NCBI GenBank assembly: GCA_027262695.1 | Contig: GCA_027262695.1_4722.1 | Direction: 5' to 3' (one strand) | Source: a phage | DNA: 64,000 nucleotides | Shown here: positions 1 through 64,000 of the stretch, piece after piece | Layout: each line of letters begins with the position of its first letter | How positions within the stretch are numbered: the stretch's first letter is position 1 | Notes under the pieces: model-generated | Told to the model about the DNA's origin: nothing | Database searches by the model: none | What the model saw: the letters and a program-made list of their open reading frames with translations, nothing else | Translations under genes and position numbers: made by a program

Positions 1-17
1 CCTCCCTCGGTATTCTC

Positions 18-452
18 TTGGACGAAGAAAACCCACAATCGGATATTGTTGCGAACCGTTTGCTGTCCGATAAAGCCTTGAAAGCTTGGGTGACCCATCC
101 ATGCAGCTTTTGGGTTTATATCAAAGCAACCTCGATTCAAGTTACGCAAGAACCGCTACCGCGCAGTGGTGTGCCAGGACAGTATTTCTTAGGCAAGAAA
201 CCGGAAGGATTAATTCGCGCGGATCTTGGAGAACTACCTGCGTACGTACAGACTTACGAGAAACCACTGTGGGTACTTCATTCACGATGGGGACTTCGTA
301 AGAACATGCTGTTTGAAAACACGTTATACAAACACACACGTGTTAAACGCCTCAATGATACACCGTATCTCCATCAGGTATGGTTGGAAACGCATGCGAC
401 GTTACAAACCGTACACAAGCTGGAACTGATCGATTCCAGTCAGAAAAAATAA
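18..452 (+). CDS. hypothetical protein, probably 5'-truncated at the window edge
   Basis: 144 aa ORF; the track start is TTG and the frame stays open back to position 3, so the true start is likely upstream of the window; followed by hairpin 468-499. Confidence 0.45.
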   Translation: MDEENPQSDIVANRLLSDKALKAWVTHPCSFWVYIKATSIQVTQEPLPRSGVPGQYFLGKKPEGLIRADLGELPAYVQTYEKPLWVLHSRWGLRKNMLFENTLYKHTRVKRLNDTPYLHQVWLETHATLQTVHKLELIDSSQKK

Positions 453-467
453 ACACGGCAAACATAA

Positions 468-499
468 CCCTCCTCCAACCCATCAGGGAAGGAGGAGGG
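468..499. terminator. conserved GC-rich hairpin (family copy 1) between convergent genes
   Basis: ccctcctcc-aaccc-atca-ggg-aa-ggaggaggg inverted repeat; lies between the stop of the + gene (452) and the stop of the - gene (509). Confidence 0.6.
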
Positions 500-508
500 C
501 ATATGCCG

Positions 509-1414
509 TCAGGCTACGTATAACGTTAGATAACCTTCAATGAGGGTGTTCATTACACTGAGTTGGAGAACGACAGCTTTACTAACATCCGTACGCACCC
601 CGAACGGTAGCGTTTTGAAGTGCTCTGGATCCGTAATAACTTTCGCGTTTTGTAGGTTAAGCGATCCTGGTATCGCTGACAATACCCAACGATCGTTAAC
701 CGTCAGACCAACGATCTCTTCAGAAAGTCCTAACTTCAGAGTGTTCATTTCTGCAATCAGGGCTTCTGAATGCGCATCGCCCGATGTTAACGTGTAACCA
801 TCGGTTAACGCCGTCAACACCGCATCCGATACGAACCAGTTGTACGATACGATCGCACCTGGTAGCTTATCGCTATCCCGATCGATGATGTAGTTAAGAC
901 CAGCTAACATGTTGTTACGGATGAGGTTGTTCAGGTCGTTATGACCTGATGTCAACTCAACAAGCAGTTGACCGACCCAGACTTGGTTACCGGGTTTCGG
1001 TGTTATTACAACCTGTATCGGCTGTCGGGATTTGTCCAGATCAGCATCAACGATTTCGGTTTTATTCAGCAGGATACCGTACGTTGAGGCTAAGACAGGC
1101 AATACCTCAGAAACCTTGGTCAGTGTATCTAAGGTTTCGATTTCTATCGGCCAACGATGTTGCCCACCAGACCAAATACCGAGTTTGCTAAGATCGATAC
1201 GGTTGTAATAGATGTCGACGGAGTTCACGAGCCCGGAACCCGGTTGTGGGTGCACGGTCAACATACTGTTGCGTTTGTATCCCGTGCTTTCAGAAGCCTC
1301 ACCGATAACCAGCTTATCCAGCGTCACACCCCGAGCATCGAAATCGCTATGTTTTCGAATCAGTCGGAAGAGAATTTCCTTTGATTCTAGCCCCAGGATT
1401 TCACTGTACTCCAT
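509..1414 (-). CDS. hypothetical protein, paralogue family A (possible virion/tail protein)
   Basis: 301 aa ORF; shares YYNRIDL, STYGIL and NDRWVLS motifs with the ORFs at 2331-3182 and 3193-4128. Confidence 0.6.
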   Translation of the reverse strand: MEYSEILGLESKEILFRLIRKHSDFDARGVTLDKLVIGEASESTGYKRNSMLTVHPQPGSGLVNSVDIYYNRIDLSKLGIWSGGQHRWPIEIETLDTLTKVSEVLPVLASTYGILLNKTEIVDADLDKSRQPIQVVITPKPGNQVWVGQLLVELTSGHNDLNNLIRNNMLAGLNYIIDRDSDKLPGAIVSYNWFVSDAVLTALTDGYTLTSGDAHSEALIAEMNTLKLGLSEEIVGLTVNDRWVLSAIPGSLNLQNAKVITDPEHFKTLPFGVRTDVSKAVVLQLSVMNTLIEGYLTLYVA

Positions 1415-1429
1415 TTAACACCCCTTAGG

Positions 1430-2314
1430 TTACGGTAGGATTTCTGCACCGGTTGGACCTGCCTTACGGGCTTCCAACGCACCAAGGTCGTATTTCAACG
1501 TTAACGTATCGTTGGTGGTGTAGAGGTTGTGGTACGTTGAAATCAGGTCGGTAACTTGAGCTCCTACGATTTCGTTCATATCGAAGTTGGAACCTTGACC
1601 GTCATCAGCACGAACGATTTTATCGCCCGCAGAGACTATTCCAATTTCAGAAATAACCGCGTACTCTTCACCACCCTCGGTGAGCTTAGCCACATTGCGG
1701 TATTCGTTAATATCCCACGGTGTCCAAACCAGAGACACCTTGCAGCTGTAATCGTAATACTCACCTGTCGCCACTAAAATTCCGGTGGTCGGAATATCCG
1801 GTCGTGGCGGGTTGAGGTTCACATCGGTGGGATGCCATTCGATGGTCTGAGCAACACCATCAATGTATTTGGTATAACGCATGGAGCGGACAACGTTATC
1901 GAAATCGATGCGGCGACCGTAATAACAGATGTACTTTTTACCGCTTTCCAGCGTCTCGATACGCCGTAACCCAAATTTAGCACGTTCGTCCGTGGTTAAA
2001 TCGTTACCCACTTCACGCATTACAAATGGCTTGATCTTCCACGGTGAAAGATTGCTTGCTTCATGGGCGATCGGCATCGAGGAAGGGATACCGTTCGCAT
2101 TACGGATGAATTCATGACCCAGGTTACCGATACAGAAGTAACGTACGGCAGGATTACCTTCAGGGTAGATCTTCGCTTGGATCTGAAGTTTTTCGTTCAG
2201 GGTGCTATGTTCTTCCCACGCGTGAGGAAGTCCCAACGTCAGGTTGGTTTGTACTTGACCACCGATAATCGTACGAACGATACGATCGGTAGCACGGATT
2301 TGTGTAGAAGCCAT
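1430..2314 (-). CDS. hypothetical protein, distant member of family A
   Basis: 294 aa ORF packed tightly in the same minus-strand operon; contains YYGRRIDFDNV resembling the family A YY(D/N)RI motif. Confidence 0.55.
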   Translation of the reverse strand: MASTQIRATDRIVRTIIGGQVQTNLTLGLPHAWEEHSTLNEKLQIQAKIYPEGNPAVRYFCIGNLGHEFIRNANGIPSSMPIAHEASNLSPWKIKPFVMREVGNDLTTDERAKFGLRRIETLESGKKYICYYGRRIDFDNVVRSMRYTKYIDGVAQTIEWHPTDVNLNPPRPDIPTTGILVATGEYYDYSCKVSLVWTPWDINEYRNVAKLTEGGEEYAVISEIGIVSAGDKIVRADDGQGSNFDMNEIVGAQVTDLISTYHNLYTTNDTLTLKYDLGALEARKAGPTGAEILP

Positions 2315-2330
2315 GTCTTTTCCTATTTAA

Positions 2331-3182
2331 TCAGTTATATTGCATCAACAGGATACCGCCGTAGTTCGTGCAGTAATCTTGACTTAGTGTAACGATAACC
2401 GCATTAGCGAATGCTGGGTTAACCGGATAGCCCTGGGCGATAAGGTCGGTTGTTTTACCTGTTGCGAGCACGGTTGCCCCATACAGGTTGTTTTCGTCCT
2501 CACGACCGTTATAAACCCAAGGGGTTGGTGCAACGTTGTTGAATAAACTCACCAGTGCGCTTAAGTTACTACCAACCTTTAATCCAGCAAGATCGGAACG
2601 GATGGCTGTACAATCAATAGCGTAACTGTAAACCAATGCCTGGATACGATTTGCGGTGTAGTACGGGAAATTGAGGCCGGTCATCACCGTGGTCTTCATC
2701 ATCCCTGCAATATCGCGTGCGCTATCGAGAAGATAAAATTTAACACTCCCTGTCCAGGCTAATCCGGTTGTTTTCAATTCTACGACATGAGGGAACGGAT
2801 ATTCATCACCTCGAACAATCGGAGAATCAACGCAGCTTTCCTGATCGATAACGATTCCGTACGTTGATTGGATCAGCGGGATAAGATCGTGCGTGGTTTT
2901 AACACCGGCATCGATTGCAAGCTTCGGCTCCATTCCCAAGAAGAAATCCTGGATTGGAATACGATCGTACCATACGTAGCTGCTTTCACGGTACTGCGCT
3001 GGTGTTACGGTTGCCGAAGGCGATACTTTAGCGCGGGTATTTCGATTATACGCGTGGTTTCCGTTTTCAGCAACATCCGTGATATCAAGTGCATCGAAGT
3101 TAAAGTCGAAGTCAGGATTGGCTACCTGAATAAGTTCGGCGACCAGTACTTTAGGACTTTTGTTTAACAATTTCTGACTCAT
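2331..3182 (-). CDS. hypothetical protein, paralogue family A
   Basis: 283 aa; WYDRIPIQDF, LIPLIQSTYGIVID and TDRWVLTDNTAPYNLYNAKV align with neighbouring paralogues. Confidence 0.6.
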   Translation of the reverse strand: MSQKLLNKSPKVLVAELIQVANPDFDFNFDALDITDVAENGNHAYNRNTRAKVSPSATVTPAQYRESSYVWYDRIPIQDFFLGMEPKLAIDAGVKTTHDLIPLIQSTYGIVIDQESCVDSPIVRGDEYPFPHVVELKTTGLAWTGSVKFYLLDSARDIAGMMKTTVMTGLNFPYYTANRIQALVYSYAIDCTAIRSDLAGLKVGSNLSALVSLFNNVAPTPWVYNGREDENNLYGATVLATGKTTDLIAQGYPVNPAFANAVIVTLSQDYCTNYGGILLMQYN

Positions 3183-3192
3183 TGTTTATTCC

Positions 3193-4128
3193 TTAGCCTT
3201 GTTCTTTCGGGGAACGGCCCTGAAGGCTTGCGGTATGCCCGTCGACATTATAATAGAAAATCAACGGACCGCCAACAGCAGTACAGTAGTTTTCATCCAG
3301 ACTGATTTCGATGCCGTATTGGTAACCTGCGCGAGCCGGGATACGTTCGCCTAACTCACCGTTGAAATCCACCTTCGCGTTATACAGGTTGTATGGCGCT
3401 GTGTTATCGGTTAATACCCAACGATCGGTGGTCATTTCAGCCAGAAGGTCAGCAACCATCACATCGCTAACAACGGTACCTGTTACCAGCGAAGCCAAAA
3501 GCTCACCGTACTCAGACGTATCGCGACTGTAACTGTAGATTTCACCGCTTGCACGTACACCCTGTCCAAAGAACTTAAGACCGTCCAGCTCTTTGATCGC
3601 GATGATATCATCAAGATTCGGTACACGCGATTTCATCAGGATACGAACGCTCCCCGTCCAAGCCAGGCAACTAGATACGACGCGAAGCAACTGTCCGTTA
3701 ACGGTATCCCAGTTAAGTTCATCGTTGACGATTTCTTCAGCTGTAAGGCCAAGACCGAAACGTTCCTTGATGATAGGCCAGATATCACGCATCTTGGTGG
3801 CGTCTGGCGCATCAATAAGAATAGGCGCTACGTTACGCAGATACGCGCCGATATTAATACGATCGTAATACAGCGTCGTCGAACCTTCATAATCGTCTAA
3901 CTCAGTAAGCTTAGCGGTTGCCGTTGCCGTAATCTGGGTGTCGCGCTCGTAGGCGCTTTGGTTAGTGGTTGGTGTTCCTAAAACCAATAATTCAGGTGTC
4001 AGGACGTGTTCTCCGTTCTGAGGTGGGTTATCGTGGTTGATAAGACCGTACACGAGATCGGATGAAGGTAAAGAGACGTCAACCGGGTAAAGTTCGGTGC
4101 CGTCAGTAGTTGTTACCGTATCACTCAC
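3193..4128 (-). CDS. hypothetical protein, paralogue family A
   Basis: 311 aa; GTG start preceded by gaggagg SD; YYDRINIGAY and TDRWVLTDNTAPYNLYNAKV motifs shared with 2331-3182. Confidence 0.6.
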   Translation of the reverse strand: MSDTVTTTDGTELYPVDVSLPSSDLVYGLINHDNPPQNGEHVLTPELLVLGTPTTNQSAYERDTQITATATAKLTELDDYEGSTTLYYDRINIGAYLRNVAPILIDAPDATKMRDIWPIIKERFGLGLTAEEIVNDELNWDTVNGQLLRVVSSCLAWTGSVRILMKSRVPNLDDIIAIKELDGLKFFGQGVRASGEIYSYSRDTSEYGELLASLVTGTVVSDVMVADLLAEMTTDRWVLTDNTAPYNLYNAKVDFNGELGERIPARAGYQYGIEISLDENYCTAVGGPLIFYYNVDGHTASLQGRSPKEQG

Positions 4129-4187
4129 GGTGGCCTCCTCGCCAGAAATTAGTTAAAAAAGAGTTTGCGATATGCTGCGCTATCACG

Positions 4188-6479
4188 TTAAGCATCCTCG
4201 GTAGGTAATGGTTTCACAATCAAACGATTGAGCGGATTCGATAGGCGCATACTGATAGGCTTATACGCAGCATGATTCGTTTCGCTCAATACAGCGGATC
4301 GGAAGCGACCTTCAACACGTTTATAGATTGGGTTTATCCAAAGACCCTGAAGACCCGGTTGACGGAAACGTTGTTCGATAGGTTTAATCGGTTTCACGGT
4401 CAAACCACGTACCGCTTCTGACGGTATACGTTCGCTGATGTCGCGAGGCGCTCGACCTGGGAATGGAGCCAACCAGAGACCATCCAGCGGGTTCTTACGG
4501 AAACGCAACGAGATAGGATCGCTGATAACCTGCGCCCAGTATTGCGTGCTGAACCGTACCGTCTGGGTATTCTCGTAACCGCTGCAATCGCACCAGGTGG
4601 GTTTCGGCGGGGCTTCTAAGCTCTCAACCGCGGATTCACGCCAGTTCGTCATTGGATTGTTATCATGGACGAATTTGATAACTTCCGTAGCCTGGTTATC
4701 CGTATCGTGAACGTTTGCTTGTGCCCAGTCCTCCCACAGTTCTTCACTGCCGCTTACCAAACTTGAACCGAGTCGAACGGCAATTTTGTTCAGTGGTTTG
4801 ATCGGATCACTGTTGATTGTCTGGATAAAATGGATGGTGTAACTGCTCAGTGTCTTAAGCAGCTGTAGCATCCCGTATTGAATATCCTTAAGACTGGTAA
4901 CGTCTTCCAAGTCTTGACCGGTGGCCTTCGTGAAGATATCGAGAGCCAGAATCCCTGCTTCTTCTTGACTGATTGCGTCAAGTTCCCAATCCATCGCTAA
5001 GAACCATTCCTTGTAAAGCTGTCCAATACCGAAATCAACCCCAACGTCCATGTAGAAGTTTTCAACGATCGCTTCAGCCATACCTCGAGCCTGGTAATGC
5101 TCCTGGAGCTGATACATGAACTGATGACGACGCCAACCCTGGTAAATTTCGGTAACGATGTTAAGAAATTCCTCAGTACTGACGATAGGACGTAATGTCA
5201 CCTGTTTATCTAAACACCACCAGATCAGTTTGTCAGGAATGATAACCGGATCGGTAATGCTACGAAGATGCTCGAATGTCGGTAACGTTAAAACGCGGAC
5301 GTGGTTAGCATGGATCTTAGGCACTTCAATCAGCGTCATACCCATCGAATAGTTCAGCAAATACAAGAATAGCTTGTAGGCATCTTTCATCGACATGGTC
5401 ATGGTATCACCCGTCACCGGGTTGGTGGTGGTTAACCGTGACTGATACATGCCGATGGAACTCAGATGGATCCATTCGTTGAGCAAGAAATCGTATTTCG
5501 GGTATAACTCACTGTCGGTAAGATCTTCCGCTTCACTTTCCAATACCTTGGTTGTTAAGGTATTATTGTCATGCATCGACATCTTCTCTATTGTGCGGTT
5601 AAGCTCGGTATAATACTCCGCTTCGTTATCCCGCGCTAGAGGGAACTGTTGTTGCATTACGGTGGTGACCTTACGACGTACCGTCCCGTTACCAACGATC
5701 TCTTGAAGGTTAAGCGGTTTACGTTCCATGTAAACAGTGGGTTTTAACGTCTGAGGTATTTCGGAAGCGTCTTGTTTGATCGAAAACGCACCGATTGGAA
5801 TGCCACGATCGGTTAATACCTTTTGAATGAGCTTATCGTAGTTTTCCGTTCTACCCATGTTCCTTTCGACGTAAGCGATGTTACGATAGAACCAGAGCAT
5901 TTGGGATTCTGTCATGTATCGCTTGAATCGATCAAGACCTTGATGGCTTGCCAGATAACTCCAGATATGGAAGCTATGGGCATAATGGGTATGACAGTTT
6001 TCCCAACGAATACCTTTTATCATCTCAGGTATTTGTGTGAATAGAATAGCATATAACGCAGGCCAATGAAGCATATCGACGCTTTCATATGCCGGATGTT
6101 CCCAGCGTCTGAAGTAGTCGTCGATTTCTTGCTGTAATCGTGGAATAAGGTTGGCTTCGCGTGATTCAACCTCACGGGTATCGTACCAGAGAATCTCGTG
6201 ATTGCGTGCAGCAATGGCTTTCTCGATATCGATGGGGTTAAGGATACCCAAGATCAACATACGTTGTTCCGGGTACCGTGCAATTAGACGATTGAAATAA
6301 TCTCCGCCGTACGCGTATTCCCTTGCGGTCATGCGGTGCCGTAGCATGTTTTCCTTGGTGAACTCGATCTCTTCGAGCGTATCCAGGGAATTGACGGTCA
6401 TCATTGTCTGACAAGGATGATACTCGCCAGCGAGATTCATGTAGTATAACCACGTGCGTGGGTCGTCCCCGACGGCCAT
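4188..6479 (-). CDS. large hypothetical protein (possible virion protein) with C-terminal short repeats
   Basis: The track ORF 4188-6668 begins with TTG and overlaps the + gene start at 6627; the first ATG at 6479 is the more plausible start; C-terminus carries repeated P-x-x-G-L-W-(L/I)-x-P motifs. Confidence 0.55.
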   Translation of the reverse strand: MAVGDDPRTWLYYMNLAGEYHPCQTMMTVNSLDTLEEIEFTKENMLRHRMTAREYAYGGDYFNRLIARYPEQRMLILGILNPIDIEKAIAARNHEILWYDTREVESREANLIPRLQQEIDDYFRRWEHPAYESVDMLHWPALYAILFTQIPEMIKGIRWENCHTHYAHSFHIWSYLASHQGLDRFKRYMTESQMLWFYRNIAYVERNMGRTENYDKLIQKVLTDRGIPIGAFSIKQDASEIPQTLKPTVYMERKPLNLQEIVGNGTVRRKVTTVMQQQFPLARDNEAEYYTELNRTIEKMSMHDNNTLTTKVLESEAEDLTDSELYPKYDFLLNEWIHLSSIGMYQSRLTTTNPVTGDTMTMSMKDAYKLFLYLLNYSMGMTLIEVPKIHANHVRVLTLPTFEHLRSITDPVIIPDKLIWWCLDKQVTLRPIVSTEEFLNIVTEIYQGWRRHQFMYQLQEHYQARGMAEAIVENFYMDVGVDFGIGQLYKEWFLAMDWELDAISQEEAGILALDIFTKATGQDLEDVTSLKDIQYGMLQLLKTLSSYTIHFIQTINSDPIKPLNKIAVRLGSSLVSGSEELWEDWAQANVHDTDNQATEVIKFVHDNNPMTNWRESAVESLEAPPKPTWCDCSGYENTQTVRFSTQYWAQVISDPISLRFRKNPLDGLWLAPFPGRAPRDISERIPSEAVRGLTVKPIKPIEQRFRQPGLQGLWINPIYKRVEGRFRSAVLSETNHAAYKPISMRLSNPLNRLIVKPLPTEDA

Positions 6480-6626
6480 CTGGTAGACTTCGGAAACCTT
6501 GAGGTTTAACCGTTCTGCCGTGATGTCGCTTTTAATAATCAGGGTGTCCGTTAGACGCTGCACGCTTTCCGAATAAAGCTGATAGTCAGTGTTGGACACG
6601 ATCGGTCCTCCAAGGAGCCAGTGTAA
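6480..6626. promoter_or_regulatory. divergent intergenic region between the 4188-6479(-) and 6627-9545(+) genes
   Basis: 147 bp non-coding gap between divergently oriented genes; aaggag SD 8 nt before the ATG at 6627; no promoter consensus could be assigned. Confidence 0.3.
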
Positions 6627-9545
6627 ATGAACGATATAAATAAAGGGCGCGTCGCCCTCGAACGTCAAATGAGCAATAATGACGTTGCGAAGGCACTCAT
6701 GAACAAATTTGTCGCTCCTGCTCCGCAGTCACGTCTTTATAACACACGTGAAGCGGAAGGAGCGAGCGGTCGTTTCGGGTTAGTTGTTCCCGACCAGATG
6801 ACGATGAACACGGTGACGCGTGCGACCGCAACAAACGTCGAGGATAATAAAAACATCCTCGAGTTGTTCCCTGAACTTAAACGCGTGATGCAGATCTATG
6901 TTGCCGCGTTGACGAACCCTAACGATCTTAAGACGGTCGAGATGTTCATCGACAGCGAAGATTTCCCCGGCAGAGTCGCAGAAATCGTTCAGCCGATGAT
7001 CGATACCATCGACACGCATTTTAAGAATATCTATAAAATAAAGACGCTTATCCCTCGTATCATCGAAGATGTCTTCTTTATCAAGGGCAGCTATAACTTC
7101 GTTGTTCTGCCTGAAAGCACGCTCGATCGTGCTATTAACGGCAACGGCCAACTGAAACTCGAAGAATACGGATTTAAAAACAATCATTTCGCCAGCTGGG
7201 GGCTGCTGGGGAATGACAGCCGTATACGCAGTCAACATCAGTTACCGACAACGGTTTCGATGGAAGATTATTTTTCAGGCGTTAACGAAACCATCCCGTA
7301 CGATCCGGTTGTCCGTATCGATAGCATCAAGTTTACCAACACGATGCTCCGTGATAAAGACGGTAAATTCATTGAAGCGAAGGTCGATATTCCGGATATG
7401 GTTACGGTTGTTGATAACCCAGACATCCTTCGCATGCCGATTTTACACCAACGTCGTGCGTCAACAGCCGTGCAACGTGCATTACGTGCAAACACCTTAG
7501 GCGGTAACGGCCTGGTGACGTTATCAGGCGATCCGACGCAAACCGCGAATCGACGTGAGCTGACACAAGAGCAAGTTAATGAGATCTGGAATAAACTAAA
7601 CATCCAACGTCATACCAAGGTATCGCCTGTGTACGCACTAGCAACCCCGGATACCCTTGACCGTCAAAGTGTCGGTCATCCTGGTGTGATGCACGTACCA
7701 CCTGAGTCATTAGAACCGGTTCATGCGCCTGGCGATCCAGAGAACCATATCGGTTATCTCGTCCAGCTGGATGAATTCGGTTACCCAGTACGTTTGGTTG
7801 AAGATGCTGCGTATTACAAACAGCTGGAAGGTCGACTGTCGAAGATCACGGCGGATATTGCCGGTACATCAAGCAACGGAATGGCGAGTGAGATGATCGG
7901 GGCAGCGAAGAACATGGTTCAAGGTACGTCGTGTAACCAAGTCGATATGTCAGCGTTTGTCTCGTCGTACGAATCACTGATGCAACGTTATATCGTTGAA
8001 CGTATCGTTAACGGTTACCTCGGCAGTGCGGTAGAAATCGGTGCAACGTCGTCGTTCTATCTGTCGATGCTTGCCCGCAGTCTTGCTCACAAGCAAACCC
8101 GTGTTTTGTTTATTCCTCGTGAGATGGTGACATACATCGCCTACGAATACAACAAATACGGGATTGGACGTTCCTTGCTTGAAAGTACGAAGATGATCTC
8201 TTCGCAACGCGCGATGCTCATGGTTCAGGAACTGATGGCGAAAATCAAAAGTTCGTTGAACTATACGACGCTGAGCGTGATGCTCGAAGACACCGATAGA
8301 AACCCGGTTGATACCGTTGAGCAGGCATTGCACAGTTTTGCTCGTGTTTATCAATCTGGTTTCCCGTTGGGTGAAACCAACCCAATGGATATCATCAATG
8401 CATACGAACGAAGCTCGATTCGATTGAAGGTTGAAGGGAACAACCCACGCTTCCCGAAACTGAACACCGACGTTAGCGTTGAACAACGTAACTACCAATC
8501 CCCGGATGATGAGCTGATGGATCGTTACCGTCGTGATCATTTCATGGGTCTGGGTGTTTCTCCAGAGATCGTTGATACGTCCTATCAATCTGAATTCGCG
8601 GCGTCGGTGATTACGGCTAACGCGATGCAAGAGAAACAGTTCACGGTTTGTCGTGAGGTCGTCACGAATGGCTTAACTGATCACATCAAGAAGTATACGG
8701 CTTACAGTCCTGTGCTTCTGACGTCGTTACGCAATACCGTTCGCGCGAATATGTCAAAGCTCTCTCAAGCGCAGCTGCAACAGCTCTTTGGTAGCGACTT
8801 CGAAAACGGTGTTATTCGTAACGTGAACGCGTATCAGGAGATTGATGATCGATCGGTGACAATGGATCTGGATTACACCAAACCGGAAGTCCAGGAAGTG
8901 ATTGCCGACGCTTATGTCTCCATGTTCTTAAACAGCTTGCAGGTACGTTTACCGGATAGCAACGCGCGTCGCCTTGAAGATCAGGTACGTGAATATAATC
9001 AGTACAAGGAAGCGATTACAGCACAACTTGATGATTATTTAACACCGGATTATGTCATGGGTCTGGGTGGGGTCGATGAAACAACCCTGCAGATGATTCG
9101 AGCGTGCATCATTGGTACGGCGATGAGGACATGGGCGAAAGAAAACAACTTCAATCAGGAGCTGGCTGATCTCTTTAGTCTCGACGATAAGAAGAATGCC
9201 GTCCAGGATTGGAAACGTGCATCCATGGAGCATATTGAAATCATGGGTAAATGCATGGGTGATTTCGCACTCTATATCCAAAACCTGACGAAGCAAATCG
9301 AAGAGAAGATGGGCGACCAAGCACAAGACGGTAGCGTTTCATCTGACGGCTCATGGTCATCGGATTCCGGTTCGGATAGCGGTTCTTCCGATGATTTCGG
9401 TGGTGGTGATGACTTTGGTGGCGACGACGATTTCGGAATGGAAGAAACCGAAGAATCCACCGAGGAAACCACTACGGAAGAAACAACCGATGAAACTGGT
9501 GATAATGCCGCATCAGAAGACGATACCGCAGGTGATATTGTCTAA
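6627..9545 (+). CDS. large hypothetical protein with acidic Ser/Asp/Gly-rich disordered C-terminal tail
   Basis: 972 aa ORF with good SD; C-terminus SSDGSWSSDSGSDSGSSDDFGGGDDFGGDDDFG followed by a Glu/Thr-rich tail. Confidence 0.65.
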   Translation: MNDINKGRVALERQMSNNDVAKALMNKFVAPAPQSRLYNTREAEGASGRFGLVVPDQMTMNTVTRATATNVEDNKNILELFPELKRVMQIYVAALTNPNDLKTVEMFIDSEDFPGRVAEIVQPMIDTIDTHFKNIYKIKTLIPRIIEDVFFIKGSYNFVVLPESTLDRAINGNGQLKLEEYGFKNNHFASWGLLGNDSRIRSQHQLPTTVSMEDYFSGVNETIPYDPVVRIDSIKFTNTMLRDKDGKFIEAKVDIPDMVTVVDNPDILRMPILHQRRASTAVQRALRANTLGGNGLVTLSGDPTQTANRRELTQEQVNEIWNKLNIQRHTKVSPVYALATPDTLDRQSVGHPGVMHVPPESLEPVHAPGDPENHIGYLVQLDEFGYPVRLVEDAAYYKQLEGRLSKITADIAGTSSNGMASEMIGAAKNMVQGTSCNQVDMSAFVSSYESLMQRYIVERIVNGYLGSAVEIGATSSFYLSMLARSLAHKQTRVLFIPREMVTYIAYEYNKYGIGRSLLESTKMISSQRAMLMVQELMAKIKSSLNYTTLSVMLEDTDRNPVDTVEQALHSFARVYQSGFPLGETNPMDIINAYERSSIRLKVEGNNPRFPKLNTDVSVEQRNYQSPDDELMDRYRRDHFMGLGVSPEIVDTSYQSEFAASVITANAMQEKQFTVCREVVTNGLTDHIKKYTAYSPVLLTSLRNTVRANMSKLSQAQLQQLFGSDFENGVIRNVNAYQEIDDRSVTMDLDYTKPEVQEVIADAYVSMFLNSLQVRLPDSNARRLEDQVREYNQYKEAITAQLDDYLTPDYVMGLGGVDETTLQMIRACIIGTAMRTWAKENNFNQELADLFSLDDKKNAVQDWKRASMEHIEIMGKCMGDFALYIQNLTKQIEEKMGDQAQDGSVSSDGSWSSDSGSDSGSSDDFGGGDDFGGDDDFGMEETEESTEETTTEETTDETGDNAASEDDTAGDIV

Positions 9546-9578
9546 CCGTTCGTAAAAAAAAAAAATAACACATAGTTA

Positions 9579-9613
9579 ACCTTCTCCCCAACCCGGAAGG
9601 GAAGGGGAGAAGG
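9579..9613. terminator. conserved GC-rich hairpin (family copy 2) with upstream A13 tract
   Basis: ccttctcccc-aaccc-ggaa-ggg-gaa-ggggagaagg; A-run 9552-9565 gives a U-tract after the hairpin on the minus-strand transcript; lies between convergent genes. Confidence 0.65.
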
Positions 9614-9630
9614 GCTATGCGCTATTTAAC

Positions 9631-9906
9631 TTATCTCGAGTTTAACCACGATTCAATTGTGGTGAGGTTGCTTCGCAATACGCGCCAACTAGGGTGTGGT
9701 GGGATCACAGCACCTTTGTCGATTACGGTTAGCTGAGCCTGGTACTTCTGTTTCATACGGGCTACCGTAGCGCTTACCGAAAGGAAAAGCTGGTAACGTT
9801 CGTACACCGTCAGTTCATCTTCCCGTCGAACTGCTCCTGTTGCTAACGTAATTTCGCGTAAGTCCTTTGCGTCCATCGGGACAGTAATGAGTTTATAATG
9901 ACTCAT
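9631..9906 (-). CDS. small hypothetical protein
   Basis: 91 aa ORF with ATG start and aaggaaa SD. Confidence 0.5.
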   Translation of the reverse strand: MSHYKLITVPMDAKDLREITLATGAVRREDELTVYERYQLFLSVSATVARMKQKYQAQLTVIDKGAVIPPHPSWRVLRSNLTTIESWLNSR

Positions 9907-9926
9907 AGGGGTTTCCTTATCAACCA

Positions 9927-9948
9927 GGGTATTGCGTTAACAATACCC
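9927..9948 (-). terminator. hairpin downstream of the 863 aa gene
   Basis: gggtattg-cgttaa-caataccc perfect 8 bp stem, a few nt 3' of the stop at 9957 on the minus strand. Confidence 0.4.
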
Positions 9949-9956
9949 ATCGTCAA

Positions 9957-12548
9957 TTACTGTTCGTCGCGTTCCAACAGGTACTCGGAAGCCGTAACAC
10001 CGTTTACAGTACGGATGGCTTTCAGACGTGTATCATCGTTCAGAATCACGGTAACAGACTGCAGACCTTTTACCTTGGTTTCGAAGGTTTTGAATACCTG
10101 GTCTAACATACGTGCGATGCTTGGGTTGGTGGCAGCTGATGCGTGGGTATACCCACTCTGATTAAGTTTCAGAATCTTCGCGTTGGTTGGTACACGAACG
10201 ATAACATGCGGACGCATAGCGAACACGCTGTGGTTGAACCAGTACGCATCCGGGCTGTCTTCATCGGTCACGAGGTCTGGATGGGTCTGCATATCTTCAG
10301 CTGCAGCATCCGCCAAACGACGTTCGATTTCGTCAGCATCCAGAGAACCATCTTTCTCCAGCTCGGCACGATACTCATCCATGATTGCTGCACGACGCTC
10401 TTGATTTGCGACCATCTTATCATGAGCCGCATTCAGGTAGTCGTTCATGCTGTAAAGCTCTGCCATGGAAAGACGGATGTTCCACTGACCACCACCGTCA
10501 CGATTGCAGTAGAGGCATTTCAACATATTGCCCCAGGTGTGATAGCAACGGGTGAACTCGTCTTCGATGAACTTCTGATCCATTTTAAGTTCGTTGATCA
10601 GCCAGCTATACAGCTCACCGACATCATCTACGAAGCTTGCAATGGTGGTTTCAGAGAAGTTCTTAGGTACAACACGCTTGATCCATTTGTTGATGTCTTT
10701 GGTCATGCTGTCGTTCAGGAAATGCCAGATACGCAGAGGGATAACCTCTCTGTGTTGTTGCATGACCTGACGATAGGCTGACACACCTTCAATATGACCT
10801 TTATCAATAGACAGGGCATCCAGGAATTCCTGGATAGCATCAAGCTGTTTATCGGTGTAGGTTCCCAGGTAGGAATTGACTGTGGTCAGGAACGCCAAAG
10901 CATCGTTCTGGTTGACGTCGGTATTGGTCTGCTGGATGATCGCAACCGTCGCTTTGGTTTCAGCGTCTTCGATGCTGGATGCCGGAACCATGTCAGTGAC
11001 AGTGAACAGTTTCATCTCACGCTGTTCGCCAACAACAATCGGTTCACGTCTAACCGGTTTGTTCAGGCTAACACGCACAACTTCTGCTTGCGCGATACGA
11101 TCCCATTCTGCCATTTCCAGCTCCGCCATACGACGTGCGGTTGGATCTGTTTCAAGTTGAATGTATTCCATTTCTTCCACCGTAAGTGAGGTAATATCAA
11201 CAATGGTTTCATGAAGAATTCCATTTTCGTCGATGCGAGCACGACGAGCGAATTGCCTGAAGTCATACGCGGTTGGCCAACGGCTATCAGGTGCGTAGTC
11301 TTTGGCTTTCAGACGCATTTGCATGAATTCTTCATGGTGAACAACACGACCGTATTGCTTCGCATCTTCGGTCGCATCAAGAGGGTCAACCGTTTTGGTT
11401 ACCGTTGCAGGACGTACGCTACGTACCGGCTCAGGTTTTACCTTCACGGTTTCAGGTTGAGTAGGCGCTTTCTGCTCAGCCTTAACATGCCATTTCGGTT
11501 CTTCGTACTGCTCAGCGAATTGCTCAGCTACCGCAAAGATATCGTTGATACCGCCGATATCTCCATCCGGATGGGTTGAGTAAATACGCGTTTGTGGTGC
11601 TTCCCGACGTGTTGCTGCCGGAGCAGGTTTATCGTCAACTGGGTCATCATCACCAACATCGTACAAACGGTTGAACGCACACTCCTTCGAATCCATATAC
11701 GAAGGTGCTTGCTGCTGAACAACCGTTGGTCGAGGTTGTGTGCCGTATCCTGGCATTGTCGGAGCCATACCACGCATAACCGCTGGATTAGGTTGGTACT
11801 GCGGCTGAGGATAAGCTCCACCGTACGTGTTATACACAGGTTGTTGAGGTTGACCGTATCCGGCGTTGACCATCGCGTTTGCTTGCGGTCCGCGATAGGT
11901 CATTCCCAACTGCGTTACCTGCGCTTTTAACGCACGTGTCTTCTGCGCGATTTGATTCAGAGTCCCACCTTGATTCAGTTGTGTATACTTATTCGCTGCT
12001 TCCGGGTTAATGCGCGTTAATTCCTTTGCACGATAATACTCAGGATATTGATTGGCCTCAAAGAGCCACTGTACAAGATGCATAAGTATCGTTGTACGTA
12101 CCGCGGTGTCGATAATCTGATCGACTGAAGCATTCTGAGGCGCTGGGTTGATGTAAGAGAATACGTTCCAGCAGCAGTCTTCAACAAGTGACTCCATCGC
12201 CTCGTTGTTATTGGCGTAACGTGCCACGAACTGTGTTTGAATATCGTCTTGCTGGGCATGCTCTTTCAGGATAACAAAGATAGCCTGACGGATTTTGACG
12301 ATATTTCCTTCGTTGGTGATGAACTGGTAGTTCTGCTGATATGCTGGATTAGGTTGGTATTGCGGTGGTTGTTGGTAACCGCCCCCGTATTGTGGATAAG
12401 CCGGTTGCTGGGGTTGGTACGGAGGTTGTTGATATTGCGGTTGCTGGTACTGTTGTTGACGCACCTGGTCAGCTGCAAATCGAACCGTGCTTGCGTACGG
12501 GTTCTCGCTATAGCCCATTTGTTGGTAAATGTTGTTACCGTTATACAT
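9957..12548 (-). CDS. hypothetical protein with Gln/Pro/Tyr-rich low-complexity (prion-like) regions
   Basis: 863 aa ORF; N-terminal QQYQQPQYQQPPYQPQQPAYPQYGGGYQQPPQYQPNPAYQQNYQ and internal GYGQPQQPVYNTYGGAYPQPQYQPNPA tracts; the DNA shows matching degenerate repeats near 12340-12480 and 11700-11900. Confidence 0.65.
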   Translation of the reverse strand: MYNGNNIYQQMGYSENPYASTVRFAADQVRQQQYQQPQYQQPPYQPQQPAYPQYGGGYQQPPQYQPNPAYQQNYQFITNEGNIVKIRQAIFVILKEHAQQDDIQTQFVARYANNNEAMESLVEDCCWNVFSYINPAPQNASVDQIIDTAVRTTILMHLVQWLFEANQYPEYYRAKELTRINPEAANKYTQLNQGGTLNQIAQKTRALKAQVTQLGMTYRGPQANAMVNAGYGQPQQPVYNTYGGAYPQPQYQPNPAVMRGMAPTMPGYGTQPRPTVVQQQAPSYMDSKECAFNRLYDVGDDDPVDDKPAPAATRREAPQTRIYSTHPDGDIGGINDIFAVAEQFAEQYEEPKWHVKAEQKAPTQPETVKVKPEPVRSVRPATVTKTVDPLDATEDAKQYGRVVHHEEFMQMRLKAKDYAPDSRWPTAYDFRQFARRARIDENGILHETIVDITSLTVEEMEYIQLETDPTARRMAELEMAEWDRIAQAEVVRVSLNKPVRREPIVVGEQREMKLFTVTDMVPASSIEDAETKATVAIIQQTNTDVNQNDALAFLTTVNSYLGTYTDKQLDAIQEFLDALSIDKGHIEGVSAYRQVMQQHREVIPLRIWHFLNDSMTKDINKWIKRVVPKNFSETTIASFVDDVGELYSWLINELKMDQKFIEDEFTRCYHTWGNMLKCLYCNRDGGGQWNIRLSMAELYSMNDYLNAAHDKMVANQERRAAIMDEYRAELEKDGSLDADEIERRLADAAAEDMQTHPDLVTDEDSPDAYWFNHSVFAMRPHVIVRVPTNAKILKLNQSGYTHASAATNPSIARMLDQVFKTFETKVKGLQSVTVILNDDTRLKAIRTVNGVTASEYLLERDEQ

Positions 12549-12582
12549 CTTCTTACAATCCTTTTATTTATTCGATTAGGTG

Positions 12583-14379
12583 TCAATCGATTATGTCACG
12601 ATCGTTAATTTCTACAATTTCTTCATCGAATCGACCGACGTCTTTCTTCAAGCCTGCGTTTGTTGCTGCAACGTCATTTGCGATTTGTGGGGTAACGATT
12701 AACCGACCACGATCGTCAATCGGTGCGTACATACTGAACTTCTGGCGTCCGGTTGGTTCGGAGTGCGGAAGATTCAGATAGCTCGCGCAGAACGGGATGG
12801 AACCGCTCACCAAACGACTCTCGTCAGCCAATGCGGCACCGCCCGCATTTTGACTCTGGAGAACAACATGTGTACTTACTTTGAACAGCATGCAGTCACC
12901 AGGTGATTGAATCGAGGTTGCCACTTTCTCGCGTTTATCACGATTGCTCTGGATGTTGAGAATCGCTTCTGTTGCAACTTGATTGCGTAACGCTTTTTGT
13001 ACATCGCGATTGGTCATCTCTTTCCGGTTGTTCTGTCGTTTACCACGTTCAGTGGTTTTAAGATGGAACCCCAGTTTAAAGATGCTCTTACGCACATCCT
13101 CCATGACGTATTCCAACACCATCAGTTCCTTACCGAACATCGTCGTGGTGTCGACACGACTCATTTCGATAGTGACGTTATCAATCAAATACGCCATGAA
13201 TTCGTAGAAGTCGTCGCACGGAATATTTTCCTGTTTGAACTTCTTCTGTTGAATTTCGTCAACGTAAAGATCGAGGCTGTCGATGTGGTGGTTTACATCA
13301 CGCAACAAACGCGCATCCGCGTTGTTGTTATTAAAGATAATCAAACCGAGTAGCGTACGCCAGTGGTCTGGCGCATTCGCGAACTCTTCAACCGGATAGT
13401 CTTCTGGAAAACGATCGTAATAACGGTCGATGAGATAGAGGAACGCACCGACAAGACCGAGCACAATACGTTCCGTGCCGCCACGTCTTACCGCGATTTG
13501 AATATCAGGATGTTTATAACGTACCGCGCTAACGCTACGACTCTTACCGCTTTTGCTAATACTAAAGCCTTTAGGAATAACGCCCATGGTGCGATAGATT
13601 ACCCATTGGTCGCGCGGAAAATCACGTTCAGCGAGATTCCGTCCGGTTATTGCTTCGACGCCTGCAAAACGCCGGAAACATTCACCCACGCCATATTTCG
13701 CAAAGAGATAATGGCCCAACGTGGTTACGCTGGTGTGGTTGATGTTGTCCCCGTTCACCTTGCTTTGTTTGGTAAGGTGATAGATTTGCGACCAGGGCAA
13801 TGACAAGTAATGTCGATAATCATTACCGGTTGGTGTATCATTGCTCAGGAACTGATACGGCGTACGCTTAACGGTGATTTTGTCACGCGGAAGCATGATG
13901 AACGCCATGTCTTTCGTGTAACTGATTACCGGGTCAGCAAGCACCGCACTGAGAATGAAGTTCGCACCACGTAGACGCATCTTGCCACCCTGACCTACCG
14001 CAGGCAATAGGAGAGGATGCCGGATGATGCAGTAATCCTTGCCGGGTTCACGACGGTCACCTGCTTCCATCGCGCCATACCAGCGGAATTCCAGCATCAC
14101 CATGAACACATCGGAAGGCGCAAGGTCGAACGTCAGCTTACCGCTATCCTTCCCTTTGGTTTTCTTTCCTCCGCTTAAGTAGTGAAACTGTTCGCGGGCC
14201 ATACAACGACGTAGGCCATGATACACCAGATCCTTAGGTAAACTATCTTTGCTGTTCCGCCAAAGACGATCGACGTAGGACTCAACATCTTGCATCTTAT
14301 CGACAACGATGTTGCGTGCTATCTTCTCGTTCATCTTCGGTGCAAGCTCAGCGACAGCTTTGCAGAATCTAGGATCCAT
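12583..14379 (-). CDS. hypothetical protein
   Basis: about 598 aa; the track start is GTG at 14382 and the adjacent ATG at 14379 is preferred; preceded by tgtaaggag SD-like sequence; no recognisable catalytic motif. Confidence 0.6.
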   Translation of the reverse strand: MDPRFCKAVAELAPKMNEKIARNIVVDKMQDVESYVDRLWRNSKDSLPKDLVYHGLRRCMAREQFHYLSGGKKTKGKDSGKLTFDLAPSDVFMVMLEFRWYGAMEAGDRREPGKDYCIIRHPLLLPAVGQGGKMRLRGANFILSAVLADPVISYTKDMAFIMLPRDKITVKRTPYQFLSNDTPTGNDYRHYLSLPWSQIYHLTKQSKVNGDNINHTSVTTLGHYLFAKYGVGECFRRFAGVEAITGRNLAERDFPRDQWVIYRTMGVIPKGFSISKSGKSRSVSAVRYKHPDIQIAVRRGGTERIVLGLVGAFLYLIDRYYDRFPEDYPVEEFANAPDHWRTLLGLIIFNNNNADARLLRDVNHHIDSLDLYVDEIQQKKFKQENIPCDDFYEFMAYLIDNVTIEMSRVDTTTMFGKELMVLEYVMEDVRKSIFKLGFHLKTTERGKRQNNRKEMTNRDVQKALRNQVATEAILNIQSNRDKREKVATSIQSPGDCMLFKVSTHVVLQSQNAGGAALADESRLVSGSIPFCASYLNLPHSEPTGRQKFSMYAPIDDRGRLIVTPQIANDVAATNAGLKKDVGRFDEEIVEINDRDIID

Positions 14380-14418
14380 CACACACTCCTTACAGAAAGT
14401 TGCTTAAGCAGATTAAAG

Positions 14419-15801
14419 TTATTTCTTCGATGACGCCTTCTCAAGAATCTTGAAAAAGGTCATACCTATACCGACAACGGCTGCGGTGATGCTTGCTGCA
14501 GCTTTCCAGACATCGACGTTACGTTGACGTCGTGCTTCTTCCGCCTCACGTTGTCTTTTTGCCTCTTCATCACGTCGGCGTATTTCAGCAGCGAATTCCT
14601 CATGCTTACGTTTCGCGTCTTCGTCTCGGCGACGCATTTCAGCGATAAGTTCATCGTGCTTACGTTTCGCGTCTTCATCGCGACGTTTGAGTTCAGCCAG
14701 ATGGTCATCTTGCATTTGTCGCCGAAGTTCGTCCTGACGTTTTATTTCGGCTCTATGCTGCTCATCACGCAGTTTTGCTTCAGCGCGATGGGTCTCTTGC
14801 ATCCGTTCGATGACGTCTTTATGTTCATCCGCCATACGTCGCATTTCAGCCATCACCCCTTTAAGGGTTTCTTCTGATGACTTACGTTCGTAGCTACGCT
14901 GGTCGAAATCATTTTTGTAGGCTTCCTTCTGGATGGGATCGCGCCAATGCAATGCCGATTCGCGGGTTGGAAAAACATTGTATTTCCACATTTCTTTTTC
15001 CAAATCTTCTACCGGTACGAAGACGGAATCATTATTCCCGAAGGTAACCAACATCCCTGGAGCACCTGCCCCGTTCGTTGGTTTTATTTCGAACGCTTTC
15101 CCCAAGACGTTAACCCATAAGCTGTACGGATTATGGAAGTCTGGTGGCGTCCAATGGATGGTGAGCTGTGTTCCGAGAATCCGGAACCCCTCTGGTTTTC
15201 CTGTTAAACTTCGCGCACATGTTGCGATATAGGGGTGATCAATCCCTTTCGTAACATGGTCAGCGCTTTTGTATTCTCCTTTAACTTTTACGATTGCCAC
15301 GTTAATTTGCGCGACATACACAGGTTGATTAAAATTTAAGGCTGTTAGGTCTATTCGACATATCTCGTCCAAGGTGTCGTACCAATCTTCCTGGTCGAGC
15401 AACCTGGGTTTTCTCTCGACGCACGTAATGCGTCGGATATGGGGTTTTCTTACCGCATAACCGCTTCGGTTTTTAACGCCCAGTATATCCCGTCGTCTAC
15501 CGTCGTAGACGAAGTTCTTGAACGCGCCATTCGCATTAGATATGTCATGGCTGTCAACTATTACAGGACTACGAAATTTTGAACGTCGTACGATCCTGAA
15601 TGTGTTACCCTCTTCGACCCTACCTGGAATGTATTGGAACATATTGTCGGATGTAATGACCAATACCGTATGCCCAGACTCATTAATACAACCCCACCCT
15701 AACTCTAAGTCATATAACGGTTCCTGGTATCCGTCGATGCTATACGTGCCTGTGCCATCCCACGGCTCAAACGGCGTATCGCAAACCGGCATAGAGGACA
15801 T
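14419..15801 (-). CDS. tail-anchored membrane protein with tandem 18 aa coiled-coil repeats
   Basis: 460 aa; four Arg/Glu/Lys-rich 18-residue repeats (e.g. AELKRRDEDAKRKHDELI) followed by a C-terminal hydrophobic segment AAASITAAVVGIGMTFFKIL; gagggagg SD. Confidence 0.6.
   Translation of the reverse strand: MSSMPVCDTPFEPWDGTGTYSIDGYQEPLYDLELGWGCINESGHTVLVITSDNMFQYIPGRVEEGNTFRIVRRSKFRSPVIVDSHDISNANGAFKNFVYDGRRRDILGVKNRSGYAVRKPHIRRITCVERKPRLLDQEDWYDTLDEICRIDLTALNFNQPVYVAQINVAIVKVKGEYKSADHVTKGIDHPYIATCARSLTGKPEGFRILGTQLTIHWTPPDFHNPYSLWVNVLGKAFEIKPTNGAGAPGMLVTFGNNDSVFVPVEDLEKEMWKYNVFPTRESALHWRDPIQKEAYKNDFDQRSYERKSSEETLKGVMAEMRRMADEHKDVIERMQETHRAEAKLRDEQHRAEIKRQDELRRQMQDDHLAELKRRDEDAKRKHDELIAEMRRRDEDAKRKHEEFAAEIRRRDEEAKRQREAEEARRQRNVDVWKAAASITAAVVGIGMTFFKILEKASSKK
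14550..14760. repeat. in-frame tandem 54 bp repeats inside the CDS
   Basis: catgcttacgtttcgcgtcttcgtctcggcgacgcatttcagc and cgtgcttacgtttcgcgtcttcatcgcgacgtttgagttcagc spaced 54 bp apart, with further degenerate copies flanking. Confidence 0.6.
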
Positions 15802-16013
15802 TGATTATCCTCCCTCAAACAGACAACATACATGCATAATGCACGTCCCTTTTCTTGTTATCATCACAACGACAGTCGACGGTTTCAGCATCATTCTTAG
15901 CGCGAGAACGACCTTACGTGTTGTCTATGCCTTTTTTCATTGAAGGCTTCTGTCACCTAGGTAATGTAAGCGTCAAATTTTTTCTAATCTAACCCAGCAT
16001 AACAGCATAATAA

Positions 16014-16043
16014 CCTCCCTCAGCCCGTAAGGACCGAGGGAGG
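16014..16043. terminator. conserved GC-rich hairpin (family copy 3) downstream of the putative major capsid gene
   Basis: cctccctc-agcccgtaaggacc-gagggagg; located 3' of the stop at 16143 on the minus strand. Confidence 0.5.
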
Positions 16044-16142
16044 TTGACTTATGTATCACGGTGCCGGATGAATGTCCGGTGTAATGAAACCATCCGCAAC
16101 GTTGTTTTCAAGAACTTCATCCAACGAAGCAGCTCCGGTATT

Positions 16143-18365
16143 TCAGTTAGTCTGAACCGGCAGCTTGATGTTTTCAGTGTAGACCTTACGCAGGTTCACA
16201 ACGTTGATCAGACCCAGCAGCGGGCAGTTGTTCACGAAACGGCAGCGCGGCTGAACCATGGTTTCTTTAGAAACCTGACCGTTACGAGTAACCTGAGCAA
16301 CGGATACCAGTTCCGGTACGTACAGGAACATACCGAAGGTCAGCGGATCCGGAGAACCCTGGATACCACGAGACAGGGTCACGAAGATCTTGTCGCGCAA
16401 CATGACGTTCGGGTTGTCTACAACCACGAAGTTGAAGCTTACACCCACGGTGCGGAAGTCACCGTCGGTCTGCAGGAACTGCGGGATGTAGTTGTCGGTT
16501 GCTACTACGCAACGCGGTTTCTCATCAGCGTTGGAAGACAGCAGCTGCAGAGCTGGCTGATAACCAGACTCGGAGTACATGCGGTACGCCATTTCACGAA
16601 TCACGTTCATGATCGCAGCGGATACTTCAGCACGACGTTCTGCAGTGGTGGTACCCTGAACGGATTTCTCCAGGTCCAGATCGATTTCTTCGAACCACGG
16701 ACGAATCAGGTAACGACCGAAACCTTCGATCTGAATGTCACCGAACTGACGGAAGCGAGAAGTTGCAACCGCTTTCAGGGCGTCTTTGTAGCTGAACAGT
16801 TTCTCAACCATCAGGTTGTCGAAACGTGCGTTAGCTGCTTGGATCAGAACATCCAGGTCAGCAGCGTTTTCTTCCCAATCCAGCGGACGAGGAATGGAGA
16901 ACGGAGCCAGCAGGCCGATTGCGTAACGTTCTTGCTTCATGTTGAAGTCAAGATGTTTACCGCGTTCACGACGGTTGCTGTTGTTACGACGGATACGCAG
17001 TTCGTAACCCACCAGTTTGAAGCTCAGGTCTTCAGCCAGATCTTTGAATTCCTGGCTCTTACGCGGTTGTTCGATGTTGTCCTGGTCAACCAGACGATAC
17101 AGTTCAGCGGTAGCGCCATTAACACGCAGACCCGCTTTCTCTACGTTGGAAGAACCGTAAACTTCGATCGCCAGCTGAGCAGCAGATTTCGCATCGATGA
17201 TGTCCTGCAGCGCTTCAGCTTTCGCACCTTTAACGTCAACGGTGTTCTCATCAACGAAGATGGAGTGGGTGTCGAACGCCAGGGTCATTTTGCGGAAGTC
17301 GCCTTCCAGGGATTTCTGGAAACCGTTGGTGATCAGACCGGATACGTCGAACGGAACGTAAGAGGTTTTGCTGTGCTTGGTGGATTTAATTTCCACCAGG
17401 ATTTTGGTCAGCGTGATCTGAGCATCCAGCGCGTCAGTGTTGTCGCTGTAACCGTTAGCCAGAATGCTATCGTCTTCAGCGATACCGATCATGTCGATCA
17501 GTTTATCAACCGCCAGGTAAGACGTTTTGTAAGTAACGCCTTTGATTTCGATGTCGCGCGGAGCAACGATGGTTTTATCAACGAAGTACTGCGCGTTAGC
17601 ATCGTCAGCACGGTAGATCGGATGCAGATCGGTCACGTCGTTGGACAGAACGTCGTTGTACATGAACGCATCCAGCAGCGGACGACGTACCCAATCAGCC
17701 GGAGTACCATCACCGTTACGACGCAGGTGGTTGAACACCAGCGGACGACGGAAGGAAACGTCATAACCGATCTGGTTCGGAGCCAGAACGATGGTGTTGT
17801 ACAGTTCGTTACCCATGCGGCTCAGACGAGACGCCTTCACGTTGAACACAACGGAGTACGGCATCATGTCACGCAGTTCTTTCTGGTCGTAGGACAGCTG
17901 AACCAGTTCTTCAGATTCACAACCGCAGGAATCCGCAGCCATCATGACGAAGTTAGCGCTGTCAACATCACGGCCGGACGGCGAGGTGCTGATGTTCATG
18001 GAACGTGCTTGTTTAGCATATTCCACCGGGTTGCCATGTGCCAGCATGATCAGCGCTGCAGCGCGAGCCTGCTGTGCGTTCATGGTGAACAGCTGTTCTT
18101 CAATACGTTGCTTCTCTTCCGGAGTTGTGGTTTCGAAGCCCAGCATGGACAGAACCGGTTCTTCAGCTTTACGGATGTCGCTGCTGAAGCTCTTAACATC
18201 CATTTCGTTAACCAGTTTGTCCATGGATTTGAAATCAACCTTAGAAGCAGATTCCATAGACAGGAAGGTGTTTTCCAGACCTTTGTCTGCTGGTTTGCTA
18301 CCATTAGCGGTCAGGAACTGGCGAGTGGCCGCGACCTGTTGGCTAAGAAGGGTTTTATCATTCAT
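16143..18365 (-). CDS. putative major capsid protein (highly expressed virion protein)
   Basis: 740 aa, the size class of jumbo-phage major capsid proteins; codon usage strongly biased to CTG/CGT/GGT/AAC/TTC unlike its neighbours; helical N-terminal region resembling a propeptide; the function is inferred, not matched to a database. Confidence 0.45.
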   Translation of the reverse strand: MNDKTLLSQQVAATRQFLTANGSKPADKGLENTFLSMESASKVDFKSMDKLVNEMDVKSFSSDIRKAEEPVLSMLGFETTTPEEKQRIEEQLFTMNAQQARAAALIMLAHGNPVEYAKQARSMNISTSPSGRDVDSANFVMMAADSCGCESEELVQLSYDQKELRDMMPYSVVFNVKASRLSRMGNELYNTIVLAPNQIGYDVSFRRPLVFNHLRRNGDGTPADWVRRPLLDAFMYNDVLSNDVTDLHPIYRADDANAQYFVDKTIVAPRDIEIKGVTYKTSYLAVDKLIDMIGIAEDDSILANGYSDNTDALDAQITLTKILVEIKSTKHSKTSYVPFDVSGLITNGFQKSLEGDFRKMTLAFDTHSIFVDENTVDVKGAKAEALQDIIDAKSAAQLAIEVYGSSNVEKAGLRVNGATAELYRLVDQDNIEQPRKSQEFKDLAEDLSFKLVGYELRIRRNNSNRRERGKHLDFNMKQERYAIGLLAPFSIPRPLDWEENAADLDVLIQAANARFDNLMVEKLFSYKDALKAVATSRFRQFGDIQIEGFGRYLIRPWFEEIDLDLEKSVQGTTTAERRAEVSAAIMNVIREMAYRMYSESGYQPALQLLSSNADEKPRCVVATDNYIPQFLQTDGDFRTVGVSFNFVVVDNPNVMLRDKIFVTLSRGIQGSPDPLTFGMFLYVPELVSVAQVTRNGQVSKETMVQPRCRFVNNCPLLGLINVVNLRKVYTENIKLPVQTN

Positions 18366-18514
18366 TGAAAGTATCCTTTACAGATTTAACTTATATAAGT
18401 CGGTCGATAGACCATAGCGTACACGCGTGCATGCGCCACTATAGTATCAGTAAACACTTACCGTTATTGAGGTTGTGATACAACACTAAAAATGCCGCAT
18501 AACTTTTCCCTACG
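18366..18514 (-). promoter_or_regulatory. upstream region of the putative capsid gene with palindromic sites
   Basis: 149 bp gap; contains the palindrome cacgcgtg (18422-18429), gcatgc, and a tatataag box about 30 nt before the ATG; tgtaaagga SD 8 nt before the ATG. Confidence 0.3.
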
Positions 18515-19135
18515 TCACAAACGACGCAGGCGATAATGGATGGAACGATTGGTGCAATATGAACGGAACAGCGGTAATTGCGCAACTTCCGCAAGACTCA
18601 TATTAATTCGCAGATGTTCGATAACCGCGCTGTAGTTATCGGCGATACGATCGCTCAGTAACTCTTCTGCCAATAAAGGAAGACAATCGACAACGATGGC
18701 GATCACATCCTCATTAACATAACGCACCCGAACATTGAGTGGACGTTTGTCTGGGCCGTAAGTTGGATCCGCCAAACGACGTTCAATATCGCGTGGATAG
18801 CTCGTCAGTAAATGGTAATAACCATTGTCATAACGATTGATGTACTCACACAGCACATCAACATTCTTCTCTGGCGGCAAACCTGTTTCGTCATAGTGAT
18901 ACGCAAACATACCACCAAGCAGGTTGTTAAGATGAACAGCCGCATTCGTTTGTTCGTGTTCTTTCGTAATGAAGAAAGGCACGTTCTGAGCTGCGAAATA
19001 AAAACCTACATCATTGGGCGATAGTATGCCGAAAAGACTTTTAGGATCCAACAGCACCTGTAAGTCATCACGCGCATTTCGCATAATCGCGTGTTCTACC
19101 CAATTCGGAACGACGAGATATCGGAGTTCCTTCAT
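18515..19135 (-). CDS. hypothetical protein
   Basis: 206 aa ORF. Confidence 0.55.
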   Translation of the reverse strand: MKELRYLVVPNWVEHAIMRNARDDLQVLLDPKSLFGILSPNDVGFYFAAQNVPFFITKEHEQTNAAVHLNNLLGGMFAYHYDETGLPPEKNVDVLCEYINRYDNGYYHLLTSYPRDIERRLADPTYGPDKRPLNVRVRYVNEDVIAIVVDCLPLLAEELLSDRIADNYSAVIEHLRINMSLAEVAQLPLFRSYCTNRSIHYRLRRL

Positions 19136-19171
19136 TATGATTACCTCTTTGTAAGTATCGAAAGGATTGAG

Positions 19172-20785
19172 TCGATGGACCCAAAACAGATAGCCATTAA
19201 GATTATTACGTTACTGTTTCGTAATGCACAATTGAACCATCCCGATCCCAGTACGATCGAACATGTTAAATCCGTCTTAGATAAAATCGAACCCCCGAAA
19301 AACCATCTCACCGTTGATGTGGATAGAGAGGTTTTCAACAACCTGATGAACACCATTCATTGGATGTTGGAACAACCGTTATCGGAACCTTTCGATAAAC
19401 AACAGTTGCTACAAAGGATACGTTTAGATTGCCTGGAACAAAGCCACGTTTACGAAATTCTCGCCGACGGATTGTACGATATCGAAGACGATGCTCATAT
19501 CAGTAAGGTCTGTTCGCTTTACTACAATGAATTACGTAATCTGATTACCCGTCGTCGTGTATTTGAAACCTTTAAAAACACGTACATGGATATCAGTAAC
19601 GGCCGCCTTGGGGACAAAGAATTTTTCGACGCGATGGCGAATTTGAAACTATCGCTAGATACCATCGAAATGGATACTGAAAACCCCGAAGAAATGTCCT
19701 GTATGATTGACGGCTTCATCGCTGATAGTGAAGACGATATTGAAAAAGTCGAACGTATGTTCGTTAAGGCGATGGAGCGTAACAGTCCTGAAGGGGGATT
19801 TGTCACCGGCTGGCAGGGGTTTAATAAAATGTTGGGGTCGGTCGGCGTATTACGTCGTGGTACTCTAGGATTGATTGGTGCGATGCAACACCGTAATAAA
19901 TCAGGGGTGTTATTAAAACTTTTCACCCACCTGGCGTTGTACAATAAACCCCATTTCTTTTTTCCGGAGCGCGCAAAGAAAGCCTTATTGATTCATCTCT
20001 CAACAGAGAACGAAGTTGAAGAAAACACGCTTCAAATCTACAAGAACATGCGAGAACAGGAAACAGGTGAATATGTCGATATTCGTAAGATTGACCCACG
20101 TGAAGCTTCACGCTATGTACTGAACGTTTTCAATAATGCGGGGTTCTCTGTCTGCATGCGTCGTGTTGATGGAATGAGCTATAAACAACTTGCTAACCTT
20201 ATCGACCATTTTGAACGTATGGGTTATGAAGTTATGGCTTTGTTCATCGACTATCTAAAAATGTTCTCGTCAGAAGGATTAGATAGGAATGGGCCTACGG
20301 GCGCTTGGCTGCAAGAACTCTTCAACAAAGTACGTAACCTCTGTAGCGTTAAACGTATTTTAGGTATGACCGTACACCAGTTGTCTTCTGATGCGAAGAT
20401 GCGGGCACGTGATGGTAACGATGAAGAATTTGTTGACCAAGTCGCCGGTTTAAGTTACTGGGATGGATGTAAAGGGATTGACCGTGAGATTGACCTTGAG
20501 GTAATTGTTGATATCGTTAAGGAACCTGGCAAACGTCAAAGCTGGCAGGTCTTTGCGCTAGGGAAAGACCGTCAACCGGATAACGGCTCAACAAAACCTG
20601 AAGATAAACATTTTGCGATGCCGTTCCAAACCATCGGGATGCTTCCTGACGATTACGGTAAGAAAGCGGTGTATTGCCGCAAGGTTGGCGGACAACCGGT
20701 CTCTGAAGGAGGCAAAGGTCCGTGGAACAAGTTTGATGAACATGCCGCACCGAGTAATGAACTACAATTTGATTTAGAATTCTAA
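19172..20785 (+). CDS. hypothetical protein
   Basis: The track ORF starts at 19091 but overlaps the minus gene; the ATG at 19172 with aaaggattg SD is the likely start; about 537 aa; followed by hairpin 20813-20843. Confidence 0.6.
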   Translation, partial: SMDPKQIAIKIITLLFRNAQLNHPDPSTIEHVKSVLDKIEPPKNHLTVDVDREVFNNLMNTIHWMLEQPLSEPFDKQQLLQRIRLDCLEQSHVYEILADGLYDIEDDAHISKVCSLYYNELRNLITRRRVFETFKNTYMDISNGRLGDKEFFDAMANLKLSLDTIEMDTENPEEMSCMIDGFIADSEDDIEKVERMFVKAMERNSPEGGFVTGWQGFNKMLGSVGVLRRGTLGLIGAMQHRNKSGVLLKLFTHLALYNKPHFFFPERAKKALLIHLSTENEVEENTLQIYKNMREQETGEYVDIRKIDPREASRYVLNVFNNAGFSVCMRRVDGMSYKQLANLIDHFERMGYEVMALFIDYLKMFSSEGLDRNGPTGAWLQELFNKVRNLCSVKRILGMTVHQLSSDAKMRARDGNDEEFVDQVAGLSYWDGCKGIDREIDLEVIVDIVKEPGKRQSWQVFALGKDRQPDNGSTKPEDKHFAMPFQTIGMLPDDYGKKAVYCRKVGGQPVSEGGKGPWNKFDEHAAPSNELQFDLEF

Positions 20786-20812
20786 AACGCAAAAAAAAAA
20801 ATCGTACGGTTC

Positions 20813-20843
20813 CCTCCTCCAACCCGGAAGGGAAGGAGGAGGG
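20813..20843. terminator. conserved GC-rich hairpin (family copy 4) with upstream A11 tract
   Basis: ccctcctcc-aaccc-ggaa-ggg-aa-ggaggaggg; A-run 20792-20802; between convergent genes. Confidence 0.65.
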
Positions 20844-20860
20844 TTATGACCGTTATGGTG

Positions 20861-21187
20861 TTAACTTATCGTCATGAATTCCGTAGGTGAGAATTTCCAA
20901 CCGTTTTCATTGAGAAGCGTGTTAAGTTTCGCTGCAACGATAAGCCATGCGTGCATGGCTGTCACATCGTATTGGCGATTAACACGGCGTTGGTTTTCGA
21001 TATCGATTTGCTCCCGTTCGGTGATGTTTGGGTAGAGCGCGACGGCGCTGGGCTTCCCTAACGCATCACTCATTACCGCCTGACATTCACTGATGATGTT
21101 ATTGAGATGATAATTGTAAACCGTTCCACGCATAACACGATGACGGCATTCAATAATAGCGTCGTAAATAATTTCTCTTGTTGTCAT
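20861..21187 (-). CDS. small hypothetical protein
   Basis: 108 aa ORF. Confidence 0.5.
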   Translation of the reverse strand: MTTREIIYDAIIECRHRVMRGTVYNYHLNNIISECQAVMSDALGKPSAVALYPNITEREQIDIENQRRVNRQYDVTAMHAWLIVAAKLNTLLNENGWKFSPTEFMTIS

Positions 21188-21193
21188 GATCGA

Positions 21194-21595
21194 TTAAAAC
21201 ACACGTTCGTTTTTAGCACGGGCATCCATAACCAAATCGTAGATACCAGCTGTTCGTAAACATTCTTCGTAATAACGGTGCGTACCTTCCTCCGCCATCC
21301 ACGATAACCCACGACTATCGGCAACAATAACCAGTTTGTTATTGTTGAATGCGCATACCACACGGTAAGTCGCATTGTTGTTTGGATCACGTGTAATCAG
21401 TTCGTAAACACCATTAACCGGTTTACTGAATTCACCGTTCAGCGGAATAAGTTCCGTTGTACCTTCAGCAAACGTTACATTGATTGATGCTGGCTCTTTA
21501 GCAATGACGGTGTATTCCACGTTGTGTTCTTTACTGGTCATGATACCGAAATAAGAACTTACTGGAGAACGTGGTACACTAAGAATATTAAACAT
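21194..21595 (-). CDS. small hypothetical protein
   Basis: 133 aa ORF. Confidence 0.5.
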   Translation of the reverse strand: MFNILSVPRSPVSSYFGIMTSKEHNVEYTVIAKEPASINVTFAEGTTELIPLNGEFSKPVNGVYELITRDPNNNATYRVVCAFNNNKLVIVADSRGLSWMAEEGTHRYYEECLRTAGIYDLVMDARAKNERVF

Positions 21596-21658
21596 GAATG
21601 TTGTCCTCTTAATTGGATATAGATTGTTGGTATGTATTTGAATAAGGTTGGTTTACTT

Positions 21659-22228
21659 TTAGACGATGAGCGTCCAGGTGGTCAGTACACCGCTTGCGAA
21701 TTCAAGCTTAAGACGTTTACCAATAAGCTGTTGTTGGATCATCTTTTCCGTGATCCGACGATCGTGTTGAACGGCTTTATCGAATGCCTCTTTTGCTTCG
21801 GCTTGATAAAAGTTCGTTTCTTCGTTCTCGTCGATATCTTCGAATGCATCATCGTCGATATCAGCAAGTTTTACACGGCCGTTTTCATCGGGTTGTTCGG
21901 CCGGTTCGTTGTCGTAAGGCGTGTCTTTTGTCGGTGCGACACGGTGCTGTAGTTCAACCTGGGTTAGCATCACTTCCATCTCACCGTCGATAGGGATGAT
22001 GTCATCAGCACTACCGTTTTCGGTTAGCTCTCGACTTTCCAGTAACGTCGTAGTAACAGTGAACACCTCCTCGACAGGAACCTCATCATCGTCGATGGTG
22101 TTAACCGTATCGCTGGTCACTTCGGCAACAACCATCAAATCGAATGCGTGAGGGTCGCCGGGCATTTTGATCCCAGGAAGTTTGTTGAGATACCAAGGAT
22201 CAAGAATCATGATTTCGGGATTAAACAT
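21659..22228 (-). CDS. acidic hypothetical protein
   Basis: 189 aa ORF, Asp/Glu-rich (DIDDDAFEDIDENEE). Confidence 0.5.
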   Translation of the reverse strand: MFNPEIMILDPWYLNKLPGIKMPGDPHAFDLMVVAEVTSDTVNTIDDDEVPVEEVFTVTTTLLESRELTENGSADDIIPIDGEMEVMLTQVELQHRVAPTKDTPYDNEPAEQPDENGRVKLADIDDDAFEDIDENEETNFYQAEAKEAFDKAVQHDRRITEKMIQQQLIGKRLKLEFASGVLTTWTLIV

Positions 22229-22303
22229 CGTATTTACCTTTTTATGTTAGGTGGGTTGCGGATAGAAGAATCAATGCATAGTCTGATTTAAGTTTGTTAA
22301 GAC

Positions 22304-23137
22304 TTACTTAGCTTTCGGATTATACGGACTAACATGTTGCTGCATTCGTTGGATTGTTTCGTAGTACGGGTTATAATGAGTGAACATATTGTTGTATGGA
22401 TGGTAGCCGTAAAGCGCATTTTGCCTTGCCGGTGAGAAACCTTTTTGAGAAGGACGATTTGAATTTACTGCGAGCACGTAGTAAACCAAATTTTGATGGT
22501 CGAATGTTCCTTCGTTTTTGAAGGTGTCAGCATAGGCGCTTACCGCAGGAGCAAGTCTATCACCATCGGTTGTAATGATCGTACCATCCGGGTAAACTTC
22601 TCGAACGATACACCATGTTCCGATGAGAACATCTTCGGGTGTCTTATTACTGTATCCGACTGTAACGGTAAGGTAAGTATCGAATCCTCCTGAGCACTGC
22701 GGATGTCGATAAATTGGGCCAGTCGTTTCTGCTTTATCGGTTACGGTTTTTTCGTAAGGACACTTCTTGATTGCTTTGATGTAAATATCGGGAATCTCTA
22801 ATACCGCCTTATCAGGATGAATTCTAAAATGATTCTTGAGTAAGCCCAAAAGGTTGGTTGCTACCACGTCGTGAGGTAGTACCCAATAACTGGTAGGGGA
22901 GTCATCGCCGTCTCTCTTGGAGAAGATGACTGCCTTGTTATCGTCGTCTGGTAGACTGAAGAAAACGATTGACTCAATAGGCATAGCCAGCTCACCACAA
23001 CAGGGGTCAGCGGATAACACCCAATTGTATTTGTTGTCCGTTTCGTATAAATGTTCTGTTCTGTCGATACTACGATCCTTCAATTGGATGTAGCGTTCAC
23101 GTTGTTTCTTGGTTAATTTACGGTAGATAGTGGTCAT
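22304..23137 (-). CDS. hypothetical protein, paralogue family B
   Basis: 277 aa; PIYRHPQCSGGFDTYLTVTVGY and REVYPDGTIITTDG align with PIYVHPECHTTYDRYLTITGG and REIYPDGRITTFCG of the next gene. Confidence 0.6.
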   Translation of the reverse strand: MTTIYRKLTKKQRERYIQLKDRSIDRTEHLYETDNKYNWVLSADPCCGELAMPIESIVFFSLPDDDNKAVIFSKRDGDDSPTSYWVLPHDVVATNLLGLLKNHFRIHPDKAVLEIPDIYIKAIKKCPYEKTVTDKAETTGPIYRHPQCSGGFDTYLTVTVGYSNKTPEDVLIGTWCIVREVYPDGTIITTDGDRLAPAVSAYADTFKNEGTFDHQNLVYYVLAVNSNRPSQKGFSPARQNALYGYHPYNNMFTHYNPYYETIQRMQQHVSPYNPKAK

Positions 23138-23185
23138 GTTAAGCTCCTTGATTACGGTAAGGATGATTTCGGTTTTGTGATGATG

Positions 23186-23213
23186 GTAGGACCACTTTGT
23201 TTAGGATCCTACC
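23186..23213 (-). terminator. hairpin downstream of a family B gene
   Basis: ggtagga...tcctacc inverted repeat immediately 3' of the stop at 23223. Confidence 0.35.
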
Positions 23214-23222
23214 AGTACGGGA

Positions 23223-23996
23223 TTATTCATGATCAGTGTAGAAATGGTGAGGATAGCCGGAGTACGATCCTGCGTTACCGGCTATGGATTCTTTCTGGGA
23301 ATCGACGACGAGCGCGTAGAACTGTCGGGAATTTGTTAACGTTGAGAAATAAGAGGAAAGGACTTTTTCGTTCAACGCATCGCACGGTAGACAGGTACGC
23401 CCACAGAACGTCGTAATACGGCCATCCGGATAGATCTCACGGATCATACGCCATTCACCGATATCAACCGGCGATGGCGCTGCTACACCACCTGTTATCG
23501 TTAAATAACGATCATACGTGGTATGACATTCTGGATGTACGTAAATTGGCTTATTGGCCTCAACTTCTTCAGGAGCATAGCGTCGACCGAGAAGTTCAAT
23601 AACCTCCAGATAGATTGTAGGCAGATCGCAAAGAACCCCTTCCTCTTTACGTTTCTTCGTGATTCGAGGACGAACCTCATTGATAACGTAGGCGAGTTCA
23701 TTCAGCGCTTCTTGCGCTGGTAGCACGAATAAACGGTCCGGTTTGTCGGACAAGTCTTCATTTACGTAAACGTAACAAACATCGTCTTTAGGCGCGTAGA
23801 AGAAGCGAGAGACCTTAAAGGTTTCCGTAGTACGATAACCGAGACGCGTTTGGTCCTGCACCAGAGAAAATATCCAGCGACGTCCTTCGTCCTGTTCAAT
23901 GATATCATTGAACATCTTTGTTTGATCAGGAAGTTGATATTCTTCCTGTAATTTAGCAAGTGCTTCATTATCCAGTTTGGTGTAAACATCAGTCAT
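23223..23996 (-). CDS. hypothetical protein, paralogue family B
   Basis: 257 aa; see 22304-23137; N-terminus MTDVYTKL resembles MTTIYRKL and MTDIYRNT of the flanking genes. Confidence 0.6.
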   Translation of the reverse strand: MTDVYTKLDNEALAKLQEEYQLPDQTKMFNDIIEQDEGRRWIFSLVQDQTRLGYRTTETFKVSRFFYAPKDDVCYVYVNEDLSDKPDRLFVLPAQEALNELAYVINEVRPRITKKRKEEGVLCDLPTIYLEVIELLGRRYAPEEVEANKPIYVHPECHTTYDRYLTITGGVAAPSPVDIGEWRMIREIYPDGRITTFCGRTCLPCDALNEKVLSSYFSTLTNSRQFYALVVDSQKESIAGNAGSYSGYPHHFYTDHE

Positions 23997-24023
23997 GATA
24001 GTATCCTCGATTAGTAAGGTTGG

Positions 24024-24428
24024 CTAGTCTATCTTAAGCCAGATTGATGGTAAATGGAAATAGACACCGTCGTCTATTTGTTTTTGTGTTAACGGGGTTG
24101 GAAGTTTAGTGATGATGTTGTCGATCGATTCCTCAATGTCACTTGTTAGAACGTCGATGTGGTAATAGCGAGCGATGCGTCCGTTACGTTCTAGCCAAAA
24201 CAGACGAACGAAATCACTATTTTTATTAATCGCATTCATAAACACGATTTGATGAAGCAGGATCATTCTTGACGAGGGGTAATCGTCAGGACGCGGAGTC
24301 ATCACCAGTTCCCAACGTTTCCGTCGCACGCCTTTTTTGAATTGACTCGTTACATTTGAACCACTTTTACCTAAGTTTATAACAAATTGCTTTAGACGAT
24401 ACGGTGTATTTCTGTAAATATCGGTCAT
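24024..24428 (-). CDS. hypothetical protein, short family B member (N-terminal domain only)
   Basis: 134 aa; MTDIYRNT start and HLPSIWLKID match the N-terminal halves of the two larger paralogues. Confidence 0.5.
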   Translation of the reverse strand: MTDIYRNTPYRLKQFVINLGKSGSNVTSQFKKGVRRKRWELVMTPRPDDYPSSRMILLHQIVFMNAINKNSDFVRLFWLERNGRIARYYHIDVLTSDIEESIDNIITKLPTPLTQKQIDDGVYFHLPSIWLKID

Positions 24429-24512
24429 TGATTATAGCTCCAGGTTATTATCACTAAGGTAATATAGTCGTGAAATAAACTGGAGTAATAGAAATAATAA
24501 GACGGCATAAGA

Positions 24513-24543
24513 CCCTCTCCCAACCCGTAAGGGAAGGGAGAGG
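24513..24543. terminator. conserved GC-rich hairpin (family copy 5)
   Basis: ccctctccc-aaccc-gtaa-ggg-aa-gggagagg; just 3' of the stop of the 24549-25916 gene. Confidence 0.6.
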
Positions 24544-24548
24544 AAGTA

Positions 24549-25916
24549 TTAAACGGTTGGACGAACGGTGTTGTCTTTTTCCGGTGCAAGCCAGAGTGTG
24601 ACGGTACCGTGGCAGGTCCATTGGGGTTCACGTACAGAAGAACCCGCCATCGTAACAGCGCAATCGGTACGCATAACAACGCCGTAAGCTTCGCAAAGGT
24701 TATTGTCTTGCATCCAAACAACTTTAGCAGGCATGCCAGGATACAGTAAATCCATGTTGGCATGTTCCCATACCAACTGCATCGTTCGACCGCGTAACCC
24801 AGCAGTATTACTTAATTCCCGCCAACGGTTATCCGTTACCCGGCCCATCCCTTTTGCTACCTTCACGTTATCACTACGTTCTTCCGTCACATACTCGCTT
24901 ACGTTCACGGTACGACTGATGATCGTATCACCGCCCTTCGATAACGTCATTCCCTGGCTCATCTGACTCGCTGAAACAAAGCGTCCACCCGCATTACCTA
25001 ACAATGAAGCTGCGTTGCTGATATCGCTGACCGACGCACCTCGTGTACACGCGATCTCCACGTATTTGTCACGATTGATCCAGGTATTTTCCATGCCGGG
25101 AAACATATCGGCCGGATAATTGTAAAAAATCGCCGTACGTCGACCGTCGGAGAAACGGGTTTCGTCATACAGAGGGTAGATATACAAATACGGTGATTGG
25201 TAATAGCAACCAACGTCCGCTGAATAAATACCGACCTGGTTCTGGATCTTATCAACAAGATCCATCGCGTTGGTACCATGAGGAAGAATCAATAACTTGA
25301 ACAAATCATTGTTATTCGGTGCGACAATATCAACACCCTGCATTTTGAAGCCGGTATCCGCTTCAACAGCAGAAAGGATTTTACTGAATTCGAGTCGCAG
25401 TACATCCAGAACTTTCGATCCAGTATAGTTCTCACCGGTTTCTGACTGCATGAAGCTTTCAAGAACAGGATCGAACAACTGGAATTGAAGATCGACCATC
25501 TGCTCGTAATCTTTCTTCGCAGAATCGGTTGCAGTACGTTCATCGGTTGCGGACATACGACTGTCTACGGTGGTTAAACAAACTGCCCGATAGACATAAG
25601 CTTGTGCGGCATCGTCTACGGTTTGGCGTTGTCCACGCATCAGACTGTACGCCTGCACGATGACGCGCATTTTAAGTTGTTGCTGGTACGGTAAAATGTA
25701 TTTTCCGTAACTGCCCGGAGGGAACTTTACAGAGATATAAAGTTCATCTCCTGCGTTACGTTCATAGTCTCGATACGTGTGGACTTGAGTCACTAAAGGA
25801 ACAGACACCGTCATTGACGGCGTGATTAATTCCGCGGTGACTTTATACGCAACAGCAACTGCTTCCTGCGCAAATGTACCGATATACCGTCCTAACGGCG
25901 TCTGTTTGTAATCCAT
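24549..25916 (-). CDS. hypothetical protein (possible virion component)
   Basis: 455 aa ORF. Confidence 0.6.
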   Translation of the reverse strand: MDYKQTPLGRYIGTFAQEAVAVAYKVTAELITPSMTVSVPLVTQVHTYRDYERNAGDELYISVKFPPGSYGKYILPYQQQLKMRVIVQAYSLMRGQRQTVDDAAQAYVYRAVCLTTVDSRMSATDERTATDSAKKDYEQMVDLQFQLFDPVLESFMQSETGENYTGSKVLDVLRLEFSKILSAVEADTGFKMQGVDIVAPNNNDLFKLLILPHGTNAMDLVDKIQNQVGIYSADVGCYYQSPYLYIYPLYDETRFSDGRRTAIFYNYPADMFPGMENTWINRDKYVEIACTRGASVSDISNAASLLGNAGGRFVSASQMSQGMTLSKGGDTIISRTVNVSEYVTEERSDNVKVAKGMGRVTDNRWRELSNTAGLRGRTMQLVWEHANMDLLYPGMPAKVVWMQDNNLCEAYGVVMRTDCAVTMAGSSVREPQWTCHGTVTLWLAPEKDNTVRPTV

Positions 25917-25918
25917 GG

Positions 25919-26524
25919 TTAACGGCCTCGTTGTTGCTGCTGAATGATAAACTCTTCGATTTTAGTTCCTTTGAACTCGCTATGGCGTACGGCTTGCAGC
26001 TGTTCTTCAACCGTCGGACCCGCATTGAGACCGCCGCGACGTGCACGGTGGATACCGATTTTACGTCGCTGACCGATTTCACGTAAACGTGAGGTTAACC
26101 CGCTCATTTCCGTCGGATCTTTAATACGTCCACGTGCAACGTTCCATAGACCACCCATGAACTCTTCGAGGATACGACTTGCTTCAAGCGAAGGCGCACG
26201 CGCGTTAGGATCGTTTTCAAGATTGTACTTTACATACTCCGTGTGCTCCAGAAGAAGCGTGAACATTTTCATCGCGTTGACATCAGGATTAGCGATACGC
26301 ATCGGAACACCACGAGAGTGTTTTTCAGCGGCTTGTGGGATGGTAAGCTGTGCCGGTACCTCTTCGTTCATCGTCATATCGTCGATTTCTGCAACCCCTG
26401 ACGAGTAGACACCACTGACTTCGTTGGTATAGTTATCCACCATGAATTTACGGGGGATCCAGAATTCGAATTTACGTTCGAAAAGACGTTTGGTTGGGGT
26501 ATCTTTAACGTGTTGTAGACTCAT
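25919..26524 (-). CDS. hypothetical protein
   Basis: 201 aa ORF; stop/start overlap with neighbours suggests translational coupling. Confidence 0.55.
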   Translation of the reverse strand: MSLQHVKDTPTKRLFERKFEFWIPRKFMVDNYTNEVSGVYSSGVAEIDDMTMNEEVPAQLTIPQAAEKHSRGVPMRIANPDVNAMKMFTLLLEHTEYVKYNLENDPNARAPSLEASRILEEFMGGLWNVARGRIKDPTEMSGLTSRLREIGQRRKIGIHRARRGGLNAGPTVEEQLQAVRHSEFKGTKIEEFIIQQQQRGR

Positions 26525-27837
26525 GGTTCAATAGCTCCTGCTCGTAACAGCATAATAACGAACGGTGTGAAATAATAACGATCTAACGGAGAAAGCAGTG
26601 GTATAGCGTCAACCATCTGCTTCAGTGCCGGATGACTGATTGCCTTTTCATCAATCATGTCGCGCACCATACTTTCAATAATCGTCATTGGCGCTTGGTT
26701 GCGATAGAACGCCTCGGTGAAAACATAGTACGGATCATCTACTACTGATGGAAACAACGGAACGCCGTCATACTCCATCGATGTAAGGTTGGTCACCAAC
26801 GGATTTGTCGGTGGTGTGCTTTCAGGTACCGCCAACTCTTTACCGACGTCTTCACCGAGCGACGTGGTCACAGGCCACATACAGAACCGCGCACCACTAA
26901 AACGAATCCCGCCTGCAGCCGGGTATTGGTAGAAACGCTTTGTTGACAACAGTGTGAATTTCACCGTCAACCGTGCTTCGTCTTCCCGACGTCCGTCCAT
27001 GACCCATTCAAAGACAGAAATCGCATTCGCTTCCTGGTTATCGTCTACGTTAAGGCGTCCAAAGTTCCATGATGGCTTTCCTTCAAGCGACGACCATAAT
27101 TTCGTAAACGCATTAACACACCAGGGATCGTAGGTTGCCGCATCCTGACCAGGAACAAGTAGTGTGTTTAATTCACGGCTGTAAAATTCGTGGTAATACG
27201 CGTGACAAAGTCCCAGTGCACGACGGAGATAATCGTACTTACGATTGTATTTCTCCGTTGCCATTACGGGATGTTTTCCGTGCTTTAACTGGTCTTGGTC
27301 GTATAGCGTATCCTCAACGATTTTCGCTTCCAGTTCGATAAGCTGTTTTTCGTCAAGAATACGTTGGAAGGAAATGTCGCATTCGTAAGCCGGTGCTAAG
27401 CTGATGTTCTTCGGCGTGATTCGGGTGATTGTGTACACCGCGATACGATGATCGAGACCGGAGATTAACAGCATGTTACCTAAAAGAGGAACCGATACCG
27501 CCGGAAGTATACACGTACCCTCTGATTGAAAACGTGCGGTACCGTTGTCGTACGACGGCGTCAATGACGACATTAACTTGATAGGGTAATGTCTGATGCG
27601 ACGGTACTGCTGTTCAGCGATATCGCGGTTAGCTTGAAAACTGCTTTGTTCATCATCGCGACCGAGAATCTGTTCGTAATAATCACATTCTACGGAATAA
27701 CCGGATGCGTAATTCACTAACCCGATTTGACTATTGTATTGCTCATCCACCACCGCAGAACGATAAACATCGTCGCGAGCCTTCGCGGGTTGTTGGGGGT
27801 TGATGATGGGTTTCGCGGGCTTCTTAGCGAGCGCCAT
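26521..27837 (-). CDS. hypothetical protein
   Basis: 438 aa ORF. Confidence 0.6.
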   Translation of the reverse strand: MALAKKPAKPIINPQQPAKARDDVYRSAVVDEQYNSQIGLVNYASGYSVECDYYEQILGRDDEQSSFQANRDIAEQQYRRIRHYPIKLMSSLTPSYDNGTARFQSEGTCILPAVSVPLLGNMLLISGLDHRIAVYTITRITPKNISLAPAYECDISFQRILDEKQLIELEAKIVEDTLYDQDQLKHGKHPVMATEKYNRKYDYLRRALGLCHAYYHEFYSRELNTLLVPGQDAATYDPWCVNAFTKLWSSLEGKPSWNFGRLNVDDNQEANAISVFEWVMDGRREDEARLTVKFTLLSTKRFYQYPAAGGIRFSGARFCMWPVTTSLGEDVGKELAVPESTPPTNPLVTNLTSMEYDGVPLFPSVVDDPYYVFTEAFYRNQAPMTIIESMVRDMIDEKAISHPALKQMVDAIPLLSPLDRYYFTPFVIMLLRAGAIEP

Positions 27838-29416
27838 AGCGTTTCACTCCTACGATGGTACCGACAAGAATTCTCGGTACGAATAAACTACGATGTTTGA
27901 ACCACGAAGCGGTTGTCGGGATACGTTTGATGGCTTCGATAAGCCCGATTAGCGTATAGCACCCCCGACTGTTCTTCTTAGGCCAGTACTTTTTATCTAG
28001 ACCTAATACTGCAAACAGCTCATCCACCAGATTGGGATAACAACACAATGCTTCAAGTGTTTCAACCTGTAACTGACTTAAATCTAACAGTATCGCCAGA
28101 CGAACGTGGTAATCACTCCGTAGGTCTAATGGATCTTTCGCTTCAAGATCGCCAACGTCGGTTAATGTCCACGCGTCTCTTGCGTAGCGGTATTTGCCCT
28201 TCCAAACTTCAAGGAAAAAAGGAGACTGGTAATGGCATTTTGACCATTCCGGGTACTCACGGAACCACCGAACAAGATCGGGATGGAATTCACCTTCTTC
28301 GGCTAACGAGTCCAACGTCACCAACAGGTTAGGTTGTTCAGGATCGATAGCGAGCAGCGCGGTGAAAAGCGTGCTTGATGGAAGCTCGGTCTCTACGCTC
28401 GATGGAGGCAGCCATTCATCCAAATCGGGATACCGATACGCTTGAATCGACGCACCCTGTTCCGGCAAGAACGAATCACGAAGAATGTCCTGATACTGCA
28501 CCACCATACCACCACGACGCGCACGGGATTTATCACGCACCGAAAGGCTCGGTTTGTAAAGGTACTCTTCGGGGAGTATCTGTTGGTGTACTTGAACAGG
28601 ATACCGCGCTACGATGTGTGTTGGCGTGTCGTATGTGTAACGGTAAGAGAAGGTTGCGTTGTACGAAGAACTGTTCTCATTCTTCTCGGGTTTCGGAGCG
28701 TCGGTGAAATCAAATTGACCAGAGATCTCTTCTTGCATTTCCCTGATAACCAATTTAACGCTCTTACCGTCACCTGCAACCGTCGTCATGGTGGTTGCGC
28801 GGTTGTCGAACCCGTCTCTAAGGTATTCGCTGAACTTATCCCCGTAACCCGCTATTGCTTCCCGGTGTGTATGAATAACTTTTAACAACATGAGAAACTG
28901 TGTTGGGATCGCATAGCTGTATTCGGCGCTAAGGAAGGCAGCGACGTGCTGACTTGTCAGCAAACGTTTCATGTCGTACCACCAACGTTCGGCGGTGACC
29001 TGATCCTCGAACCGTTTGGTGATCTGCATGGTCGCAACCATCGTACTGTAAACAGGTACTAGCGATACGCCAAGGTTACGGTCTTCAAATACGGGAAGAC
29101 TGTTTCGTTTGTAAACGGTATCGTACATAGAGGCCTGTTCTTCAGGGACAATGTTAAGCTCAATTTGGATAAACCCGTCAGCAGGCCCCTTTACATCCTG
29201 ATCAACAACTTGCGGCGGTTGCTCGTTCGCAGCACTCATTTTAGCGTGAAGAGCTTCCCCTCGAAAAAGAATGTTCTCCCGACTATAATCCCACCCGCAA
29301 AGCTCGCTGATCTGCCGTAACACCGCGATTGCAACCGGACGTGTTACCGTCGCGTATACGTCATTGATTTTTCGATCAAGTTTAGGCATCGGTGTCGTCC
29401 TCGCTAATTTCCCCAC
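27824..29416 (-). CDS. hypothetical protein
   Basis: 530 aa ORF; the start may be the internal Met about 27 nt downstream (near 29389) to reduce overlap with the upstream gene. Confidence 0.55.
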   Translation of the reverse strand: MGKLARTTPMPKLDRKINDVYATVTRPVAIAVLRQISELCGWDYSRENILFRGEALHAKMSAANEQPPQVVDQDVKGPADGFIQIELNIVPEEQASMYDTVYKRNSLPVFEDRNLGVSLVPVYSTMVATMQITKRFEDQVTAERWWYDMKRLLTSQHVAAFLSAEYSYAIPTQFLMLLKVIHTHREAIAGYGDKFSEYLRDGFDNRATTMTTVAGDGKSVKLVIREMQEEISGQFDFTDAPKPEKNENSSSYNATFSYRYTYDTPTHIVARYPVQVHQQILPEEYLYKPSLSVRDKSRARRGGMVVQYQDILRDSFLPEQGASIQAYRYPDLDEWLPPSSVETELPSSTLFTALLAIDPEQPNLLVTLDSLAEEGEFHPDLVRWFREYPEWSKCHYQSPFFLEVWKGKYRYARDAWTLTDVGDLEAKDPLDLRSDYHVRLAILLDLSQLQVETLEALCCYPNLVDELFAVLGLDKKYWPKKNSRGCYTLIGLIEAIKRIPTTASWFKHRSLFVPRILVGTIVGVKRYGAR

Positions 29417-29765
29417 CTCCTTGTTGTCGATATCCGGTATAATGAATCAGACTGCTCTGTAGAAGCTCTTTAACGAGCCCTAGACGCGTTTTATCTGTTT
29501 CATTGGACGTTTCCATTAATGTTTCTATTTCATTGTTTAAAACAGCGTATAGCGCTTCTAACGGCAATCCTTGGATGATTGGTTTGATGGTACCTTCCGG
29601 TAGTGCCGCAACAGGAATCTGCACGACGGTTTCGTGTGCGGTATGTGGGTTAATACGGCAAATATACATACCGGGTACTGAATGTCGCGGGCACGCCGCT
29701 ACCAAGCATGTCTGTTGCTGCGCACCGTTAAGTGCGAGTGAAAGAAATTTTGCTTCACGTGTCAT
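29382..29765 (-). CDS. small hypothetical protein
   Basis: 127 aa ORF. Confidence 0.45.
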   Translation of the reverse strand: MTREAKFLSLALNGAQQQTCLVAACPRHSVPGMYICRINPHTAHETVVQIPVAALPEGTIKPIIQGLPLEALYAVLNNEIETLMETSNETDKTRLGLVKELLQSSLIHYTGYRQQGGGEISEDDTDA

Positions 29766-29810
29766 CGCAGATTCCTGTTTGAAAGATAAGATATCACATG
29801 ATGGTCGACA

Positions 29811-29847
29811 GCATAAAGCCCACCCCGAAGGGCGGGCTGTTTATGCG
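29811..29847 (-). terminator. long imperfect hairpin downstream of the 1124 aa gene
   Basis: gcataaagcccaccc-cgaa-gggcgggctgtttatgc, 7 nt 3' of the stop at 29854. Confidence 0.5.
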
Positions 29848-29853
29848 TACGGA

Positions 29854-32800
29854 TTACTTGTAGGCACCGCAATGGGCTTTGATGAGGAAAAGCACCGCTT
29901 GCATCGGTTTATTGAACTGTTGCCATAACGTCAATGCCGGATGGAACAGCCAATCTTCCAGGCCAAGAACAATACCGTAGTTAACGACATTATTAACATC
30001 ATTCTCAACGTTGAGTTCACTGTCCAGGAATTTGTCGATGGAACGCAGGGTCTGCATGGCGTTATCAGCGATAAGCCAAGCTTCATGCGCTTCCCGAGCT
30101 GCACGCAGCAGTGCTTCCAGTTCGCTGGTGCTGGCAACCGGCAACTCTTCGCTGATGAGATCATCGGACACCGTGAAGCTACGGTTGATACCGGTATAGA
30201 TCCACTGCATCAGTTTCGCTGCTTCCTCGTTCGGGTTGTTGCGCGTTGTCGCATAGGTCGCGCTCATCTTCACGATATGCGTTTCACCAAGATACGCTTT
30301 GGACCCAACGCCTTTACGATCGCTGTCTTTCCACGGTTGTACGGCAGCAACCATAAGCTTATCCCATTTCTGAATAGGAATACGCTTCAGACCAACAACC
30401 GATCCGGCGGATGTTTCGGACTGGTTGCTCTTCCGCACGTCGCTGAGTTCACGATCGATAGCAACGATTAATTCACGCGTCATGTTACCAAGCATTTTGA
30501 TTTCACCCAACGCAGCGATGAGCTTCTTCACATCGGTAACAGGTTCACCACCGATGGTAAGATGACGGATGAAACGTTTCAGAATAATCCGTTCTGCTGC
30601 TGGGTTGCCGCGACGCGCTTTAGCCAATGCTTGCTGCGTTTCGGCGAACAGCTTATCCCATGGAGCCGTAGCGGCGGTATAGTAACGGTGGTTGGTTTCA
30701 ATCCAGTTACCGATACGGTTGACCGCGCTCTTAACGGTATCCATGAATCCTTCCATCGCAATTTCGGTAGCTTCGACGTTACCCTGGAAGTTATCAGGAC
30801 CGATCTCACGTGCCGCTACCAGAATACCTTCCACCGCGCTCACCGCATGACGACCGATAGCCAGATTTCGCTGCGCTTCTTCAGCACGCTCAACGAATTC
30901 CACTACCGCAGGATCGTCAACGATTTCCGCCTCAGCAACAACACGAGTACCAGCATCGCCTTCCAGTGTCTCGATGGTGACAACCGGATCGTTTTCACCG
31001 GCAACATCCTGATACTCTTCCTGTTTGAGATCACCGTTATCAGCCGCTGCGACAGCGGTGAGTATACGAACGGTGACATCGCCCAGTTCTTTTGCAGCGA
31101 ATCCGTAAACAGTACATGCGGTCGTTGCAAAGTTCATCAGGGTGCGTGTGCGCTGCGTGGTGTAACGTGCGCCTGATTCGTTTTCCACTTTGTCGAGATC
31201 ACGGAGTAACTGCTCAGCCGTCTCCTGAAGTTGAGTAGCTGCTTTCAGGAGGTCTTCGTCGAACAGTTTTGTTGACGCATCGATCAGCATTTCAACGCTA
31301 ACGTTGGACGGTACAGCATCATCCTGTTGTTTCATGGTGCTAAGTTCGTCACGGAACTCACGAATACCGTTTAACGCATCGTCGATGGAATACCCGAACG
31401 CTTTCACACCCGCCATTCCAAGAGCCGCTTTCATTTCACCCGGATGCTGAACTTGCTCGCCTTCCTTGCTGTTCTTTAACTCATCGAAATATTTCTTCGA
31501 CGCGTCCGCAATACGTTTACTGTCTTTGACCGCGTTTACGATCTTATCGACAGATTTAGCATCGTTTGCGAGCAGAGTATCCAGTTTATTCCACTCAACG
31601 TCAACCTTCTTGGCATCGCTTGGTGGTGGAAGCAGTTTCATCACTGGTGTTGTGCGTTGTTCTTTGGTGAGCTTATCGGCCTTCTCATCGATTTTCTTTT
31701 TACTAACACCGAAGAGTTTTCTTAGGCGTGCCACGATTGCTTTTAAGAACTTCGCGACCGCTTCGTAAACCGATTTCAGAATCTGTTTAAAGCGACCTGG
31801 CTGCTTTTCCCCGTCTTCCAGATTGAGATCGCTATTCAGTGCGACATCAAGCTGTTTGTACGATTCCATGATGTATTCGTCTTTGATTTCAGGACGAATC
31901 TCGAAGCTTTCCATCGGACCTTCAGCCGGACGGAATTCCATTTTCAGTTCGCCTTGCAGAGTAGGGTCGACAATGGCGATCGCTTCACCCTGACCATCAG
32001 CGTTAAAGCGTTCAGCGTAACGAGTACGACGAACAATAACACTCTTATCCCCCTCAAGACGACGGACCACCATGGTGCCAGGAATGTACGGTTGTTCTGT
32101 TTCGATGACGGTTACATCTGCCTCACCTTCGCCGAGAATAACCGATGCACGCTGTTCAACAACAGGAACATCTAATACGCCACGTGCTTCCAGCTCTTGA
32201 TGAATTTCGAACGACTCTTGTTTCAGATCTTCATCTTCTTCGTTTTCGTCTTCATCACCGTCACCTTTGGTGTCTTCATTACCCTCGGTGGTTTTGGTGT
32301 CGGTAGCATCAGCGTCGGCGTCTGTGTTGGTAGGTTCTTCGGACGCGGGTTCGGTGGTGCTATCCTCGGTGGACGTTTCGTCGGCGTTATCGACGTCAAC
32401 ATCACCTTGCAGCTCCGTTTCTTGAGCAACGGCGTCGGCTTTCTGCTCACCAGTATTGCCGTCATTAGCGTCGACAACAGGTTGTTCGTCAGCGACGGTA
32501 TCTTCAACCTTTTCTACTTTCTCCACAACACGTTTAATCACGGTGACTTTGATGGGTTCTTCCGTCGTTTTGGTTTCTGGCGTCGCCTCGGCTACCTCAG
32601 CTGCTGTTTCAGCAACAGGTTCTGCTTTTTCCGGTTCGACGACATTGCCTTTAACACCTTCGGTGGTTTCTGCAGGTTGCGTCGCCTGTTCGATTTGTGC
32701 CGGATTGGTTGGATCGATGGCGTTAGCCGCATCCTGAATCTTGTTCTTCAGGTTGTCACGGTCAGCGTTAACGGTCGGATCATTGGTCACTTTCGGTGCC

Positions 32801-33228
32801 GGTGTTTCGGTCGGTGCGTTTGCTGGATATGGGTTCTTCGGCTCTTCACCAGGTGCGGTCGGTACGGCGATCAGCACGAACGGCTGCACGTCGTTACCGT
32901 CTTCCATGGTAACGCCACCGTTGCTCGGTGTGAAACGAATTCGTAAACTACCATCGATAGGACGGGTCACAATAACAGCACGTACGACATCCTCGCCGTT
33001 CTCATCCGTGCTACGAATTACGCGAACGGCATCATCAACAGTAGCCCCTTCCTCGAGCGTATCTGATTCGATCGTCGCTTCGATGCTGTCTGGCCGTGCC
33101 GCTGTAGGTAATGCGATCACCTGCTCTTCTTTATCAGTAGAAAGCGTTGCTTTGACTTCGATCGGTGTATCGCCGCTTTCCAGGTTAAGATGCGACTTAC
33201 GCATCAGATCAGCTAACGATTTTTTCAT
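29854..33228 (-). CDS. large protein of paralogue family C with acidic low-complexity N-terminal half
   Basis: 1124 aa; Asp/Glu/Thr-rich region (EDENEEDEDLKQE); amphipathic helix ILKSVYEAVAKFLKAIVARLRKLF matches the family C signature. Confidence 0.6.
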   Translation of the reverse strand: MKKSLADLMRKSHLNLESGDTPIEVKATLSTDKEEQVIALPTAARPDSIEATIESDTLEEGATVDDAVRVIRSTDENGEDVVRAVIVTRPIDGSLRIRFTPSNGGVTMEDGNDVQPFVLIAVPTAPGEEPKNPYPANAPTETPAPKVTNDPTVNADRDNLKNKIQDAANAIDPTNPAQIEQATQPAETTEGVKGNVVEPEKAEPVAETAAEVAEATPETKTTEEPIKVTVIKRVVEKVEKVEDTVADEQPVVDANDGNTGEQKADAVAQETELQGDVDVDNADETSTEDSTTEPASEEPTNTDADADATDTKTTEGNEDTKGDGDEDENEEDEDLKQESFEIHQELEARGVLDVPVVEQRASVILGEGEADVTVIETEQPYIPGTMVVRRLEGDKSVIVRRTRYAERFNADGQGEAIAIVDPTLQGELKMEFRPAEGPMESFEIRPEIKDEYIMESYKQLDVALNSDLNLEDGEKQPGRFKQILKSVYEAVAKFLKAIVARLRKLFGVSKKKIDEKADKLTKEQRTTPVMKLLPPPSDAKKVDVEWNKLDTLLANDAKSVDKIVNAVKDSKRIADASKKYFDELKNSKEGEQVQHPGEMKAALGMAGVKAFGYSIDDALNGIREFRDELSTMKQQDDAVPSNVSVEMLIDASTKLFDEDLLKAATQLQETAEQLLRDLDKVENESGARYTTQRTRTLMNFATTACTVYGFAAKELGDVTVRILTAVAAADNGDLKQEEYQDVAGENDPVVTIETLEGDAGTRVVAEAEIVDDPAVVEFVERAEEAQRNLAIGRHAVSAVEGILVAAREIGPDNFQGNVEATEIAMEGFMDTVKSAVNRIGNWIETNHRYYTAATAPWDKLFAETQQALAKARRGNPAAERIILKRFIRHLTIGGEPVTDVKKLIAALGEIKMLGNMTRELIVAIDRELSDVRKSNQSETSAGSVVGLKRIPIQKWDKLMVAAVQPWKDSDRKGVGSKAYLGETHIVKMSATYATTRNNPNEEAAKLMQWIYTGINRSFTVSDDLISEELPVASTSELEALLRAAREAHEAWLIADNAMQTLRSIDKFLDSELNVENDVNNVVNYGIVLGLEDWLFHPALTLWQQFNKPMQAVLFLIKAHCGAYK

Positions 33229-33243
33229 AAAGCGTTATTCCTC

Positions 33244-34413
33244 TTAAAAGTAATATTTCAGCGCCTCGCGAGAGACATCAAGCATAGCCGCTGTTGAATT
33301 CGTAAAGAACTCGGCATAGCCCACAAGCGGCACCTTGATCCACGCGGTATACGCTGTAAGGTATCGAGAAAGGGCTACCATAGCATCATCAGAAGCAGTA
33401 GCAACTGACAACTGACCTTGTTGACGATAAACGTCGTTAAGTTTTGCTTGTAGATTCCCTGCGATTTCGAGTAACTCGTTGGCGTACTTTTTACGATGGT
33501 AACTAACCAGCAAATCAACACCCGTATTTACAGACTCGAGTAGCACACCAACTTGTTCTAATGTTGGCATTGTAACCACCATATCCCGTTCAACTGACGG
33601 TATATCCTGGACTTCAAACCGTGCGGATTGAATGGCGAGGGACTGTTGAATTGAACCGGAACCTGAGGCGGTAACCTGATCGAGTCGCAGCATACGGTTG
33701 CCCAGTAACGTTACGTTGGCGAGTTTCGATTCGTTCAGCGTACTGTAGACTTTATGCAATAACGTATACGCATCACGGTTAATCACATCGATTAATGCGG
33801 TATCCGTCTGTTTTAAGATAATGTCGAGCGCTCTATCTAACGTATTAGCGAACTGCTTGAAATCATCACGGAACGACGAAGACAAGAGATATTCAGCGAT
33901 CGCTAAATTCTGCTTGTATAACGTATTCCCGGTGGTGAAATCGAACCCAAAACTGTTCCCATACCGTAGGTGTGGGGCCAGCGTCGACGAAGCTTCGAAG
34001 CTTTGCGCGATAGGTTTACGACCAACGGCTTTTGTGTAATGGCGGCGGATGTTACTGAGTTCGAGTTGTAGTGCGCGACTACGATCGATAAACCGTGCGA
34101 TAAACGCGGTAATGTTCCGCAACGTTGTCCAGATTGCATCGATGATGGCTTTGATGATTTTCATCGCAAGCTGATTGTACGATTCCATCGTGAGGAGATC
34201 AGCACTTTCTGTGGTATAACTGGTTGCCAGCATCCCGCCCGCTTGCTGATAAATAAGCTGGTGAATTTGTCGTTGCGTTGCTGTCTCTGGTACAGGTAAT
34301 GTCTTTAACAAGCTTAACGCTTGAATCTGTCCGTCATAGGTCTGCAGCATTGCTGGTTTCCTCAAGTTCGAGATGCGCGTCAAGATAATCATTAAGACCA
34401 TCGATGACGTCAC
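33244..34413 (-). CDS. paralogue family C protein
   Basis: up to 389 aa, true start possibly the internal Met near 34350; AIWTTLRNITAFIARFIDR helix motif. Confidence 0.55.
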   Translation of the reverse strand: MTSSMVLMIILTRISNLRKPAMLQTYDGQIQALSLLKTLPVPETATQRQIHQLIYQQAGGMLATSYTTESADLLTMESYNQLAMKIIKAIIDAIWTTLRNITAFIARFIDRSRALQLELSNIRRHYTKAVGRKPIAQSFEASSTLAPHLRYGNSFGFDFTTGNTLYKQNLAIAEYLLSSSFRDDFKQFANTLDRALDIILKQTDTALIDVINRDAYTLLHKVYSTLNESKLANVTLLGNRMLRLDQVTASGSGSIQQSLAIQSARFEVQDIPSVERDMVVTMPTLEQVGVLLESVNTGVDLLVSYHRKKYANELLEIAGNLQAKLNDVYRQQGQLSVATASDDAMVALSRYLTAYTAWIKVPLVGYAEFFTNSTAAMLDVSREALKYYF

Positions 34414-35635
34414 AGACAGTTAACAGGAATCGGGCAAAAGCAACCGCCTGGAAGCCGACGACGTTACGCGCGATACCCACACGTTGAACGATAGCGGATG
34501 CTGCGGTATCGTTGTTGTCCATCTGTTGTAGCAAACGTTCATACGGTTGAATCCATTCGTCCTGGTCGGCAAGGCTTGCTTCAAGACAACGTTTAAATTC
34601 CAACTGTCGTAGCGTAGACCATAACGTACTTAATGCGCTGATGATCGCGTTGGTTCCGTCGATAACATCGTTTAACGGCAAGAAACGGAATCCGTCTTTT
34701 GCTGATTGGAAAGGTACAGCTTCCCATACAACACTGAACTGCGTTCCTGATGCGTCTTCGATGTTGTGTAATTTAAGATAGGAAGCACCAACAGGTACGT
34801 CAACGACCAGATCGTCTGTTCCGGTAGGCGTTAACGGCTTCTCGCATAACGCCTCGTTGATGACCTCGAGAATATTCTCCCAACAGGCCTCGTTTTCCGC
34901 AGCGATACCTTCTTTGTTATCCGCTGATGGTGCTTTTAGTAGCTGCATTAATAACGGATCAAGTTGACGATGCCATGCTGCGAGGATTCCTGTGTTCGTT
35001 ACGATGTTTTCTGCGGTTTGTCGTAAATCAGCAATACTGCTTACCGCACCGCCTTTCGGATGAAGATATCGCCAGTTGTAGGGAAAGTTCTCCCAGAATG
35101 CGTTATCTTCATCGACGTCGTATTCGGAAATATTTTTCAACGCAGCCGCTTTCTTTAATAGCGGCTTCACCTGACGAACGAATCGACGATAACAACGATT
35201 ACAGATATCGATCGCATAGCGATACAATTCGTTCATGTAAAGCCATAACGCCCGGGTTGCTTCTTTCGCGGTTTTGTCAAAACTTTCCATGTTTAGGCTC
35301 ATTCCGTTGGAAGTTTCCTCTTCCATCCCATCGATGATCTGATTGGGATCCATTCCCATCCCAGCCGCTGCGGTTGAAGCGATATGTTTAATCGTGCTGA
35401 TATCACGTTCTTCAACTTCGGTCATGTTAGGGACAATATCTAACCGGAGTTTATTTAATGTTTGAAGGTGCTGTTCACCTTCCTTCATGACGGCGTTCGT
35501 TTCATCGAGTGAGTGAAGCTGATTTTCGATATTACCGACATCGAGAATGTTTCCAGCGATACCGAATGATTCTACAGGTTCATCATCTATCCCTTGAAAC
35601 AACGCGGTCATGGGTTGTTGCAACACGTTTTCCAT
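34334..35635 (-). CDS. paralogue family C protein
   Basis: 433 aa; IKHIASTAAAGMGM and ALWLYMNELYRYAID motifs shared with 35791-37083. Confidence 0.6.
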   Translation of the reverse strand: MENVLQQPMTALFQGIDDEPVESFGIAGNILDVGNIENQLHSLDETNAVMKEGEQHLQTLNKLRLDIVPNMTEVEERDISTIKHIASTAAAGMGMDPNQIIDGMEEETSNGMSLNMESFDKTAKEATRALWLYMNELYRYAIDICNRCYRRFVRQVKPLLKKAAALKNISEYDVDEDNAFWENFPYNWRYLHPKGGAVSSIADLRQTAENIVTNTGILAAWHRQLDPLLMQLLKAPSADNKEGIAAENEACWENILEVINEALCEKPLTPTGTDDLVVDVPVGASYLKLHNIEDASGTQFSVVWEAVPFQSAKDGFRFLPLNDVIDGTNAIISALSTLWSTLRQLEFKRCLEASLADQDEWIQPYERLLQQMDNNDTAASAIVQRVGIARNVVGFQAVAFARFLLTVCDVIDGLNDYLDAHLELEETSNAADL

Positions 35636-35660
35636 TTAGGACTCCTACGTAGGAAAGATC

Positions 35661-35684
35661 ATGGTGGGTGATCATGTCCACCAT
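35661..35684 (-). other. hairpin in the 5' leader of the 34334-35635 gene
   Basis: atggtgg-gtgatcatgt-ccaccat inverted repeat 26-50 nt upstream of the start; a second hairpin (tatgaagc...gcttcata) follows at 35692-35712. Confidence 0.35.
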
Positions 35685-35750
35685 TGTGCGTGGTATGAAG
35701 CGTGGCTTCATACCCAAGTCAAAAGATAACCGGTCATCAACACCATAAAA

Positions 35751-35782
35751 CCCTCCTCCAACCCATTAGGGAAGGAGGAGGG
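35751..35782. terminator. conserved GC-rich hairpin (family copy 6)
   Basis: ccctcctcc-aaccc-atta-ggg-aa-ggaggaggg between the co-directional family C genes. Confidence 0.6.
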
Positions 35783-35790
35783 TGCTTATC

Positions 35791-37083
35791 TTATTTTGCT
35801 TTCTCGGTTACCGCGTCGAAGTATTTTGCGGCAGCGAAGACAGCTTCGGCGTACTGGCGCACCGACAGACGAAGTATTTTCGTGGAGATGGTCATGCCTT
35901 GACGTGCCATTTCTGAAACCGCTGCGATGTACGGACGTATGGTCTCTCGATCCACTTCCGGCATTCTATCGAGTATATCACCCCATTTTGATTTAATTTT
36001 CATGCCAACTAATTTCGCGGTGCGTTCTAGCGTATTTGCCAGCATTTCAACTTCGCTATGATAAGTCGGCGGTACCTTATAAAACACCCCGAGGTATCCT
36101 GTCAAGCCGGTTTCCAGATCCTTCTCATTTTTGAAAATGTTCGGATCGGTAATATCACCTGAACTGACGTCGGCTAGTTCGATAGTAATCTGTTTCACCA
36201 ATTCACAAGCCTTTATTGGGTCGCTTTCTTTTACGACCGCATCAATGCCTTTAACGACGATATGTTTCCCGGCACTTTCAGGCGCATCAAAACGTTTCAG
36301 CGAGACCCTGATGGCTTCGAGGTATTTTACCAGAATAGCATCAAGGGAAGAGATATTTGTCAGTTTTTCCAGTTCACCGTTCAGGATGGCGATATCGCTC
36401 AGGAAATCACTGGAGGAGACCGCCATCTGCGCAAGCTGGCCAATATGCACACCCATGATGTACGCGTTTGCTGATTTCGCGTTCGGGAACATCGTGAGCA
36501 TGTTGTCGGTAGGCTTCTCGATTTGCTTCAGTTTACGTTTGCCGTCCTTCACGTCATCTGCAATATCGTGGATTTTATTGTAAGCATACATCAGATTCTT
36601 GAACAACATCTTGAAGAATTTGAAAAGCGCCTCGGCGATATTAGCGATAATAATCCATACCGCATAGAGCGCTTGCGCCGCACGTTCCTTAAACCCTTCC
36701 AGCACGATGGCTTGCCCTTCGACTAACTTGTCGTTAGCCTGGAACATGTCTTCATCAGACATACCCAGATTAGCTGCCGATGTTGATGCGATTTGGCGGA
36801 TAAGCGCAACGTCGCTGGCGCGGGCTTCTGTGATCGTTGGTGCAATTACATAGGCGGTGTCTTCCAATGTTGCTGCAGTGCGCAAAGCGATTTCAGCCAG
36901 TTCGCTGTTCTCATCGATGCTGTCGTCGGTGTGACGAATCACCAGCTCAACTTCATCTTCCTCAATTTCTGCGTTAGGATCTTGTTGCTCGGGTGAAATC
37001 GATGCAAGAACATCTTCAGCGCTGAGTAAGGCGAGTTCGAAAGCGTTTTTATTGATGTTATCAAAAAGAGAAATCCGGGCCAT
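35791..37083 (-). CDS. paralogue family C protein
   Basis: 430 aa; acidic N-terminus; LIRQIASTSAANLGMSDEDMF and AVWIIIANIAEALFKFF. Confidence 0.6.
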   Translation of the reverse strand: MARISLFDNINKNAFELALLSAEDVLASISPEQQDPNAEIEEDEVELVIRHTDDSIDENSELAEIALRTAATLEDTAYVIAPTITEARASDVALIRQIASTSAANLGMSDEDMFQANDKLVEGQAIVLEGFKERAAQALYAVWIIIANIAEALFKFFKMLFKNLMYAYNKIHDIADDVKDGKRKLKQIEKPTDNMLTMFPNAKSANAYIMGVHIGQLAQMAVSSSDFLSDIAILNGELEKLTNISSLDAILVKYLEAIRVSLKRFDAPESAGKHIVVKGIDAVVKESDPIKACELVKQITIELADVSSGDITDPNIFKNEKDLETGLTGYLGVFYKVPPTYHSEVEMLANTLERTAKLVGMKIKSKWGDILDRMPEVDRETIRPYIAAVSEMARQGMTISTKILRLSVRQYAEAVFAAAKYFDAVTEKAK

Positions 37084-37092
37084 ATGGGTTCC

Positions 37093-38436
37093 TTAACCTT
37101 TAGTGTAGGCTTTAACGAGGGTGTTAATAAAAGAAGTTAGTGCACGAAGGTACTGATAAGCGAATTGGTTTTCAATACGTTGCTCTTTACTGCAAAGCAT
37201 GATCGCCCGTTTCACCAGTTTAGGATATATTTCAACGTACGGTTTATAACTGTCGTCGTATTGCTGCGTATCGAAATTTTTCATGGCTTCATACTGCAGC
37301 TTTTCCATCTGACGAACACGAGCACGATCGAAGATCTTGGAGAACGCACGTCCGCGTTGGGTGATTGCAATCAGATCTTTCGCTAATGAAAGCGGTTTAA
37401 CGCTACGGAAATCATCCGGTGTGGGTAACGTGTAGTTTTCTGGATCGCTATTCCATTCGGTCACCGCATCTTCAACCACAACATCCAATTTCAGATAATT
37501 TTCAATCGCAGCAAGAACGTTGTCTTTTGCTGCATTGAATTCTTTTAAGAACACAGCAGCATTAACATAACGAATACGTTTACCAGAAACCGCCGGTGTA
37601 ACTACGTCACTCCCGTCGACGGAACCTCTGTTCTCCAACGCGGTTTTCAATGTATCCAGAAACGACATGTAGTCCACAGGAAGTTGGTCAACACGATCTA
37701 AACGAAAATCGAATGTCTTCACACCAAGACCGGTGGTAAGGTCGTAACGTGCACCGCCCGCCATGATTCGGTTGTAGTTCTCAAGGTTCTTCTTAATTTC
37801 GTCAACACCACCGACATGATTGCGATTGGAGAAGAGGATACGCCAACCGGCTTTAAACGGCACGGTAACCGTTTCTTCTTTACCTTTCGGAAGGTTTTCT
37901 AGCGCTTTGATCGCATTCTGGAAATTGCGGGTTTCATCATAGATGATCCGTGTTAATCCTTCCAGGACAGCAGCCAGTTGCAGAACAATATCAACAATGA
38001 TATCCCAGATCTTTTTCAACGCTCGAACTACGGTGTCTTTGAACCCTTCAACAACCAACGCTTCGCCAACGGCGATGTTGTCGGTAGGACGAAGCATCGC
38101 ATCGGAAGGTAAACCTAAAGCAATTGAAGCGGATTCTTGAACGTTACGTACCAGTGCAACGTCACTGTAATTAGCCGTCTCAATCGTTGGTGCAACATCA
38201 AAACTGATTTCTCGTAATGCTTCAACAGCGGGGAAAGCACGATCGAGTGCCTCCTCATGTTCATCGATGTTCGCTAAACGGAGTTCAACGCCATCGGCGT
38301 CAATGACTTCGGTGGTAGGTTCTACGGCAAGCGCCTCGGCAACGATGGGATCCTTCTCAAAAGCTTCAAGGCTGATATCACCTTGTGTAGCAAATAGTGG
38401 TATACGTACCATGTGATGTCTCCAGTAATAATTCAA
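37093..38436 (-). CDS. paralogue family C protein
   Basis: 447 aa; LVRNVQESASIALGLPSDAML and EGFKDTVVRALKKIWDIIVDI. Confidence 0.6.
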   Translation of the reverse strand: MNYYWRHHMVRIPLFATQGDISLEAFEKDPIVAEALAVEPTTEVIDADGVELRLANIDEHEEALDRAFPAVEALREISFDVAPTIETANYSDVALVRNVQESASIALGLPSDAMLRPTDNIAVGEALVVEGFKDTVVRALKKIWDIIVDIVLQLAAVLEGLTRIIYDETRNFQNAIKALENLPKGKEETVTVPFKAGWRILFSNRNHVGGVDEIKKNLENYNRIMAGGARYDLTTGLGVKTFDFRLDRVDQLPVDYMSFLDTLKTALENRGSVDGSDVVTPAVSGKRIRYVNAAVFLKEFNAAKDNVLAAIENYLKLDVVVEDAVTEWNSDPENYTLPTPDDFRSVKPLSLAKDLIAITQRGRAFSKIFDRARVRQMEKLQYEAMKNFDTQQYDDSYKPYVEIYPKLVKRAIMLCSKEQRIENQFAYQYLRALTSFINTLVKAYTKG

Positions 38437-38460
38437 AAGATAAATCAGAGCAGCATAGAA

Positions 38461-38494
38461 CCCTCTCCCTTCCCTGACGGGTTGGGAGAGGGAA
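38461..38494. terminator. conserved GC-rich hairpin (family copy 7, inverted orientation)
   Basis: ccctctccc-tt-ccc-tgac-ggg-tt-gggagaggg, the reverse-complement orientation of the other copies. Confidence 0.55.
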
Positions 38495-38514
38495 TATGTC
38501 AGTTTGCTAACTGA

Positions 38515-39846
38515 TTATTTCTGTGCTGCGTCAGCCGGTTTTTCAGCCGCCTGGCCGCCGTACTCTTTCAGCATTTTAGCAACGCCGTCCAGTACTGCGT
38601 TACCCGCCTGAACACCGTACTTCATCAGGCTAACCTGCGGGTTGATGTAGCAAGAACGTGCGTCTTTCAGTGCAGACAGCACAGTTTTAACACGCTGTTT
38701 CTCTTGAGCAGAAACTTCGCCTTTCTTAGCCAGTTCAGCTTCCATATCGTCGCCGAATTTAACAGCGTCTTTGAAGCCCTGGGATTTCTTACCGATGTTA
38801 CCTTTCGCAGCCAGCAGTTTATCGGCCAGCGCTTCAACGCTGTTGATCACCGCAGCCATCTGGTTCGGGGACAGTACATCGGCTTCCTGTTCCATCACGG
38901 TGATTGCGTTATTGCCGCGTTCCCAGGTCACTTTACCGTCGGTGGTTTTGAATCCCCAACCGTTCGGACCTTTCACATCAGCGATCGCAGGCGCGTTCAG
39001 TTTGTCGGTGTACTCAGTATGTGATTTAGACTTAACGAGTTCAACGAATTTATCCGCACGATCGTCAGCCGCCTTCATTGCTTTCTCGAAGGTATCTGCG
39101 ATTTTGCTTGATGCACCAGCGATATCGATATCGCCAATATAACCGGTAACAGTGGTGCCCAGTTTAACTTTCGCGTTCTTCGGAGAGCCTTTACGTTTGG
39201 CGATCATTTCTTTCAGTTTAGCCGCACGTGCTTTCAGCTTGGTTGCACCGTCGAAGATACGATCGATGAACTTCACGAAGTTGTCCCAGGTGGATTTCAG
39301 GAAGTTCTTAATTGCAGTCCACAGTTTCTGCCACCATTTCTGTTCTTCCAGGAAGATCATGTTGGTTGCATCATAACGGGAAGCGGAACCGCCGAAGCTT
39401 TCGAAGGAAGGCATGGTTTCCGGCAGTTTGAAGCCGATAGTACCACACAGACGTTTCAGATTACGCATGTGTTCTTGCGCGGTCTGTGCAGACATACCAC
39501 CGTCTTTCAGATAGCTTTCGGTCGCAACAACGGTTTCCGTCATTTCGTCCATGGCTTCGTCCATGGCTTCAGCGGTTTCGTCGTCTTTTGCGATTTCGAT
39601 AACAACAGCATCAACCTGCTCGATGTCACCACGGACTTCGATAGCCAGTTCGGTTTCAGCAGCGGTGTCTTCAGCGATTTCAGCACGTTCGGTCAGTTCA
39701 GCCACAACGGTTTCATCGCCTGCAGCAGCATCGGCTGCCGGTTCTGCTTCAACGGTTGCCGCAGCTTCCGGATCGATCTCAGCAGCCAGTTGAACCAGCT
39801 GTGCGTTAGATGGATTTGCGACAAGACGATCAAAAATAGAAGGCAT
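38515..39846 (-). CDS. highly expressed paralogue family C protein (abundant virion, scaffold or internal head protein candidate)
   Basis: 443 aa; strongly optimised codon usage like the putative capsid gene; acidic Ala/Glu-rich N-terminus; KLWTAIKNFLKSTWDNFVKFIDRIF family helix; tgtaaagga-N8-ATG initiation region identical in layout to the capsid gene. Confidence 0.5.
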   Translation of the reverse strand: MPSIFDRLVANPSNAQLVQLAAEIDPEAAATVEAEPAADAAAGDETVVAELTERAEIAEDTAAETELAIEVRGDIEQVDAVVIEIAKDDETAEAMDEAMDEMTETVVATESYLKDGGMSAQTAQEHMRNLKRLCGTIGFKLPETMPSFESFGGSASRYDATNMIFLEEQKWWQKLWTAIKNFLKSTWDNFVKFIDRIFDGATKLKARAAKLKEMIAKRKGSPKNAKVKLGTTVTGYIGDIDIAGASSKIADTFEKAMKAADDRADKFVELVKSKSHTEYTDKLNAPAIADVKGPNGWGFKTTDGKVTWERGNNAITVMEQEADVLSPNQMAAVINSVEALADKLLAAKGNIGKKSQGFKDAVKFGDDMEAELAKKGEVSAQEKQRVKTVLSALKDARSCYINPQVSLMKYGVQAGNAVLDGVAKMLKEYGGQAAEKPADAAQK

Positions 39847-39887
39847 AATTTGTTTCCTTTACAATAAATTGCACATTAGCTAATGCG

Positions 39888-39914
39888 GCTTAAGCAAGCT
39901 GTAATCTTGCTTAA
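39888..39914 (-). terminator. hairpin overlapping the stop of the 39911-40441 gene
   Basis: gcttaagcaag-ctgtaat-cttgcttaa inverted repeat. Confidence 0.35.
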
Positions 39915-40441
39915 AAGCCCTTAAAACCCGGTGCCATAGGTTGCCCAAACACCGCATTTAAAGTACATATGATGTCCTGGATGCCATTGTCCCAATGGAG
40001 CCAAGTACGCACCATCTCTTCGTCTGACAACGTGATATAACTCATAAGTTTACCGCTGCTTTCCAGACGTTGGTGTGAACTTAACGACTGACGATCTGAC
40101 CAGTTATCGATCAGCTGTCCGGCAATCTGAACGTTCGTGTCCCGTCGACCCGTGTGAATGAACCGTAATGTATCACGGATAAACTCCAGGCTCGCGAAGT
40201 TCAGGTTGGGGTTATGGCTGTTCATTTCCACCCAATCGGTGATGGGGTACATCAAACGATAAAGGGTAGAAAGTACCTGACGTTCATATTTCCAGTCATC
40301 CAGAGGAGTACCATCGACCAGACGCTGATACAAACTTACCACGTCACGGTCGTAGTTCTCCTGCCGCTTTACACCGTTAACCGGAAATCCGAAGAACCCG
40401 GTACCGTATAACGTTAAAGGGACGTCACGAAGTGCATTCAT
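39911..40441 (-). CDS. hypothetical protein
   Basis: 176 aa ORF; 4 nt overlap with the upstream gene. Confidence 0.55.
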   Translation of the reverse strand: MNALRDVPLTLYGTGFFGFPVNGVKRQENYDRDVVSLYQRLVDGTPLDDWKYERQVLSTLYRLMYPITDWVEMNSHNPNLNFASLEFIRDTLRFIHTGRRDTNVQIAGQLIDNWSDRQSLSSHQRLESSGKLMSYITLSDEEMVRTWLHWDNGIQDIICTLNAVFGQPMAPGFKGF

Positions 40442-41337
40442 ACAGCCGCCTCTTCTTTTCGTTTAATATCGTAACGAAGTTTCTTCAGTCGCTCTTCATG
40501 ATATTCGATCTGTTGTTGGATCTTCGGATCGTTACCCGCGTTCTGCTGCTGTTGCTTCAATGAAAGAATCCAGTATTCCAGCGCTTGCGCTTCTTCTTTA
40601 GCGACCTGTAACGCAGCTTCTTCTTTCTCGCTACGATAGATACGGAAACGATAAATCCATGAGTTGGTCATCTGTGGGTTCCACATCCCCAGACGCATCG
40701 GGTCGGTATTACCTGCGTTGTATAATCCGTTACCCACACCGTCTTCATCAGAAACGATGACGTCAGGGATTTTATCCAGACCGGCAAGGATCTGTTGTTT
40801 CTGCCCACACAACACTTCGGTAGCGATAGCGAAACCGTACATATTTGCTGTCAGGTAAGCGATGTCGTTTTTGGTGAAGAATTCACCAAGGGCCTTATCC
40901 CCACCAGGCATGCTTTCACAGATGATTGTTGCGCGTAGCAGTGTACGAGCATAGCCGACGTAGAAACTCAAAGATTCAACAAGACGTACCAACGCGGCTT
41001 CTTTGAAGCTCAACCCGTCAGCGGCAACATCGATCTCCAGGTTTTTATTCACGCGTTTAACGATTTCTGGAATCAGCTCAACTGCGTTACGTAACGCGAG
41101 ATGAACGTTTTCTACCCAGCTTCCAGAACGCACACGCGTTAAACGTTGGTGGAGGTCTTTATCAGCCAGTTTCCATAAGGCGCTTTCCCCTTTCTGAAGA
41201 AGGGATGCGGATGTTTCGTAGTAAGGGATGGCAGTGTTGCTGATTTCGTCGCGAATCGACTCCAGTGCGTCAGCAACGCCGTTGCGTTTAAAAAGCGGTT
41301 TTAAACCGCGAATGAATTCTTTAAAATCGATCGCCAT
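40438..41337 (-). CDS. hypothetical protein
   Basis: 299 aa ORF. Confidence 0.6.
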   Translation of the reverse strand: MAIDFKEFIRGLKPLFKRNGVADALESIRDEISNTAIPYYETSASLLQKGESALWKLADKDLHQRLTRVRSGSWVENVHLALRNAVELIPEIVKRVNKNLEIDVAADGLSFKEAALVRLVESLSFYVGYARTLLRATIICESMPGGDKALGEFFTKNDIAYLTANMYGFAIATEVLCGQKQQILAGLDKIPDVIVSDEDGVGNGLYNAGNTDPMRLGMWNPQMTNSWIYRFRIYRSEKEEAALQVAKEEAQALEYWILSLKQQQQNAGNDPKIQQQIEYHEERLKKLRYDIKRKEEAAV

Positions 41338-41375
41338 GGATAAGCACCTATGCTATTTCAAAACGGTTTTGTATA

Positions 41376-42482
41376 TCAACGGATCTGTGGGATGTTTCCG
41401 GTGCGTAAAGCCTGAAGAATCGCCAACAAATCGGAACCGGAGGTTGAAGAACTGTTGGCTTTCTCCAGTTGTTTGAAGCTGACGGTGGTTCCCTGATCCA
41501 TGCTGTGGAAATAGAAGGTCGCCATCTCTTCTGCTTCATCGATGATGATCAGCTGCATCGCAAGGGCTTCAGCCATGACTTTCTGACGCACGCTGTAATC
41601 CGATAAACGACGCCCGATCTTACGCTCGATGGCTTCTTGGTTAGCCTTAGAGATGATATAGGTGGAGGCGATGGCTCCAGAAGAAGGGATCTTTGTGCTG
41701 GCTGCGGCTTTTGCTGCGTTGATACGCGCGGCATTAACAGCCTTACGGATACCTTCTTTATCCATACGTGAAATGCGTTTATGTTCACGAACCAGATCGC
41801 TCAACAGAATGATGTCACTCCAGAAGGACAGTTCACCCGCCATCATGCGATGCCAGCGTGCACGCCAGGTGTTCTGTGGACCACCGATCGCGAGAATAGA
41901 AGCGAGCACTTCTGCTGGAGAGCTCGCGATACGCATGCTGATGTTCAACGGCATTTTCATCGTGGCCTGACCGTCGGTCAACGTAACCGTCAGGAACTTC
42001 CCGGTTACTGCGTTCGCATCTTTGTTCAGCATTTCAATGGCGGCATCGCTAGCACCGACAACAATGCTATTTTTCTGTTTTCCTTGTAAGTTAAAGCCTT
42101 TCTCATCAAGGAAGACAAGACTTTTGCTATCCGCGCTTTCGAATGCGATTTTTGCGGCTTTACCGAACAGATCGGCGTTACGATTTGGGTTCACACGACC
42201 CAGAGTTTTATCCACGCTGATGTTACCGACCTGCATGATGGTATTCAACGCCAGCAGATAAAAACCGGTATACATGTTTTCAGCGGTGCGCATGCAGTTG
42301 CCTAACGCACTGCGTGCGTCGCTGTAGTACAATTCACGTTCGAAAATAAGCGGAGCAATGACACGTGACGGTTGCGAGAGTTCAACCAGCGAACCCGGCT
42401 GGATAAGTTTATTGACTTCGTAGACTTTAGCGATACCGGACGCAACAACGTTAACGGCGTCGGCAATTTCTGATGCTACCAT
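41376..42482 (-). CDS. hypothetical protein
   Basis: 368 aa ORF. Confidence 0.6.
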   Translation of the reverse strand: MVASEIADAVNVVASGIAKVYEVNKLIQPGSLVELSQPSRVIAPLIFERELYYSDARSALGNCMRTAENMYTGFYLLALNTIMQVGNISVDKTLGRVNPNRNADLFGKAAKIAFESADSKSLVFLDEKGFNLQGKQKNSIVVGASDAAIEMLNKDANAVTGKFLTVTLTDGQATMKMPLNISMRIASSPAEVLASILAIGGPQNTWRARWHRMMAGELSFWSDIILLSDLVREHKRISRMDKEGIRKAVNAARINAAKAAASTKIPSSGAIASTYIISKANQEAIERKIGRRLSDYSVRQKVMAEALAMQLIIIDEAEEMATFYFHSMDQGTTVSFKQLEKANSSSTSGSDLLAILQALRTGNIPQIR

Positions 42483-42516
42483 ATTGAAATCCTTATTTAC
42501 AAATAAAGGAAAGAAA

Positions 42517-43725
42517 ATGTCTAATTACTACGACCAAGCTATTCAAACCATTCAGGAGAATAATGCGTCGTTAACACCCGAAGCTGTGGAGGCAGCTGGC
42601 AATGCGGTGCTATTCACTGATTCGGATTGGGCAATAGCGCGGAAGAATATTCGTACCAGTGTCGGTCAGGGGACATACGAGGACAGTATCGCCAGACGGT
42701 ATCGAAATGTCTCCCCTATTCCAGGGAACAGCCCGATTCCGATTAACCGCGATCATGCCGGTATTACCTTCTTTACACGACCCAATTTAAATCTTACCGA
42801 CGCGAATTTAAAACGCGATCGTCGCTTATGGTCGTTACGTACGGATAACCCCAACAGTATTCAGGCGGTTGTCCGTGACTATTTAGACCCTGTAGGAGCC
42901 AGAAAGCGTAACCATCGAGGACGCGCCATCGTCGACGAGCGCAATCCATTCATAAGTATACTGACGGATAACCTGACGGATATCAGCGGTTTCAATGACA
43001 TGGAGATGCAGGTTTACCAGGGTAAACCGGGATTACGCCAAGAAACCGTGGTGATGGCTGACGGTTCGGTGGATATGTTCCAACCCTATAACCTGAACGC
43101 GACGTTCAAGAACATCATGGGCAATCCCATCATGTTCCTTCATTATATTTGGCTGATTTACATTGCTGGCGTGCATAATGGTGAATTGTCGCCAAGCCCG
43201 CAGGCCATCATCGATAACGAGATGGATTATTGGACACGGTGCTATCGCATCATTCTCGATCCTACTGGCATGTATGTTCGTTACATCTTTGCACCAACAG
43301 CGATGTTCCCCGTTGGGCTACCGATTGGTAACATGGCCAATTACAGCATTGATAAGCCTTTCACGCAGGATAACGAACGTATCACCATTCCGTATCAAGC
43401 GGTAGGGAACAACGCATTCGATGAAATCCTGAAGGACGAATTCAACCGTTTGGTATTGATGTTCTATTACGGTGAGAATGATACCCGTACGTTCCTTGAA
43501 GACGAAGAGGTCGTCCCGATTTCACCCTACGAACGTCGGATTATGTCTTATCGTGTCGATATGTATCCTTTCATCCATCCATTAACCTCGGAGCTGCTCT
43601 GGTTTGTTCCGGCTGATGACTATAATGAATTCTATCTGGATCTTGAACCATCTGCATTACCGCCGGATACGTTCAGTCGCGATCTTGTCCGTACCACTAT
43701 TCCGCAAAGTTACGAGGGAGAATAA
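42517..43725 (+). CDS. hypothetical protein
   Basis: ATG at 42517 with aaggaaag SD (the track ORF from 42484 is an upstream extension); about 402 aa; only 34 bp separates it from the divergent gene. Confidence 0.6.
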   Translation: MSNYYDQAIQTIQENNASLTPEAVEAAGNAVLFTDSDWAIARKNIRTSVGQGTYEDSIARRYRNVSPIPGNSPIPINRDHAGITFFTRPNLNLTDANLKRDRRLWSLRTDNPNSIQAVVRDYLDPVGARKRNHRGRAIVDERNPFISILTDNLTDISGFNDMEMQVYQGKPGLRQETVVMADGSVDMFQPYNLNATFKNIMGNPIMFLHYIWLIYIAGVHNGELSPSPQAIIDNEMDYWTRCYRIILDPTGMYVRYIFAPTAMFPVGLPIGNMANYSIDKPFTQDNERITIPYQAVGNNAFDEILKDEFNRLVLMFYYGENDTRTFLEDEEVVPISPYERRIMSYRVDMYPFIHPLTSELLWFVPADDYNEFYLDLEPSALPPDTFSRDLVRTTIPQSYEGE

Positions 43726-46719
43726 ATGAGCGTAACCAACAAAGATCTTGCCGAACAGCTCAATCGCTATATGCTCTCACCGATTGAGATGCAAGCTGTT
43801 GCAAGTGATATGATTCGCCTGGCCTCCGACGGAGAATTAACTTTGGTTGACCCAAGCTGTCCGTTTGTGTATCTGTTGGAAGTTGCCACCGCCACAGCCG
43901 CCAACCAGAATGCGCGTGATGAGTCACGGGTACGCGAACTGTATCCGAAGTTAGCAACGACCTGGAGCCAACTCTACCGTTGGATGTACGATGAGTCTTA
44001 CGTGGGTCGGTTCGCAACACCCGGCAAAACCGAAATCATCTATTCATTAGGTTACCAGGAAATCCTTGATCGCGCTGTTGAAATCCCAAGCACCGCCGCA
44101 TCGAACGATTTAAGTCGTTCTTATAGCCGTAAGTTGGTGATTCCACGTACCACGGTGTTTACGGTTGCCGGTATGGATTTTGGAGTACATTACCCGATTG
44201 AGATTCAGGTGCAAGCACACGATCAGATACGTGTTGTATACAACACGGATACCATCAGTCCGTTACAAACTCTGGAAAGCAACCAGGTTGAATACGGTGT
44301 TGTTCGTGTAAAAGCAGGTAAAGTGCTGGTGATGCGTATTCCGTTATACCAGTTTAAGACGTTAACGAAAGATGTGCCGTTTAACAGCGTTCACGGGATG
44401 AACAGCAGTATCACCTTTGAGGATCAATTCTATCATTGTCGTGCGTATATGTCGTCGGACAACGATACATGGACGGAAATCGCAACAACACACAGTCAGC
44501 AGATTTACGATCCGTTAACACCAACCATCGCATTACAGGTTGAAGGCAATACCCTGAACTGGCGTGTACCTGAAATCTACCTTTCTCAAGGGACGATGGA
44601 TAAAAGCACAATACGGCTTGAAGTCCTTACGACGAAAGGTAAGATAAGTGTCGATCCGTCCGATTACGATGTAACGGATTGGAAAGATAACTACATCGAT
44701 CTGTCGCCAAAAGCAGAGCAGAAATACAGTGCGCCGTTAAGCGCATTCAACATTAAGGGTATTTATAGCGAAGGTGCATTGTCGGGCGGACGCTCTGCGC
44801 TGACCTTCGAAGAACAGCGCGAACGCGTTATGGCGGGCGTGAACAAAACCAAGGTACCGATTACAGGAACGCAGGTGGAGCTGGTGCTGCAAGACGCCGG
44901 TTACGGGATGGTCACCACCATCGATAACGTCACGAACCGTTCGTTCCTGGCAACGCGAGATCTTCCGCAGCTGAGCGACAGCGTACCGCAGGCAGGTTCG
45001 TTGATGGGATCTTTCTATACATCGGCTGCTGCGTTGGTGAAAAGTAAATTCGTTGCAGATAATGGCGATCGTATTACGATTAAACCGGATTGCTTGTACC
45101 GGGATAGTAACGGTAACATCACGTTAATGACAGATGACGAGATCGACCGTATTAATGCGGGTAACTCGGACGTCAAACTGAACGCGGTTAATAATGCGAT
45201 GGTCATGTATAGCCCGTTCCATTACGTGTTGGACGCAACAAGTGATTTTGATATCCATGCTTATTACTTGGACGCACCGAAAATTGGTACGCAAGCGTTT
45301 CTTGATGCAAATGAAACCATCCCATTAACGGCGATGGTAACAGGTTATCGCCTTGATCGTAATGCTGAGGGATATCGTTTAAATCTTATCGTTGAAGGTA
45401 ACGATGCATGGAAATCGCTTGATGATAAGAACGTGCATGTGCAGCTTGCGTTCAATCCGCGCGGTGAAGGTGATTATGCAACGATGGTTGCATCGCCAAC
45501 CACGGATGAGCAAGGTCGTCGTTTGTTTACGTTTGATATCACGACGAACTACGACTTCACACGAGTGCTGGCGGATGATTCTACAGCGTACGAGCCGTAT
45601 ATCGCATTGACGTCCTTCTCGATGTATGAATCCACACCACGCGATTACTGGGCGTCATTACAACAGTACCTGGAAATCTTCCATGTGGTGACGGATTACG
45701 CGCCGGAGGACGTTGATGGTATTCTGCATAGTGCTTCCGACAATTACCTGGTTAAGAAACTGACGCTTCAGAATGGTTATTGCTTCTATCGTGAACGCCT
45801 CACCGCAACCTTCGGTTACGATTTGGACGGTCTCTGGATGCGCTCAAGAACGGTGGCTTCGGAAATCACGTATAAGCGTTACACCGAGAACATTCCGTGG
45901 GTATACGAAGAAGATATTCCAGCTACGGATGAAACCGGTTCGGTGATCATCGAACAAGGTGATGGTGGTACGTTGTCAGTGAAATACCTGCACCGTAAAG
46001 GGGATCCGAAATTAAACAGTGATGGTAGCCAAGCGTATCGTTATTTGAAAGGCGACATCATGAGAGATAATTACGGGAATCCTATTCCGGTCGATGAACG
46101 TGAGGTTCTGCGTAATCTGGATATGTTCTTTATTGACGCGTCGTATCTCCTGGCGAACGATACCGACGTTGCAGATTACCGTAACGCGATCCCCGCACAA
46201 CTGATTGAATGGATCCAAAACGATATCAGTACCTTCAGAACGTTCTGTTACGAAGAGACCGAGATCTCACTGTATCCGAAACAATCGTTGGGTTACGTCG
46301 ATGTTATCGTTGAAAACGGGCTGGAAACCACGCTGCCTGCTGCCTTGTCGTTCAACGTGACGTTGTATTTACCGGCGAAGCAATATGCTGACCTGGATTT
46401 ACGTCAGGTACTCCAGTCGATGGTTTCTAAAGTCATCAATGAGTGCTTAACGTCGCGTACGGTAGCAAAAGCAGAGATGATCGCAATGATCCGTGAAGAA
46501 GGTGGGGAAGATATCCTGAACGTTGAAATCGATGATTTCGGTCCAGGTAAGAACCTCAGTGTGTATACGGCGAAGAACGATGGTGTTCGTTGTGCTGTGA
46601 AGAAAGAGCTTTACGTGAAAGCAGATGGTATCTTATCGGTACGTGAAGCGATCGATGTGAGCTTTGTAAAACACGCACAAAGCAACAGTTCTGCATTAGC
46701 ACAGGGTCTTCGTATCTAA
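43726..46719 (+). CDS. large hypothetical protein (possible virion/tail component)
   Basis: 997 aa; ATG immediately after the stop of the upstream gene; followed by hairpin 46740-46771. Confidence 0.6.
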   Translation: MSVTNKDLAEQLNRYMLSPIEMQAVASDMIRLASDGELTLVDPSCPFVYLLEVATATAANQNARDESRVRELYPKLATTWSQLYRWMYDESYVGRFATPGKTEIIYSLGYQEILDRAVEIPSTAASNDLSRSYSRKLVIPRTTVFTVAGMDFGVHYPIEIQVQAHDQIRVVYNTDTISPLQTLESNQVEYGVVRVKAGKVLVMRIPLYQFKTLTKDVPFNSVHGMNSSITFEDQFYHCRAYMSSDNDTWTEIATTHSQQIYDPLTPTIALQVEGNTLNWRVPEIYLSQGTMDKSTIRLEVLTTKGKISVDPSDYDVTDWKDNYIDLSPKAEQKYSAPLSAFNIKGIYSEGALSGGRSALTFEEQRERVMAGVNKTKVPITGTQVELVLQDAGYGMVTTIDNVTNRSFLATRDLPQLSDSVPQAGSLMGSFYTSAAALVKSKFVADNGDRITIKPDCLYRDSNGNITLMTDDEIDRINAGNSDVKLNAVNNAMVMYSPFHYVLDATSDFDIHAYYLDAPKIGTQAFLDANETIPLTAMVTGYRLDRNAEGYRLNLIVEGNDAWKSLDDKNVHVQLAFNPRGEGDYATMVASPTTDEQGRRLFTFDITTNYDFTRVLADDSTAYEPYIALTSFSMYESTPRDYWASLQQYLEIFHVVTDYAPEDVDGILHSASDNYLVKKLTLQNGYCFYRERLTATFGYDLDGLWMRSRTVASEITYKRYTENIPWVYEEDIPATDETGSVIIEQGDGGTLSVKYLHRKGDPKLNSDGSQAYRYLKGDIMRDNYGNPIPVDEREVLRNLDMFFIDASYLLANDTDVADYRNAIPAQLIEWIQNDISTFRTFCYEETEISLYPKQSLGYVDVIVENGLETTLPAALSFNVTLYLPAKQYADLDLRQVLQSMVSKVINECLTSRTVAKAEMIAMIREEGGEDILNVEIDDFGPGKNLSVYTAKNDGVRCAVKKELYVKADGILSVREAIDVSFVKHAQSNSSALAQGLRI

Positions 46720-46739
46720 AACAAATAACGCAAACATAA

Positions 46740-46771
46740 CCCTCCTCCAACCCGTAAGGGAAGGAGGAGGG
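46740..46771. terminator. conserved GC-rich hairpin (family copy 8)
   Basis: ccctcctcc-aaccc-gtaa-ggg-aa-ggaggaggg; flanking aaacataac...aatatg is shared with copy 1; between convergent genes. Confidence 0.65.
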
Positions 46772-46780
46772 AATATGCTG

Positions 46781-49700
46781 TTATCTTACGTTATTGCTAT
46801 TCTGCTGTTCACTGAACCAACCATAGACTTTGAGATCGGTACCGTATCTCAGTGCAAGGTATGCGTTCATCGCAGCACAGAACAACGTCGCGTAGTGCCA
46901 TAAGAGCTCAACATCCATGTCATCGGGAGTCTTGGTAAAACCAGCACCTGGTACAAAGCGTGACGGTTCATGCATGAACGTGCGGTACCAGTCGTGCTGT
47001 TGTTGTTTCGTCGTGAAATCACGGTGTGGTTCTAACGCTTCTCTTGCAAGACGACGATACTCGAGAAGATGATGATTAGCCCGATTATCGCGAGGGTAGC
47101 TTACTTCGTAGTTAGGATCGACAGCTTGGCATAACGCTGTTGAGTCTAATAACTCGATGGCTTTGACTAACTTATCGCTCGCGTTGGTGATGAGCGCCGA
47201 TCTGTAATACTCGATCGAATTAGCAAGTTGCGAATAGAAGTCATCTAAGGCATCTGGATTTGATACCTGCAGATCAAGACCTAATGTCCACGGATAGCTG
47301 CTTTCATCATTGAGTTGCGGTACGACACCCAGGAGATGTTGGCAGATAGCTGCGTGATTATTGAACTGATCGTGGAAAATAGCTCGTGCAACTTCAATCG
47401 CATGATGATAACTCAAACGCCGTTCCTGACGTGTCGTCCTAAATGAGTTAACGGCGAGCAGTCCCGCGGTAGCCGCGCAAACATCAGTGTCGTTGACGTT
47501 GTTAAGCACATAGTTACTAAGCTGGAAAGATTCTTGCTTCAACGTTCCATTGGTCGCCGTTGCTTCGCTATTCGCTTTATCAACGATGGTGCTTAGCGCG
47601 TTAATATAACGTTTAGCGCGAACTTCCAACCACTGTGCGATCCCAAGCACATCCACAGCCGCTTTAGCAAGGTCACGTGCGTTCACGATTTCGTTCTTCA
47701 ATGCACCCAGCCCTTTATTTTCAGGCGAGGAGGCTTGTTGTCGAATCATGCTGTTTAACATCGTAAGCAGGTTATCCAGCTCGTGTCCGCTGACCTTGTT
47801 ACGTGCGTCAGTAATCGGCCCTTGCAGGAATTTACGACAACCGTCATTATACCGAATCAGTTTATCCACATCGATGGATTCGTTCGTGGTTTCCTTGAAC
47901 TGATTCTTTAATTCTTCACGGTAGTCGTGTATCTCGCTTGTAAGATTATCAACGGTGATACCATTGTGACCAAGAAGAACTTTACTGAAGTTGCCCTTCT
48001 CGAACGCCAGTGCGATGCCTTCACGAATCTTAGCCAGTTTATCCTGATCTAATTCACGACCGTTTGACAGTTCTTTCACTTCAGCACTGATTATTGCTGC
48101 AACCGTTCCAAGGTTATCGGTAACCCCTTTGAACGTGCTTGACCAAACACTTCCCGCTTCAGCGTATTTTGCGATGGTCTGGATACCGACGCTATGTAAC
48201 GACGCTAAACGTTTCTTCGTACCTTCGGTAAGCAATGCATCTTTAGCTCGCGTAAGTTGACTGTTATTGGCTTCCGCTTGCTGGATGGCCGCTTTCGCAT
48301 TCCCGTTACGCCAGCTCTTAACCAACCAATCGACCAAACGTTTCAGGATGTTGATGGTATATTCCATCGTACGTCGTAACGTTTCCCATGCGCTTTCAGC
48401 GGTATAGATCCCACCAACAGTGTACCCTTCCATCTTCAGCGCTTTGGTATCGGTTTGACGTGCCAACCATTCTACCGTCGCAGAACAAACGTTTACGAAC
48501 GCCTCCAGGTAGTTGTAATAGACCTCTGTTGCGGAGGTTTCGTTGAGCTTGGAATGCAGATAAAACTGTTCGTATAGCTCGTCGTCATCACCGAAGGCGT
48601 CGTAGTTCCACAGTTCGGTATCGCAGCCGGTACCACAGAAGACATCCGCCGTTGTAAACTCCTTAAGTGCTTTCGTTGCGTCGTTGGTCAGGAATTTACC
48701 TGTCTCAAGTACGTCGTCAACATTAAGTCTCGGGAGTTCGTCAGTAATTGGGTTTTCCAGCATCAACGTATTGAAGAACACGCTGTACTTGTATCCAAGC
48801 CATTTTGGATAACTGTTTTCAGATATCGTAGACGCCGGTTTGATTTTCTTGGCTTCAGCCAACGTGTCTTCTGCAACCTGATATTGGTTTTCCCCAGCTT
48901 TGATACGTCGTAATGCTTTTTCTTCCAACTGTTTGAGTTTGTTGTGCCGTGCTTGAGCTGGAGCCTCAACCAGTTTTTGTACCGACCGCATGGCGGAAAT
49001 CGCTTCTTTCAATGTGGTGATCGGCATACGAACTTTACCGTCATCGAAACTCAGCGCGCGAGCAATACGTCGACTTACAACAGGTTCGGTATGGATGTTT
49101 CTTTCTACCCACGATTTGTTTGCGTAGGTTTGCGTGATTTGCTGCTGGATCTTTTCAAGATAGCCCCAGCTTTTGGATGCTTTGCCGTCCAAAAGCGGAT
49201 TAGGTCCTTTCTTATCAAAAAGCTTTTTGATAGGATCAAAGAAACCTTCTTGCACGAGATCGATACGGGTGTAACCATCAGCTGCTTCGATTTCTTCTTG
49301 GGTTTTATCCCAGAAGTCGTCGCTCTTTGCAGCAACCGCTGTATCTTTAATGTCCAGGATGATCTGACCCACCGTTTGCGCAAACAGCAAGGCCGCACGT
49401 ACCGATTGTGCGAACATCCGCTGATATTTGATTCGAACGCATTGCATCTGGGTTAGCAGATTCAGTTGCGCGATCCCATCCAAGGTGCTATCTTGAGCAA
49501 GTCCTTCAGCCTTAGCGATAACCTGTTTTACACGTTCAGCGACATCAACGTATTGCTGGCATACATCCCGCAGAATACGTGCTGCGAAGACCCCGGTACC
49601 GATATAGTTCAACAGGTCTTTTAATGACCATTCAGACGGACAATCGGCTGGTGCGGTAGGGAGTAAGCAACCATCACCGTCCATGAATCGCTCTAATGCA

Positions 49701-50386
49701 CTAATATCCTGATTTTCTACTCTCATGGGGATATCAGCATCAGCGGCTTGCAGATCCAGCATCTGTTGTAGGATGTTGGTATCGGTTTGCACAAGCGTCG
49801 CAAGCGCTTGGCTGTGTGCGATTATTGGTAACGCTGGTGACCATACTGCAGCAAGCTTGTCGGCGTGACGTTGAATGGCATACCCCATATCCTCGATCAC
49901 GTCAGGATGCTCGATAACCCCCTGAAGCGTTTGATGCAGCTCACCGAGTTGTTGAGACAGATAGACCATCATGGCGTTGAAGGTTTCGCCATCCTCTTTG
50001 TGGTTGTCCAGACGCTCAAGTTCATGTTGAAGCAATGCGACGAGCTGTCCGTTGCCTTCTTGCTTCAGCTTGCTTTCCATTAACGTAATGGCTTTATCGA
50101 CGATCTGACGCGCTTCACGAAAACCGGTTGTGGAAGGAAGCTCTGTCCATAACGCCAGCGGTTTACCGTCAAGGGCTTCCGGCATCGATAACGAAAGCAT
50201 AGTCAGTTGTTGGCGTGATACTTGCTGTTCACGGTGTAATGTTTCTTTTAACGCCAGGAGATCGTCAAGAAACGCGCCGTTAAGGGCGGTCGTACGCGGT
50301 GTTGAATTAATACCGTCAGTTAATGATTCAAGCACCAGGAGACCGTTATCAGCTGAAGAGAGTCCCGCGGCAAGATATTTGTTCAT
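46781..50386 (-). CDS. very large hypothetical protein (possible virion protein)
   Basis: 1201 aa ORF, largely helical by composition; contains ILKRLVDWLVKSW helix reminiscent of family C. Confidence 0.6.
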   Translation of the reverse strand: MNKYLAAGLSSADNGLLVLESLTDGINSTPRTTALNGAFLDDLLALKETLHREQQVSRQQLTMLSLSMPEALDGKPLALWTELPSTTGFREARQIVDKAITLMESKLKQEGNGQLVALLQHELERLDNHKEDGETFNAMMVYLSQQLGELHQTLQGVIEHPDVIEDMGYAIQRHADKLAAVWSPALPIIAHSQALATLVQTDTNILQQMLDLQAADADIPMRVENQDISALERFMDGDGCLLPTAPADCPSEWSLKDLLNYIGTGVFAARILRDVCQQYVDVAERVKQVIAKAEGLAQDSTLDGIAQLNLLTQMQCVRIKYQRMFAQSVRAALLFAQTVGQIILDIKDTAVAAKSDDFWDKTQEEIEAADGYTRIDLVQEGFFDPIKKLFDKKGPNPLLDGKASKSWGYLEKIQQQITQTYANKSWVERNIHTEPVVSRRIARALSFDDGKVRMPITTLKEAISAMRSVQKLVEAPAQARHNKLKQLEEKALRRIKAGENQYQVAEDTLAEAKKIKPASTISENSYPKWLGYKYSVFFNTLMLENPITDELPRLNVDDVLETGKFLTNDATKALKEFTTADVFCGTGCDTELWNYDAFGDDDELYEQFYLHSKLNETSATEVYYNYLEAFVNVCSATVEWLARQTDTKALKMEGYTVGGIYTAESAWETLRRTMEYTINILKRLVDWLVKSWRNGNAKAAIQQAEANNSQLTRAKDALLTEGTKKRLASLHSVGIQTIAKYAEAGSVWSSTFKGVTDNLGTVAAIISAEVKELSNGRELDQDKLAKIREGIALAFEKGNFSKVLLGHNGITVDNLTSEIHDYREELKNQFKETTNESIDVDKLIRYNDGCRKFLQGPITDARNKVSGHELDNLLTMLNSMIRQQASSPENKGLGALKNEIVNARDLAKAAVDVLGIAQWLEVRAKRYINALSTIVDKANSEATATNGTLKQESFQLSNYVLNNVNDTDVCAATAGLLAVNSFRTTRQERRLSYHHAIEVARAIFHDQFNNHAAICQHLLGVVPQLNDESSYPWTLGLDLQVSNPDALDDFYSQLANSIEYYRSALITNASDKLVKAIELLDSTALCQAVDPNYEVSYPRDNRANHHLLEYRRLAREALEPHRDFTTKQQQHDWYRTFMHEPSRFVPGAGFTKTPDDMDVELLWHYATLFCAAMNAYLALRYGTDLKVYGWFSEQQNSNNVR

Positions 50387-50401
50387 AAAACACTCCGTTG
50401 G

Positions 50402-50432
50402 CCTAGGGGAAGGTTTTCAGCCTTCCCCTAGG
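50402..50432. terminator. GC-rich hairpin (family-related copy 9)
   Basis: cctaggggaagg-ttttcag-ccttcccctagg between co-directional large genes. Confidence 0.55.
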
Positions 50433-50445
50433 GTTATAAACACAA

Positions 50446-53247
50446 TTAAGCTAATTTACCGAAACCGGCTTTTTGCAGTTTCTCGTTGATGATTTTCGCT
50501 TCAGCGAAGACGTAATCGCGGTAGGCGGTCACTAACGCATCCACACGTGAACGCAAGGCTTCTTCGAAGCTATACCATGCGGCGATTTCACGAATCTGTA
50601 CGCTGATATAATCAACGGTTGTGCGAAGCTCGGTTGCGTTTTCTTGCGGGATGGCTTTCACTTGGCGAGCAACATCGCTTAAACGGCGGAACTGTGTTTC
50701 GATTTCTTTAAACTTACTGTCGGCAAGTTTGCTGAACTCATCGCCGGAACGCGTGAACAACAGATAGCTATTACCATCGAGTGCGTTAGCTAACTGCTGG
50801 AGTACATTGGTGTCCGGATACACAGGCGAACCGCTTTGCAATACTTTCTCAGCGAATTCTGCAAAGTCCTTCGGCGGTAAATGCGCAGACGTTGTCCATT
50901 CGTTGTAGCGGAAAGCCAGGGAATTATCATACAGCATCCGGTATGCTTCCATGCCCTGTTTCATGGTACCCGCTAAGTTGGCAAGACGCGGCGCAAGTTC
51001 ACCTTCTTTAGCACGTTTCTGGTCTTCTAACGCCCCTTCCAGTTCTTTGCATTGATCATTCAGATACACGATACGGTCTGGACGGAGACGACGCATTTCA
51101 CGAAGGATGGTATCCAGCTTACCTTCCTGGAAATAACCTAGCGTTAAAGACGTACACGCTTGCTGGAGGCGATCGAATACCGGTAAGGTCACCATCTCTT
51201 TACGGATACCATCAACGATCGCAGAAACAGCCGAAAGTTTCTGCTCTGTGGTTAATGGAACGTCAGAGATCGACTTGCTAGGCGCACCAACAACGCTACG
51301 CATCGCGTCGGTATCCTCGGTTTTATCAACCTCTTTACGAACGCTCTCATTCGGAACATAAACGTTTGCATTACGTTTTGCTTGCTTGATCGCATCGCTG
51401 GCCGCTTTTTCGGTGGCTGCTACGCTATCAGCACGTTTCTTCAAGAGTTCAATAATCCAGAGCAACAGACGACGAATCGCGGTATAGGCCGTTGTGATGA
51501 TAACACCGATAACAGCCATTTTCATGATACCGAACGATTCCATGGTCGGCTCTAACGCCTGGTCTGGCATATACCGTTCACGCAATTCCAGATAGATCTG
51601 TTCGTCCGGTTTACTGACCTCACCGCGATGTGAAGTACGATAAATCGCTTCATCGATCTCAACAAGATCCTTGCGGGCTTGCTGGTCTGTTTTGGACAGA
51701 TAAGCGCAGCCAGATACATCGTCTTCAAAGCTTTCGAACTTAAAGAAATCGACAACCATCTTGGCAAGCGTTTCTTTCTTCGCAGGATCGAGTGTCTTCG
51801 CATCTTCTAATTGCTTATCCGCTTTTTCCTTGAATTTCTCTTTATAGTCATTCAAGGGTTTTACCGCTCTTGCCTTCAACGCGTTATAGATAGCTTTCCA
51901 ATCATCGTCGCGTTCGAGGACAATGAAATGGTTCTTGAGTTCGAAAGCACGGTAACGGGCAACAAGCTGTTCTACCTGAACATGAGCAAGCTGTACATCC
52001 ATCAACCAACGCGACATCGCTGAAATCAAACGACTAAAAGCAAATAGCGTCTGATAAGCGAGTTTCATGTGCTTCTCGTACAGCTCTATATCACCGCTCT
52101 GGATATCGGCTGTTGGATTCATTTCTTTCGTTGCTTTGAAGACCTGCTCTGCTTCTTTCAGCGTCTTTTCGAACTTAATGTCATTAAAAGCCATGAACGG
52201 CTCAGCGAGCTCATGAATTTTATCATGAAGTTCACGAACCCAAGCTTCCTTGTTGTTGCGGATGACGCTTTCATCGCGAAGTTCGGTTTGGTGTTTCTGT
52301 ACCCATTCTTCGACGATATCAGCTGCGGCGACAACACCGATGTTTTTACCAACGAGAGGAACGATGGATTCAAGTGTGCCGCGTCGGATGCCCCATAACC
52401 GATTTACCGAGTCGTGGAACTCTCTGATTTCGGCGACATGTGGAACAATGTCTAAGAAGGTGTTCCCGTTATGGCTCATCGATGAAACCATTTCCGAGAA
52501 TTTCTGGAACTTAATGACGACCTCAGGGATCGTGTACATCAGCCATTCTGCAGTATACTTCGCTTTCTCTTTCAGATTTTTGTCAGCGATTTCCTTAAGG
52601 TTGATCGCACCACCGTATCCCGCAAGTTCGTTGTAAACGTCGTTAAGCGTCATCTGCTTATCCAGCATTTCTTTGAAACGCGGATAATCTGCACCTAACG
52701 CGTCGACGATTTCTTGGATAACGTCGTCTGTGGTAGCAATGAACTTATTTGTGCCGCCGTAATGTTTCCAGATTTTCTGTAACATCTTTTTAAAGAAGTC
52801 AAAGACGAATGTCCAGATACGCTTGATGAGTTCCCAGACTTTCTTCGCGCCATCAACAAAGAGTTTAGACACTTTGGCAACGAAGCCTTCTTGCACTAAT
52901 TCAACGCCGTTACGCGATGGAATTTCCGTGAAGAAAGCATCAGGTAATTGTTTCGGGAACGCATCACCGAGACGCATACGCAGTTCTGGAACGTCGGCAC
53001 GAGAAATCCCGCGGGTTGTTAACTGTTCGTGAAGACGAACGTTTTCTTCACCGGAAGCCACGAATTCATTAACATCGAAGGAAACCATCGCTTCCTGATC
53101 TTCGGTGGTAACGACATTGGAACCATCGCTGGTTTGGATATCTTCGTCAGGGAACGCCATGAGCATACCGTGACGCATTTCAACCACTCCGTAATCGGTG
53201 GCTAAACCGAATTCGTTGTGGTCAGGGGTAATAACTGGGATACTCAT
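50446..53247 (-). CDS. large protein related to paralogue family C
   Basis: 933 aa; LVQEGFVAKVSKLFVDGAKKVWELIKRIWTFVFDFF aligns with EGFKDTVVRALKKIWDIIVDI of 37093-38436. Confidence 0.55.
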   Translation of the reverse strand: MSIPVITPDHNEFGLATDYGVVEMRHGMLMAFPDEDIQTSDGSNVVTTEDQEAMVSFDVNEFVASGEENVRLHEQLTTRGISRADVPELRMRLGDAFPKQLPDAFFTEIPSRNGVELVQEGFVAKVSKLFVDGAKKVWELIKRIWTFVFDFFKKMLQKIWKHYGGTNKFIATTDDVIQEIVDALGADYPRFKEMLDKQMTLNDVYNELAGYGGAINLKEIADKNLKEKAKYTAEWLMYTIPEVVIKFQKFSEMVSSMSHNGNTFLDIVPHVAEIREFHDSVNRLWGIRRGTLESIVPLVGKNIGVVAAADIVEEWVQKHQTELRDESVIRNNKEAWVRELHDKIHELAEPFMAFNDIKFEKTLKEAEQVFKATKEMNPTADIQSGDIELYEKHMKLAYQTLFAFSRLISAMSRWLMDVQLAHVQVEQLVARYRAFELKNHFIVLERDDDWKAIYNALKARAVKPLNDYKEKFKEKADKQLEDAKTLDPAKKETLAKMVVDFFKFESFEDDVSGCAYLSKTDQQARKDLVEIDEAIYRTSHRGEVSKPDEQIYLELRERYMPDQALEPTMESFGIMKMAVIGVIITTAYTAIRRLLLWIIELLKKRADSVAATEKAASDAIKQAKRNANVYVPNESVRKEVDKTEDTDAMRSVVGAPSKSISDVPLTTEQKLSAVSAIVDGIRKEMVTLPVFDRLQQACTSLTLGYFQEGKLDTILREMRRLRPDRIVYLNDQCKELEGALEDQKRAKEGELAPRLANLAGTMKQGMEAYRMLYDNSLAFRYNEWTTSAHLPPKDFAEFAEKVLQSGSPVYPDTNVLQQLANALDGNSYLLFTRSGDEFSKLADSKFKEIETQFRRLSDVARQVKAIPQENATELRTTVDYISVQIREIAAWYSFEEALRSRVDALVTAYRDYVFAEAKIINEKLQKAGFGKLA

Positions 53248-53684
53248 GCATCTTCTCCTTGCAGCGCGTTAGCGAAAGCCGTTGCGAGCTGCGCAACCAG
53301 TTTCGGATCAACGCCTTCTATAACGTCAGGCAGCCCTGCGGTTTCTTGGTCACGAACAGCGGAAGCTAATAACAGCATGGTTTCAGGTGCTGTCGGCTCG
53401 TGTACCATGCGGTAACGCAAGCACCAGAAGTAGCGAGCGACGTCTAACGCATCAGCCAGTCCAATAACCAGCACCTTGTTCAGTTTGTCCAACCCTTCAC
53501 GGATTTTAGGAAGGTGTTCACGCACGAAGATGCTGTCCGCAGTCAGATCTTCCTTTTCAGCGAATACCGGCATGCTGTAACCAGCGACGTATCCAGCAGC
53601 AATACTTAACGCACGGGTTTGTTGTTCAGCTGGGAAATCACGTACCAGGTCTTTCAGTTGAACAGCGAAATCAGAAATATTCAT
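53244..53684 (-). CDS. hypothetical protein
   Basis: 146 aa ORF; ATGA overlap with the downstream gene. Confidence 0.55.
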   Translation of the reverse strand: MNISDFAVQLKDLVRDFPAEQQTRALSIAAGYVAGYSMPVFAEKEDLTADSIFVREHLPKIREGLDKLNKVLVIGLADALDVARYFWCLRYRMVHEPTAPETMLLLASAVRDQETAGLPDVIEGVDPKLVAQLATAFANALQGEDA

Positions 53685-53717
53685 GTTAAATTCCTTTATA
53701 GTAGAAGGTGAATTAGG

Positions 53718-55028
53718 TTACGCGATGATGGAGTCGAGTTTCGCTGACGCTTTGAACAGATCGTTGTTCATTGTTGAAGAAAGGACTTGCTGAATCTCTT
53801 CCTGTTTAACGGCTTTACGAACCCCAGGACGAAGGATAAGCGTAACCATCTGCGAGAAGGTACGATTATTGTTCATCACACTCAGTGTTTCATCGATTGT
53901 TTTGATGGTATCCAACGTCATGGAACGAACATCGCTTGGGATATCACGATCTTTCAGGCGTATGATTAAATCTTGTTTGATTTTACGGAATCGTTCCATG
54001 TCGTTATCGTAAATGTTGTATGTTGGATCTAACCAAACCGAAAGCGCGGTTACCGCTACAACAACTAACACGCCGATAGCACCAACAGAAGCTAAACCTA
54101 TCGCCATCATGGAGACGATAGTAGCATCCATGATGAAGGAGAGCCAGAACATCGTTTTGGACTTCATGGAGTTGGTACCATAAAGTCGAAACATTTTAGC
54201 AAGCCCGCTAACGAGATACTCCCCACCACCATGACGCGTAGCGAACTGATCAGCCATGAATTCGGAAGCAACGTCGGTATAGCGTCCAGCGTTGTTGACA
54301 TTTCTTAACTGCATCGCTTTGTTAGAAACATAAACCGTGTACCAGACATTACCATCGTCTGAATCGCTGATTTTGTTTACGTCGACGTTAGTATCCAGCG
54401 TTTTGTTTAACGCCTTAGCCAGTTCAATACGTTTTACCTTATCGGTTGTCCCTAGCAGTTCACGCTGTACAGTCATGATTGAGGCTTCAACACGAACCGT
54501 TTCCGATAATGTTTCAAGGAAAGTAAATGCGTGCCCGATTTCATGCAGCATTATGGCCGCTTTTTCTTCCGGAATAAATGGTTCTGTCGCTGTTAGCAAT
54601 TCATACGTGATGGCGGAACGAATCTTCAATTCCTCAAAGATACCGTAAACACGACCTTTTTCTAAATCGACATAACCGACAGGCGTATCTTTAATCTTCT
54701 TAAGGAGTGTGACACCATCGGCACCGCGCATCCATAATCGATGATAGTCTGCCATGATCGTGTTGTTTGTCGAAATATCCGGCGGGTACACGTAGGCGTT
54801 CATCTGGCCCATTTTCACATCAACCGAAAATTCGATGTTCAACCCTGTATAGCGTTTAACCATCTCGGTTAAATGACCGTCCTTGAAAACGTTTAAAACC
54901 TCTTTTTTATCCAGTCCTTGTTTGCTTCTGAAGAACTCGGTCATTTCCTTGAACAAAGAACCATCCTGGAATTTGATGGCCTCCATCGTTAACTCGTCAT
55001 GACCATACACACGTTGTAGTAATGACAT
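53718..55028 (-). CDS. membrane-anchored zinc metallopeptidase (HExxH, M48/HtpX-like architecture)
   Basis: 436 aa; HEIGH zinc-binding motif in MLHEIGHAF; hydrophobic transmembrane block WLSFIMDATIVSMMAIGLASVGAIGVLVVVAVTALSVWL. Confidence 0.5.
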   Translation of the reverse strand: MSLLQRVYGHDELTMEAIKFQDGSLFKEMTEFFRSKQGLDKKEVLNVFKDGHLTEMVKRYTGLNIEFSVDVKMGQMNAYVYPPDISTNNTIMADYHRLWMRGADGVTLLKKIKDTPVGYVDLEKGRVYGIFEELKIRSAITYELLTATEPFIPEEKAAIMLHEIGHAFTFLETLSETVRVEASIMTVQRELLGTTDKVKRIELAKALNKTLDTNVDVNKISDSDDGNVWYTVYVSNKAMQLRNVNNAGRYTDVASEFMADQFATRHGGGEYLVSGLAKMFRLYGTNSMKSKTMFWLSFIMDATIVSMMAIGLASVGAIGVLVVVAVTALSVWLDPTYNIYDNDMERFRKIKQDLIIRLKDRDIPSDVRSMTLDTIKTIDETLSVMNNNRTFSQMVTLILRPGVRKAVKQEEIQQVLSSTMNNDLFKASAKLDSIIA

Positions 55029-55210
55029 TTTACACTCTCTAAATTTACGTAAATTTAAGGGTTGGTTAAAAGCAGGTTGGCTGGCCTCGCCAATCTGTCA
55101 CAGCCGTTGTGCTGCAACGGCATTCATAGAAATACCTTCGGTTAAAAACAACAGAACGTGAGGATGATATAGAAATTCACCTTCTAACCTTTATTAGAGT
55201 CTATCACGTT
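55029..55210. promoter_or_regulatory. divergent intergenic region containing a hairpin
   Basis: 182 bp between divergent genes; inverted repeat gccgttg-tgctg-caacggc near 55102-55120; no promoter consensus assigned. Confidence 0.3.
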
Positions 55211-56710
55211 ATGAGCGAACAAGAACAAAAACTCAAGAAGAAACTGCTCGGTATTCAATGTCGACACATCAGTTATAACGAAGCCAACGACGGCAGTAAG
55301 AACGATCTCATGATTGCAAAAGAGATCATGTTCTTCGATGACAACACACAAGCCACCAACCTGCGGTTCTTTGAAAACCACAAACGTCCGTTTTGGGTTA
55401 CAGTTGAAAGCAAACGTAAGAACAAATATAAAAAGGAAAGCGAGAAGCTCTCAAACGTACGTCGTTATGAGGTACGCCAAAGCGAACTGGTTGAGAAAAT
55501 CAGTTCGGTGCTTTATAAACGACGTGCTGACGATAACACCCGTTTACAACAGCTTGCGCGGAGTCCTTACCTCTATGGAACGGACGTTAGCGCCAGCTGC
55601 TATTTAAAAACCCAGTACAATACAAAATGGCCGGAATACGTTGATAAACTGCCTGCTTCTATCGCATGTTTCGATATCGAAACCGACGTTGTCCACGGGC
55701 ACGGTAAGATCGTTTGTATGTCTATTACAATGGGCTACAACGCGATTCTTTGTTACACCCAGGACTTCGTTGGTCATATTCCGAATGCGATTGAGAAAAC
55801 CCGTGAGAAGATTCGTTATTACCTGGCCGACCGTTTAAACACCAAAGAGGATCCTCACGCCTTTGAAAAATACCATTACGATATTCGCATTGTAGAAAGC
55901 CCTGCGCAAGCGGTGATTCAATGCATGCAGAAGGTGCACGAATGGCAGCCGGATTATCTCCTTGGCTGGAACATCGCGTTCGATATTCCGCGTATGCTCC
56001 AGGCATTGCAGGACGAAGGTTATCGTCCCGAGGATGTTTTCTCCGATCCTCGCGTACCACCGAAATACCGTTTAGCACGTTGGGTACCCCCGAAAACCGA
56101 CAAGGTATCGGCGTCAGGTCGTAAAACCAACCTGACGCTTGAACAGACCTGGCCGATGTTTTATACGATGGCCACCTATCAAGTCATGGATGCCATGTGT
56201 GGTTATAAGTTCGTTCGTTTAGGAAGACCGGATGAAGGACGCTACTCACTCGATGCGGTGTTAGAGCGTAATAAATGCCATACGAAATTAAAAGCAATTC
56301 CTGGTACAGAAGGGTTCACAGAGCTCGCCTGGCACGAAGAGATGCAAACGAACCATCAAATCGACTACGGCGTATATAACCTTTGGGATAACCAAGGTAT
56401 TGAGGCGTTGGACCAGAAAACAAAAGACTATTCGATGACCATCCCGATTCGTTTAGCGGCGTCGGATTTGAAAGATTTCAGTTCCAACCCTAAACGTATC
56501 TGCGATAAACTTTTCTTCGTTTATCTTAACCGTGGGGAAGTCATGGGATGCACCGCCGACGACATGACCCAGGAAGAAGATAAATGGGTTATCTCACGAG
56601 CAGGACATATCGTCACATTACCGTGCGATCTCATGGCGGACAACGGCATTCATCTCTTCTGGGATATGCCGAATCTAAGAAGCTATATTCGATTATTTGT
56701 TGCGGATTGA
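55211..56710 (+). CDS. family-B-DNA-polymerase-type 3'-5' exonuclease domain protein (exon 1, split polymerase candidate)
   Basis: 499 aa; Exo I CFDIETD, Exo II LLGWNIAFDIPRM, Exo III YGVYNLWD; no polymerase motifs A/B/C present; the 3' end may include intron-derived sequence. Confidence 0.6.
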   Translation: MSEQEQKLKKKLLGIQCRHISYNEANDGSKNDLMIAKEIMFFDDNTQATNLRFFENHKRPFWVTVESKRKNKYKKESEKLSNVRRYEVRQSELVEKISSVLYKRRADDNTRLQQLARSPYLYGTDVSASCYLKTQYNTKWPEYVDKLPASIACFDIETDVVHGHGKIVCMSITMGYNAILCYTQDFVGHIPNAIEKTREKIRYYLADRLNTKEDPHAFEKYHYDIRIVESPAQAVIQCMQKVHEWQPDYLLGWNIAFDIPRMLQALQDEGYRPEDVFSDPRVPPKYRLARWVPPKTDKVSASGRKTNLTLEQTWPMFYTMATYQVMDAMCGYKFVRLGRPDEGRYSLDAVLERNKCHTKLKAIPGTEGFTELAWHEEMQTNHQIDYGVYNLWDNQGIEALDQKTKDYSMTIPIRLAASDLKDFSSNPKRICDKLFFVYLNRGEVMGCTADDMTQEEDKWVISRAGHIVTLPCDLMADNGIHLFWDMPNLRSYIRLFVAD

Positions 56711-56777
56711 GAAAGAAGTCGGTTAAGTTTTACTTCCTTATTCGATATGTATGATACTAAACGAGTAAGGAGTTGAT

Positions 56778-57884
56778 ATGTCTAGTAGTTACGAGTATCC
56801 AAATATTACTGAATGTGTAATTTCTGAAGAAGGTATCTTCGACCTTGATATGAAACCGTTACCGCTTATCGTGGAAGACGGGATTTCATACGTCAAGCTT
56901 GACTGGTATCGCGGTCCTGGATTGTACGATGCGGGTCTTGTTGTAATGCGTAAGTTACACGCTATCAACATATACGAAGACCTGTTAGATGAAGCACATT
57001 CGCTGTATATCGATGGAAACCCGGAAAACATCAAACGTGATAACCTGCTTTATCGTTTTAAGAACGGTAAGTTGGAACATAAGGGTTACCCAGGCTATTA
57101 CTACGTCCCGTTCTTTACACATTACGTGATAAATGAACAAGGCGAAGTGATCAGTCTATTAACGGGTCAGAAGAAATCGTGGACACGATCAAAAGGAGAT
57201 CCAAAGCGAAACAAACGCGCAGGGTATCTCTATCAACGTGTCGTTAACGACAACGGCTTCACAGCCCAGATGTTTCAACACCGTGCGATGGGTTACGTGT
57301 TCTTGGAATACGGTGCCGATGTGATGACTAAGATCATCAATCACAAGAACGGCATCAAATGGGATAACCGTCCCGGCAACATTGAATGGACAACCTATTC
57401 CGAGAACAACAAGCATGCGGTTGATAGCGGTCTTCGTACCGAAGGCTTGCATCCCGTTAAGGTTAAGGATTACAACACCGGTGAAATCAGGGTATTCCCA
57501 ACGATCGCTGCGTGCTGTGCTGCTTACCCTTGCTTGGAACGTAAACGTGTTTGGTATTGGATGACGCGTAAAACGAAATTCATGCCAGCCTGCAATCTGT
57601 ATTTCAAAGAAGTCGATGATGATACACCATGGCCAGAATGGCAGATTGGACAGCACCGCCGTCTTCAGGAATACGATATGGGCCAGCCTATCGCTGCTAT
57701 CGATAAACAAACCGGTAAACGTTATGTGTTCGCATCAGTCGCTCATGCACAACGAGAGACAGGTGTTTCTAACGTGACTATCACGAAGTACTGTCGTAAC
57801 AGACTCACAGAAGGTCGTTCCCCATTCATCTTCCGTTATTTCGAAGATGTCGGCTCGATGCCTGTAGGTCTTAACGACGCTTAA
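56778..57884 (+). CDS. HNH homing endonuclease (HNH_3 type), intron-encoded
   Basis: 368 aa; strong taaggag SD; catalytic motif INHKNGIKWDNRPGNIEWTTYSENNKH; located 5' of the group I ribozyme core. Confidence 0.75.
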   Translation: MSSSYEYPNITECVISEEGIFDLDMKPLPLIVEDGISYVKLDWYRGPGLYDAGLVVMRKLHAINIYEDLLDEAHSLYIDGNPENIKRDNLLYRFKNGKLEHKGYPGYYYVPFFTHYVINEQGEVISLLTGQKKSWTRSKGDPKRNKRAGYLYQRVVNDNGFTAQMFQHRAMGYVFLEYGADVMTKIINHKNGIKWDNRPGNIEWTTYSENNKHAVDSGLRTEGLHPVKVKDYNTGEIRVFPTIAACCAAYPCLERKRVWYWMTRKTKFMPACNLYFKEVDDDTPWPEWQIGQHRRLQEYDMGQPIAAIDKQTGKRYVFASVAHAQRETGVSNVTITKYCRNRLTEGRSPFIFRYFEDVGSMPVGLNDA

Positions 57885-57889
57885 CCGAT

Positions 57890-58240
57890 TTTAGGTCCCG
57901 GTGGGGATAACGCCCCCACCGGTTTCCCGTTAATTGCTGGAACCCCCTAAAGCCTTTCGACCACAGCGGATTCTGAAAAGAAAGACGTTACGGTTAGAAA
58001 ACAGAAAGGATGTTCGTAAGGAAACGATAAATGGGCAATCAGCAGCGAAGCTTCTAAGGGCATGCATAAGCAATAAGACCTAAGAAGAACGTTCAACGAC
58101 TATCCGGTCGCGCGGAGTAAGGGACAAGCGTCCTCAAACACGGGAGGGGTGCGAAAGCATTCCATGATATAGTCTGCTCCTAAGTGAAAGCTTAGGCGGG
58201 TGGAACACACCGGCATAAGAGTTGCGTCTTATGTGGACAA
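57890..58240 (+). ncRNA. group I intron catalytic core (IA-like)
   Basis: P2-like hairpin ccggtgggg-ataacg-ccccaccgg (57898-57921); P aattgctggaa (57932-57942); Q aatcagcagc (58037-58046); R gttcaacgacta (58091-58102); S gatatagtc (58166-58174); P9-like hairpin cctaag-tgaaag-cttagg. Confidence 0.65.
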
Positions 58241-58282
58241 TGGCTTGACATCTCATCATCCTACCCTAACGGGCAGATCCTT

Positions 58283-58498
58283 TTGAATCTATCCAGAGCG
58301 TGCGTATTTCGTGAGCTTTCACGGATTGAGGGCGTCTCTGATTATCAATTCAGGAAGCTGGGTATTAACTTCATCACGGGCGGTAAAACGAATGCGGTTG
58401 ACTTCTGCCGAATCGTTCACAAAGCCCCGTCGATGTTCGAACTGTTAGCGCATTTTGACGCAACACGTCCGAAGGAAGCGCCAAAGACCCTTGATTGA
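58283..58498 (+). CDS. candidate 3' exon of the intron-interrupted exonuclease gene
   Basis: The frame is open from 58196 (TAG at 58193-58195 lies inside the intron P9 stem) to the stop at 58498; the track start is TTG; same frame as exon 1 given an intron length divisible by 3; about 75-100 codons. Confidence 0.35.
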   Translation: MNLSRACVFRELSRIEGVSDYQFRKLGINFITGGKTNAVDFCRIVHKAPSMFELLAHFDATRPKEAPKTLD

Positions 58499-58536
58499 AT
58501 TGAAACATTCAAAAAAAAAAAGAAACGCATGCGAAG

Positions 58537-58568
58537 CCCCTCCCCTGGCGGAAGCCGGAGGGAGGGGT
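58537..58568. terminator. conserved GC-rich hairpin (family copy 10) flanked by an A-tract and T-runs
   Basis: cccctccc-ctggcggaagccgga-gggagggg; A11 at 58511-58521 and gttttatgcgttttatgc downstream; between convergent genes. Confidence 0.65.
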
Positions 58569-58584
58569 GGAGGTTTTATGCGTT

Positions 58585-59070
58585 TTATGCGCGTTCGCTG
58601 CTAACCATGACTTTATAATCAGCGTCGGTTAAGAAGATAGACAGGAATCCATGTTCTTTGCAAAGCTCACTAAGGACCTCGGTAATGATTTCATTGATCA
58701 ATGGTTTATTTGCGAGAGCGTAGATATACCCATCAGTAAAAGAAAGGGCATGTTTAATCATCGGCTCATGAGACACCAGGACAAGGATCACATGGTGTTG
58801 ACCATCATCGGTAACGACCGCTTGCGTCGACACAAAGAAACCAGTGAAGCCGCATTGGTAACTGGCTTTAGGGATATATAAATCACCTAAAGCTTCGTCA
58901 CGCGCTTTCATGTGGGTTTCAGGCGTGATGCTACTAAGCTGATCTTCGGCGATATCCAGAGTCTCTTCAACGGTTTTCAGAATGGCTTCTTTGAAATCCT
59001 TGCGGTAGACCTGGATAATTTCACGGTCGTTGATGTAATCGCCGGATTCGATGGTAAAGTTCAAGTTCAT
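58585..59070 (-). CDS. small protein, tandem paralogue family D
   Basis: 161 aa; N-terminus MNLNFTIES... resembles the family D N-termini. Confidence 0.5.
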   Translation of the reverse strand: MNLNFTIESGDYINDREIIQVYRKDFKEAILKTVEETLDIAEDQLSSITPETHMKARDEALGDLYIPKASYQCGFTGFFVSTQAVVTDDGQHHVILVLVSHEPMIKHALSFTDGYIYALANKPLINEIITEVLSELCKEHGFLSIFLTDADYKVMVSSERA

Positions 59071-59122
59071 TTTTAAAACTCCTGATTTATGTGTCGATTG
59101 ATTGACGTATTGATTTATGTTT

Positions 59123-59141
59123 GAAGGTGTTGTTCACCTTC
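59123..59141 (-). terminator. hairpin 2 nt downstream of the stop of the 59143-59601 gene
   Basis: gaaggtg-ttgtt-caccttc. Confidence 0.35.
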
Positions 59142-59142
59142 G

Positions 59143-59601
59143 TTAGATATCATCCGGTGTATATTCGATGTTGTAAACGACGTAACGGTCTGACGCATGA
59201 ACGACGAGCTCGACGGGGAAATCATAATGCTTGGTTTTGTCTCGAACATGCTGGGTAAAGAGATCCGTATAACGGATTAAGTCTTCCACGGTATACTCAG
59301 AAGGGAAGAAGACATCGATGGTTATTGACTTTTCATAGAGGCGTATGACCAGCTTATCCAGAAGGTTGGCATATTGGTTACACGGGGCGACGTCCAGAAG
59401 ACAGAAATCACCGTCTTCTGCGTCTCGTGGTATCCACATCGTGGTATCTTGTAACGACGTTTCAAGGATCTCGAAAATGCAGTCTGCTGTAAGTCTTAGT
59501 TTATCTGTTATTTCACGGTTAGGTGAATAATGGTCACGAATGCTTTTCACTGCGTCTTTGATGGAGAAAGTCATCGTTGATGTTCCTTTAAAAGATATCA
59601 A
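59143..59601 (-). CDS. small protein, tandem paralogue family D
   Basis: 152 aa; MTFSIKDAVKSI...FEILETSLQD aligns with SVKSIAEAA...FDYLESSLQD of the next gene. Confidence 0.55.
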   Translation of the reverse strand: MISFKGTSTMTFSIKDAVKSIRDHYSPNREITDKLRLTADCIFEILETSLQDTTMWIPRDAEDGDFCLLDVAPCNQYANLLDKLVIRLYEKSITIDVFFPSEYTVEDLIRYTDLFTQHVRDKTKHYDFPVELVVHASDRYVVYNIEYTPDDI

Positions 59602-60124
59602 GCCATGAGGATGGGGAAACCAGTTCGCTTGTAAAACATTGCGTACCGTCGGTATTTACCGCATGGGTAAGTTTATAAGCCTTAACGGCCGGTTTACTGC
59701 CGATGGTGAGGACGGTTGTCATGTCGAGCCATTCGGCACGATGGAGAAATGCCATATCAGCCACCTTCTGTAGACCATTTGCTTCAAAATCGATACGGTC
59801 GTTAAGCGGCATCAATCGGATTTCAATACGTTCTTTGAAGAGTTGAAACGTTACTGAAAACTCATGCGGTTTGGCATTAAGACATAAAGGCCCTTGATGG
59901 AAGTGTTGGTATGCTTCATTCTTGTTATGCTCGAAAACCCAGCAGTTGTGGACAAGAGAAGCGTCTTGTAACGAGGATTCCAGGTAGTCAAATACCTTGT
60001 TTATTGTTTGCTCGAGCAGAGACGCTAATGAATCTGGATATCCAGCAAATGCTGCTTCGGCGATCGATTTTACTGAAATGGTATTGTTCTGGTTCATCTC
60101 TTTATTCCTTGTCGGATTCGTCAA
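59588..60124 (-). CDS. small protein, tandem paralogue family D
   Basis: 178 aa; shares the SLQD-containing N-terminal helix. Confidence 0.55.
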   Translation of the reverse strand: MTNPTRNKEMNQNNTISVKSIAEAAFAGYPDSLASLLEQTINKVFDYLESSLQDASLVHNCWVFEHNKNEAYQHFHQGPLCLNAKPHEFSVTFQLFKERIEIRLMPLNDRIDFEANGLQKVADMAFLHRAEWLDMTTVLTIGSKPAVKAYKLTHAVNTDGTQCFTSELVSPSSWLDIF

Positions 60125-60554
60125 TGTATTTGGTGTCGTAAGACATATGCTGGATTAATTTTCTAGGCTCGATGAAAATACGACACGAGATAAATACATC
60201 GGGATCATACTGCTCTACACAACGCCCGAAAACCAGCTTTGCAGTCTGGCGCATCAAGGCTATTTCCCGATCATTCATCTCATTATCGAATTCGATGTTT
60301 ATCGTGATTTTATCAGGAAATAAATAGATAGAGTAATTGCCACTAATACCACCATCATCAAAACGATAATCGTTGTGGTAATGGTGAAGCTTACCGTCGT
60401 GTGTCGTCTGGTACCATCCGATGATACTATCAAGTCCCACACCCAAGCGGCGTTCGAATGCCCAATTAATAACATCCTCGACAACGGATGCGGGCGTGGG
60501 ACCATTGAATAATCTATCCAGACGCTTTTTCATCGATTTGGTTTTCACGTTCAT
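60102..60554 (-). CDS. small protein, probable family D member
   Basis: 150 aa ORF within the array. Confidence 0.5.
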   Translation of the reverse strand: MNVKTKSMKKRLDRLFNGPTPASVVEDVINWAFERRLGVGLDSIIGWYQTTHDGKLHHYHNDYRFDDGGISGNYSIYLFPDKITINIEFDNEMNDREIALMRQTAKLVFGRCVEQYDPDVFISCRIFIEPRKLIQHMSYDTKYIDESDKE

Positions 60555-60584
60555 TGTTTCTTTTCCTGTTATAGTCGGTATACA

Positions 60585-60618
60585 GCCCTTCCCCGGCCTT
60601 GATGGCTAGGGAAGGGGC
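60585..60618. terminator. GC-rich hairpin (family-related copy 11)
   Basis: gcccttcccc-ggccttgatggcta-gggaaggggc followed by ctatg. Confidence 0.5.
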
Positions 60619-60630
60619 TATGTTACGTTG

Positions 60631-61032
60631 TTACGCTTCGCAATCAGCTGAAGATGTTGCACGCTTCTTGCCATCAAAATGCCAAAGTAGACACGCTGGG
60701 AAGAGGCAAACATCTAGAGTGCAAGGGATGTCGTATTTTTCTTCCAGTTCGTAAAGACAATCCGCGAGCTGCTTTCGTGCATTCTCATCGTGTCGTAATG
60801 CGATATGACCTAATCGTTGTTGGTCGTTCTTTACATATACCTCGAAAAGTATGTGTTGTTGAAAAGCATTGATTCGTACCCCTTCAAGTATATCGGTGTC
60901 GAGCATGCGAGTAAAACTCATTGCTGTCGACGATGTCGAGGTTTCTTGTTTAACCAGATCGATCATGGTGGGAATATACGAATGGTCGATGTTATCGACG
61001 ACCGCTTTAGCGACGGAATCTGCAATGTTCAT
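60631..61032 (-). CDS. small protein, probable family D member
   Basis: 133 aa ORF; N-terminus MNIADSVAKAVVDNI. Confidence 0.5.
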   Translation of the reverse strand: MNIADSVAKAVVDNIDHSYIPTMIDLVKQETSTSSTAMSFTRMLDTDILEGVRINAFQQHILFEVYVKNDQQRLGHIALRHDENARKQLADCLYELEEKYDIPCTLDVCLFPACLLWHFDGKKRATSSADCEA

Positions 61033-61062
61033 CTTTAATCCTTAATGTTATCGTTACCGTAT

Positions 61063-61482
61063 TTAGGTGGTTTTCGGGTTATGTTCGTATTTGACGATCG
61101 TTACTGGAATATTACAATGGTCGAAACAGTTGAATGAAATTGTTGTTGGGATTTCGAACGCCATGACTTTGGCTTTAATATACCCGATTAAGTCGTCTTC
61201 GATAAATAAAACCTCAGGCTTATCGTTAGCATCGACCCAAACATCAACACAGAGCTTGTCGTTATTGGTCAGTACGTTGATAGTGTACGTACTGCCGTCC
61301 ATGTGAATATGCGATCTTCTACAAGAATTGAGTAGAGCAGTCGGACTATTCACAGTCGCCCGCAACTGGTTGCTGGTCTGGATCGTGTTCAGGACATCAC
61401 GTATGATGTTATCTACCAACGTAAATAGTTTCTTAGTAACGTTCTCTTTTAGAAGCTGTATCAAAGAAACAGTTGCGGTCAT
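61063..61482 (-). CDS. small protein, probable family D member
   Basis: 139 aa ORF; N-terminus MTATVSLIQLLKENV. Confidence 0.5.
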   Translation of the reverse strand: MTATVSLIQLLKENVTKKLFTLVDNIIRDVLNTIQTSNQLRATVNSPTALLNSCRRSHIHMDGSTYTINVLTNNDKLCVDVWVDANDKPEVLFIEDDLIGYIKAKVMAFEIPTTISFNCFDHCNIPVTIVKYEHNPKTT

Positions 61483-62243
61483 TTACGATCCTCTTTAACA
61501 ACAGATGTTACCCACGACGTGATGGCTGGATGAAAACAGAGGGTGAAGGTGACGGATGTTTTATATCTCGATGCGCAGTTTCGCAGTCGTGTTTCGAAGA
61601 TCCTTTTCGATTCAAGATCGTTGTTGTCGATAACAGACAAACCGCTTACTATCCCAATAACGTTGATGCCTTTGTCTGTCTGAGTTGTGACGATGCGCCG
61701 TAACGGTTCATACTCGTAGCTGTACACGCACCCATTCTTAGGACCGGGTGTCGAACTGGCTGCACGGGCGACAGCAACTAACATATCGACAATACGATCG
61801 ATTCGAGTCCTTGCGTTGTCACTGCCGGTCTCGGTTGAGATTTCTTTCGTATCGAATATTATTACTCCGCTATCGTTAGATCCCGTGGGGAAACACATAG
61901 CTAAACGAATAGGATATTCGTACATTGAGGTTCTTTTTTGGAAAATTTCAGATAGATGTTGTTCATACGTCAACACATCAACATCATCTAGAGATGGGGG
62001 TAATACAGCCTGAATAATAACGCCGTCATCGGTTAAACCGATTCCCAGGAGACGTAGTTTATTGTCGCTTGGTACTGTTTTCTGGAGATATGCTTTACCG
62101 TTAACGATATCGGTATCCCACGTATCTTCACATAACAAATTTTCAAACCGATCGAAAATATGGTCTACGGTATCGATGAGTTCTGTGACACGTCGTTGTT
62201 GGTTGGTTTCAATCAATTGTTGGATTCTTTCTTTGATAGACAT
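61479..62243 (-). CDS. protein of family D (longer member)
   Basis: 254 aa; ATGA overlap with the downstream gene. Confidence 0.5.
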   Translation of the reverse strand: MSIKERIQQLIETNQQRRVTELIDTVDHIFDRFENLLCEDTWDTDIVNGKAYLQKTVPSDNKLRLLGIGLTDDGVIIQAVLPPSLDDVDVLTYEQHLSEIFQKRTSMYEYPIRLAMCFPTGSNDSGVIIFDTKEISTETGSDNARTRIDRIVDMLVAVARAASSTPGPKNGCVYSYEYEPLRRIVTTQTDKGINVIGIVSGLSVIDNNDLESKRIFETRLRNCASRYKTSVTFTLCFHPAITSWVTSVVKEDRK

Positions 62244-62245
62244 GA

Positions 62246-62698
62246 TTACTCCTTAGTTCCTTCTTTGTCGGCTTTATACTCCACACAGTGGAATTCACAT
62301 TCATCGATAAACCTGAGTGTTACTGTAATAGGGAAATCACGCGGCGAAGCGGATTTCTTAAATGCGCTATCAGCAACATCGGATAATCGACGTATGGTAT
62401 TCACTCCTTTCGCCACGAACGGGAATTTAATGTTAATAAGGATACGGTGTTTGTAAATAGTAAAGACGACGGTGCTGTCGAAATGCACACCAGTTAAAGT
62501 CATTGTTGGGATGCGTTTTACGACAGAGAAATATGTCCCGTCAATATCGCTACTTCCCACTGACCATTCATCGGAATTGCGCAGACTTCCCTTGAGGAGT
62601 TCAACGCTTTGCGTGACCACCTCAGCAACCTGTGCGACGTAGGTGTCTTTGTGCGTATCGAACAGTTCATTTACGCTGGATTTGAATGAAAAAGCCAT
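62246..62698 (-). CDS. small protein, tandem paralogue family D
   Basis: 150 aa; MAFSFKSSVNEL closely matches MTFSIKDAVKSI of 59143-59601. Confidence 0.55.
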   Translation of the reverse strand: MAFSFKSSVNELFDTHKDTYVAQVAEVVTQSVELLKGSLRNSDEWSVGSSDIDGTYFSVVKRIPTMTLTGVHFDSTVVFTIYKHRILINIKFPFVAKGVNTIRRLSDVADSAFKKSASPRDFPITVTLRFIDECEFHCVEYKADKEGTKE

Positions 62699-62742
62699 TG
62701 CCGTGATCCTACCTTTTCTTTATCTGTGATAAAATTGTTTAT

Positions 62743-62764
62743 GTGTTCCCTCTTACGGGAACAC
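62743..62764 (-). terminator. hairpin downstream of the 62772-63287 gene
   Basis: gtgttccc-tcttac-gggaacac perfect 8 bp stem. Confidence 0.4.
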
Positions 62765-62771
62765 GTCATTA

Positions 62772-63287
62772 TTAACTATCGGCTTTGCTGTCCTCTGGAT
62801 CGTAGCGGAATTCGAATAGTTCCGATCCGTCGTGCCCTGCTATTGTCAACATAATCGGCATGTCGAATCCTCGAGCGCGCGAATGGAAACATTGCGCTAA
62901 TTTTATTTTCGCATACGCCGCTACTTCGTTGGTCGCTATACGAGACTCGCCTGAGATGCTGAGTATGATATCAATACTAACAAGGTCGTCGTGTAGCGCA
63001 AAACGCCAGCGATCGATACGGGGATTATCGGCAGCAAGCGATTCGTTTACAAGATAGACTTTTTCATCGAACGACACGGCAGGACTCCAGCATTGTTCGT
63101 TCAACAGACATGTCTGAAGTCTTGAAATCGTCAGATCGATGATGTCCCAGCACGCAACCAGCGTCATATCGGATACGAGATTGAGAAGTTCGTGTACGCG
63201 ATCTTTTATTTTTAATGCCTCTCCTTGCGGACGTCCGCAAATACCGTGTGCGTCCACTTTCTTATTAACTTCGTTACTCATAATCAC
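62772..63287 (-). CDS. small protein, probable family D member
   Basis: 171 aa ORF. Confidence 0.5.
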   Translation of the reverse strand: MIMSNEVNKKVDAHGICGRPQGEALKIKDRVHELLNLVSDMTLVACWDIIDLTISRLQTCLLNEQCWSPAVSFDEKVYLVNESLAADNPRIDRWRFALHDDLVSIDIILSISGESRIATNEVAAYAKIKLAQCFHSRARGFDMPIMLTIAGHDGSELFEFRYDPEDSKADS

Positions 63288-63347
63288 CTCTTTTTTAATC
63301 TAAATGTTCGTTGGGATTGTTTACCATTTGGCGTCAGCTTAAAACGA

Positions 63348-63953
63348 TCACATGCTTCCCAGCACGTTCATAAGCATAGAACCCATACGGGAGCTCAAAT
63401 TCGACGCGCCGGTGTATTCAGCCAGTTGGCGATAGACCTCTTCTGGGCTGTCTTCTTCGCCGTCAGCGTTGATATAGACCGAAAAAGAGAGCAGGTCAGT
63501 ATCCACGTTGACCAACAAACGTCGTTCATTACGATCCTTCAGGTTTTCGGTAATCGCAGCTTTCAACAGATCCAATGCGTTAATTGCGCGCAGGATATCT
63601 GTATCCGGGCTCTCTAGGGTGATTTTACCTTTCAGATCGATGTTGACTTTGGTGACTACCGGACTGAGATCGACTTTAACGTGTTTGTCGGGATTCATGC
63701 GAATAACCGCGCGGTCGATATCCGAACCGAAGAACGCGATGGTTGGGTCCAACGCTTCGTTGTTCGGATCCATGTTCTCATCCATACCTGCCTGCAAGAA
63801 ACGTTCTACGTTATCCAATTCACGATAAACCGACTCTTCGATTTCCTTCAGGTAGTTTGCTGCGGTCTCATGCTCTTTACGCAGCTCGTCTTTAAGGAGC
63901 TGTACGGTGGCTTCACTGGAACGAATGCTGTTAACGAATTGGGTGATAGACAT
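63348..63953 (-). CDS. small protein, tandem paralogue family D
   Basis: 201 aa; MSITQFVNSIRSSEA resembles the family D N-termini; the array probably continues beyond the window. Confidence 0.5.
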   Translation of the reverse strand: MSITQFVNSIRSSEATVQLLKDELRKEHETAANYLKEIEESVYRELDNVERFLQAGMDENMDPNNEALDPTIAFFGSDIDRAVIRMNPDKHVKVDLSPVVTKVNIDLKGKITLESPDTDILRAINALDLLKAAITENLKDRNERRLLVNVDTDLLSFSVYINADGEEDSPEEVYRQLAEYTGASNLSSRMGSMLMNVLGSM

Positions 63954-64000
63954 CTCGAATTCCTTAAATTTCTTAGATTCAATTAATACTGGAAAGCGGT

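Follow-up and report, generated by a model that had tools for sequence, protein, structure and literature searches.

The closest described counterpart of the locus analysed here is found in the E. coli jumbo phage Goslar, the virion of which has been studied by cryo-EM and mass spectrometry (preprint 10.64898/2026.04.21.720040). The Goslar major capsid protein (MCP, gp41) adopts the canonical HK97 fold and is present in 1,615 copies in a T=27 capsid. Residues 1-157 are not visible in the mature capsid (the model and chain 36za begin at residue 158), and the authors of the preprint inferred that the N-terminal part is processed. According to the same work, gp58 is the single dominant member of the PF12699 family, with about 2,150 copies per virion, and is injected into the host, while gp53 to gp57 are fold-level paralogs of gp58. 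Label-free mass spectrometry of Goslar virions ranks gp41, gp58 and gp23 as the top three proteins by LFQ molar fraction (10.64898/2026.04.21.720040). When screening the literature by title and abstract, we found no published codon-usage analysis of Goslar.

The window studied here is a 64-kb stretch of phage DNA, in which an original prediction singled out two genes as very highly expressed on the basis of their codon usage, one of them being a putative major capsid protein gene. This window is close kin to Goslar, with about 88% nucleotide identity overall (also about 88% for the whole phage) and 96% in the 16143-18365 gene, and contains several segments that are non-homologous to Goslar. 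Divergence between the two is mosaic, as a block at 26.5-35.6 kb is far closer to Goslar than its flanks are. The source phage is a nucleus-forming E. coli jumbo phage of the Goslar type. No tRNA gene was detected in the 64-kb window, nor in the complete Goslar genome.

Identity of the two genes

Both ORFs are present with the coordinates and sizes originally described:

16143..18365, (-) strand: major capsid protein (MCP) gene, 740 aa, ortholog of Goslar gp41; PhiKZ-type HK97 fold, with Pfam, PHROG and PDB matches
38515..39846, (-) strand: Goslar gp58 ortholog, 443 aa; PF12699 phiKZ-like internal head/injected protein; second codon-optimized gene

Sequence comparisons identify the product of the first gene as a PhiKZ-type HK97-fold major capsid protein. 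It matches the Pfam family PhiKZ_MCP (PF25620) with an E-value of 4.5e-217 and a score of 722.6 bits, far above the cut-off of 27, and its residues 98-731 span positions 2-635 of the 635 positions of the profile, which places it within the family. It also matches the PHROG 3231 major head protein and aligns over its full length, at about 98% identity, with two solved Goslar chains annotated as 'Major capsid protein' (11bt and 36za), as well as, more distantly, with phiKZ gp120 (8y6v, E=2e-55). These matches bear out the proposal, made from the size of the product, that it is a jumbo-phage capsid protein, and the HK97 fold follows from the near-identical solved chains and the canonical fold described for Goslar. 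Compared with Goslar gp41, the protein is of equal length, is encoded in the same genomic context and differs by 12 amino-acid substitutions, with about 4% nucleotide differences (95.7% identity over a 2.5-kb query spanning the gene, 96.1% within the CDS).

The second gene belongs to the PF12699 family (69.9 bits, cut-off 27), matches the PHROG 5750 internal head protein (E=1.2e-8) and shares 87% amino-acid identity with Goslar gp58; the 12.7% divergence is concentrated in residues 180-345 and is accompanied by a 3-residue indel. As in the Goslar gp53-gp58 region, it lies in a cluster of paralogs (37093-38436 and 33244-34350 match PF12699 at 28.6 and 21.5 bits, respectively) and adjoins a gp91-like vertex protein gene (39911-40441, PF25618 PhiKZ_gp91). 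It shares its domain and genomic position with the phiKZ gp92-97 'inner body'/injected proteins as well as with Goslar gp58. By analogy with the Goslar ortholog, from which copy number and injection are taken, this gene would encode the dominant PF12699 'inner head' protein.

Extent and nature of the codon bias

With the Sharp and Li weights, the codon adaptation index (CAI) reaches 0.742 for the MCP gene and 0.693 for the gp58 ortholog, versus 0.23-0.42 for the other 49 ORFs. A second, independent reference, built from 28 ribosomal-protein, elongation-factor and rpoA genes of E. coli K-12, gives 0.793 (z = 6.2) and 0.756 (z = 5.6), values comparable to that of E. coli fusA (0.79), while the other 50 ORFs have a mean of 0.404 (sd 0.063) and a maximum of 0.527. 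When checked against an enterobacterial reference, both genes therefore stand far above their neighbours (0.79 and 0.76 vs 0.40), as had been anticipated. The effective number of codons (ENC) is 30.9 for the MCP gene and 32.8 for the gp58 ortholog; it mostly lies between 43 and 61 (about 50) in the other ORFs, one short ORF having 37.6. Wright's expectation from GC3 alone is an ENC of about 58-60. Synonymous usage differs from that of the rest of the window with p = 3e-72 for the MCP gene and p = 6e-23 for the gp58 ortholog (G-test).

The codon set of the two genes had been described as almost exclusively host-optimal, which holds for Leu, Arg, Gly, Phe and Asn and less so for Glu and Lys. In the MCP gene and the gp58 ortholog, respectively, CTG represents 94 and 93% of Leu codons, CGT and CGC together 100% of Arg codons in both, GGT and GGC together 100 and 97% of Gly codons, TTC 100 and 93%, AAC 93 and 81%, GAA 85 and 85%, and AAA 75 and 80%. 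Optimal codons ending in T are also enriched (GCT from 0.25 to 0.51, ACT from 0.09 to 0.26, TCT from 0.12 to 0.29-0.38), so that the bias is not a mere GC or GC3 shift. A GC3 higher than that of the neighbours, as originally reported for both genes, is found only for the capsid gene (0.60, the highest of the window), the gp58 ortholog (0.51) falling between its own neighbours (0.43 and 0.54).

Codon-usage islands of this kind could also be compositional islands left by horizontal acquisition, and the capsid gene does have the highest GC (0.515), together with the highest GC3, of the window. We nevertheless consider such an origin very improbable. ENC values of 31-33 at a GC3 of 0.51-0.60 are far below the GC3-only expectation, the GC3 of the gp58 ortholog is ordinary, and usage is shifted towards E. 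coli-optimal codons regardless of whether these end in G or C or in T or A. In addition, both genes are core, syntenic chimallivirus genes, their bias follows protein copy number (see below), and diverged MCP genes from relatives infecting other enterobacterial hosts are equally biased: those of Salmonella phage SEGD1 and Klebsiella phage MJ359, at about 26% amino-acid identity, both have a CAI of 0.73.

Codon bias, protein abundance and selection

The two genes had been predicted to be very highly expressed and abundant in virions, in agreement with the top-three rank of their Goslar orthologs gp41 and gp58 in virions. In Goslar, CAI correlates with virion LFQ molar fraction over 47 proteins (Spearman 0.71, p = 2e-8), and exactly five genes exceed a CAI of 0.6: those encoding the MCP, gp58, gp23, gp214 and chimallin (0.61 for the latter). 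If Goslar copy numbers apply, the MCP and gp58 would be the two largest translation loads in terms of copies multiplied by length. The gp58 paralog region (29854-38436), which lies on the same strand, provides an internal control: its CAI values are 0.23-0.42, and its Goslar orthologs are present in 50-330 copies (10.64898/2026.04.21.720040). However, three abundant Goslar virion proteins (gp158, gp066 and gp088) have only moderate CAI values (0.34-0.43), indicating that codon bias is an imperfect readout of abundance.

Comparison of the window with Goslar also bears on the maintenance of the bias. In the MCP gene, 81% of third-position synonymous transitions stay within codons with w >= 0.2, versus 61% under a transition-only null (p = 0.0015) and 55% in other genes; this null replaced a naive synonymous-change test, the p-value of which (3e-18) was inflated by transition bias. 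Under the same null, synonymous-site constraint between the gp58 ortholog and Goslar gp58 is not significant. At the sites where amino acids have been replaced in gp58, codons are still optimal (CAI 0.65-0.72). The synonymous difference of the MCP gene from Goslar is low (0.098), and no correlation between CAI and synonymous divergence was found across 38 ortholog pairs in the window (Spearman 0.27, n.s.), as divergence is governed mainly by mosaic recombination.

Taken together, expression-linked translational selection is very probably the cause of the codon bias of the two genes. Phage mRNAs are translated by host ribosomes, with no tRNA genes of the phage's own detected in the window or in Goslar, so that selection for fast, ribosome-sparing and accurate translation would favour codons read by abundant E. 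coli tRNAs and would have driven both genes to the codon-adaptation level of E. coli elongation-factor genes. Both genes also have a weakly structured leader, with an AAGGA Shine-Dalgarno sequence spaced 8 nt from the ATG, and a very stable, conserved 3' hairpin that probably terminates or stabilizes the mRNA.

Codon optimality affects mRNA stability and accuracy, and the bias may have been selected mainly for the stability of the mRNA, for the accuracy of an assembly-critical protein or for the evasion of host RNA-targeting defences. Chimallin, an early shell protein with fewer copies per virion that still reaches a CAI of 0.61, would fit such effects. On the present data they are inseparable from translation load, but the scaling of the bias with copy number, over the 47 virion proteins as well as among paralogs, is what load predicts, and we judge it quite unlikely that one of them is the main target of selection.

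The bias points to E. coli, or a close relative of it, as the host. A further practical use is the following: in Goslar-like phages, CAI alone picks the most-made proteins (capsid, dominant PF12699 protein, gp23, gp214 and nuclear-shell protein) and could serve as a cheap predictor of abundance in uncharacterized jumbo phages.

The antisense reading frame

The strand opposite to the capsid gene carries a long ORF:

16044..18368, (+) strand: antisense 'shadow' ORF, 774 codons, in the codon-aligned reverse frame of the capsid gene; not a gene

This stop-free frame had been attributed to the codon bias, and our results lead to the same view: the antisense ORF is a by-product of the bias. The capsid gene contains no TTA, CTA or TCA codon, and avoidance of these codons, the reverse complements of which are the three stop codons, leaves its antisense frame open from end to end. 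At the codon usage of the other genes, all 739 codons would avoid these three with a probability of about 1e-10; at the rate of the gp58 ortholog, the probability is about 0.035.

A genuine overlapping gene, for which TTA, CTA and TCA would have been avoided to hold the frame open, is hardly credible, even though the antisense ORF exceeds the sense gene in length and the lack of stops is somewhat lucky at gp58-ortholog codon usage. In Goslar, a TCA codon in the capsid gene places a stop in the homologous antisense frame. Substitutions between the window and Goslar are concentrated at sense third positions (74 of 87), with the result that 77 of 741 antisense residues differ versus 12 of 740 sense residues. 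Moreover, the antisense ORF has no Pfam or PHROG match, its start is a TTG located inside the hairpin region downstream of the capsid gene, and the MCP gene of SEGD1, although unrelated in sequence, is equally devoid of TTA, CTA and TCA. A gene call based on the longest ORF selected the antisense ORF over the capsid gene and was overturned by family searches. This is a warning for gene callers: the true capsid gene is shorter than its shadow ORF, and choosing the longest ORF leads to the wrong strand.

The case is a textbook instance of the long antiparallel 'shadow' ORFs of prokaryotic genes (bioRxiv 10.1101/724807), with the same codon-aligned reverse frame, rarity of TTA, CTA and TCA, and lack of coding evidence; we noted nothing that sets it apart.

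Initiation sites, leaders and 3' hairpins

Upstream of the two genes, the following features were identified:

18374..18382, (-) strand: TGTAAAGGA before the capsid ATG, 8-nt spacing; Shine-Dalgarno core AAGGA with a TGTA prefix; conserved in Goslar
39855..39863, (-) strand: TGTAAAGGA before the gp58-ortholog ATG, 8-nt spacing; conserved in Goslar
18366..18514, (-) strand: capsid-gene leader, 149 nt, intergenic; TATG at about -58 by a small hairpin and TTATGCGG at about -137

The identical initiation layout noticed earlier is exact, as TGTAAAGGA-N8-ATG occurs at both genes. This 9-mer is essentially an ordinary Shine-Dalgarno site, given that the AAGGA core accounts for 5 of its 9 bases and that many genes of the window use AAGGA at similar spacing. 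One may ask whether it is instead a dedicated regulatory element, such as a translational enhancer or a binding site for a co-regulator of head proteins, which would be compatible with translational selection. There is no further exact copy in the window, the two copies have the same offset and are conserved in Goslar, and no other of the 1,035 gene pairs shares so long a run at the same offset; this pair also has the two highest CAI values. Nevertheless, 8-mers are common to three further pairs and 7-mers to eight, the rest of the two 30-nt leaders is unlike (11 of 30 positions match), and TGTAAAGGA is absent at the other top-CAI Goslar genes (gp23, gp214 and chimallin) as well as at the MCP genes of SEGD1 and MJ359. 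A dedicated element thus appears rather unlikely, and the common Shine-Dalgarno site is the preferred reading. Judged by the folding energy of their initiation regions (-30 to +30), the two genes are only in the upper quartile of weakly structured genes (ranks 7 and 11 of 47) and do not stand out.

The capsid leader is identical to that of Goslar at 165 of 168 positions, versus about 88% for the surrounding block. In phiKZ, the late promoter is TATG, with transcription starting (+1) at the G, and the TATG at about -58 and TTATGCGG at about -137 are candidate late promoters for a phage RNA polymerase. A scan for sigma-70 promoters upstream of both genes found none on the gene strand, the sole match of the capsid-region scan being on the opposite strand; this is expected because the phage uses its own RNA polymerases.

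Three hairpins flank the two genes:

16005..16054, (-) strand: GC-rich hairpin about 90 nt past the capsid stop codon; -36.6 kcal/mol, z -6.3
38453..38499, (-) strand: GC-rich hairpin after the gp58-ortholog stop; -34.1 kcal/mol, z -5.5; followed by TATGCTG (38457-38451)
39890..39914, (-) strand: hairpin lying between the gp58 ortholog and the gp91-like vertex protein gene; the stem carries two changes from Goslar that are fully compensatory

The first is probably a terminator or a stabilizer of the 3' end, and the second probably a terminator: pairing-preserving base changes keep the stem of the former in Goslar, while the latter has identical stems and different loops in the two phages. Both are members of a family of the form CATA-CCCTCCTCC-AA-CCC-N4-GGG-AA-GGAGGAGGG-TATG. 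TATGCTG occurs twice after the capsid hairpin (16009-16003 and 16001-15995). A fixed TATGCTG heptamer was considered and rejected, as two homologous Goslar sites read TATGCCG and only TATGC is conserved there.

These hairpins resemble the conserved stem-loop terminators of phiKZ and 201phi2-1 (PMC11512511) in that a strong hairpin of conserved sequence recurs in numerous intergenic regions and can in some cases be used on both strands. They differ in constituting a sequence family of their own, in which the TATG at the flank matches the phiKZ late-promoter motif, and are candidate sites of termination and initiation. The TATG is also part of a CATA...TATG palindrome around the hairpins and may simply extend the stem.

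It is conceivable, if doubtful, that both genes lie in dedicated Goslar-like expression cassettes, in which a strongly conserved leader with TGTAAAGGA-N8-ATG would be combined with a palindromic 3' module (CATA, GC-rich hairpin, TATG) acting both as terminator and as late re-initiation promoter (TATG being the site of the phiKZ non-virion RNA polymerase). Under this view, the hairpin might supply the 'missing' determinant by which some TATG sites become functional promoters.

Comparison with other phages

The effect described here is real yet ordinary and well understood: the proteins had already been identified, their abundance was known and translational selection was established as a principle, and our understanding of phage biology is unchanged. 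Lucks et al. 2008 (PMC2266997) likewise found, among phage structural and late genes, a preference for host-preferred codons in the most abundant virion proteins. Compared with that study, the contrast is unusually sharp in this phage, with two genes at the level of ribosomal-protein genes in a genome otherwise at a CAI of about 0.4, and it occurs in a Goslar-like phage, in which transcription, in the phage nucleus, is kept apart from translation.

Identity of the two genes

Two minus-strand genes of the window had been singled out as very highly expressed, the first of them as the putative major capsid gene of a jumbo phage. Both ORFs are present as stated, as is a long stop-free frame opposite the first:

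16143-18365 (-): 740 aa, major capsid protein (MCP), ortholog of Goslar gp41
38515-39846 (-): 443 aa, ortholog of Goslar gp58
16044-18368 (+): antisense ORF, 774 codons, codon-aligned reverse frame of the MCP gene

The 740-aa protein matches the Pfam family PhiKZ_MCP (PF25620) from end to end (E=4.5e-217) as well as the PHROG 'major head protein' family, and is ~98% identical over its full length to solved 'Major capsid protein' chains (11bt and related chains, 36za); phiKZ gp120 (8y6v) is also detected (E=2e-55). Gp41 of Escherichia phage vB_EcoM_Goslar (hereafter Goslar) adopts a canonical HK97 fold in a T=27 capsid containing 1,615 copies, and its first 157 residues are not seen by cryo-EM (10.64898/2026.04.21.720040), which suggests proteolytic processing; chain 36za begins at residue 158. 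The profile match, the solved chains and the fold of gp41 thus bear out the expected major capsid protein with an HK97-like fold. The 443-aa protein belongs to the phiKZ-like internal head proteins (PF12699, 69.9 bits for a cut-off of 27) and is 87% identical to Goslar gp58, which is present in ~2,150 copies per virion according to virion mass spectrometry and is injected into the host (10.64898/2026.04.21.720040). Its gene lies beside that of a gp91-like vertex protein (PF25618) and a series of weaker paralogs of family PF12699, a cluster syntenic with phiKZ gp91-97 (10.64898/2026.04.21.720040). Both identities are already established by curated profiles and by the solved structure of a 98%-identical ortholog.

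Relationship to Goslar

The 2.5 kb surrounding the MCP gene are 95.7% identical to Goslar, a nucleus-forming jumbo phage of 237 kb (Goslarvirus), which is the only member of the phage collection to match this region at about that level. Goslar annotations place 'major head protein' gp041 and hypothetical protein gp058 at the positions homologous to our two genes. As collinear blocks are 72-93% identical (~88% around the MCP gene) and seven window segments have no Goslar counterpart, the window represents a distinct relative of Goslar. Segments without a blastn match include:

22288-24447 (three ORFs: 22304-23137, 23223-23996, 24024-24428)
36028-36461
47065-47517
48438-49232
59131-60084
60670-62255

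ORF 46781-50386 (1,201 aa) is ~270 aa longer than Goslar gp064 because of two internal stretches unmatched in Goslar. Synonymous codon differences amount to 0.03-0.14 within 26521-35635 and to 0.3-0.5 in many flanking genes, and the protein-level difference reaches 28-35% in the flank at 35791-38436. Such mosaic divergence suggests recombination between lineages. Segment 56709-58242 is unmatched in Goslar, which has a different NUMOD1/HNH gene there. A DNA polymerase fragment (55211-56710, +) is followed by a 368-aa ORF (56778-57884, +) and, just after it, by a group I intron (57871-58196, +; Rfam 69.9 bits, E=1e-15), suggesting that the polymerase gene carries an intron/homing-endonuclease insertion differing from that of Goslar.

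Codon usage bias

We computed the codon adaptation index (CAI) with weights that we take to be the E. coli values of Sharp & Li (1987). The MCP gene scores 0.742 and the gp58 ortholog 0.693, the next-best gene 0.424 and the median of all 51 ORFs 0.31. A second, independent reference was built empirically from 4,936 codons of 28 E. coli K-12 genes (ribosomal proteins, EF-Tu, EF-G, rpoA). The two weight sets are highly correlated (r = 0.976), and under the empirical one both genes again stand far above the other ORFs (0.793 and 0.756, z = 6.2 and 5.6; other 50 ORFs: mean 0.404, sd 0.063, maximum 0.527), the MCP gene being on par with E. coli fusA (0.792). The bias announced in the original prediction is thus confirmed against an enterobacterial reference, and both genes depart from the remainder of the window in their synonymous codon choice (p = 3e-72 for MCP, 6e-23 for the gp58 ortholog).

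Both genes had also been credited with a higher GC3 than their neighbours, which holds for the MCP gene (0.60) but not for the gp58 ortholog (0.51, inside the neighbours' range). GC3 does not account for the bias: it is raised for only one gene, optimal codons ending in T or A are enriched as well (GCT, GTT, ACT, TCT, CGT, GGT, GAA, AAA), and the effective number of codons (30.9 for MCP and 32.8 for the gp58 ortholog; ~43-61 for most other ORFs) lies far under the 58-60 expected from GC3 alone by Wright's formula.

Codon usage and protein abundance

Scanning the whole Goslar genome, we found exactly five genes with a CAI above 0.6, the next one reaching 0.48:

MCP: CAI 0.74
gp58: CAI 0.73
gp23 (gp023), 16862-17404 (+): CAI 0.66, DUF7941, abundant virion protein
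gp214, 201334-201813 (-): CAI 0.66, abundant virion protein
gp246, 171003-172898 (-): CAI 0.61, nuclear-shell protein chimallin

In Table S4 of the Goslar preprint, gp58, gp23 and gp41 are the top three virion proteins by LFQ molar fraction and gp214 is sixth (10.64898/2026.04.21.720040), so that the orthologs of both genes have the predicted virion abundance. Across the 47 proteins in the first part of this table, CAI and molar fraction are correlated (Spearman 0.71, p = 2e-8). Multiplying published copy numbers by length gives ~1.2 million residues per Goslar virion for MCP and ~0.95 million for gp58, which are the two largest translation loads by this measure. The PF12699 paralogs beside gp58 provide an internal control pointing the same way: they share its family, strand and neighbourhood, yet their CAI is only 0.23-0.42 and their Goslar counterparts reach 50-330 copies (10.64898/2026.04.21.720040).

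No tRNA gene was detected in the window or in Goslar, and translation therefore relies on the host tRNA pool. High CAI recurs in two distant chimalliviruses of enterobacteria, in MCP genes whose products are only ~26% identical to ours, against a local median of ~0.3 in each case:

Salmonella phage SEGD1, 19632-21698: MCP, CAI 0.729
Klebsiella phage MJ359, 19644-21929: MCP, CAI 0.730

Two neighbouring SEGD1 genes, gp055 and gp056 (3765-6379), have CAI values of 0.64-0.70.

Between the window and Goslar, 74 of the 87 MCP substitutions fall at third positions; counted by codon, 69 differences are synonymous and 12 are non-synonymous. Among third-position synonymous transitions, 81% link codons with w of at least 0.2, against 61% under a transition-only null (p = 0.0015) and 55% in other genes. 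Gp58 evolves faster, yet even where its amino acids have been replaced, the codons remain optimal (CAI 0.65-0.72). Selection on codon usage thus appears to be ongoing, and the pattern is the one classically left where translational selection acts on strongly expressed structural genes of phages (Lucks et al. 2008, PMC2266997).

The antisense ORF

The MCP gene contains no TTA, CTA or TCA codon. As these are the reverse complements of the three stop codons, the aligned antisense frame cannot hold a stop. The chance of such an absence is ~1e-10 to 1e-12 at other genes' usage, and ~0.035 at the rate of the gp58 ortholog. Were the antisense ORF a gene, its product should be conserved; instead, a single TCA in the Goslar MCP gene interrupts it, the antisense 'protein' accumulates 77 differences from Goslar for 12 in the real protein, and no family match was found (Pfam, PHROG). 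We therefore reject it as a gene and, as predicted, consider it a by-product of the bias. The SEGD1 MCP gene, unrelated at the DNA level, likewise lacks all three codons, and a gene-length antisense ORF is thus expected there too. Such shadow ORFs are well described (10.1101/724807). They are a trap for gene calling: choosing the longest ORF selects the antisense frame over the true MCP gene.

The shared initiation site

Both genes carry the initiation layout TGTAAAGGA-N8-ATG without deviation, as originally reported; it has no further exact copy in the window and is kept at both genes in Goslar. Among 1,035 pairs of upstream regions, no other pair shares so long a run at the same offset. The AAGGA Shine-Dalgarno core common to many window genes accounts for five bases of TGTAAAGGA, three other upstream pairs share 8-mers, and outside it the two leaders are unrelated (11/30 positions). 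It is absent upstream of Goslar gp23, gp214 and chimallin and of the SEGD1 and MJ359 MCP genes, and mRNA structure at both start sites is low without being exceptional. We thus regard it as a ribosome-binding site that is good but ordinary, and give any further role a small probability. Goslar gp23 and gp214 resemble each other in an upstream stretch (TTTTCGACCATCAAAAAA and TTTTGATCGATCGAAAAAA) that the capsid gene lacks.

Capsid leader and 3' hairpins

The abundance of both proteins is already measured in Goslar, and that codon bias goes with expression is textbook knowledge. Title and abstract screening found no report on codon usage in Goslar-like phages, and the five Goslar genes above CAI 0.6 make a neat addition, though not a surprising one. 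Mild novelty lies only in a hairpin-TATG module together with a conserved capsid leader. In the 149-nt region upstream of the MCP gene, 165 of 168 positions are kept in Goslar, for ~88% in the surrounding block. Hairpins lie 3' of both the MCP gene (-36.6 kcal/mol, z -6.3) and the gp58 ortholog (-34.1 kcal/mol, z -5.5), and their stems are kept in Goslar through pairing-compatible changes. They belong to a family of very stable, GC-rich hairpins found at about a dozen Goslar sites and in ten or more of the window's intergenic regions:

463-505
9571-9619
16005-16054 (3' of the MCP gene)
20806-20853
24514-24543
29805-29852
35745-35789
38453-38499 (3' of the gp58 ortholog)
46735-46777
60578-60626

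The consensus is CATA-CCCTCCTCC-AA-CCC-N4-GGG-AA-GGAGGAGGG-TATG, with no U-tract; the core usually lies within the CATA...TATG flanks, which make the palindrome identical on either strand. Between the capsid hairpin and the next gene (14419-15801), within a 340-nt gap, ~200 nt of non-coding sequence (15802-16004, -) contain no ORF and are ~92% conserved with Goslar; this stretch might serve as a long 5' leader or give rise to a small RNA.

As phiKZ and 201phi2-1 possess stem-loop terminators of conserved sequence (PMC11512511), the hairpins are probably terminators for the phage RNAP. In phiKZ, late promoters have the motif TATG, with +1 at G (PMC4666361, PMC12809450); the TATG beside the hairpins agrees with it, and by this analogy the hairpin-TATG elements may double as candidate late promoters.

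Follow-up and report, generated by a model that had tools for sequence, protein, structure and literature searches.

The window analysed here is a 64,000-nucleotide stretch of phage DNA (GenBank assembly GCA_027262695.1, contig GCA_027262695.1_4722.1), which is related, at ~91% nucleotide identity, to Goslar, a jumbo phage of E. coli that belongs to the nucleus-forming chimalliviruses. It carries an array of six consecutive minus-strand genes that are orthologous to Goslar gp58 to gp53 (65-98% amino-acid identity; 91.5% nucleotide identity over the array region), with order, strand and sizes equal to those of the Goslar genes. Named by the length of their open reading frames, these are g443 (38515..39846, -; gp58 orthologue, 87% amino-acid identity), g447 (37093..38412, -; gp57), g430 (35791..37083, -; gp56), g433 (34334..35635, -; gp55), g389 (33244..34350, -; gp54) and g1124 (29854..33228, -; gp53). 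The coordinates given for the six in an earlier, sequence-only reading hold, but two of its lengths are those of maximal ORFs: the 389-aa frame (to 34413) likely starts at M22, giving a 368-aa protein that matches gp54, and the 447-aa frame (to 38436) likely starts at M9, giving 439 aa and matching gp57; we refer to these shorter products as g368 and g439. The array adjoins an orthologue of Goslar gp59 and phiKZ gp91, a vertex-binding protein (39911..40441, -), which was assigned by Pfam (PF25618, 2.1e-46) and synteny.

A cut at the conserved motif would give each of the six proteins a C-domain of 294-317 aa; these domains are mostly basic, helix-rich and of about 300 aa, that of g433 being acidic (pI 4.7). 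The acidic N-terminal region proposed for the whole set is found in five of the six (pI 4.05-4.4), whereas the N part of g368 has only 56 aa and a net charge of -3, and is followed by TME/SY (here and below a slash marks a candidate cleavage position) and a Trp helix. The EGF/Trp-helix signature is the conserved N-terminal core (N-core) of the Pfam family PF12699, with two Glu sites. The layout is clearest in g443, with an acidic N part (aa 1-149, the first 76 aa being extremely acidic and predicted to be disordered), Site 1 (PSFE149/SFG) and a basic C-domain of 294 aa. Its N-core (aa 119-211; 39214..39492, -; 48.4 bits with the N-core HMM) comprises a helix, Site 1 (P146-S-F-E/S-F-G152), Site 2 (FLE/EQ) and the amphipathic Trp helix; the N-core columns do not vary even in relatives at 40-45% identity, and in the AF2 model Site 1 lies in the loop preceding helix 154-217. 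Corresponding elements occur in g439 (aa 119-154 counted from M9; 37951..38058, -), with VVE/GFKD and the Trp helix, and in g430 (aa 93-166; 36586..36807, -; 20.0 bits), with VLE129/GF and the Trp helix. The helices listed in the sequence-only reading all exist, although the one chosen for g1124 (ILKSVYEAVAKFLKAIV) has no Trp; a better family match lies at aa 814-845 of that protein (30694..30789, -), reading FQG-NVEATEIAME826/GFMDTVKSAVNRIGNWIE. The protein has an acidic N part of 826 aa and then a C-domain of 298 aa with almost no variation between orthologues, the C-module being represented by only 3 clusters among 1.84 billion representatives.

We consider it very likely that these genes are the array of PF12699 'phiKZ-like phage internal head proteins' of a Goslar-like chimallivirus, orthologous to gp58-gp53 and syntenic with phiKZ gp92-gp97. 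Against a gathering cut-off of 27 bits, PF12699 scored 69.9 bits for g443, 28.6 bits for g447, narrowly over the cut-off, and 21.2 bits for g389, which is below it; g430, g433 and g1124 gave no match in the Pfam search, and precomputed Pfam results for the orthologues present the same picture. PHROG 'internal head protein' matches were also found in the array, g443 belonging to PHROG 5750. The array does not form a separate 'family C' of this window. Since Goslar gp53-58 are reported, in the Goslar preprint, to share the PF12699 fold by AF3 (Basu et al. 2026, bioRxiv 10.64898/2026.04.21.720040), the resemblance to jumbo-phage internal head or ejection proteins, previously offered as an analogy, is a true family match, to which PF12699, PHROG, fold, synteny and the Goslar orthologues all attest. 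This membership is correct but already known, having been reported for Goslar.

Direct similarity among the six is uneven. BLASTP is significant in three pairs only (g430-g447, 1e-17; g433-g430, 2e-8; g433-g447, 8e-8), all aligning within the N-terminal ~150 aa, and g443, g389 and g1124 have no significant pairwise BLASTP match to other array members; the claimed pairwise relationship thus stands at that level for g433, g430 and g447, whereas the remaining three need profiles. An iterative profile (E <= 1e-4 at first inclusion, Z = 1e5) joins g443, g368 (1.5e-7 at first inclusion), g430 and g439 (5.5e-7) with phiKZ gp92-97 and PhiPA3 gp95-102, and g433 is linked to the family by its BLASTP matches to g430 and g447. 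Using hhalign against a profile built from external sequences only, probabilities were 99.8% for g443, 95.4% for g368 (covering the C-domain), 88.6% for g430, 83.9% for g1124 (E 7.7e-6, aa 810-869, the N-core alone being detectable by sequence) and 56.9% for g433.

That most BLASTP pairs are non-significant, that g1124, g433 and g430 have no Pfam match and that spurious profile matches are common for helical proteins would all be expected if the six proteins were unrelated and their signature a chance product of acidic tracts and amphipathic helices. Such an origin is extremely improbable and already largely refuted. The profile from other phages and an independent N-core HMM agree on the same top 8 of the 49 window proteins, i.e. 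the six array proteins plus the gp65 and gp64 orthologues, with the other large window proteins (826-997 aa) all scoring lower; each of the eight beats at least 299 of 300 decoys that keep local composition (300/300 for g433), and all eight matches fall on identical profile columns. Fold comparison, made here for g443, is strongly positive: its AF2 model (pTM 0.61) has 110 BFVD matches at E <= 1e-3 (TM up to 0.68; E 1e-14), and the described ones among the top matches listed come from phiKZ-like or other jumbo phages, with several named as internal-head or virion structural proteins. The AF2 model of g1124 was unusable (pLDDT 44). Of the two outcomes named beforehand as contrary to a virion-protein family, lack of pairwise similarity and absence from virions, neither was found: profiles and BLASTP support the similarity, and the Goslar orthologues are present in virions.

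Synteny with phiKZ, which also argues against chance composition, is retained. A gp91-like gene with the array right behind it, on the downstream side, was found in all chimalliviruses examined, comprising eight annotated phages (phiKZ, PhiPA3, PhiEaH1, Moabite, PCH45, KpLz-2_45, LucasX and Noxifer) and eight metagenomic relatives. As in the window, the phiKZ array consists of six genes that directly follow the gp91 homologue and end with the one for the largest protein, and g1124 holds the position of phiKZ gp97. The Goslar-type array has its Pfam family and fold in common with phiKZ gp92-gp97, gp162 and gp163, but sequence identity between phiKZ and window proteins is below ~20%.

The 933-aa gene at 50446..53247 (-), noted earlier as carrying the same signature, encodes the orthologue of Goslar gp65 (89% identity). 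The motif is real, with an N-core-like element at aa 114-159 (52771-52908, -) that ranks fifth of 49 by hhalign and is equalled by none of 300 decoys, yet as a sign of homology it is weak. The protein matches PDB 11fg/11mk ('PVC protein gp65') over its full length, and the composite entry 36za begins at KKVWELIK, which corresponds to window aa 135; the Pfam search did not place it in PF12699. It is a protein of the capsid vertex-binding complex, homologous to phiKZ gp86, as described in the preprint (bioRxiv 10.64898/2026.04.21.720040), with at most the N-core in common with the array. The neighbouring 1201-aa gene (46781..50386, -), orthologous to Goslar gp64 with an insertion of ~271 aa, also has an N-core-like element, though a weak one, at aa 664-703 (48278-48397, -), recovered by both the profile and the N-core HMM.

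The proposal that capsid-like codon bias is confined to the last member by position is borne out: CAI is 0.69 for g443 and 0.74 for the major capsid protein (MCP) gene, and at most 0.42 for all other genes, the low-copy paralogues (gp54-57) having values of 0.23-0.35. According to the preprint, Goslar gp53-58 are all present in virions, at ~2150 copies for gp58, ~330 for gp53 and ~50-70 for gp54-57 (bioRxiv 10.64898/2026.04.21.720040); the CAI of g443 fits the gp58 copy number. phiKZ differs, with several members at ~100-200 copies each instead of one dominant member. Just past the stop codon of g443 lies a strong GC hairpin (38454..38498, -); the RNA fold of 38425-38514(-) has -33.8 kcal/mol (z = -4.8), with none of 200 shuffles as stable, and the hairpin is possibly an attenuator or terminator between the highly expressed gene and the low-copy paralogues.

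[quoted passage not shown] No inner body is seen in micrographs or reconstructions of Goslar, as stated in the preprint (bioRxiv 10.64898/2026.04.21.720040), which is a difference from phiKZ, and we therefore do not class the array proteins as inner-body proteins. The same source notes that earlier work had shown injection of gp58, which is the only member for which it is reported (bioRxiv 10.64898/2026.04.21.720040).

By homology with phiKZ gp93/gp162 and with the ejection (E) proteins of Salmonella phage SPN3US, a pathway can be proposed. The array proteins would be made late, the first gene being expressed far above the rest, and would enter the prohead with the N-core (helix, two Glu sites and long amphipathic Trp helix) set between the disordered acidic N part and the C-domain. 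The prohead protease would then cut after Glu in or near the N-core, and the C-domain, kept with the DNA inside the capsid, would leave together with the genome and reach the early-infection vesicle of the host. Within this scheme we infer a packaging role for the N part and also that the five low-copy members are injected. SPN3US is not nucleus-forming, but its E proteins are abundant paralogous head proteins that follow the same logic: the prohead protease gp245 cuts propeptides of 125 and 137 aa from gp53 and gp54 after A-x-E (propeptides in the window would have a similar length, 117-149 aa), prefers Ser at P1', and leaves fragmented propeptides that are incompletely cleared. The internal proteins IPI-III of phage T4 are likewise packaged in the head core, cut after Glu by the prohead protease gp21 and injected with the DNA, IPI* being an anti-restriction effector. 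The analogy is one of function alone; the T4 proteins, which are small and have a ~10-aa capsid-targeting sequence, show no sequence or fold relationship to the array.

One of the two N-core Glu sites probably matches the cleavage point of phiKZ gp93. The N-core Glu sites align with the gp93 A-L-E85/N position, Site 1 falling on A83-L84-E85/N86 in our own alignment and residue count, and the cryoEM model of the capsid-bound gp93 arm stops at residue 84; the modelled chain of gp65 starts 14 aa past VQE/GF, and a cut at the motif would leave C-domains of similar length in all six proteins. Conserved Glu sites are present; the Goslar peptide signals are mixed. Among the mass-spectrometry peptides listed for Goslar, those of the gp58 propeptide have areas of 5-9e3, compared with 8e4-6e5 for the similarly abundant MCP; and a gp56 N-region peptide is absent, a C-domain peptide of that protein having an area of 31,600. 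Against cleavage, a gp53 peptide spanning IME/SY is readily detected (17,600), one spanning AME/GF is seen at trace level (541), gp53 keeps its long N-terminal region in virions (79,000) and the gp55 N-region signal is not below that of a C-domain peptide; no semi-specific peptide marking a cut is among those listed. The P3 residue of Site 2 in the Goslar paralogues is V, T, N or F, whereas the phiKZ protease consensus reportedly has S, A or G at that position, and the MCP boundary is GCE/SEE rather than E[GS][FY], which counts against the cleavage proposal. Processing of the array proteins is itself putative, as are the cleavage positions.

Residues 14-84 of phiKZ gp93 and 19-134 of gp162 are bound at the inner face of the capsid, between hexons, conservation of gp56/57/58 across the clade is highest in the N-terminal ~150 aa, and the N-core is common to gp65, a true wall protein. 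Each of these observations would suit six proteins acting mainly as cement or scaffold of the capsid wall, with shell building as their main job and the C-domains as by-products. We regard this as improbable, given that the Goslar capsid model, as described in the accessible preprint text, comprises MCP, gp146, gp77 and the vertex complex and mentions no chain of PF12699, that peptides from the N region of gp58 give weak signals in virions, that the extreme N terminus of g443 is predicted to be disordered and extremely acidic, and that the gp58 C-domain is present at ~2150 copies, with earlier evidence for injection of gp58 noted in the preprint. The preferred reading remains that of packaged internal head proteins.

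Nine Goslar-clade genomes carry all six genes, intact and in unchanged order, and a relative that is only 43% identical keeps five of them. Across the nine, the C-domains of gp56 and gp57 occur as discrete, reassorted alleles: gp57 has two types, g447 being type A, and gp56 has at least five, no other array gene being as variable as g430. This is where the window departs from Goslar, with g447 only 72% identical to gp57 and g430 only 65% identical to gp56, the divergence lying in the C-domains. Within alleles dN/dS is 0.10-0.13, a sign of purifying selection. These data bear on whether gp54-57 are decaying or redundant duplicates without a role of their own, kept by linkage to gp58, as their ~50-70 copies per virion in Goslar, low CAI (0.23-0.35) and strong sequence divergence might suggest, together with the tolerance of phiKZ orf92, 93, 96, 162 and 163 to transposon insertions. 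Such an origin is nonetheless improbable, since the array persists intact in the nine genomes and largely in the distant relative, dN/dS is low, the alleles show reassortment of discrete types and not decay, and all paralogues are still packaged in Goslar virions.

Beyond family membership, the present analysis adds the N-core with its Glu sites, the ~300-aa C-domain boundary, the gp56/gp57 alleles and the weak core in gp65/gp64; in the accessible text of the Goslar preprint, neither cleavage sites nor the N-core motif are analysed, and the same holds for codon bias and the diversity of alleles. A joint reading, in which the N part would be a head-packaging and protease-release module (PF12699, diverged in the capsid-interior proteins gp65/gp64) and the gp56/gp57 C-domains exchangeable injected cargo, is speculative and, taken whole, unlikely; if true, the alleles, recombining between Goslar-clade phages that are otherwise almost identical, would fit host-specific effectors or host-sensing targets, comparable to phiKZ gp184/Tad1 delivery. 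The g443 model resembles ClyA-type pore-forming toxins, non-significantly; such a likeness, if real, would suggest that the protein acts on membranes as the early-infection vesicle is formed.

Apart from the shell proteins, few components of chimallivirus virions are as abundant as the PF12699 proteins, which enter the host with the genome and whose role is called a key unsolved mystery in the Goslar preprint (bioRxiv 10.64898/2026.04.21.720040). What the window adds is confirmation that a relative of Goslar also has this family; the overall picture is left unchanged. The practical gains are a defined N-core with candidate cleavage sites and a uniform ~300-aa C-domain boundary for the design of constructs, and the naturally swapped gp56/gp57 alleles, whose background is otherwise isogenic, may be of use for studying host-specific C-domain function.

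The 10-kb region holding the six minus-strand array genes is 91.5% identical in nucleotide sequence to Escherichia phage vB_EcoM_Goslar (MK327938), a nucleus-forming jumbo phage of the Chimalliviridae, where it spans Goslar_00053 to Goslar_00058, each carried as a hypothetical protein in the annotation. The genes, g443, g447, g430, g433, g389 and g1124, are the orthologues of Goslar gp58, gp57, gp56, gp55, gp54 and gp53, respectively. All six open reading frames proposed in the sequence-only reading are present on the minus strand (29854-39846), but those of 389 and 447 residues were maximal frames; Goslar and other relatives, when compared, point to 368 residues for g389 (start M22, 33244-34350; hereafter g368) and 439 for g447 (start M9, 37093-38412; g439). 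Many Goslar-clade contigs of 236-250 kb occur, some in metagenomes and others within assemblies of Salmonella enterica, E. coli and Shigella; the latter suggest that isolate sequencing has picked up jumbo-phage genomes, either as contaminants or in a carrier state.

The likeness of the array to internal head or ejection proteins had been offered as an analogy; profile, HMM, fold and synteny results show that the family match is real, i.e. that these are members of PF12699, the phiKZ-like phage internal head proteins. By BLASTP the proposed paralogy holds for three pairs (g430-g447, 1e-17; g433-g430, 2e-8; g433-g447, 8e-8), with similarity confined to the N-terminal ~150 residues, but not for the rest, no significant pair with g443, g389 or g1124 being found when all six were compared. 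Pfam PF12699 matches three of the six (g443 69.9 bits, g447 28.6 bits, g389 21.2 bits, the last below the 27-bit cut-off), and PHROGs 5750 and 2497, both 'internal head protein', match g443 alone among the six. A tblastn search of a phage collection with g443 returned Goslar and one weak Pseudomonas phage match and nothing else, and a profile search made to deepen the g443 alignment added zero distant homologues.

Loci 3' of the conserved gp91-like gene were compared from phiKZ, PhiPA3, PhiEaH1, Moabite, PCH45, KpLz-2_45, LucasX and Noxifer, together with a metagenomic relative (43% identical). The phiKZ layout is that of the window: six genes in a row, gp92 to gp97, come after gp91, the largest last. 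A jackhmmer-style iteration from g443 over the 190 proteins of these loci (Z = 100,000) converged on 42 proteins, comprising phiKZ gp92-97 and equivalents and the window proteins g443, g368, g430 and g439, all at 1e-4 or below at first inclusion. When an external profile, built from other phages only, without window or Goslar-clade sequence, was run against all 49 window proteins, the top eight were the six array proteins and the products of a 933-aa and a 1201-aa gene, with the other large proteins (826-997 aa) ranking below them. An independent HMM of the N-terminal core (92 columns) gave the identical top eight, each scoring above 299 or more of 300 block-shuffled decoys. Against orthologue alignments the external profile gave probabilities of 95.4% for g368, 88.6% for g430, 83.9% for g1124 (E 7.7e-6) and 56.9% for g433. 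An AlphaFold2 model of g443 (pTM 0.61; pLDDT 70-90 over residues ~90-430) had 110 BFVD matches at E <= 1e-3 (best E 1e-14 to 1e-7, TM up to 0.68); the top matches listed with a description all come from phiKZ-like and other jumbo phages (201phi2-1, PhiPA3, PhiEaH1, RAY, Noxifer, RSF1 and RP12 among them), several carrying internal-head or virion-structural names. A fold search of the PDB with the same model gave nothing significant, the best hit (E 0.04) being a ClyA-family toxin. The array observation is essentially right, with corrections, and its interpretation is supported.

For the Goslar orthologues, the biology of the array has been described before. An April 2026 preprint reports the cryoEM structure of the Goslar virion with label-free MS (bioRxiv 10.64898/2026.04.21.720040); according to it, gp53 and gp58 carry PF12699, gp54-57 have the same fold according to AlphaFold 3, and the gp53-58 region is syntenic with phiKZ gp92-97. 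For the orthologues, then, the HMM searches and virion MS suggested in the sequence-only reading have effectively been carried out, both with positive outcome; the MS shows all six proteins present, at ~2150 copies per virion for gp58, ~330 for gp53, ~70 for gp54, ~50 for gp55, ~60 for gp56 and ~50 for gp57. No inner body is visible in Goslar, and the preprint calls the biological role unknown. GFP fusions of gp58, gp60 and gp61 have already been assayed for injection.

[quoted passage not shown] The ranking was unchanged with a capsid-referenced index, and the values for g443 and g1124 agree with how many copies of gp58 and gp53 the Goslar virion holds. Directly 3' of the g443 stop codon lies a strong GC hairpin (38454-38498, minus strand), the 90-nt intergenic region after the gene folding at -33.8 kcal/mol (z = -4.8); the hairpin is a possible attenuator that could help separate g443 expression from that of the downstream low-copy genes.

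The N-terminal features first described hold in part. The acidic N-terminal region is found in five of the six proteins (pI 4.05-4.4, net charge -17 to -82), but not in the 368-residue protein, which has 56 residues before the motif, with a net charge of -3. The helices named in the sequence-only reading are present and amphipathic, although the one given for g1124 has no Trp. The EGF...Trp-helix signature corresponds to the conserved PF12699 N-terminal core, and in the family alignment it fuses two neighbouring sites. Site 1 reads P-[SA]-x-E|[SND]-[YF]-G (PSFE149|SFG in g443), and Site 2, ~20 residues further on, reads [SA]-x-E|[GD]-[LIF]-K, with the amphipathic helix immediately next (g430 VLE|GF, g447 VVE|GF, g389 TME|SY, g1124 AME826|GF). 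In the g443 model Site 1 lies in a loop (138-153) just ahead of a 64-residue helix, and in relatives at 40-45% identity P146-S-F-E-S-F-G152 and E167-E-Q..W..W176 are invariant, whereas the C-domain varies. A cut at the motif would leave C-domains of 294, 317, 301, 316, 312 and 298 residues, five of the six being basic.

For comparison with phiKZ, cleavage sites, which go back to Thomas et al. 2012, were taken second-hand from Yang 2024. By our own alignment and residue count, Site 1 of phiKZ gp93 is A83-L84-E85|N86, and its capsid-bound arm is modelled by cryoEM as far as residue 84; an arm ending beside Site 1 fits Glu-specific prohead proteases. The phiKZ protease consensus is reportedly S/A/G-x-E, and the SPN3US protease motif is A-x-E, with Ser preferred at P1'.

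Evidence on cleavage in Goslar virions comes from the portion of the published peptide table that covers peptides starting A to ELK. Within it the MCP control works, propeptide peptides being absent and mature peptides having areas of 84,000-570,000. For gp58, N-region peptides have areas of 4,880 and 9,180, with a total protein area of 1.08e7; for gp56, an N-region peptide is absent from this portion and a C-domain peptide has an area of 31,600; for gp55, the N-region peptide is no weaker than a C-domain one, which tells nothing either way; and for gp53, the N-region is clearly retained (79,000), with site-spanning peptides over IME|SY (17,600) and, as a trace, AME|GF (541). E[GS][FY] was rejected as a general prohead-protease motif: the MCP has GCE|SEE at its boundary near residue 157, the motif of the sequence-only reading merges two sites, and the IME|SY-spanning peptide is present in virions. 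With the peptide results mixed and E[GS][FY] not general, the exact cut sites of the array proteins are inferred only, with about an even chance that they are correctly placed.

On this reading g1124 (29854-33228, minus strand) would consist of an 826-residue acidic N-terminal part and one canonical-size C-domain. This C-domain is nearly invariant among orthologues, and an exhaustive search of 1.84 billion representatives gave only three clusters (50% identity), none with a Pfam domain, and no relative bridging to phiKZ gp97. In a test of g1124 as a two-module fusion, module A (residues 430-760) matched the family on the helix only (10.5%), and no similarity was seen between modules A and B. 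An AlphaFold2 model of residues 440-1124 (13 close orthologues) was discarded at a mean pLDDT of 44, its BFVD matches being only meaningless, tape-measure-like ones (TM ~0.1). The sequence D-L-K-[QT]-E|[GS]-[FY] recurs in the acidic N-terminal extension (residues 330-460) and in two distant relatives, P0164 and P0165 (29-30% identity), with several copies per protein, and these repeats may be internal processing sites. In Goslar virions a semi-specific peptide, EIRPEIKDEYIMESYK, begins right after PMESF.

The 933-aa gene (50446-53247), 89% identical in product to Goslar gp65, had been said to carry the shared signature; its N-core signal is indeed above decoys, but it is weak. The external profile gave a probability of 8.5% against its orthologue alignment and 1% for the 1201-aa gp64 orthologue, in which the signal (element at residues 664-703) is likewise weak and above decoys. 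In the Goslar preprint gp65, a homologue of phiKZ gp86, is among the chains that make up the capsid vertex-binding complex; phiKZ gp86 is itself cleaved close to where its modelled part begins. The gp65 chain of the composite virion entry 36za begins KKVWELIKRIW, i.e. at window residue 135, 14 residues past VQE120|GF, with the Trp helix as the first ordered element; since the MCP chain starts at residue 158, the entry lists modelled ranges only. In the iterative PF12699 profile a Moabite protein at the gp86 position joined at 5e-7 and phiKZ gp86 reached 1.2e-4. On our reading, gp65 and the array proteins possibly share an N-terminal module rather than family membership. Chain C7 of 36za has the sequence of Goslar gp65 residues 134-934 under the label 'Inner-peripheral baseplate spoke gp32', which looks like a slip in the deposition or the local copy. 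The gp64 orthologue (46781-50386, minus strand), for which Pfam gave no match, has 1201 residues compared with 930 in Goslar, a ~271-residue insertion; within the clade, L004, L014, L016, L018 and L019 have the long form like the window, and L015 and L017 the short one like Goslar.

Three further loci of the window merit comment. The gp46 and gp48 orthologues are separated by three open reading frames (277, 257 and 134 aa; 22304-24428, minus strand) at a place where a single 62-aa gene (gp47) stands in Goslar; a Pfam scan of the two larger ones gave no match, and the three may be an inserted accessory block. A homing-endonuclease-like gene with HNH_3 and NUMOD1 domains (56778-57884, plus strand) directly follows a 499-aa frame whose Goslar orthologue is the DNA-polymerase exonuclease-domain gene (gp68), which suggests that this polymerase locus (55211-57884) is split or invaded. 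A second tandem family of virion-protein paralogues occupies 509-4128 (minus strand), with three DUF7941 genes (509-1414, 2331-3182 and 3193-4128) flanking a DUF7208 gene (1430-2314); by position these appear to match Goslar gp31, gp33 and gp34, listed as DUF7941 proteins in the preprint, and gp32 (baseplate spoke), respectively.

In phiKZ, packaging is accompanied by proteolysis of the PF12699 paralogues, of which gp92, 93, 95 and 97 are injected. In gp93 and gp162 the N-terminal arm stays on the inner capsid wall, the helix-rich C-domain being released. Several of the phiKZ paralogues tolerate transposon insertions, and the Avs5 anti-jumbo-phage paper makes no mention of the internal head proteins of the array.

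Between the window phage and Goslar, protein identity is 65% for gp56, 72% for gp57 and 87% for gp58, compared with 94-99% for flanking virion genes. Synonymous divergence is saturated in gp56 and gp57 (dS ~2.0, versus 0.14-0.26 in gp41, gp50, gp53, gp54, gp55 and gp59) and dN/dS is 0.10-0.13, a combination that speaks for replacement of alleles and not for rapid drift. We surveyed nine Goslar-clade genomes (including loci L001, L004 and L014-L019, and the window, where gp56 and gp57 lie at 35791-38412), in all nine of which the six-gene array is intact and the flanking virion genes are 95-99% identical. There are two allele types of gp57 (~71% identity between types, 93-99% within) and at least five of gp56 (65-81% between types); the types are discrete and have been reassorted, both between the two genes and against gp58. 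Divergence is restricted to the C-domains (54-77% identity per 50-residue bin); over the first ~150 residues identity stays at 90-95%. This allelic diversity of gp56 and gp57 is a new observation, and it fits an arrangement in which a conserved packaging/processing module would carry a variable, possibly host-interacting, C-domain.

Follow-up and report, generated by a model that had tools for sequence, protein, structure and literature searches.

A probable M48-type zinc protease in the head of a Goslar-like jumbo phage, and its possible action at the membrane

Introduction

What would a zinc metallopeptidase with a long hydrophobic segment do in the head of a jumbo phage? The question is raised by an open reading frame (ORF) at 53718..55028 on the minus strand of the window, the whole 64,000-nucleotide stretch of phage DNA analysed here (contig GCA_027262695.1_4722.1), which is that of a Goslar-like chimallivirus. 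The ORF is present exactly as the first-pass annotation of this DNA described it: it has an ATG start and codes for 436 aa, and its end coordinate includes the stop codon.

Iyer et al. (2021; PMC7824862) had noticed the family to which the ORF belongs and described it as a zincin-like metallopeptidase, conserved but uncharacterized, in group 1 jumbo phages; a comparison of orthologues confirmed that the two families are the same. That the family is a head protein and a metallopeptidase had been published before, and the ORF is another member. Large-scale screens say little about the gene: the hit table of the phiKZ antisense screen does not include 084 (the screen omitted most structural genes), CRISPRi-ART makes no gene-level mention of it, and the text of a Tn-seq preprint (10.64898/2025.12.19.695335) does not mention PCH45 gp14. 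The questions taken up here are whether the active site is genuine, how the protein comes to be in the head, and where it might act.

The gene, its orthologues and its neighbours

By sequence comparison, the ORF is assigned as the orthologue of Goslar gp67, phiKZ gp84 (PHIKZ084), PhiPA3 gp86, SPN3US gp45 and PCH45 gp14. It is 91% identical to Goslar gp67, and the full-length orthologues from SPN3US, Goslar, phiKZ, PhiPA3 and PCH45 span 25-91% identity. These proteins share with the ORF their motifs, the position of the hydrophobic segment, the cleavage site and the neighbouring genes; members of the family are virion or head proteins in SPN3US, phiKZ and Goslar, and nothing essential differs in the ORF. 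A PHROG profile search placed the ORF in phrog_2767 over its full length (residues 12-433, E 8.6e-83), a family with matches in 276 phage records and 4,055 cluster representatives. Five longer members bear extra regions, none of which matched a PHROG, so that fusion partners give no functional hint. No paralogue of the ORF was found within the window, and SPN3US gp45 is identical to SEGD1 gp047 (AMR59696.1). Most GenBank records and PHROGs give no function for these proteins, calling them "hypothetical" or "virion structural" protein; the annotation of PHIKZ084 is "structural head protein".

The first-pass annotation placed the gene in a structural-gene context, and the two downstream genes on the same strand agree with it. 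The first (53244..53684, minus strand; 146 aa) is the orthologue of Goslar gp66 and phiKZ gp85 and is 98% identical to Goslar gp66; the next (50446..53247, minus strand; 933 aa) is the orthologue of Goslar gp65 and phiKZ gp86 and is 89% identical to Goslar gp65. Goslar gp66 and gp65 belong to the inner vertex binding complex of the capsid (Goslar cryoEM preprint). A DNA polymerase fragment gene lies upstream of the ORF on the opposite strand. The position beside gp85- and gp86-like genes is common to phiKZ, PhiPA3, SPN3US, PCH45 and Goslar, and the ORF keeps the family's place upstream of these vertex genes and adjoining the polymerase fragment. A scan of the ORF region for sigma-70 promoters and terminators showed no enrichment, which is what one would expect of a phage transcribed by RNA polymerases of its own.

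An M48-type active site

The predicted catalytic domain is an M48-like zincin domain of approximately aa 60-285 (54174..54851, minus strand), and it contains two motifs. First, HEIGH at aa 162-166 (54531..54545, minus strand) is predicted to supply two zinc-ligand His and the catalytic Glu, and it aligns with HELGH of ZMPSTE24. Second, EFMAD at aa 256-260 (54249..54263, minus strand) is an M48-type ExxAD motif in which E256 is the predicted third zinc ligand. This second motif was absent from the first-pass annotation. When the family profile was compared with ZMPSTE24 (E 4e-4), both motifs aligned: HEIGH with HELGH (H335/E336/H339) and EFMAD with RRFEFQAD (E415). H162, E163, G165, H166, E256 and D260 are invariant in all 46 sequences of an alignment that reaches down to 21% identity, and HExxH with the downstream E...D is kept in 213/213 family representatives, at a median H-to-E spacing of 95 residues.

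Profile searches with general models are less decisive. Pfam M48 (PF01435) is matched by 17 of the 46 relatives at E<=0.1 (best 2.5e-5); the window protein itself stays under the gathering score (11.4 vs 20.3 bits, E 0.28), and no NCBIfam model matches the ORF. The Pfam result is best read as predicted remote homology and not as clean M48 membership by Pfam's rule. The alignment of the family profile to ZMPSTE24 and the 17 matching relatives speak for the assignment, and the sub-threshold score of the ORF itself speaks against it. In structure, the catalytic domain agrees in fold with solved M48 structures, which adds to the HExxH motif and to the Glu of ExxAD as third ligand. A Foldseek search with the window protein gave no significant PDB match; a resemblance to ClyA/MakB-type pore-forming toxins was weak (E 2-5, not significant), and that candidate was rejected.

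The sub-threshold Pfam score of the window protein taken alone (E 0.28) and the absence of a function in PHROGs and most GenBank records might suggest that HExxH is incidental in a protein that is not a protease. Given that the motif is invariant in the 46-sequence alignment and present in all 213 representatives, it is not a product of chance, and this reading is effectively refuted. The first-pass assignment to M48-type (HtpX/Ste24/BepA) zinc metallopeptidases thus holds on profile and fold evidence and on the conserved active site, with the zinc peptidase class a predicted one. Since none of the family members sampled has lost a catalytic residue, the product is predicted to be an active zinc endopeptidase and not the relic of one used as a scaffold. 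That the ORF encodes the gp67/gp84/gp45 head protein, and that this protein is of the M48-type zinc protease class, is very probable.

A predicted substrate of the prohead protease

A protease encoded among head genes could be the head maturation enzyme. The first-pass annotation considered this unlikely on the ground that prohead proteases of phiKZ-like phages are serine proteases, and both the premise and the conclusion have proved sound. The phiKZ-like maturation enzyme is a serine protease that recognises S/A/G-X-E (review PMC13282480), and homology of the ORF to serine prohead proteases was found in neither Pfam, PHROG nor NCBIfam. In SPN3US the orthologue is instead a substrate: gp45 is a head protein from which gp245 removes a 20-residue propeptide at ASE-20 (PMC10052503, PMC5694885). 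For lack of serine prohead protease homology, and with the SPN3US orthologue a substrate of that enzyme, the ORF was rejected as the head maturation protease gene.

The same processing is predicted here. E16 of the ORF aligns with E20 of SPN3US gp45, and aa 1-16 (MSLLQRVYGHDELTME; 54981..55028, minus strand) form a predicted N-terminal propeptide that would be cut after TME-16 by the phage's serine prohead protease. The N-terminus of Goslar gp67 is identical to that of the ORF, and the published Goslar virion peptide list holds a semi-tryptic gp67 peptide, AIKFQDGSLFKEMTEFFR, that starts at A17. A short propeptide ending in a prohead protease motif is a trait of the family: [S/A/G/T]-x-E occupies the aligned cleavage position in 43 of 46 homologues, with T-x-E in the Goslar clade (a Thr at P3 that departs from the S/A/G consensus) vs S/A/G-x-E in most members. 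Relatives with just 47% overall identity have the propeptide unchanged (100% conserved), and so extreme a conservation suggests that it may have a targeting function. T4 internal proteins and other head proteins that are gp21 substrates likewise have a short N-terminal propeptide (8-30 residues) cut after Glu by the prohead serine protease; unlike the ORF product, the T4 internal proteins are not metallopeptidases. The SPN3US authors liken gp45 to T4 internal proteins with a capsid targeting sequence (PMC10052503, PMC5694885).

Once processed, the Goslar protein stays in the particle. LC-MS/MS of Goslar virions recovered gp067 with 19 peptides (46.8% coverage) at an estimated ~48 copies (range 32-76), and the peptides include that of the active site.

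Entry into the prohead before maturation, which follows from the protein's being processed there, is what would be expected of a second morphogenetic peptidase, one that makes cleavages beyond those of the serine protease or degrades fragments in the prohead and whose work ends before ejection. Iyer et al. (2021; PMC7824862) proposed this for exactly this gp84/gp45 family; the gene sits among head genes, and removal of the propeptide could amount to zymogen activation inside the prohead. The SPN3US data weigh against it, however: each of the 14 maturation cleavages mapped, in nine substrates, is credited to gp245, some 80% of the head proteins escape cleavage altogether, and a gp47 propeptide fragment persists in wild-type particles, which disfavours a general clearance of fragments (PMC10052503, PMC5694885). 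It would also leave the conserved hydrophobic segment without a role. A purely morphogenetic peptidase is accordingly rated as rather unlikely.

The virion copy number can also be taken to mean that the protein is mainly structural, attached as an accessory to the inner vertex binding complex or to another capsid-internal assembly, with the hydrophobic segment serving in packing and catalysis dispensable. The gene is co-transcribed, in conserved order, with the genes of the vertex proteins gp66/gp85 and gp65/gp86; its label-free quantification (LFQ) value of ~48 copies falls among the values found for vertex proteins present in 55 copies (gp42 ~79, gp65 ~76, gp192 ~17); and helical density around the Goslar vertex complex is unassigned. 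On the other hand, gp67 is not among the proteins resolved in the Goslar capsid model; none of the PDB chains, those of the deposited phiKZ capsid included, gave a match to a family member; and the Goslar authors compare the unassigned density with the PF12699 fold and not with gp67. Moreover, the zinc ligands, catalytic Glu and ExxAD Asp are kept in 213/213 representatives that differ by >50%, a retention that would not be expected of a pseudo-enzyme. A mainly structural function is thus very unlikely.

The hydrophobic segment and the C-terminal domain

The first-pass annotation combined the HEIGH motif, confirmed above at aa 162-166, with a hydrophobic block of roughly 40 residues, and the block is indeed found at aa 291-333 (54030..54158, minus strand). 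DSSP on an AF2 model, with pLDDT about 80 over this segment, gives a helical hairpin (helices 291-313 and 317-333). The 43 residues include one Asp (D300), and the longest uncharged run is 32. By a crude Hessa-scale sum, which is not a dedicated TM predictor, the best 19-mer in the block scores -0.95 kcal/mol and the second +2.8, vs +8.8 for the best 19-mer outside it. Family-wide, the position of the segment is conserved, with a median crude dG of +0.5 to +0.7 vs about +7.8 elsewhere; the segment is weak in phiKZ (+2.4) and SPN3US (+4.0 kcal/mol on the same crude scale). What is conserved across the family is one segment of ~25 residues with borderline insertion energy, and no more. In the Goslar clade the block is longer and more hydrophobic (about 36-43 residues vs a family median of about 25). 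The segment is 53.5% identical to that of Goslar gp67, vs 91-100% for the remaining protein, and its hydropathy is retained. An alternative is that the segment is buried in the core of the protein or serves as an oligomerisation helix.

The segment is followed by an all-helical C-terminal domain (aa 340-436; 53721..54011, minus strand), delimited from DSSP on the AF2 model and the alignment. R346 is invariant and Y340, D341, K359, L424 and F425 are near-invariant in the 46 sequences; the domain has no Pfam or NCBIfam match.

This layout sets the ORF product apart from the cellular M48 enzymes to which it bears remote similarity: ZMPSTE24/Ste24p (M48A), HtpX (M48B), BepA/YfgC and the soluble Geobacter 3c37. 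HtpX has N-terminal and inter-motif TM helices and Ste24 a seven-helix chamber. The ORF product has neither, with no hydrophobic segment before or between its motifs, and it also lacks the TPR domain of BepA; unlike in cellular M48 proteins, its catalytic core is followed by a single hydrophobic segment and then by a helical C-terminal domain that is unique to it, and data from its relatives show the family to be packaged in a virus capsid. The first-pass description "membrane-embedded, HtpX-like" was accordingly too strong: the sole hydrophobic block comes after ExxAD, and the protein of the relatives lies inside a lipid-free capsid. On the crude scale, one borderline TM-grade segment was seen, and a second one in only 2 of 49 family sequences. 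With no lipid in the capsid and one borderline TM-grade segment conserved, membrane embedding is unproven.

The catalytic domain and hydrophobic segment together were nonetheless the basis on which the first-pass annotation pointed to HtpX-type membrane proteases. An HtpX-like enzyme of the inner membrane could work late in infection in the cell that produces the phage, for example on proteins of the host envelope or of quality control or in the timing of lysis, and its presence in the virion would be secondary. Chimallivirus capsids reportedly start assembly at the cell membrane, where a membrane-associated protein could be picked up. Against incidental capture stand the specific, conserved prohead-protease site, the propeptide conserved in full at 47% overall identity, the reproducible and substantial stoichiometry in purified virions, and detection of the protein in both SPN3US and phiKZ heads, which argue for a dedicated capsid component. 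The gene also lies in a string of head genes and not among lysis genes, and the topology is unlike that of HtpX. This late role is therefore very unlikely, and the part in lysis regulation that had been suggested is itself unlikely because the protein is capsid-internal; action on host envelope proteins or on co-injected proteins, the other roles suggested, may still apply.

A possible site of action

If the protein is a dedicated capsid component with a conserved active site, a route can be proposed by which catalysis, processing and hydrophobic segment would all be used. The ORF product, as a head protein of phiKZ-like group 1 (Chimalliviridae), would be built into the prohead, where the serine prohead protease would remove the short N-terminal propeptide (after TME-16 here). 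The mature capsid would retain the protease at roughly 50 copies, and the protease would be ejected along with the genome. Its hydrophobic segment would then associate with or insert into the host inner membrane or the membrane of the early phage infection (EPI) vesicle, and the enzyme would cleave a membrane-proximal substrate, either a membrane protein of the host or a phage protein that was ejected alongside it and is still unfolded. Such a mode of action fits with cellular M48 enzymes, which act on unfolded or membrane-tethered polypeptides.

Comparable strategies exist in other phages. T7 gp14/15/16, P22 gp7/gp16/gp20 and T5 Pb2 lie inside the capsid or tail, carry hydrophobic segments and, once ejected, act at the host envelope; these ejection or pilot proteins form conduits or digest peptidoglycan, and T5 Pb2 carries a zinc peptidase-type motif. 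No homology of the ORF to them was detected. The EPI vesicle of chimalliviruses receives injected vRNAP together with many head proteins (Goslar preprint). Tagged Goslar gp60 and gp61 have been packaged into virions (preprint 10.64898/2026.04.21.720040). That head proteins are ejected there, that the capsid is lipid-free, and that hydrophobicity is conserved despite sequence drift are the reasons for placing the enzyme at a membrane after ejection. Against ejection, a fixed place at the 11 non-portal vertices, in 55 copies, would account equally well for the estimate of ~48 copies and for the operon partners. The whole account of a head M48 protease that is processed, ejected and active at a membrane is judged to stand at about even odds of being right; the post-ejection, membrane-associated mode of action is held more tentatively, somewhat below even.

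A narrower version gives this virion-delivered, membrane-inserting M48 enzyme a task at the host inner membrane or the EPI vesicle: it could help to form, seal or open the vesicle through cleavage of a membrane protein of the host or of a phage protein ejected with it. This version is improbable. Were it true, opening of the vesicle would let the genome pass to the chimallin nucleus, and the protein would be the first enzyme to be linked with the membrane stage of the chimallivirus life cycle.

Significance

The annotation of the gene could be revised to read "M48-like zinc metallopeptidase, head protein". The gene is conserved across the phiKZ-like nucleus-forming jumbo phages, and the capsid holds tens of copies of its product, whose catalytic residues are preserved. 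With its place in the capsid and its membrane-seeking segment, the protease may offer a concrete, mutable candidate for how the genome is enclosed in, or exits from, a lipid vesicle, and it would be a reasonable target in work to engineer or inhibit jumbo phages for therapy. Should it act in maturation or at the vertices instead, jumbo-phage head assembly would gain a second protease.

Gene, family and genomic context

The M48-like metallopeptidase ORF occupies 53718..55028 on the minus strand, opens with ATG and encodes 436 amino acids. The first-pass annotation had located the ORF correctly and noted its HEIGH motif (residues 162-166) and its hydrophobic block (residues 291-333); the block counts 43 residues, one of them Asp, and up to 32 consecutive residues in it are uncharged. 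Missing from that annotation was EFMAD at residues 256-260, which is key for assigning the family. No further member was found among the other ORFs of the window.

The surrounding region shares 90% DNA identity with the nucleus-forming Escherichia jumbo phage vB_EcoM_Goslar, and the ORF product is 91% identical to Goslar gp67, with its neighbors close to their Goslar counterparts (gp66, 98%; gp65, 89%; gp68, 97%). The gp68 counterpart, a DNA polymerase fragment, lies on the opposite strand to the ORF. The divergent gp67/gp68 intergenic region contains a perfect 18-bp palindrome, TAAATTTACGTAAATTTA (55040..55057), positioned 12-29 nt ahead of the start codon of gp67. It occurs once in the window, and an exact copy holds the corresponding position in Goslar (L001 8972..8989); it may serve as an operator or promoter element, or form an RNA hairpin. 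A GC-rich stem-loop, GCCGTTG-TGCTG-CAACGGC, can also be read from the sequence at about 55103..55121. Next to the polymerase fragment is an HNH/NUMOD1 homing endonuclease (56778..57884, plus strand), the counterpart of Goslar gp69. Because it is only 42% identical to gp69, against 97% for the adjoining polymerase gene, the comparison suggests that a different endonuclease allele occupies this site. On the minus strand, 46781..50386 encodes a 1,201-aa orthologue of Goslar gp64, which has 930 aa; the longer protein contains an insertion of ~263 aa (residues 388-650) that is absent from Goslar and flanked by regions 95% and 73% identical; no Pfam or PHROG family match accounts for the insert.

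Full-length relatives were found by tblastn in more than 200 jumbo-phage genomes, including phiKZ PHIKZ084 (annotated as a “structural head protein”), PhiPA3 gp86, SPN3US gp45 and PCH45 gp14, and gp85-like and gp86-like genes adjoin the gp67-type gene in all cases examined. The family corresponds to phrog_2767, annotated by PHROG as “unknown function”. Its profile matches 4,055 clusters in a search of 1.84 billion representatives, and nearly all of the best 150 are proteins of 410-450 aa. Five longer homologues (P0173, P0183, P0184, P0187 and P0204; 575-1,237 aa) carry extra N- or C-terminal regions with no PHROG match, and could be either genuine fusions or the result of merged gene calls. 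A close and a mid-distance homologue, P0003 and P0017, lie on 237-239 kb contigs labelled Salmonella enterica by NCBI, which are probably complete Goslar-like jumbo-phage genomes within bacterial assemblies.

The ORF is thus orthologous to a protein family that earlier work had described as head proteins and as zincin-like metallopeptidases. Its protease identity is not new, since Iyer et al. listed the family as a conserved uncharacterized zincin-like metallopeptidase (Iyer et al., 2021; PMC7824862) and a few orthologues, from Proteus phage 10 and Erwinia phage AH04, are named as peptidases in GenBank. AMR59696.1 (SEGD1 gp047) is 100% identical to SPN3US gp45 and a full-length homologue of the window ORF.

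A remote M48-type catalytic domain

The first-pass annotation proposed an HtpX/M48-type enzyme, and the class has largely held up, on family-level evidence. Searched alone, the protein scores 11.4 bits against Pfam Peptidase_M48, under the 20.3-bit threshold; it matches no NCBIfam model, and its whole predicted structure retrieves nothing significant from the PDB with Foldseek. At the level of the family, Pfam M48 is matched individually by 17 of 46 relatives, and the family-alignment profile matches human ZMPSTE24 (M48A) with an E value of 4e-4, pairing HExGH with H335/E336/H339 and the ExxAD glutamate with E415, the third zinc ligand. H162, E163, G165, H166, E256 and D260 are among the residues invariant in a 46-sequence alignment reaching down to 21% identity. 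HExxH and the downstream E...D are kept in 213 of 213 representatives (median spacing, 95 residues), six seeming exceptions to ExxAD being ExxCD. Against predicted viral structures, Foldseek links the family to a “Zincin protease” of Bacillus phage AR9, a “Peptidase M48 domain-containing protein” and BepA-like proteins. Alignment, profile and predicted-structure comparison identify the catalytic domain as a true, if remote, M48-type gluzincin that retains a full active site, and there is strong support for regarding the window protein as a zinc peptidase of this type whose predicted active site is intact.

Processing and capsid location

SPN3US gp45 is a head protein from which the prohead protease gp245 removes a 20-residue N-terminal propeptide, in which the authors see a parallel to the capsid targeting sequence of T4 (PMC10052503, PMC5694885). 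Its cleavage site (...AVASE20|SIGFQ) corresponds in the alignment to ...LTME16|AIKFQ of the window protein, whose N-terminus is identical to that of Goslar gp67. The aligned position reads S/A/G-x-E in 37 of 46 homologues, in keeping with the preference of the phiKZ serine protease for S/A/G-X-E (review, PMC13282480), and T-x-E in six Goslar-clade sequences. In the supplementary peptide table of a 2026 preprint on the Goslar virion (10.64898/2026.04.21.720040), a peptide assigned to gp67, AIKFQDGSLFKEMTEFFR, begins at A17, directly after Glu, so that its N-terminus is non-tryptic and coincides exactly with the predicted cleavage point; the table also holds the active-site peptide AAIMLHEIGHAFTFLETLSETVR. 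The protein is represented by 19 peptides that cover 46.8% of its sequence, and its abundance is estimated at 48 copies per virion (range 32-76). Residues 1-33 (54930..55028, minus strand), the propeptide and the residues after it (MSLLQRVYGHDELTMEAIKFQDGSLFKEMTEFF), are identical in the homologues P0007 and P0017 despite only 47% overall identity, a pattern suggestive of a role in capsid targeting or docking, or of a nucleotide-level constraint.

It is strongly supported that gp67-type proteins enter proheads, that the serine prohead protease trims their N-terminus and that tens of copies remain in the capsid. The first-pass view that head maturation falls to a different enzyme was right, and now stands on stronger ground because the protein is itself a substrate of that enzyme. 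A second morphogenetic peptidase working inside the prohead is unlikely, as gp245 is credited with all mapped SPN3US cleavages. The earlier idea of a role in lysis, as a late-acting protease of the cell membrane, is less probable still, given the dedicated capsid-targeting features.

The two genes directly downstream of the ORF encode gp66 (phiKZ gp85) and gp65 (phiKZ gp86), which the Goslar preprint assigns to the “vertex binding complex”, located at the 11 non-portal vertices on their inner face; its capsid model does not include gp67 (10.64898/2026.04.21.720040). No family member matches a PDB chain sequence, so none is built into a deposited capsid structure. The estimate of 48 copies is compatible with a vertex stoichiometry and proves none, since the same label-free method gave ~79 (gp42), ~76 (gp65) and ~17 (gp192) for vertex proteins modelled at 55 copies (10.64898/2026.04.21.720040). 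A mainly structural accessory of the vertex is improbable, to about the same degree as a late membrane protease, because the catalytic residues are universally kept. The Goslar map also contains low-contour helical-bundle density around the complex, likened by its authors to the PF12699 fold (10.64898/2026.04.21.720040); gp67 is mostly helical and comparably abundant, with no link between it and that density.

The hydrophobic segment and a possible mode of action

In the predicted model the hydrophobic segment folds as a hairpin of two helices (291-313 and 317-333). By a crude Hessa-scale sum, its best 19-mer scores -0.95 kcal/mol and the second +2.8, and the rest of the protein never falls below +8.8. 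Family-wide, the most hydrophobic 19-mer is always at this position (median +0.5 to +0.7, versus ~+7.8 elsewhere). The conserved hydrophobic stretch is only ~25 residues; a second TM-grade helix appears in 2 of 49 sequences, and the segments of phiKZ (+2.4) and SPN3US (+4.0) are weak on the same crude scale. The block is only 53.5% identical to that of Goslar, against 91-100% for all other regions, with mean hydropathy kept; selection here thus acts on composition and not on sequence, a typical pattern for segments that face lipid or pack loosely. The topology differs from that of HtpX and Ste24, as no TM helices lie before or between the zinc-binding motifs. The “membrane-embedded” description of the first-pass annotation is thus unproven, and cannot apply to the packaged state because the capsid is lipid-free.

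The most likely reading, which we nevertheless hold at somewhat below even chances, is that the gp67-type protein would be catalytically active, would exit the capsid together with other ejected proteins, and would be brought by its hydrophobic segment to the inner membrane or the membrane of the early phage infection (EPI) vesicle, there cutting either a membrane protein of the host or an unfolded phage protein ejected along with it. The literature search found no experimental test of the family's function, injection or essentiality. To what was known, this analysis adds the specific M48 assignment with its third ligand, a prohead-protease site conserved across the family and confirmed in published Goslar peptide data, the behavior of the hydrophobic segment, and the link to the vertex-complex operon. 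These observations would gain in importance if it is true that the gp67-type protein acts at the EPI vesicle.
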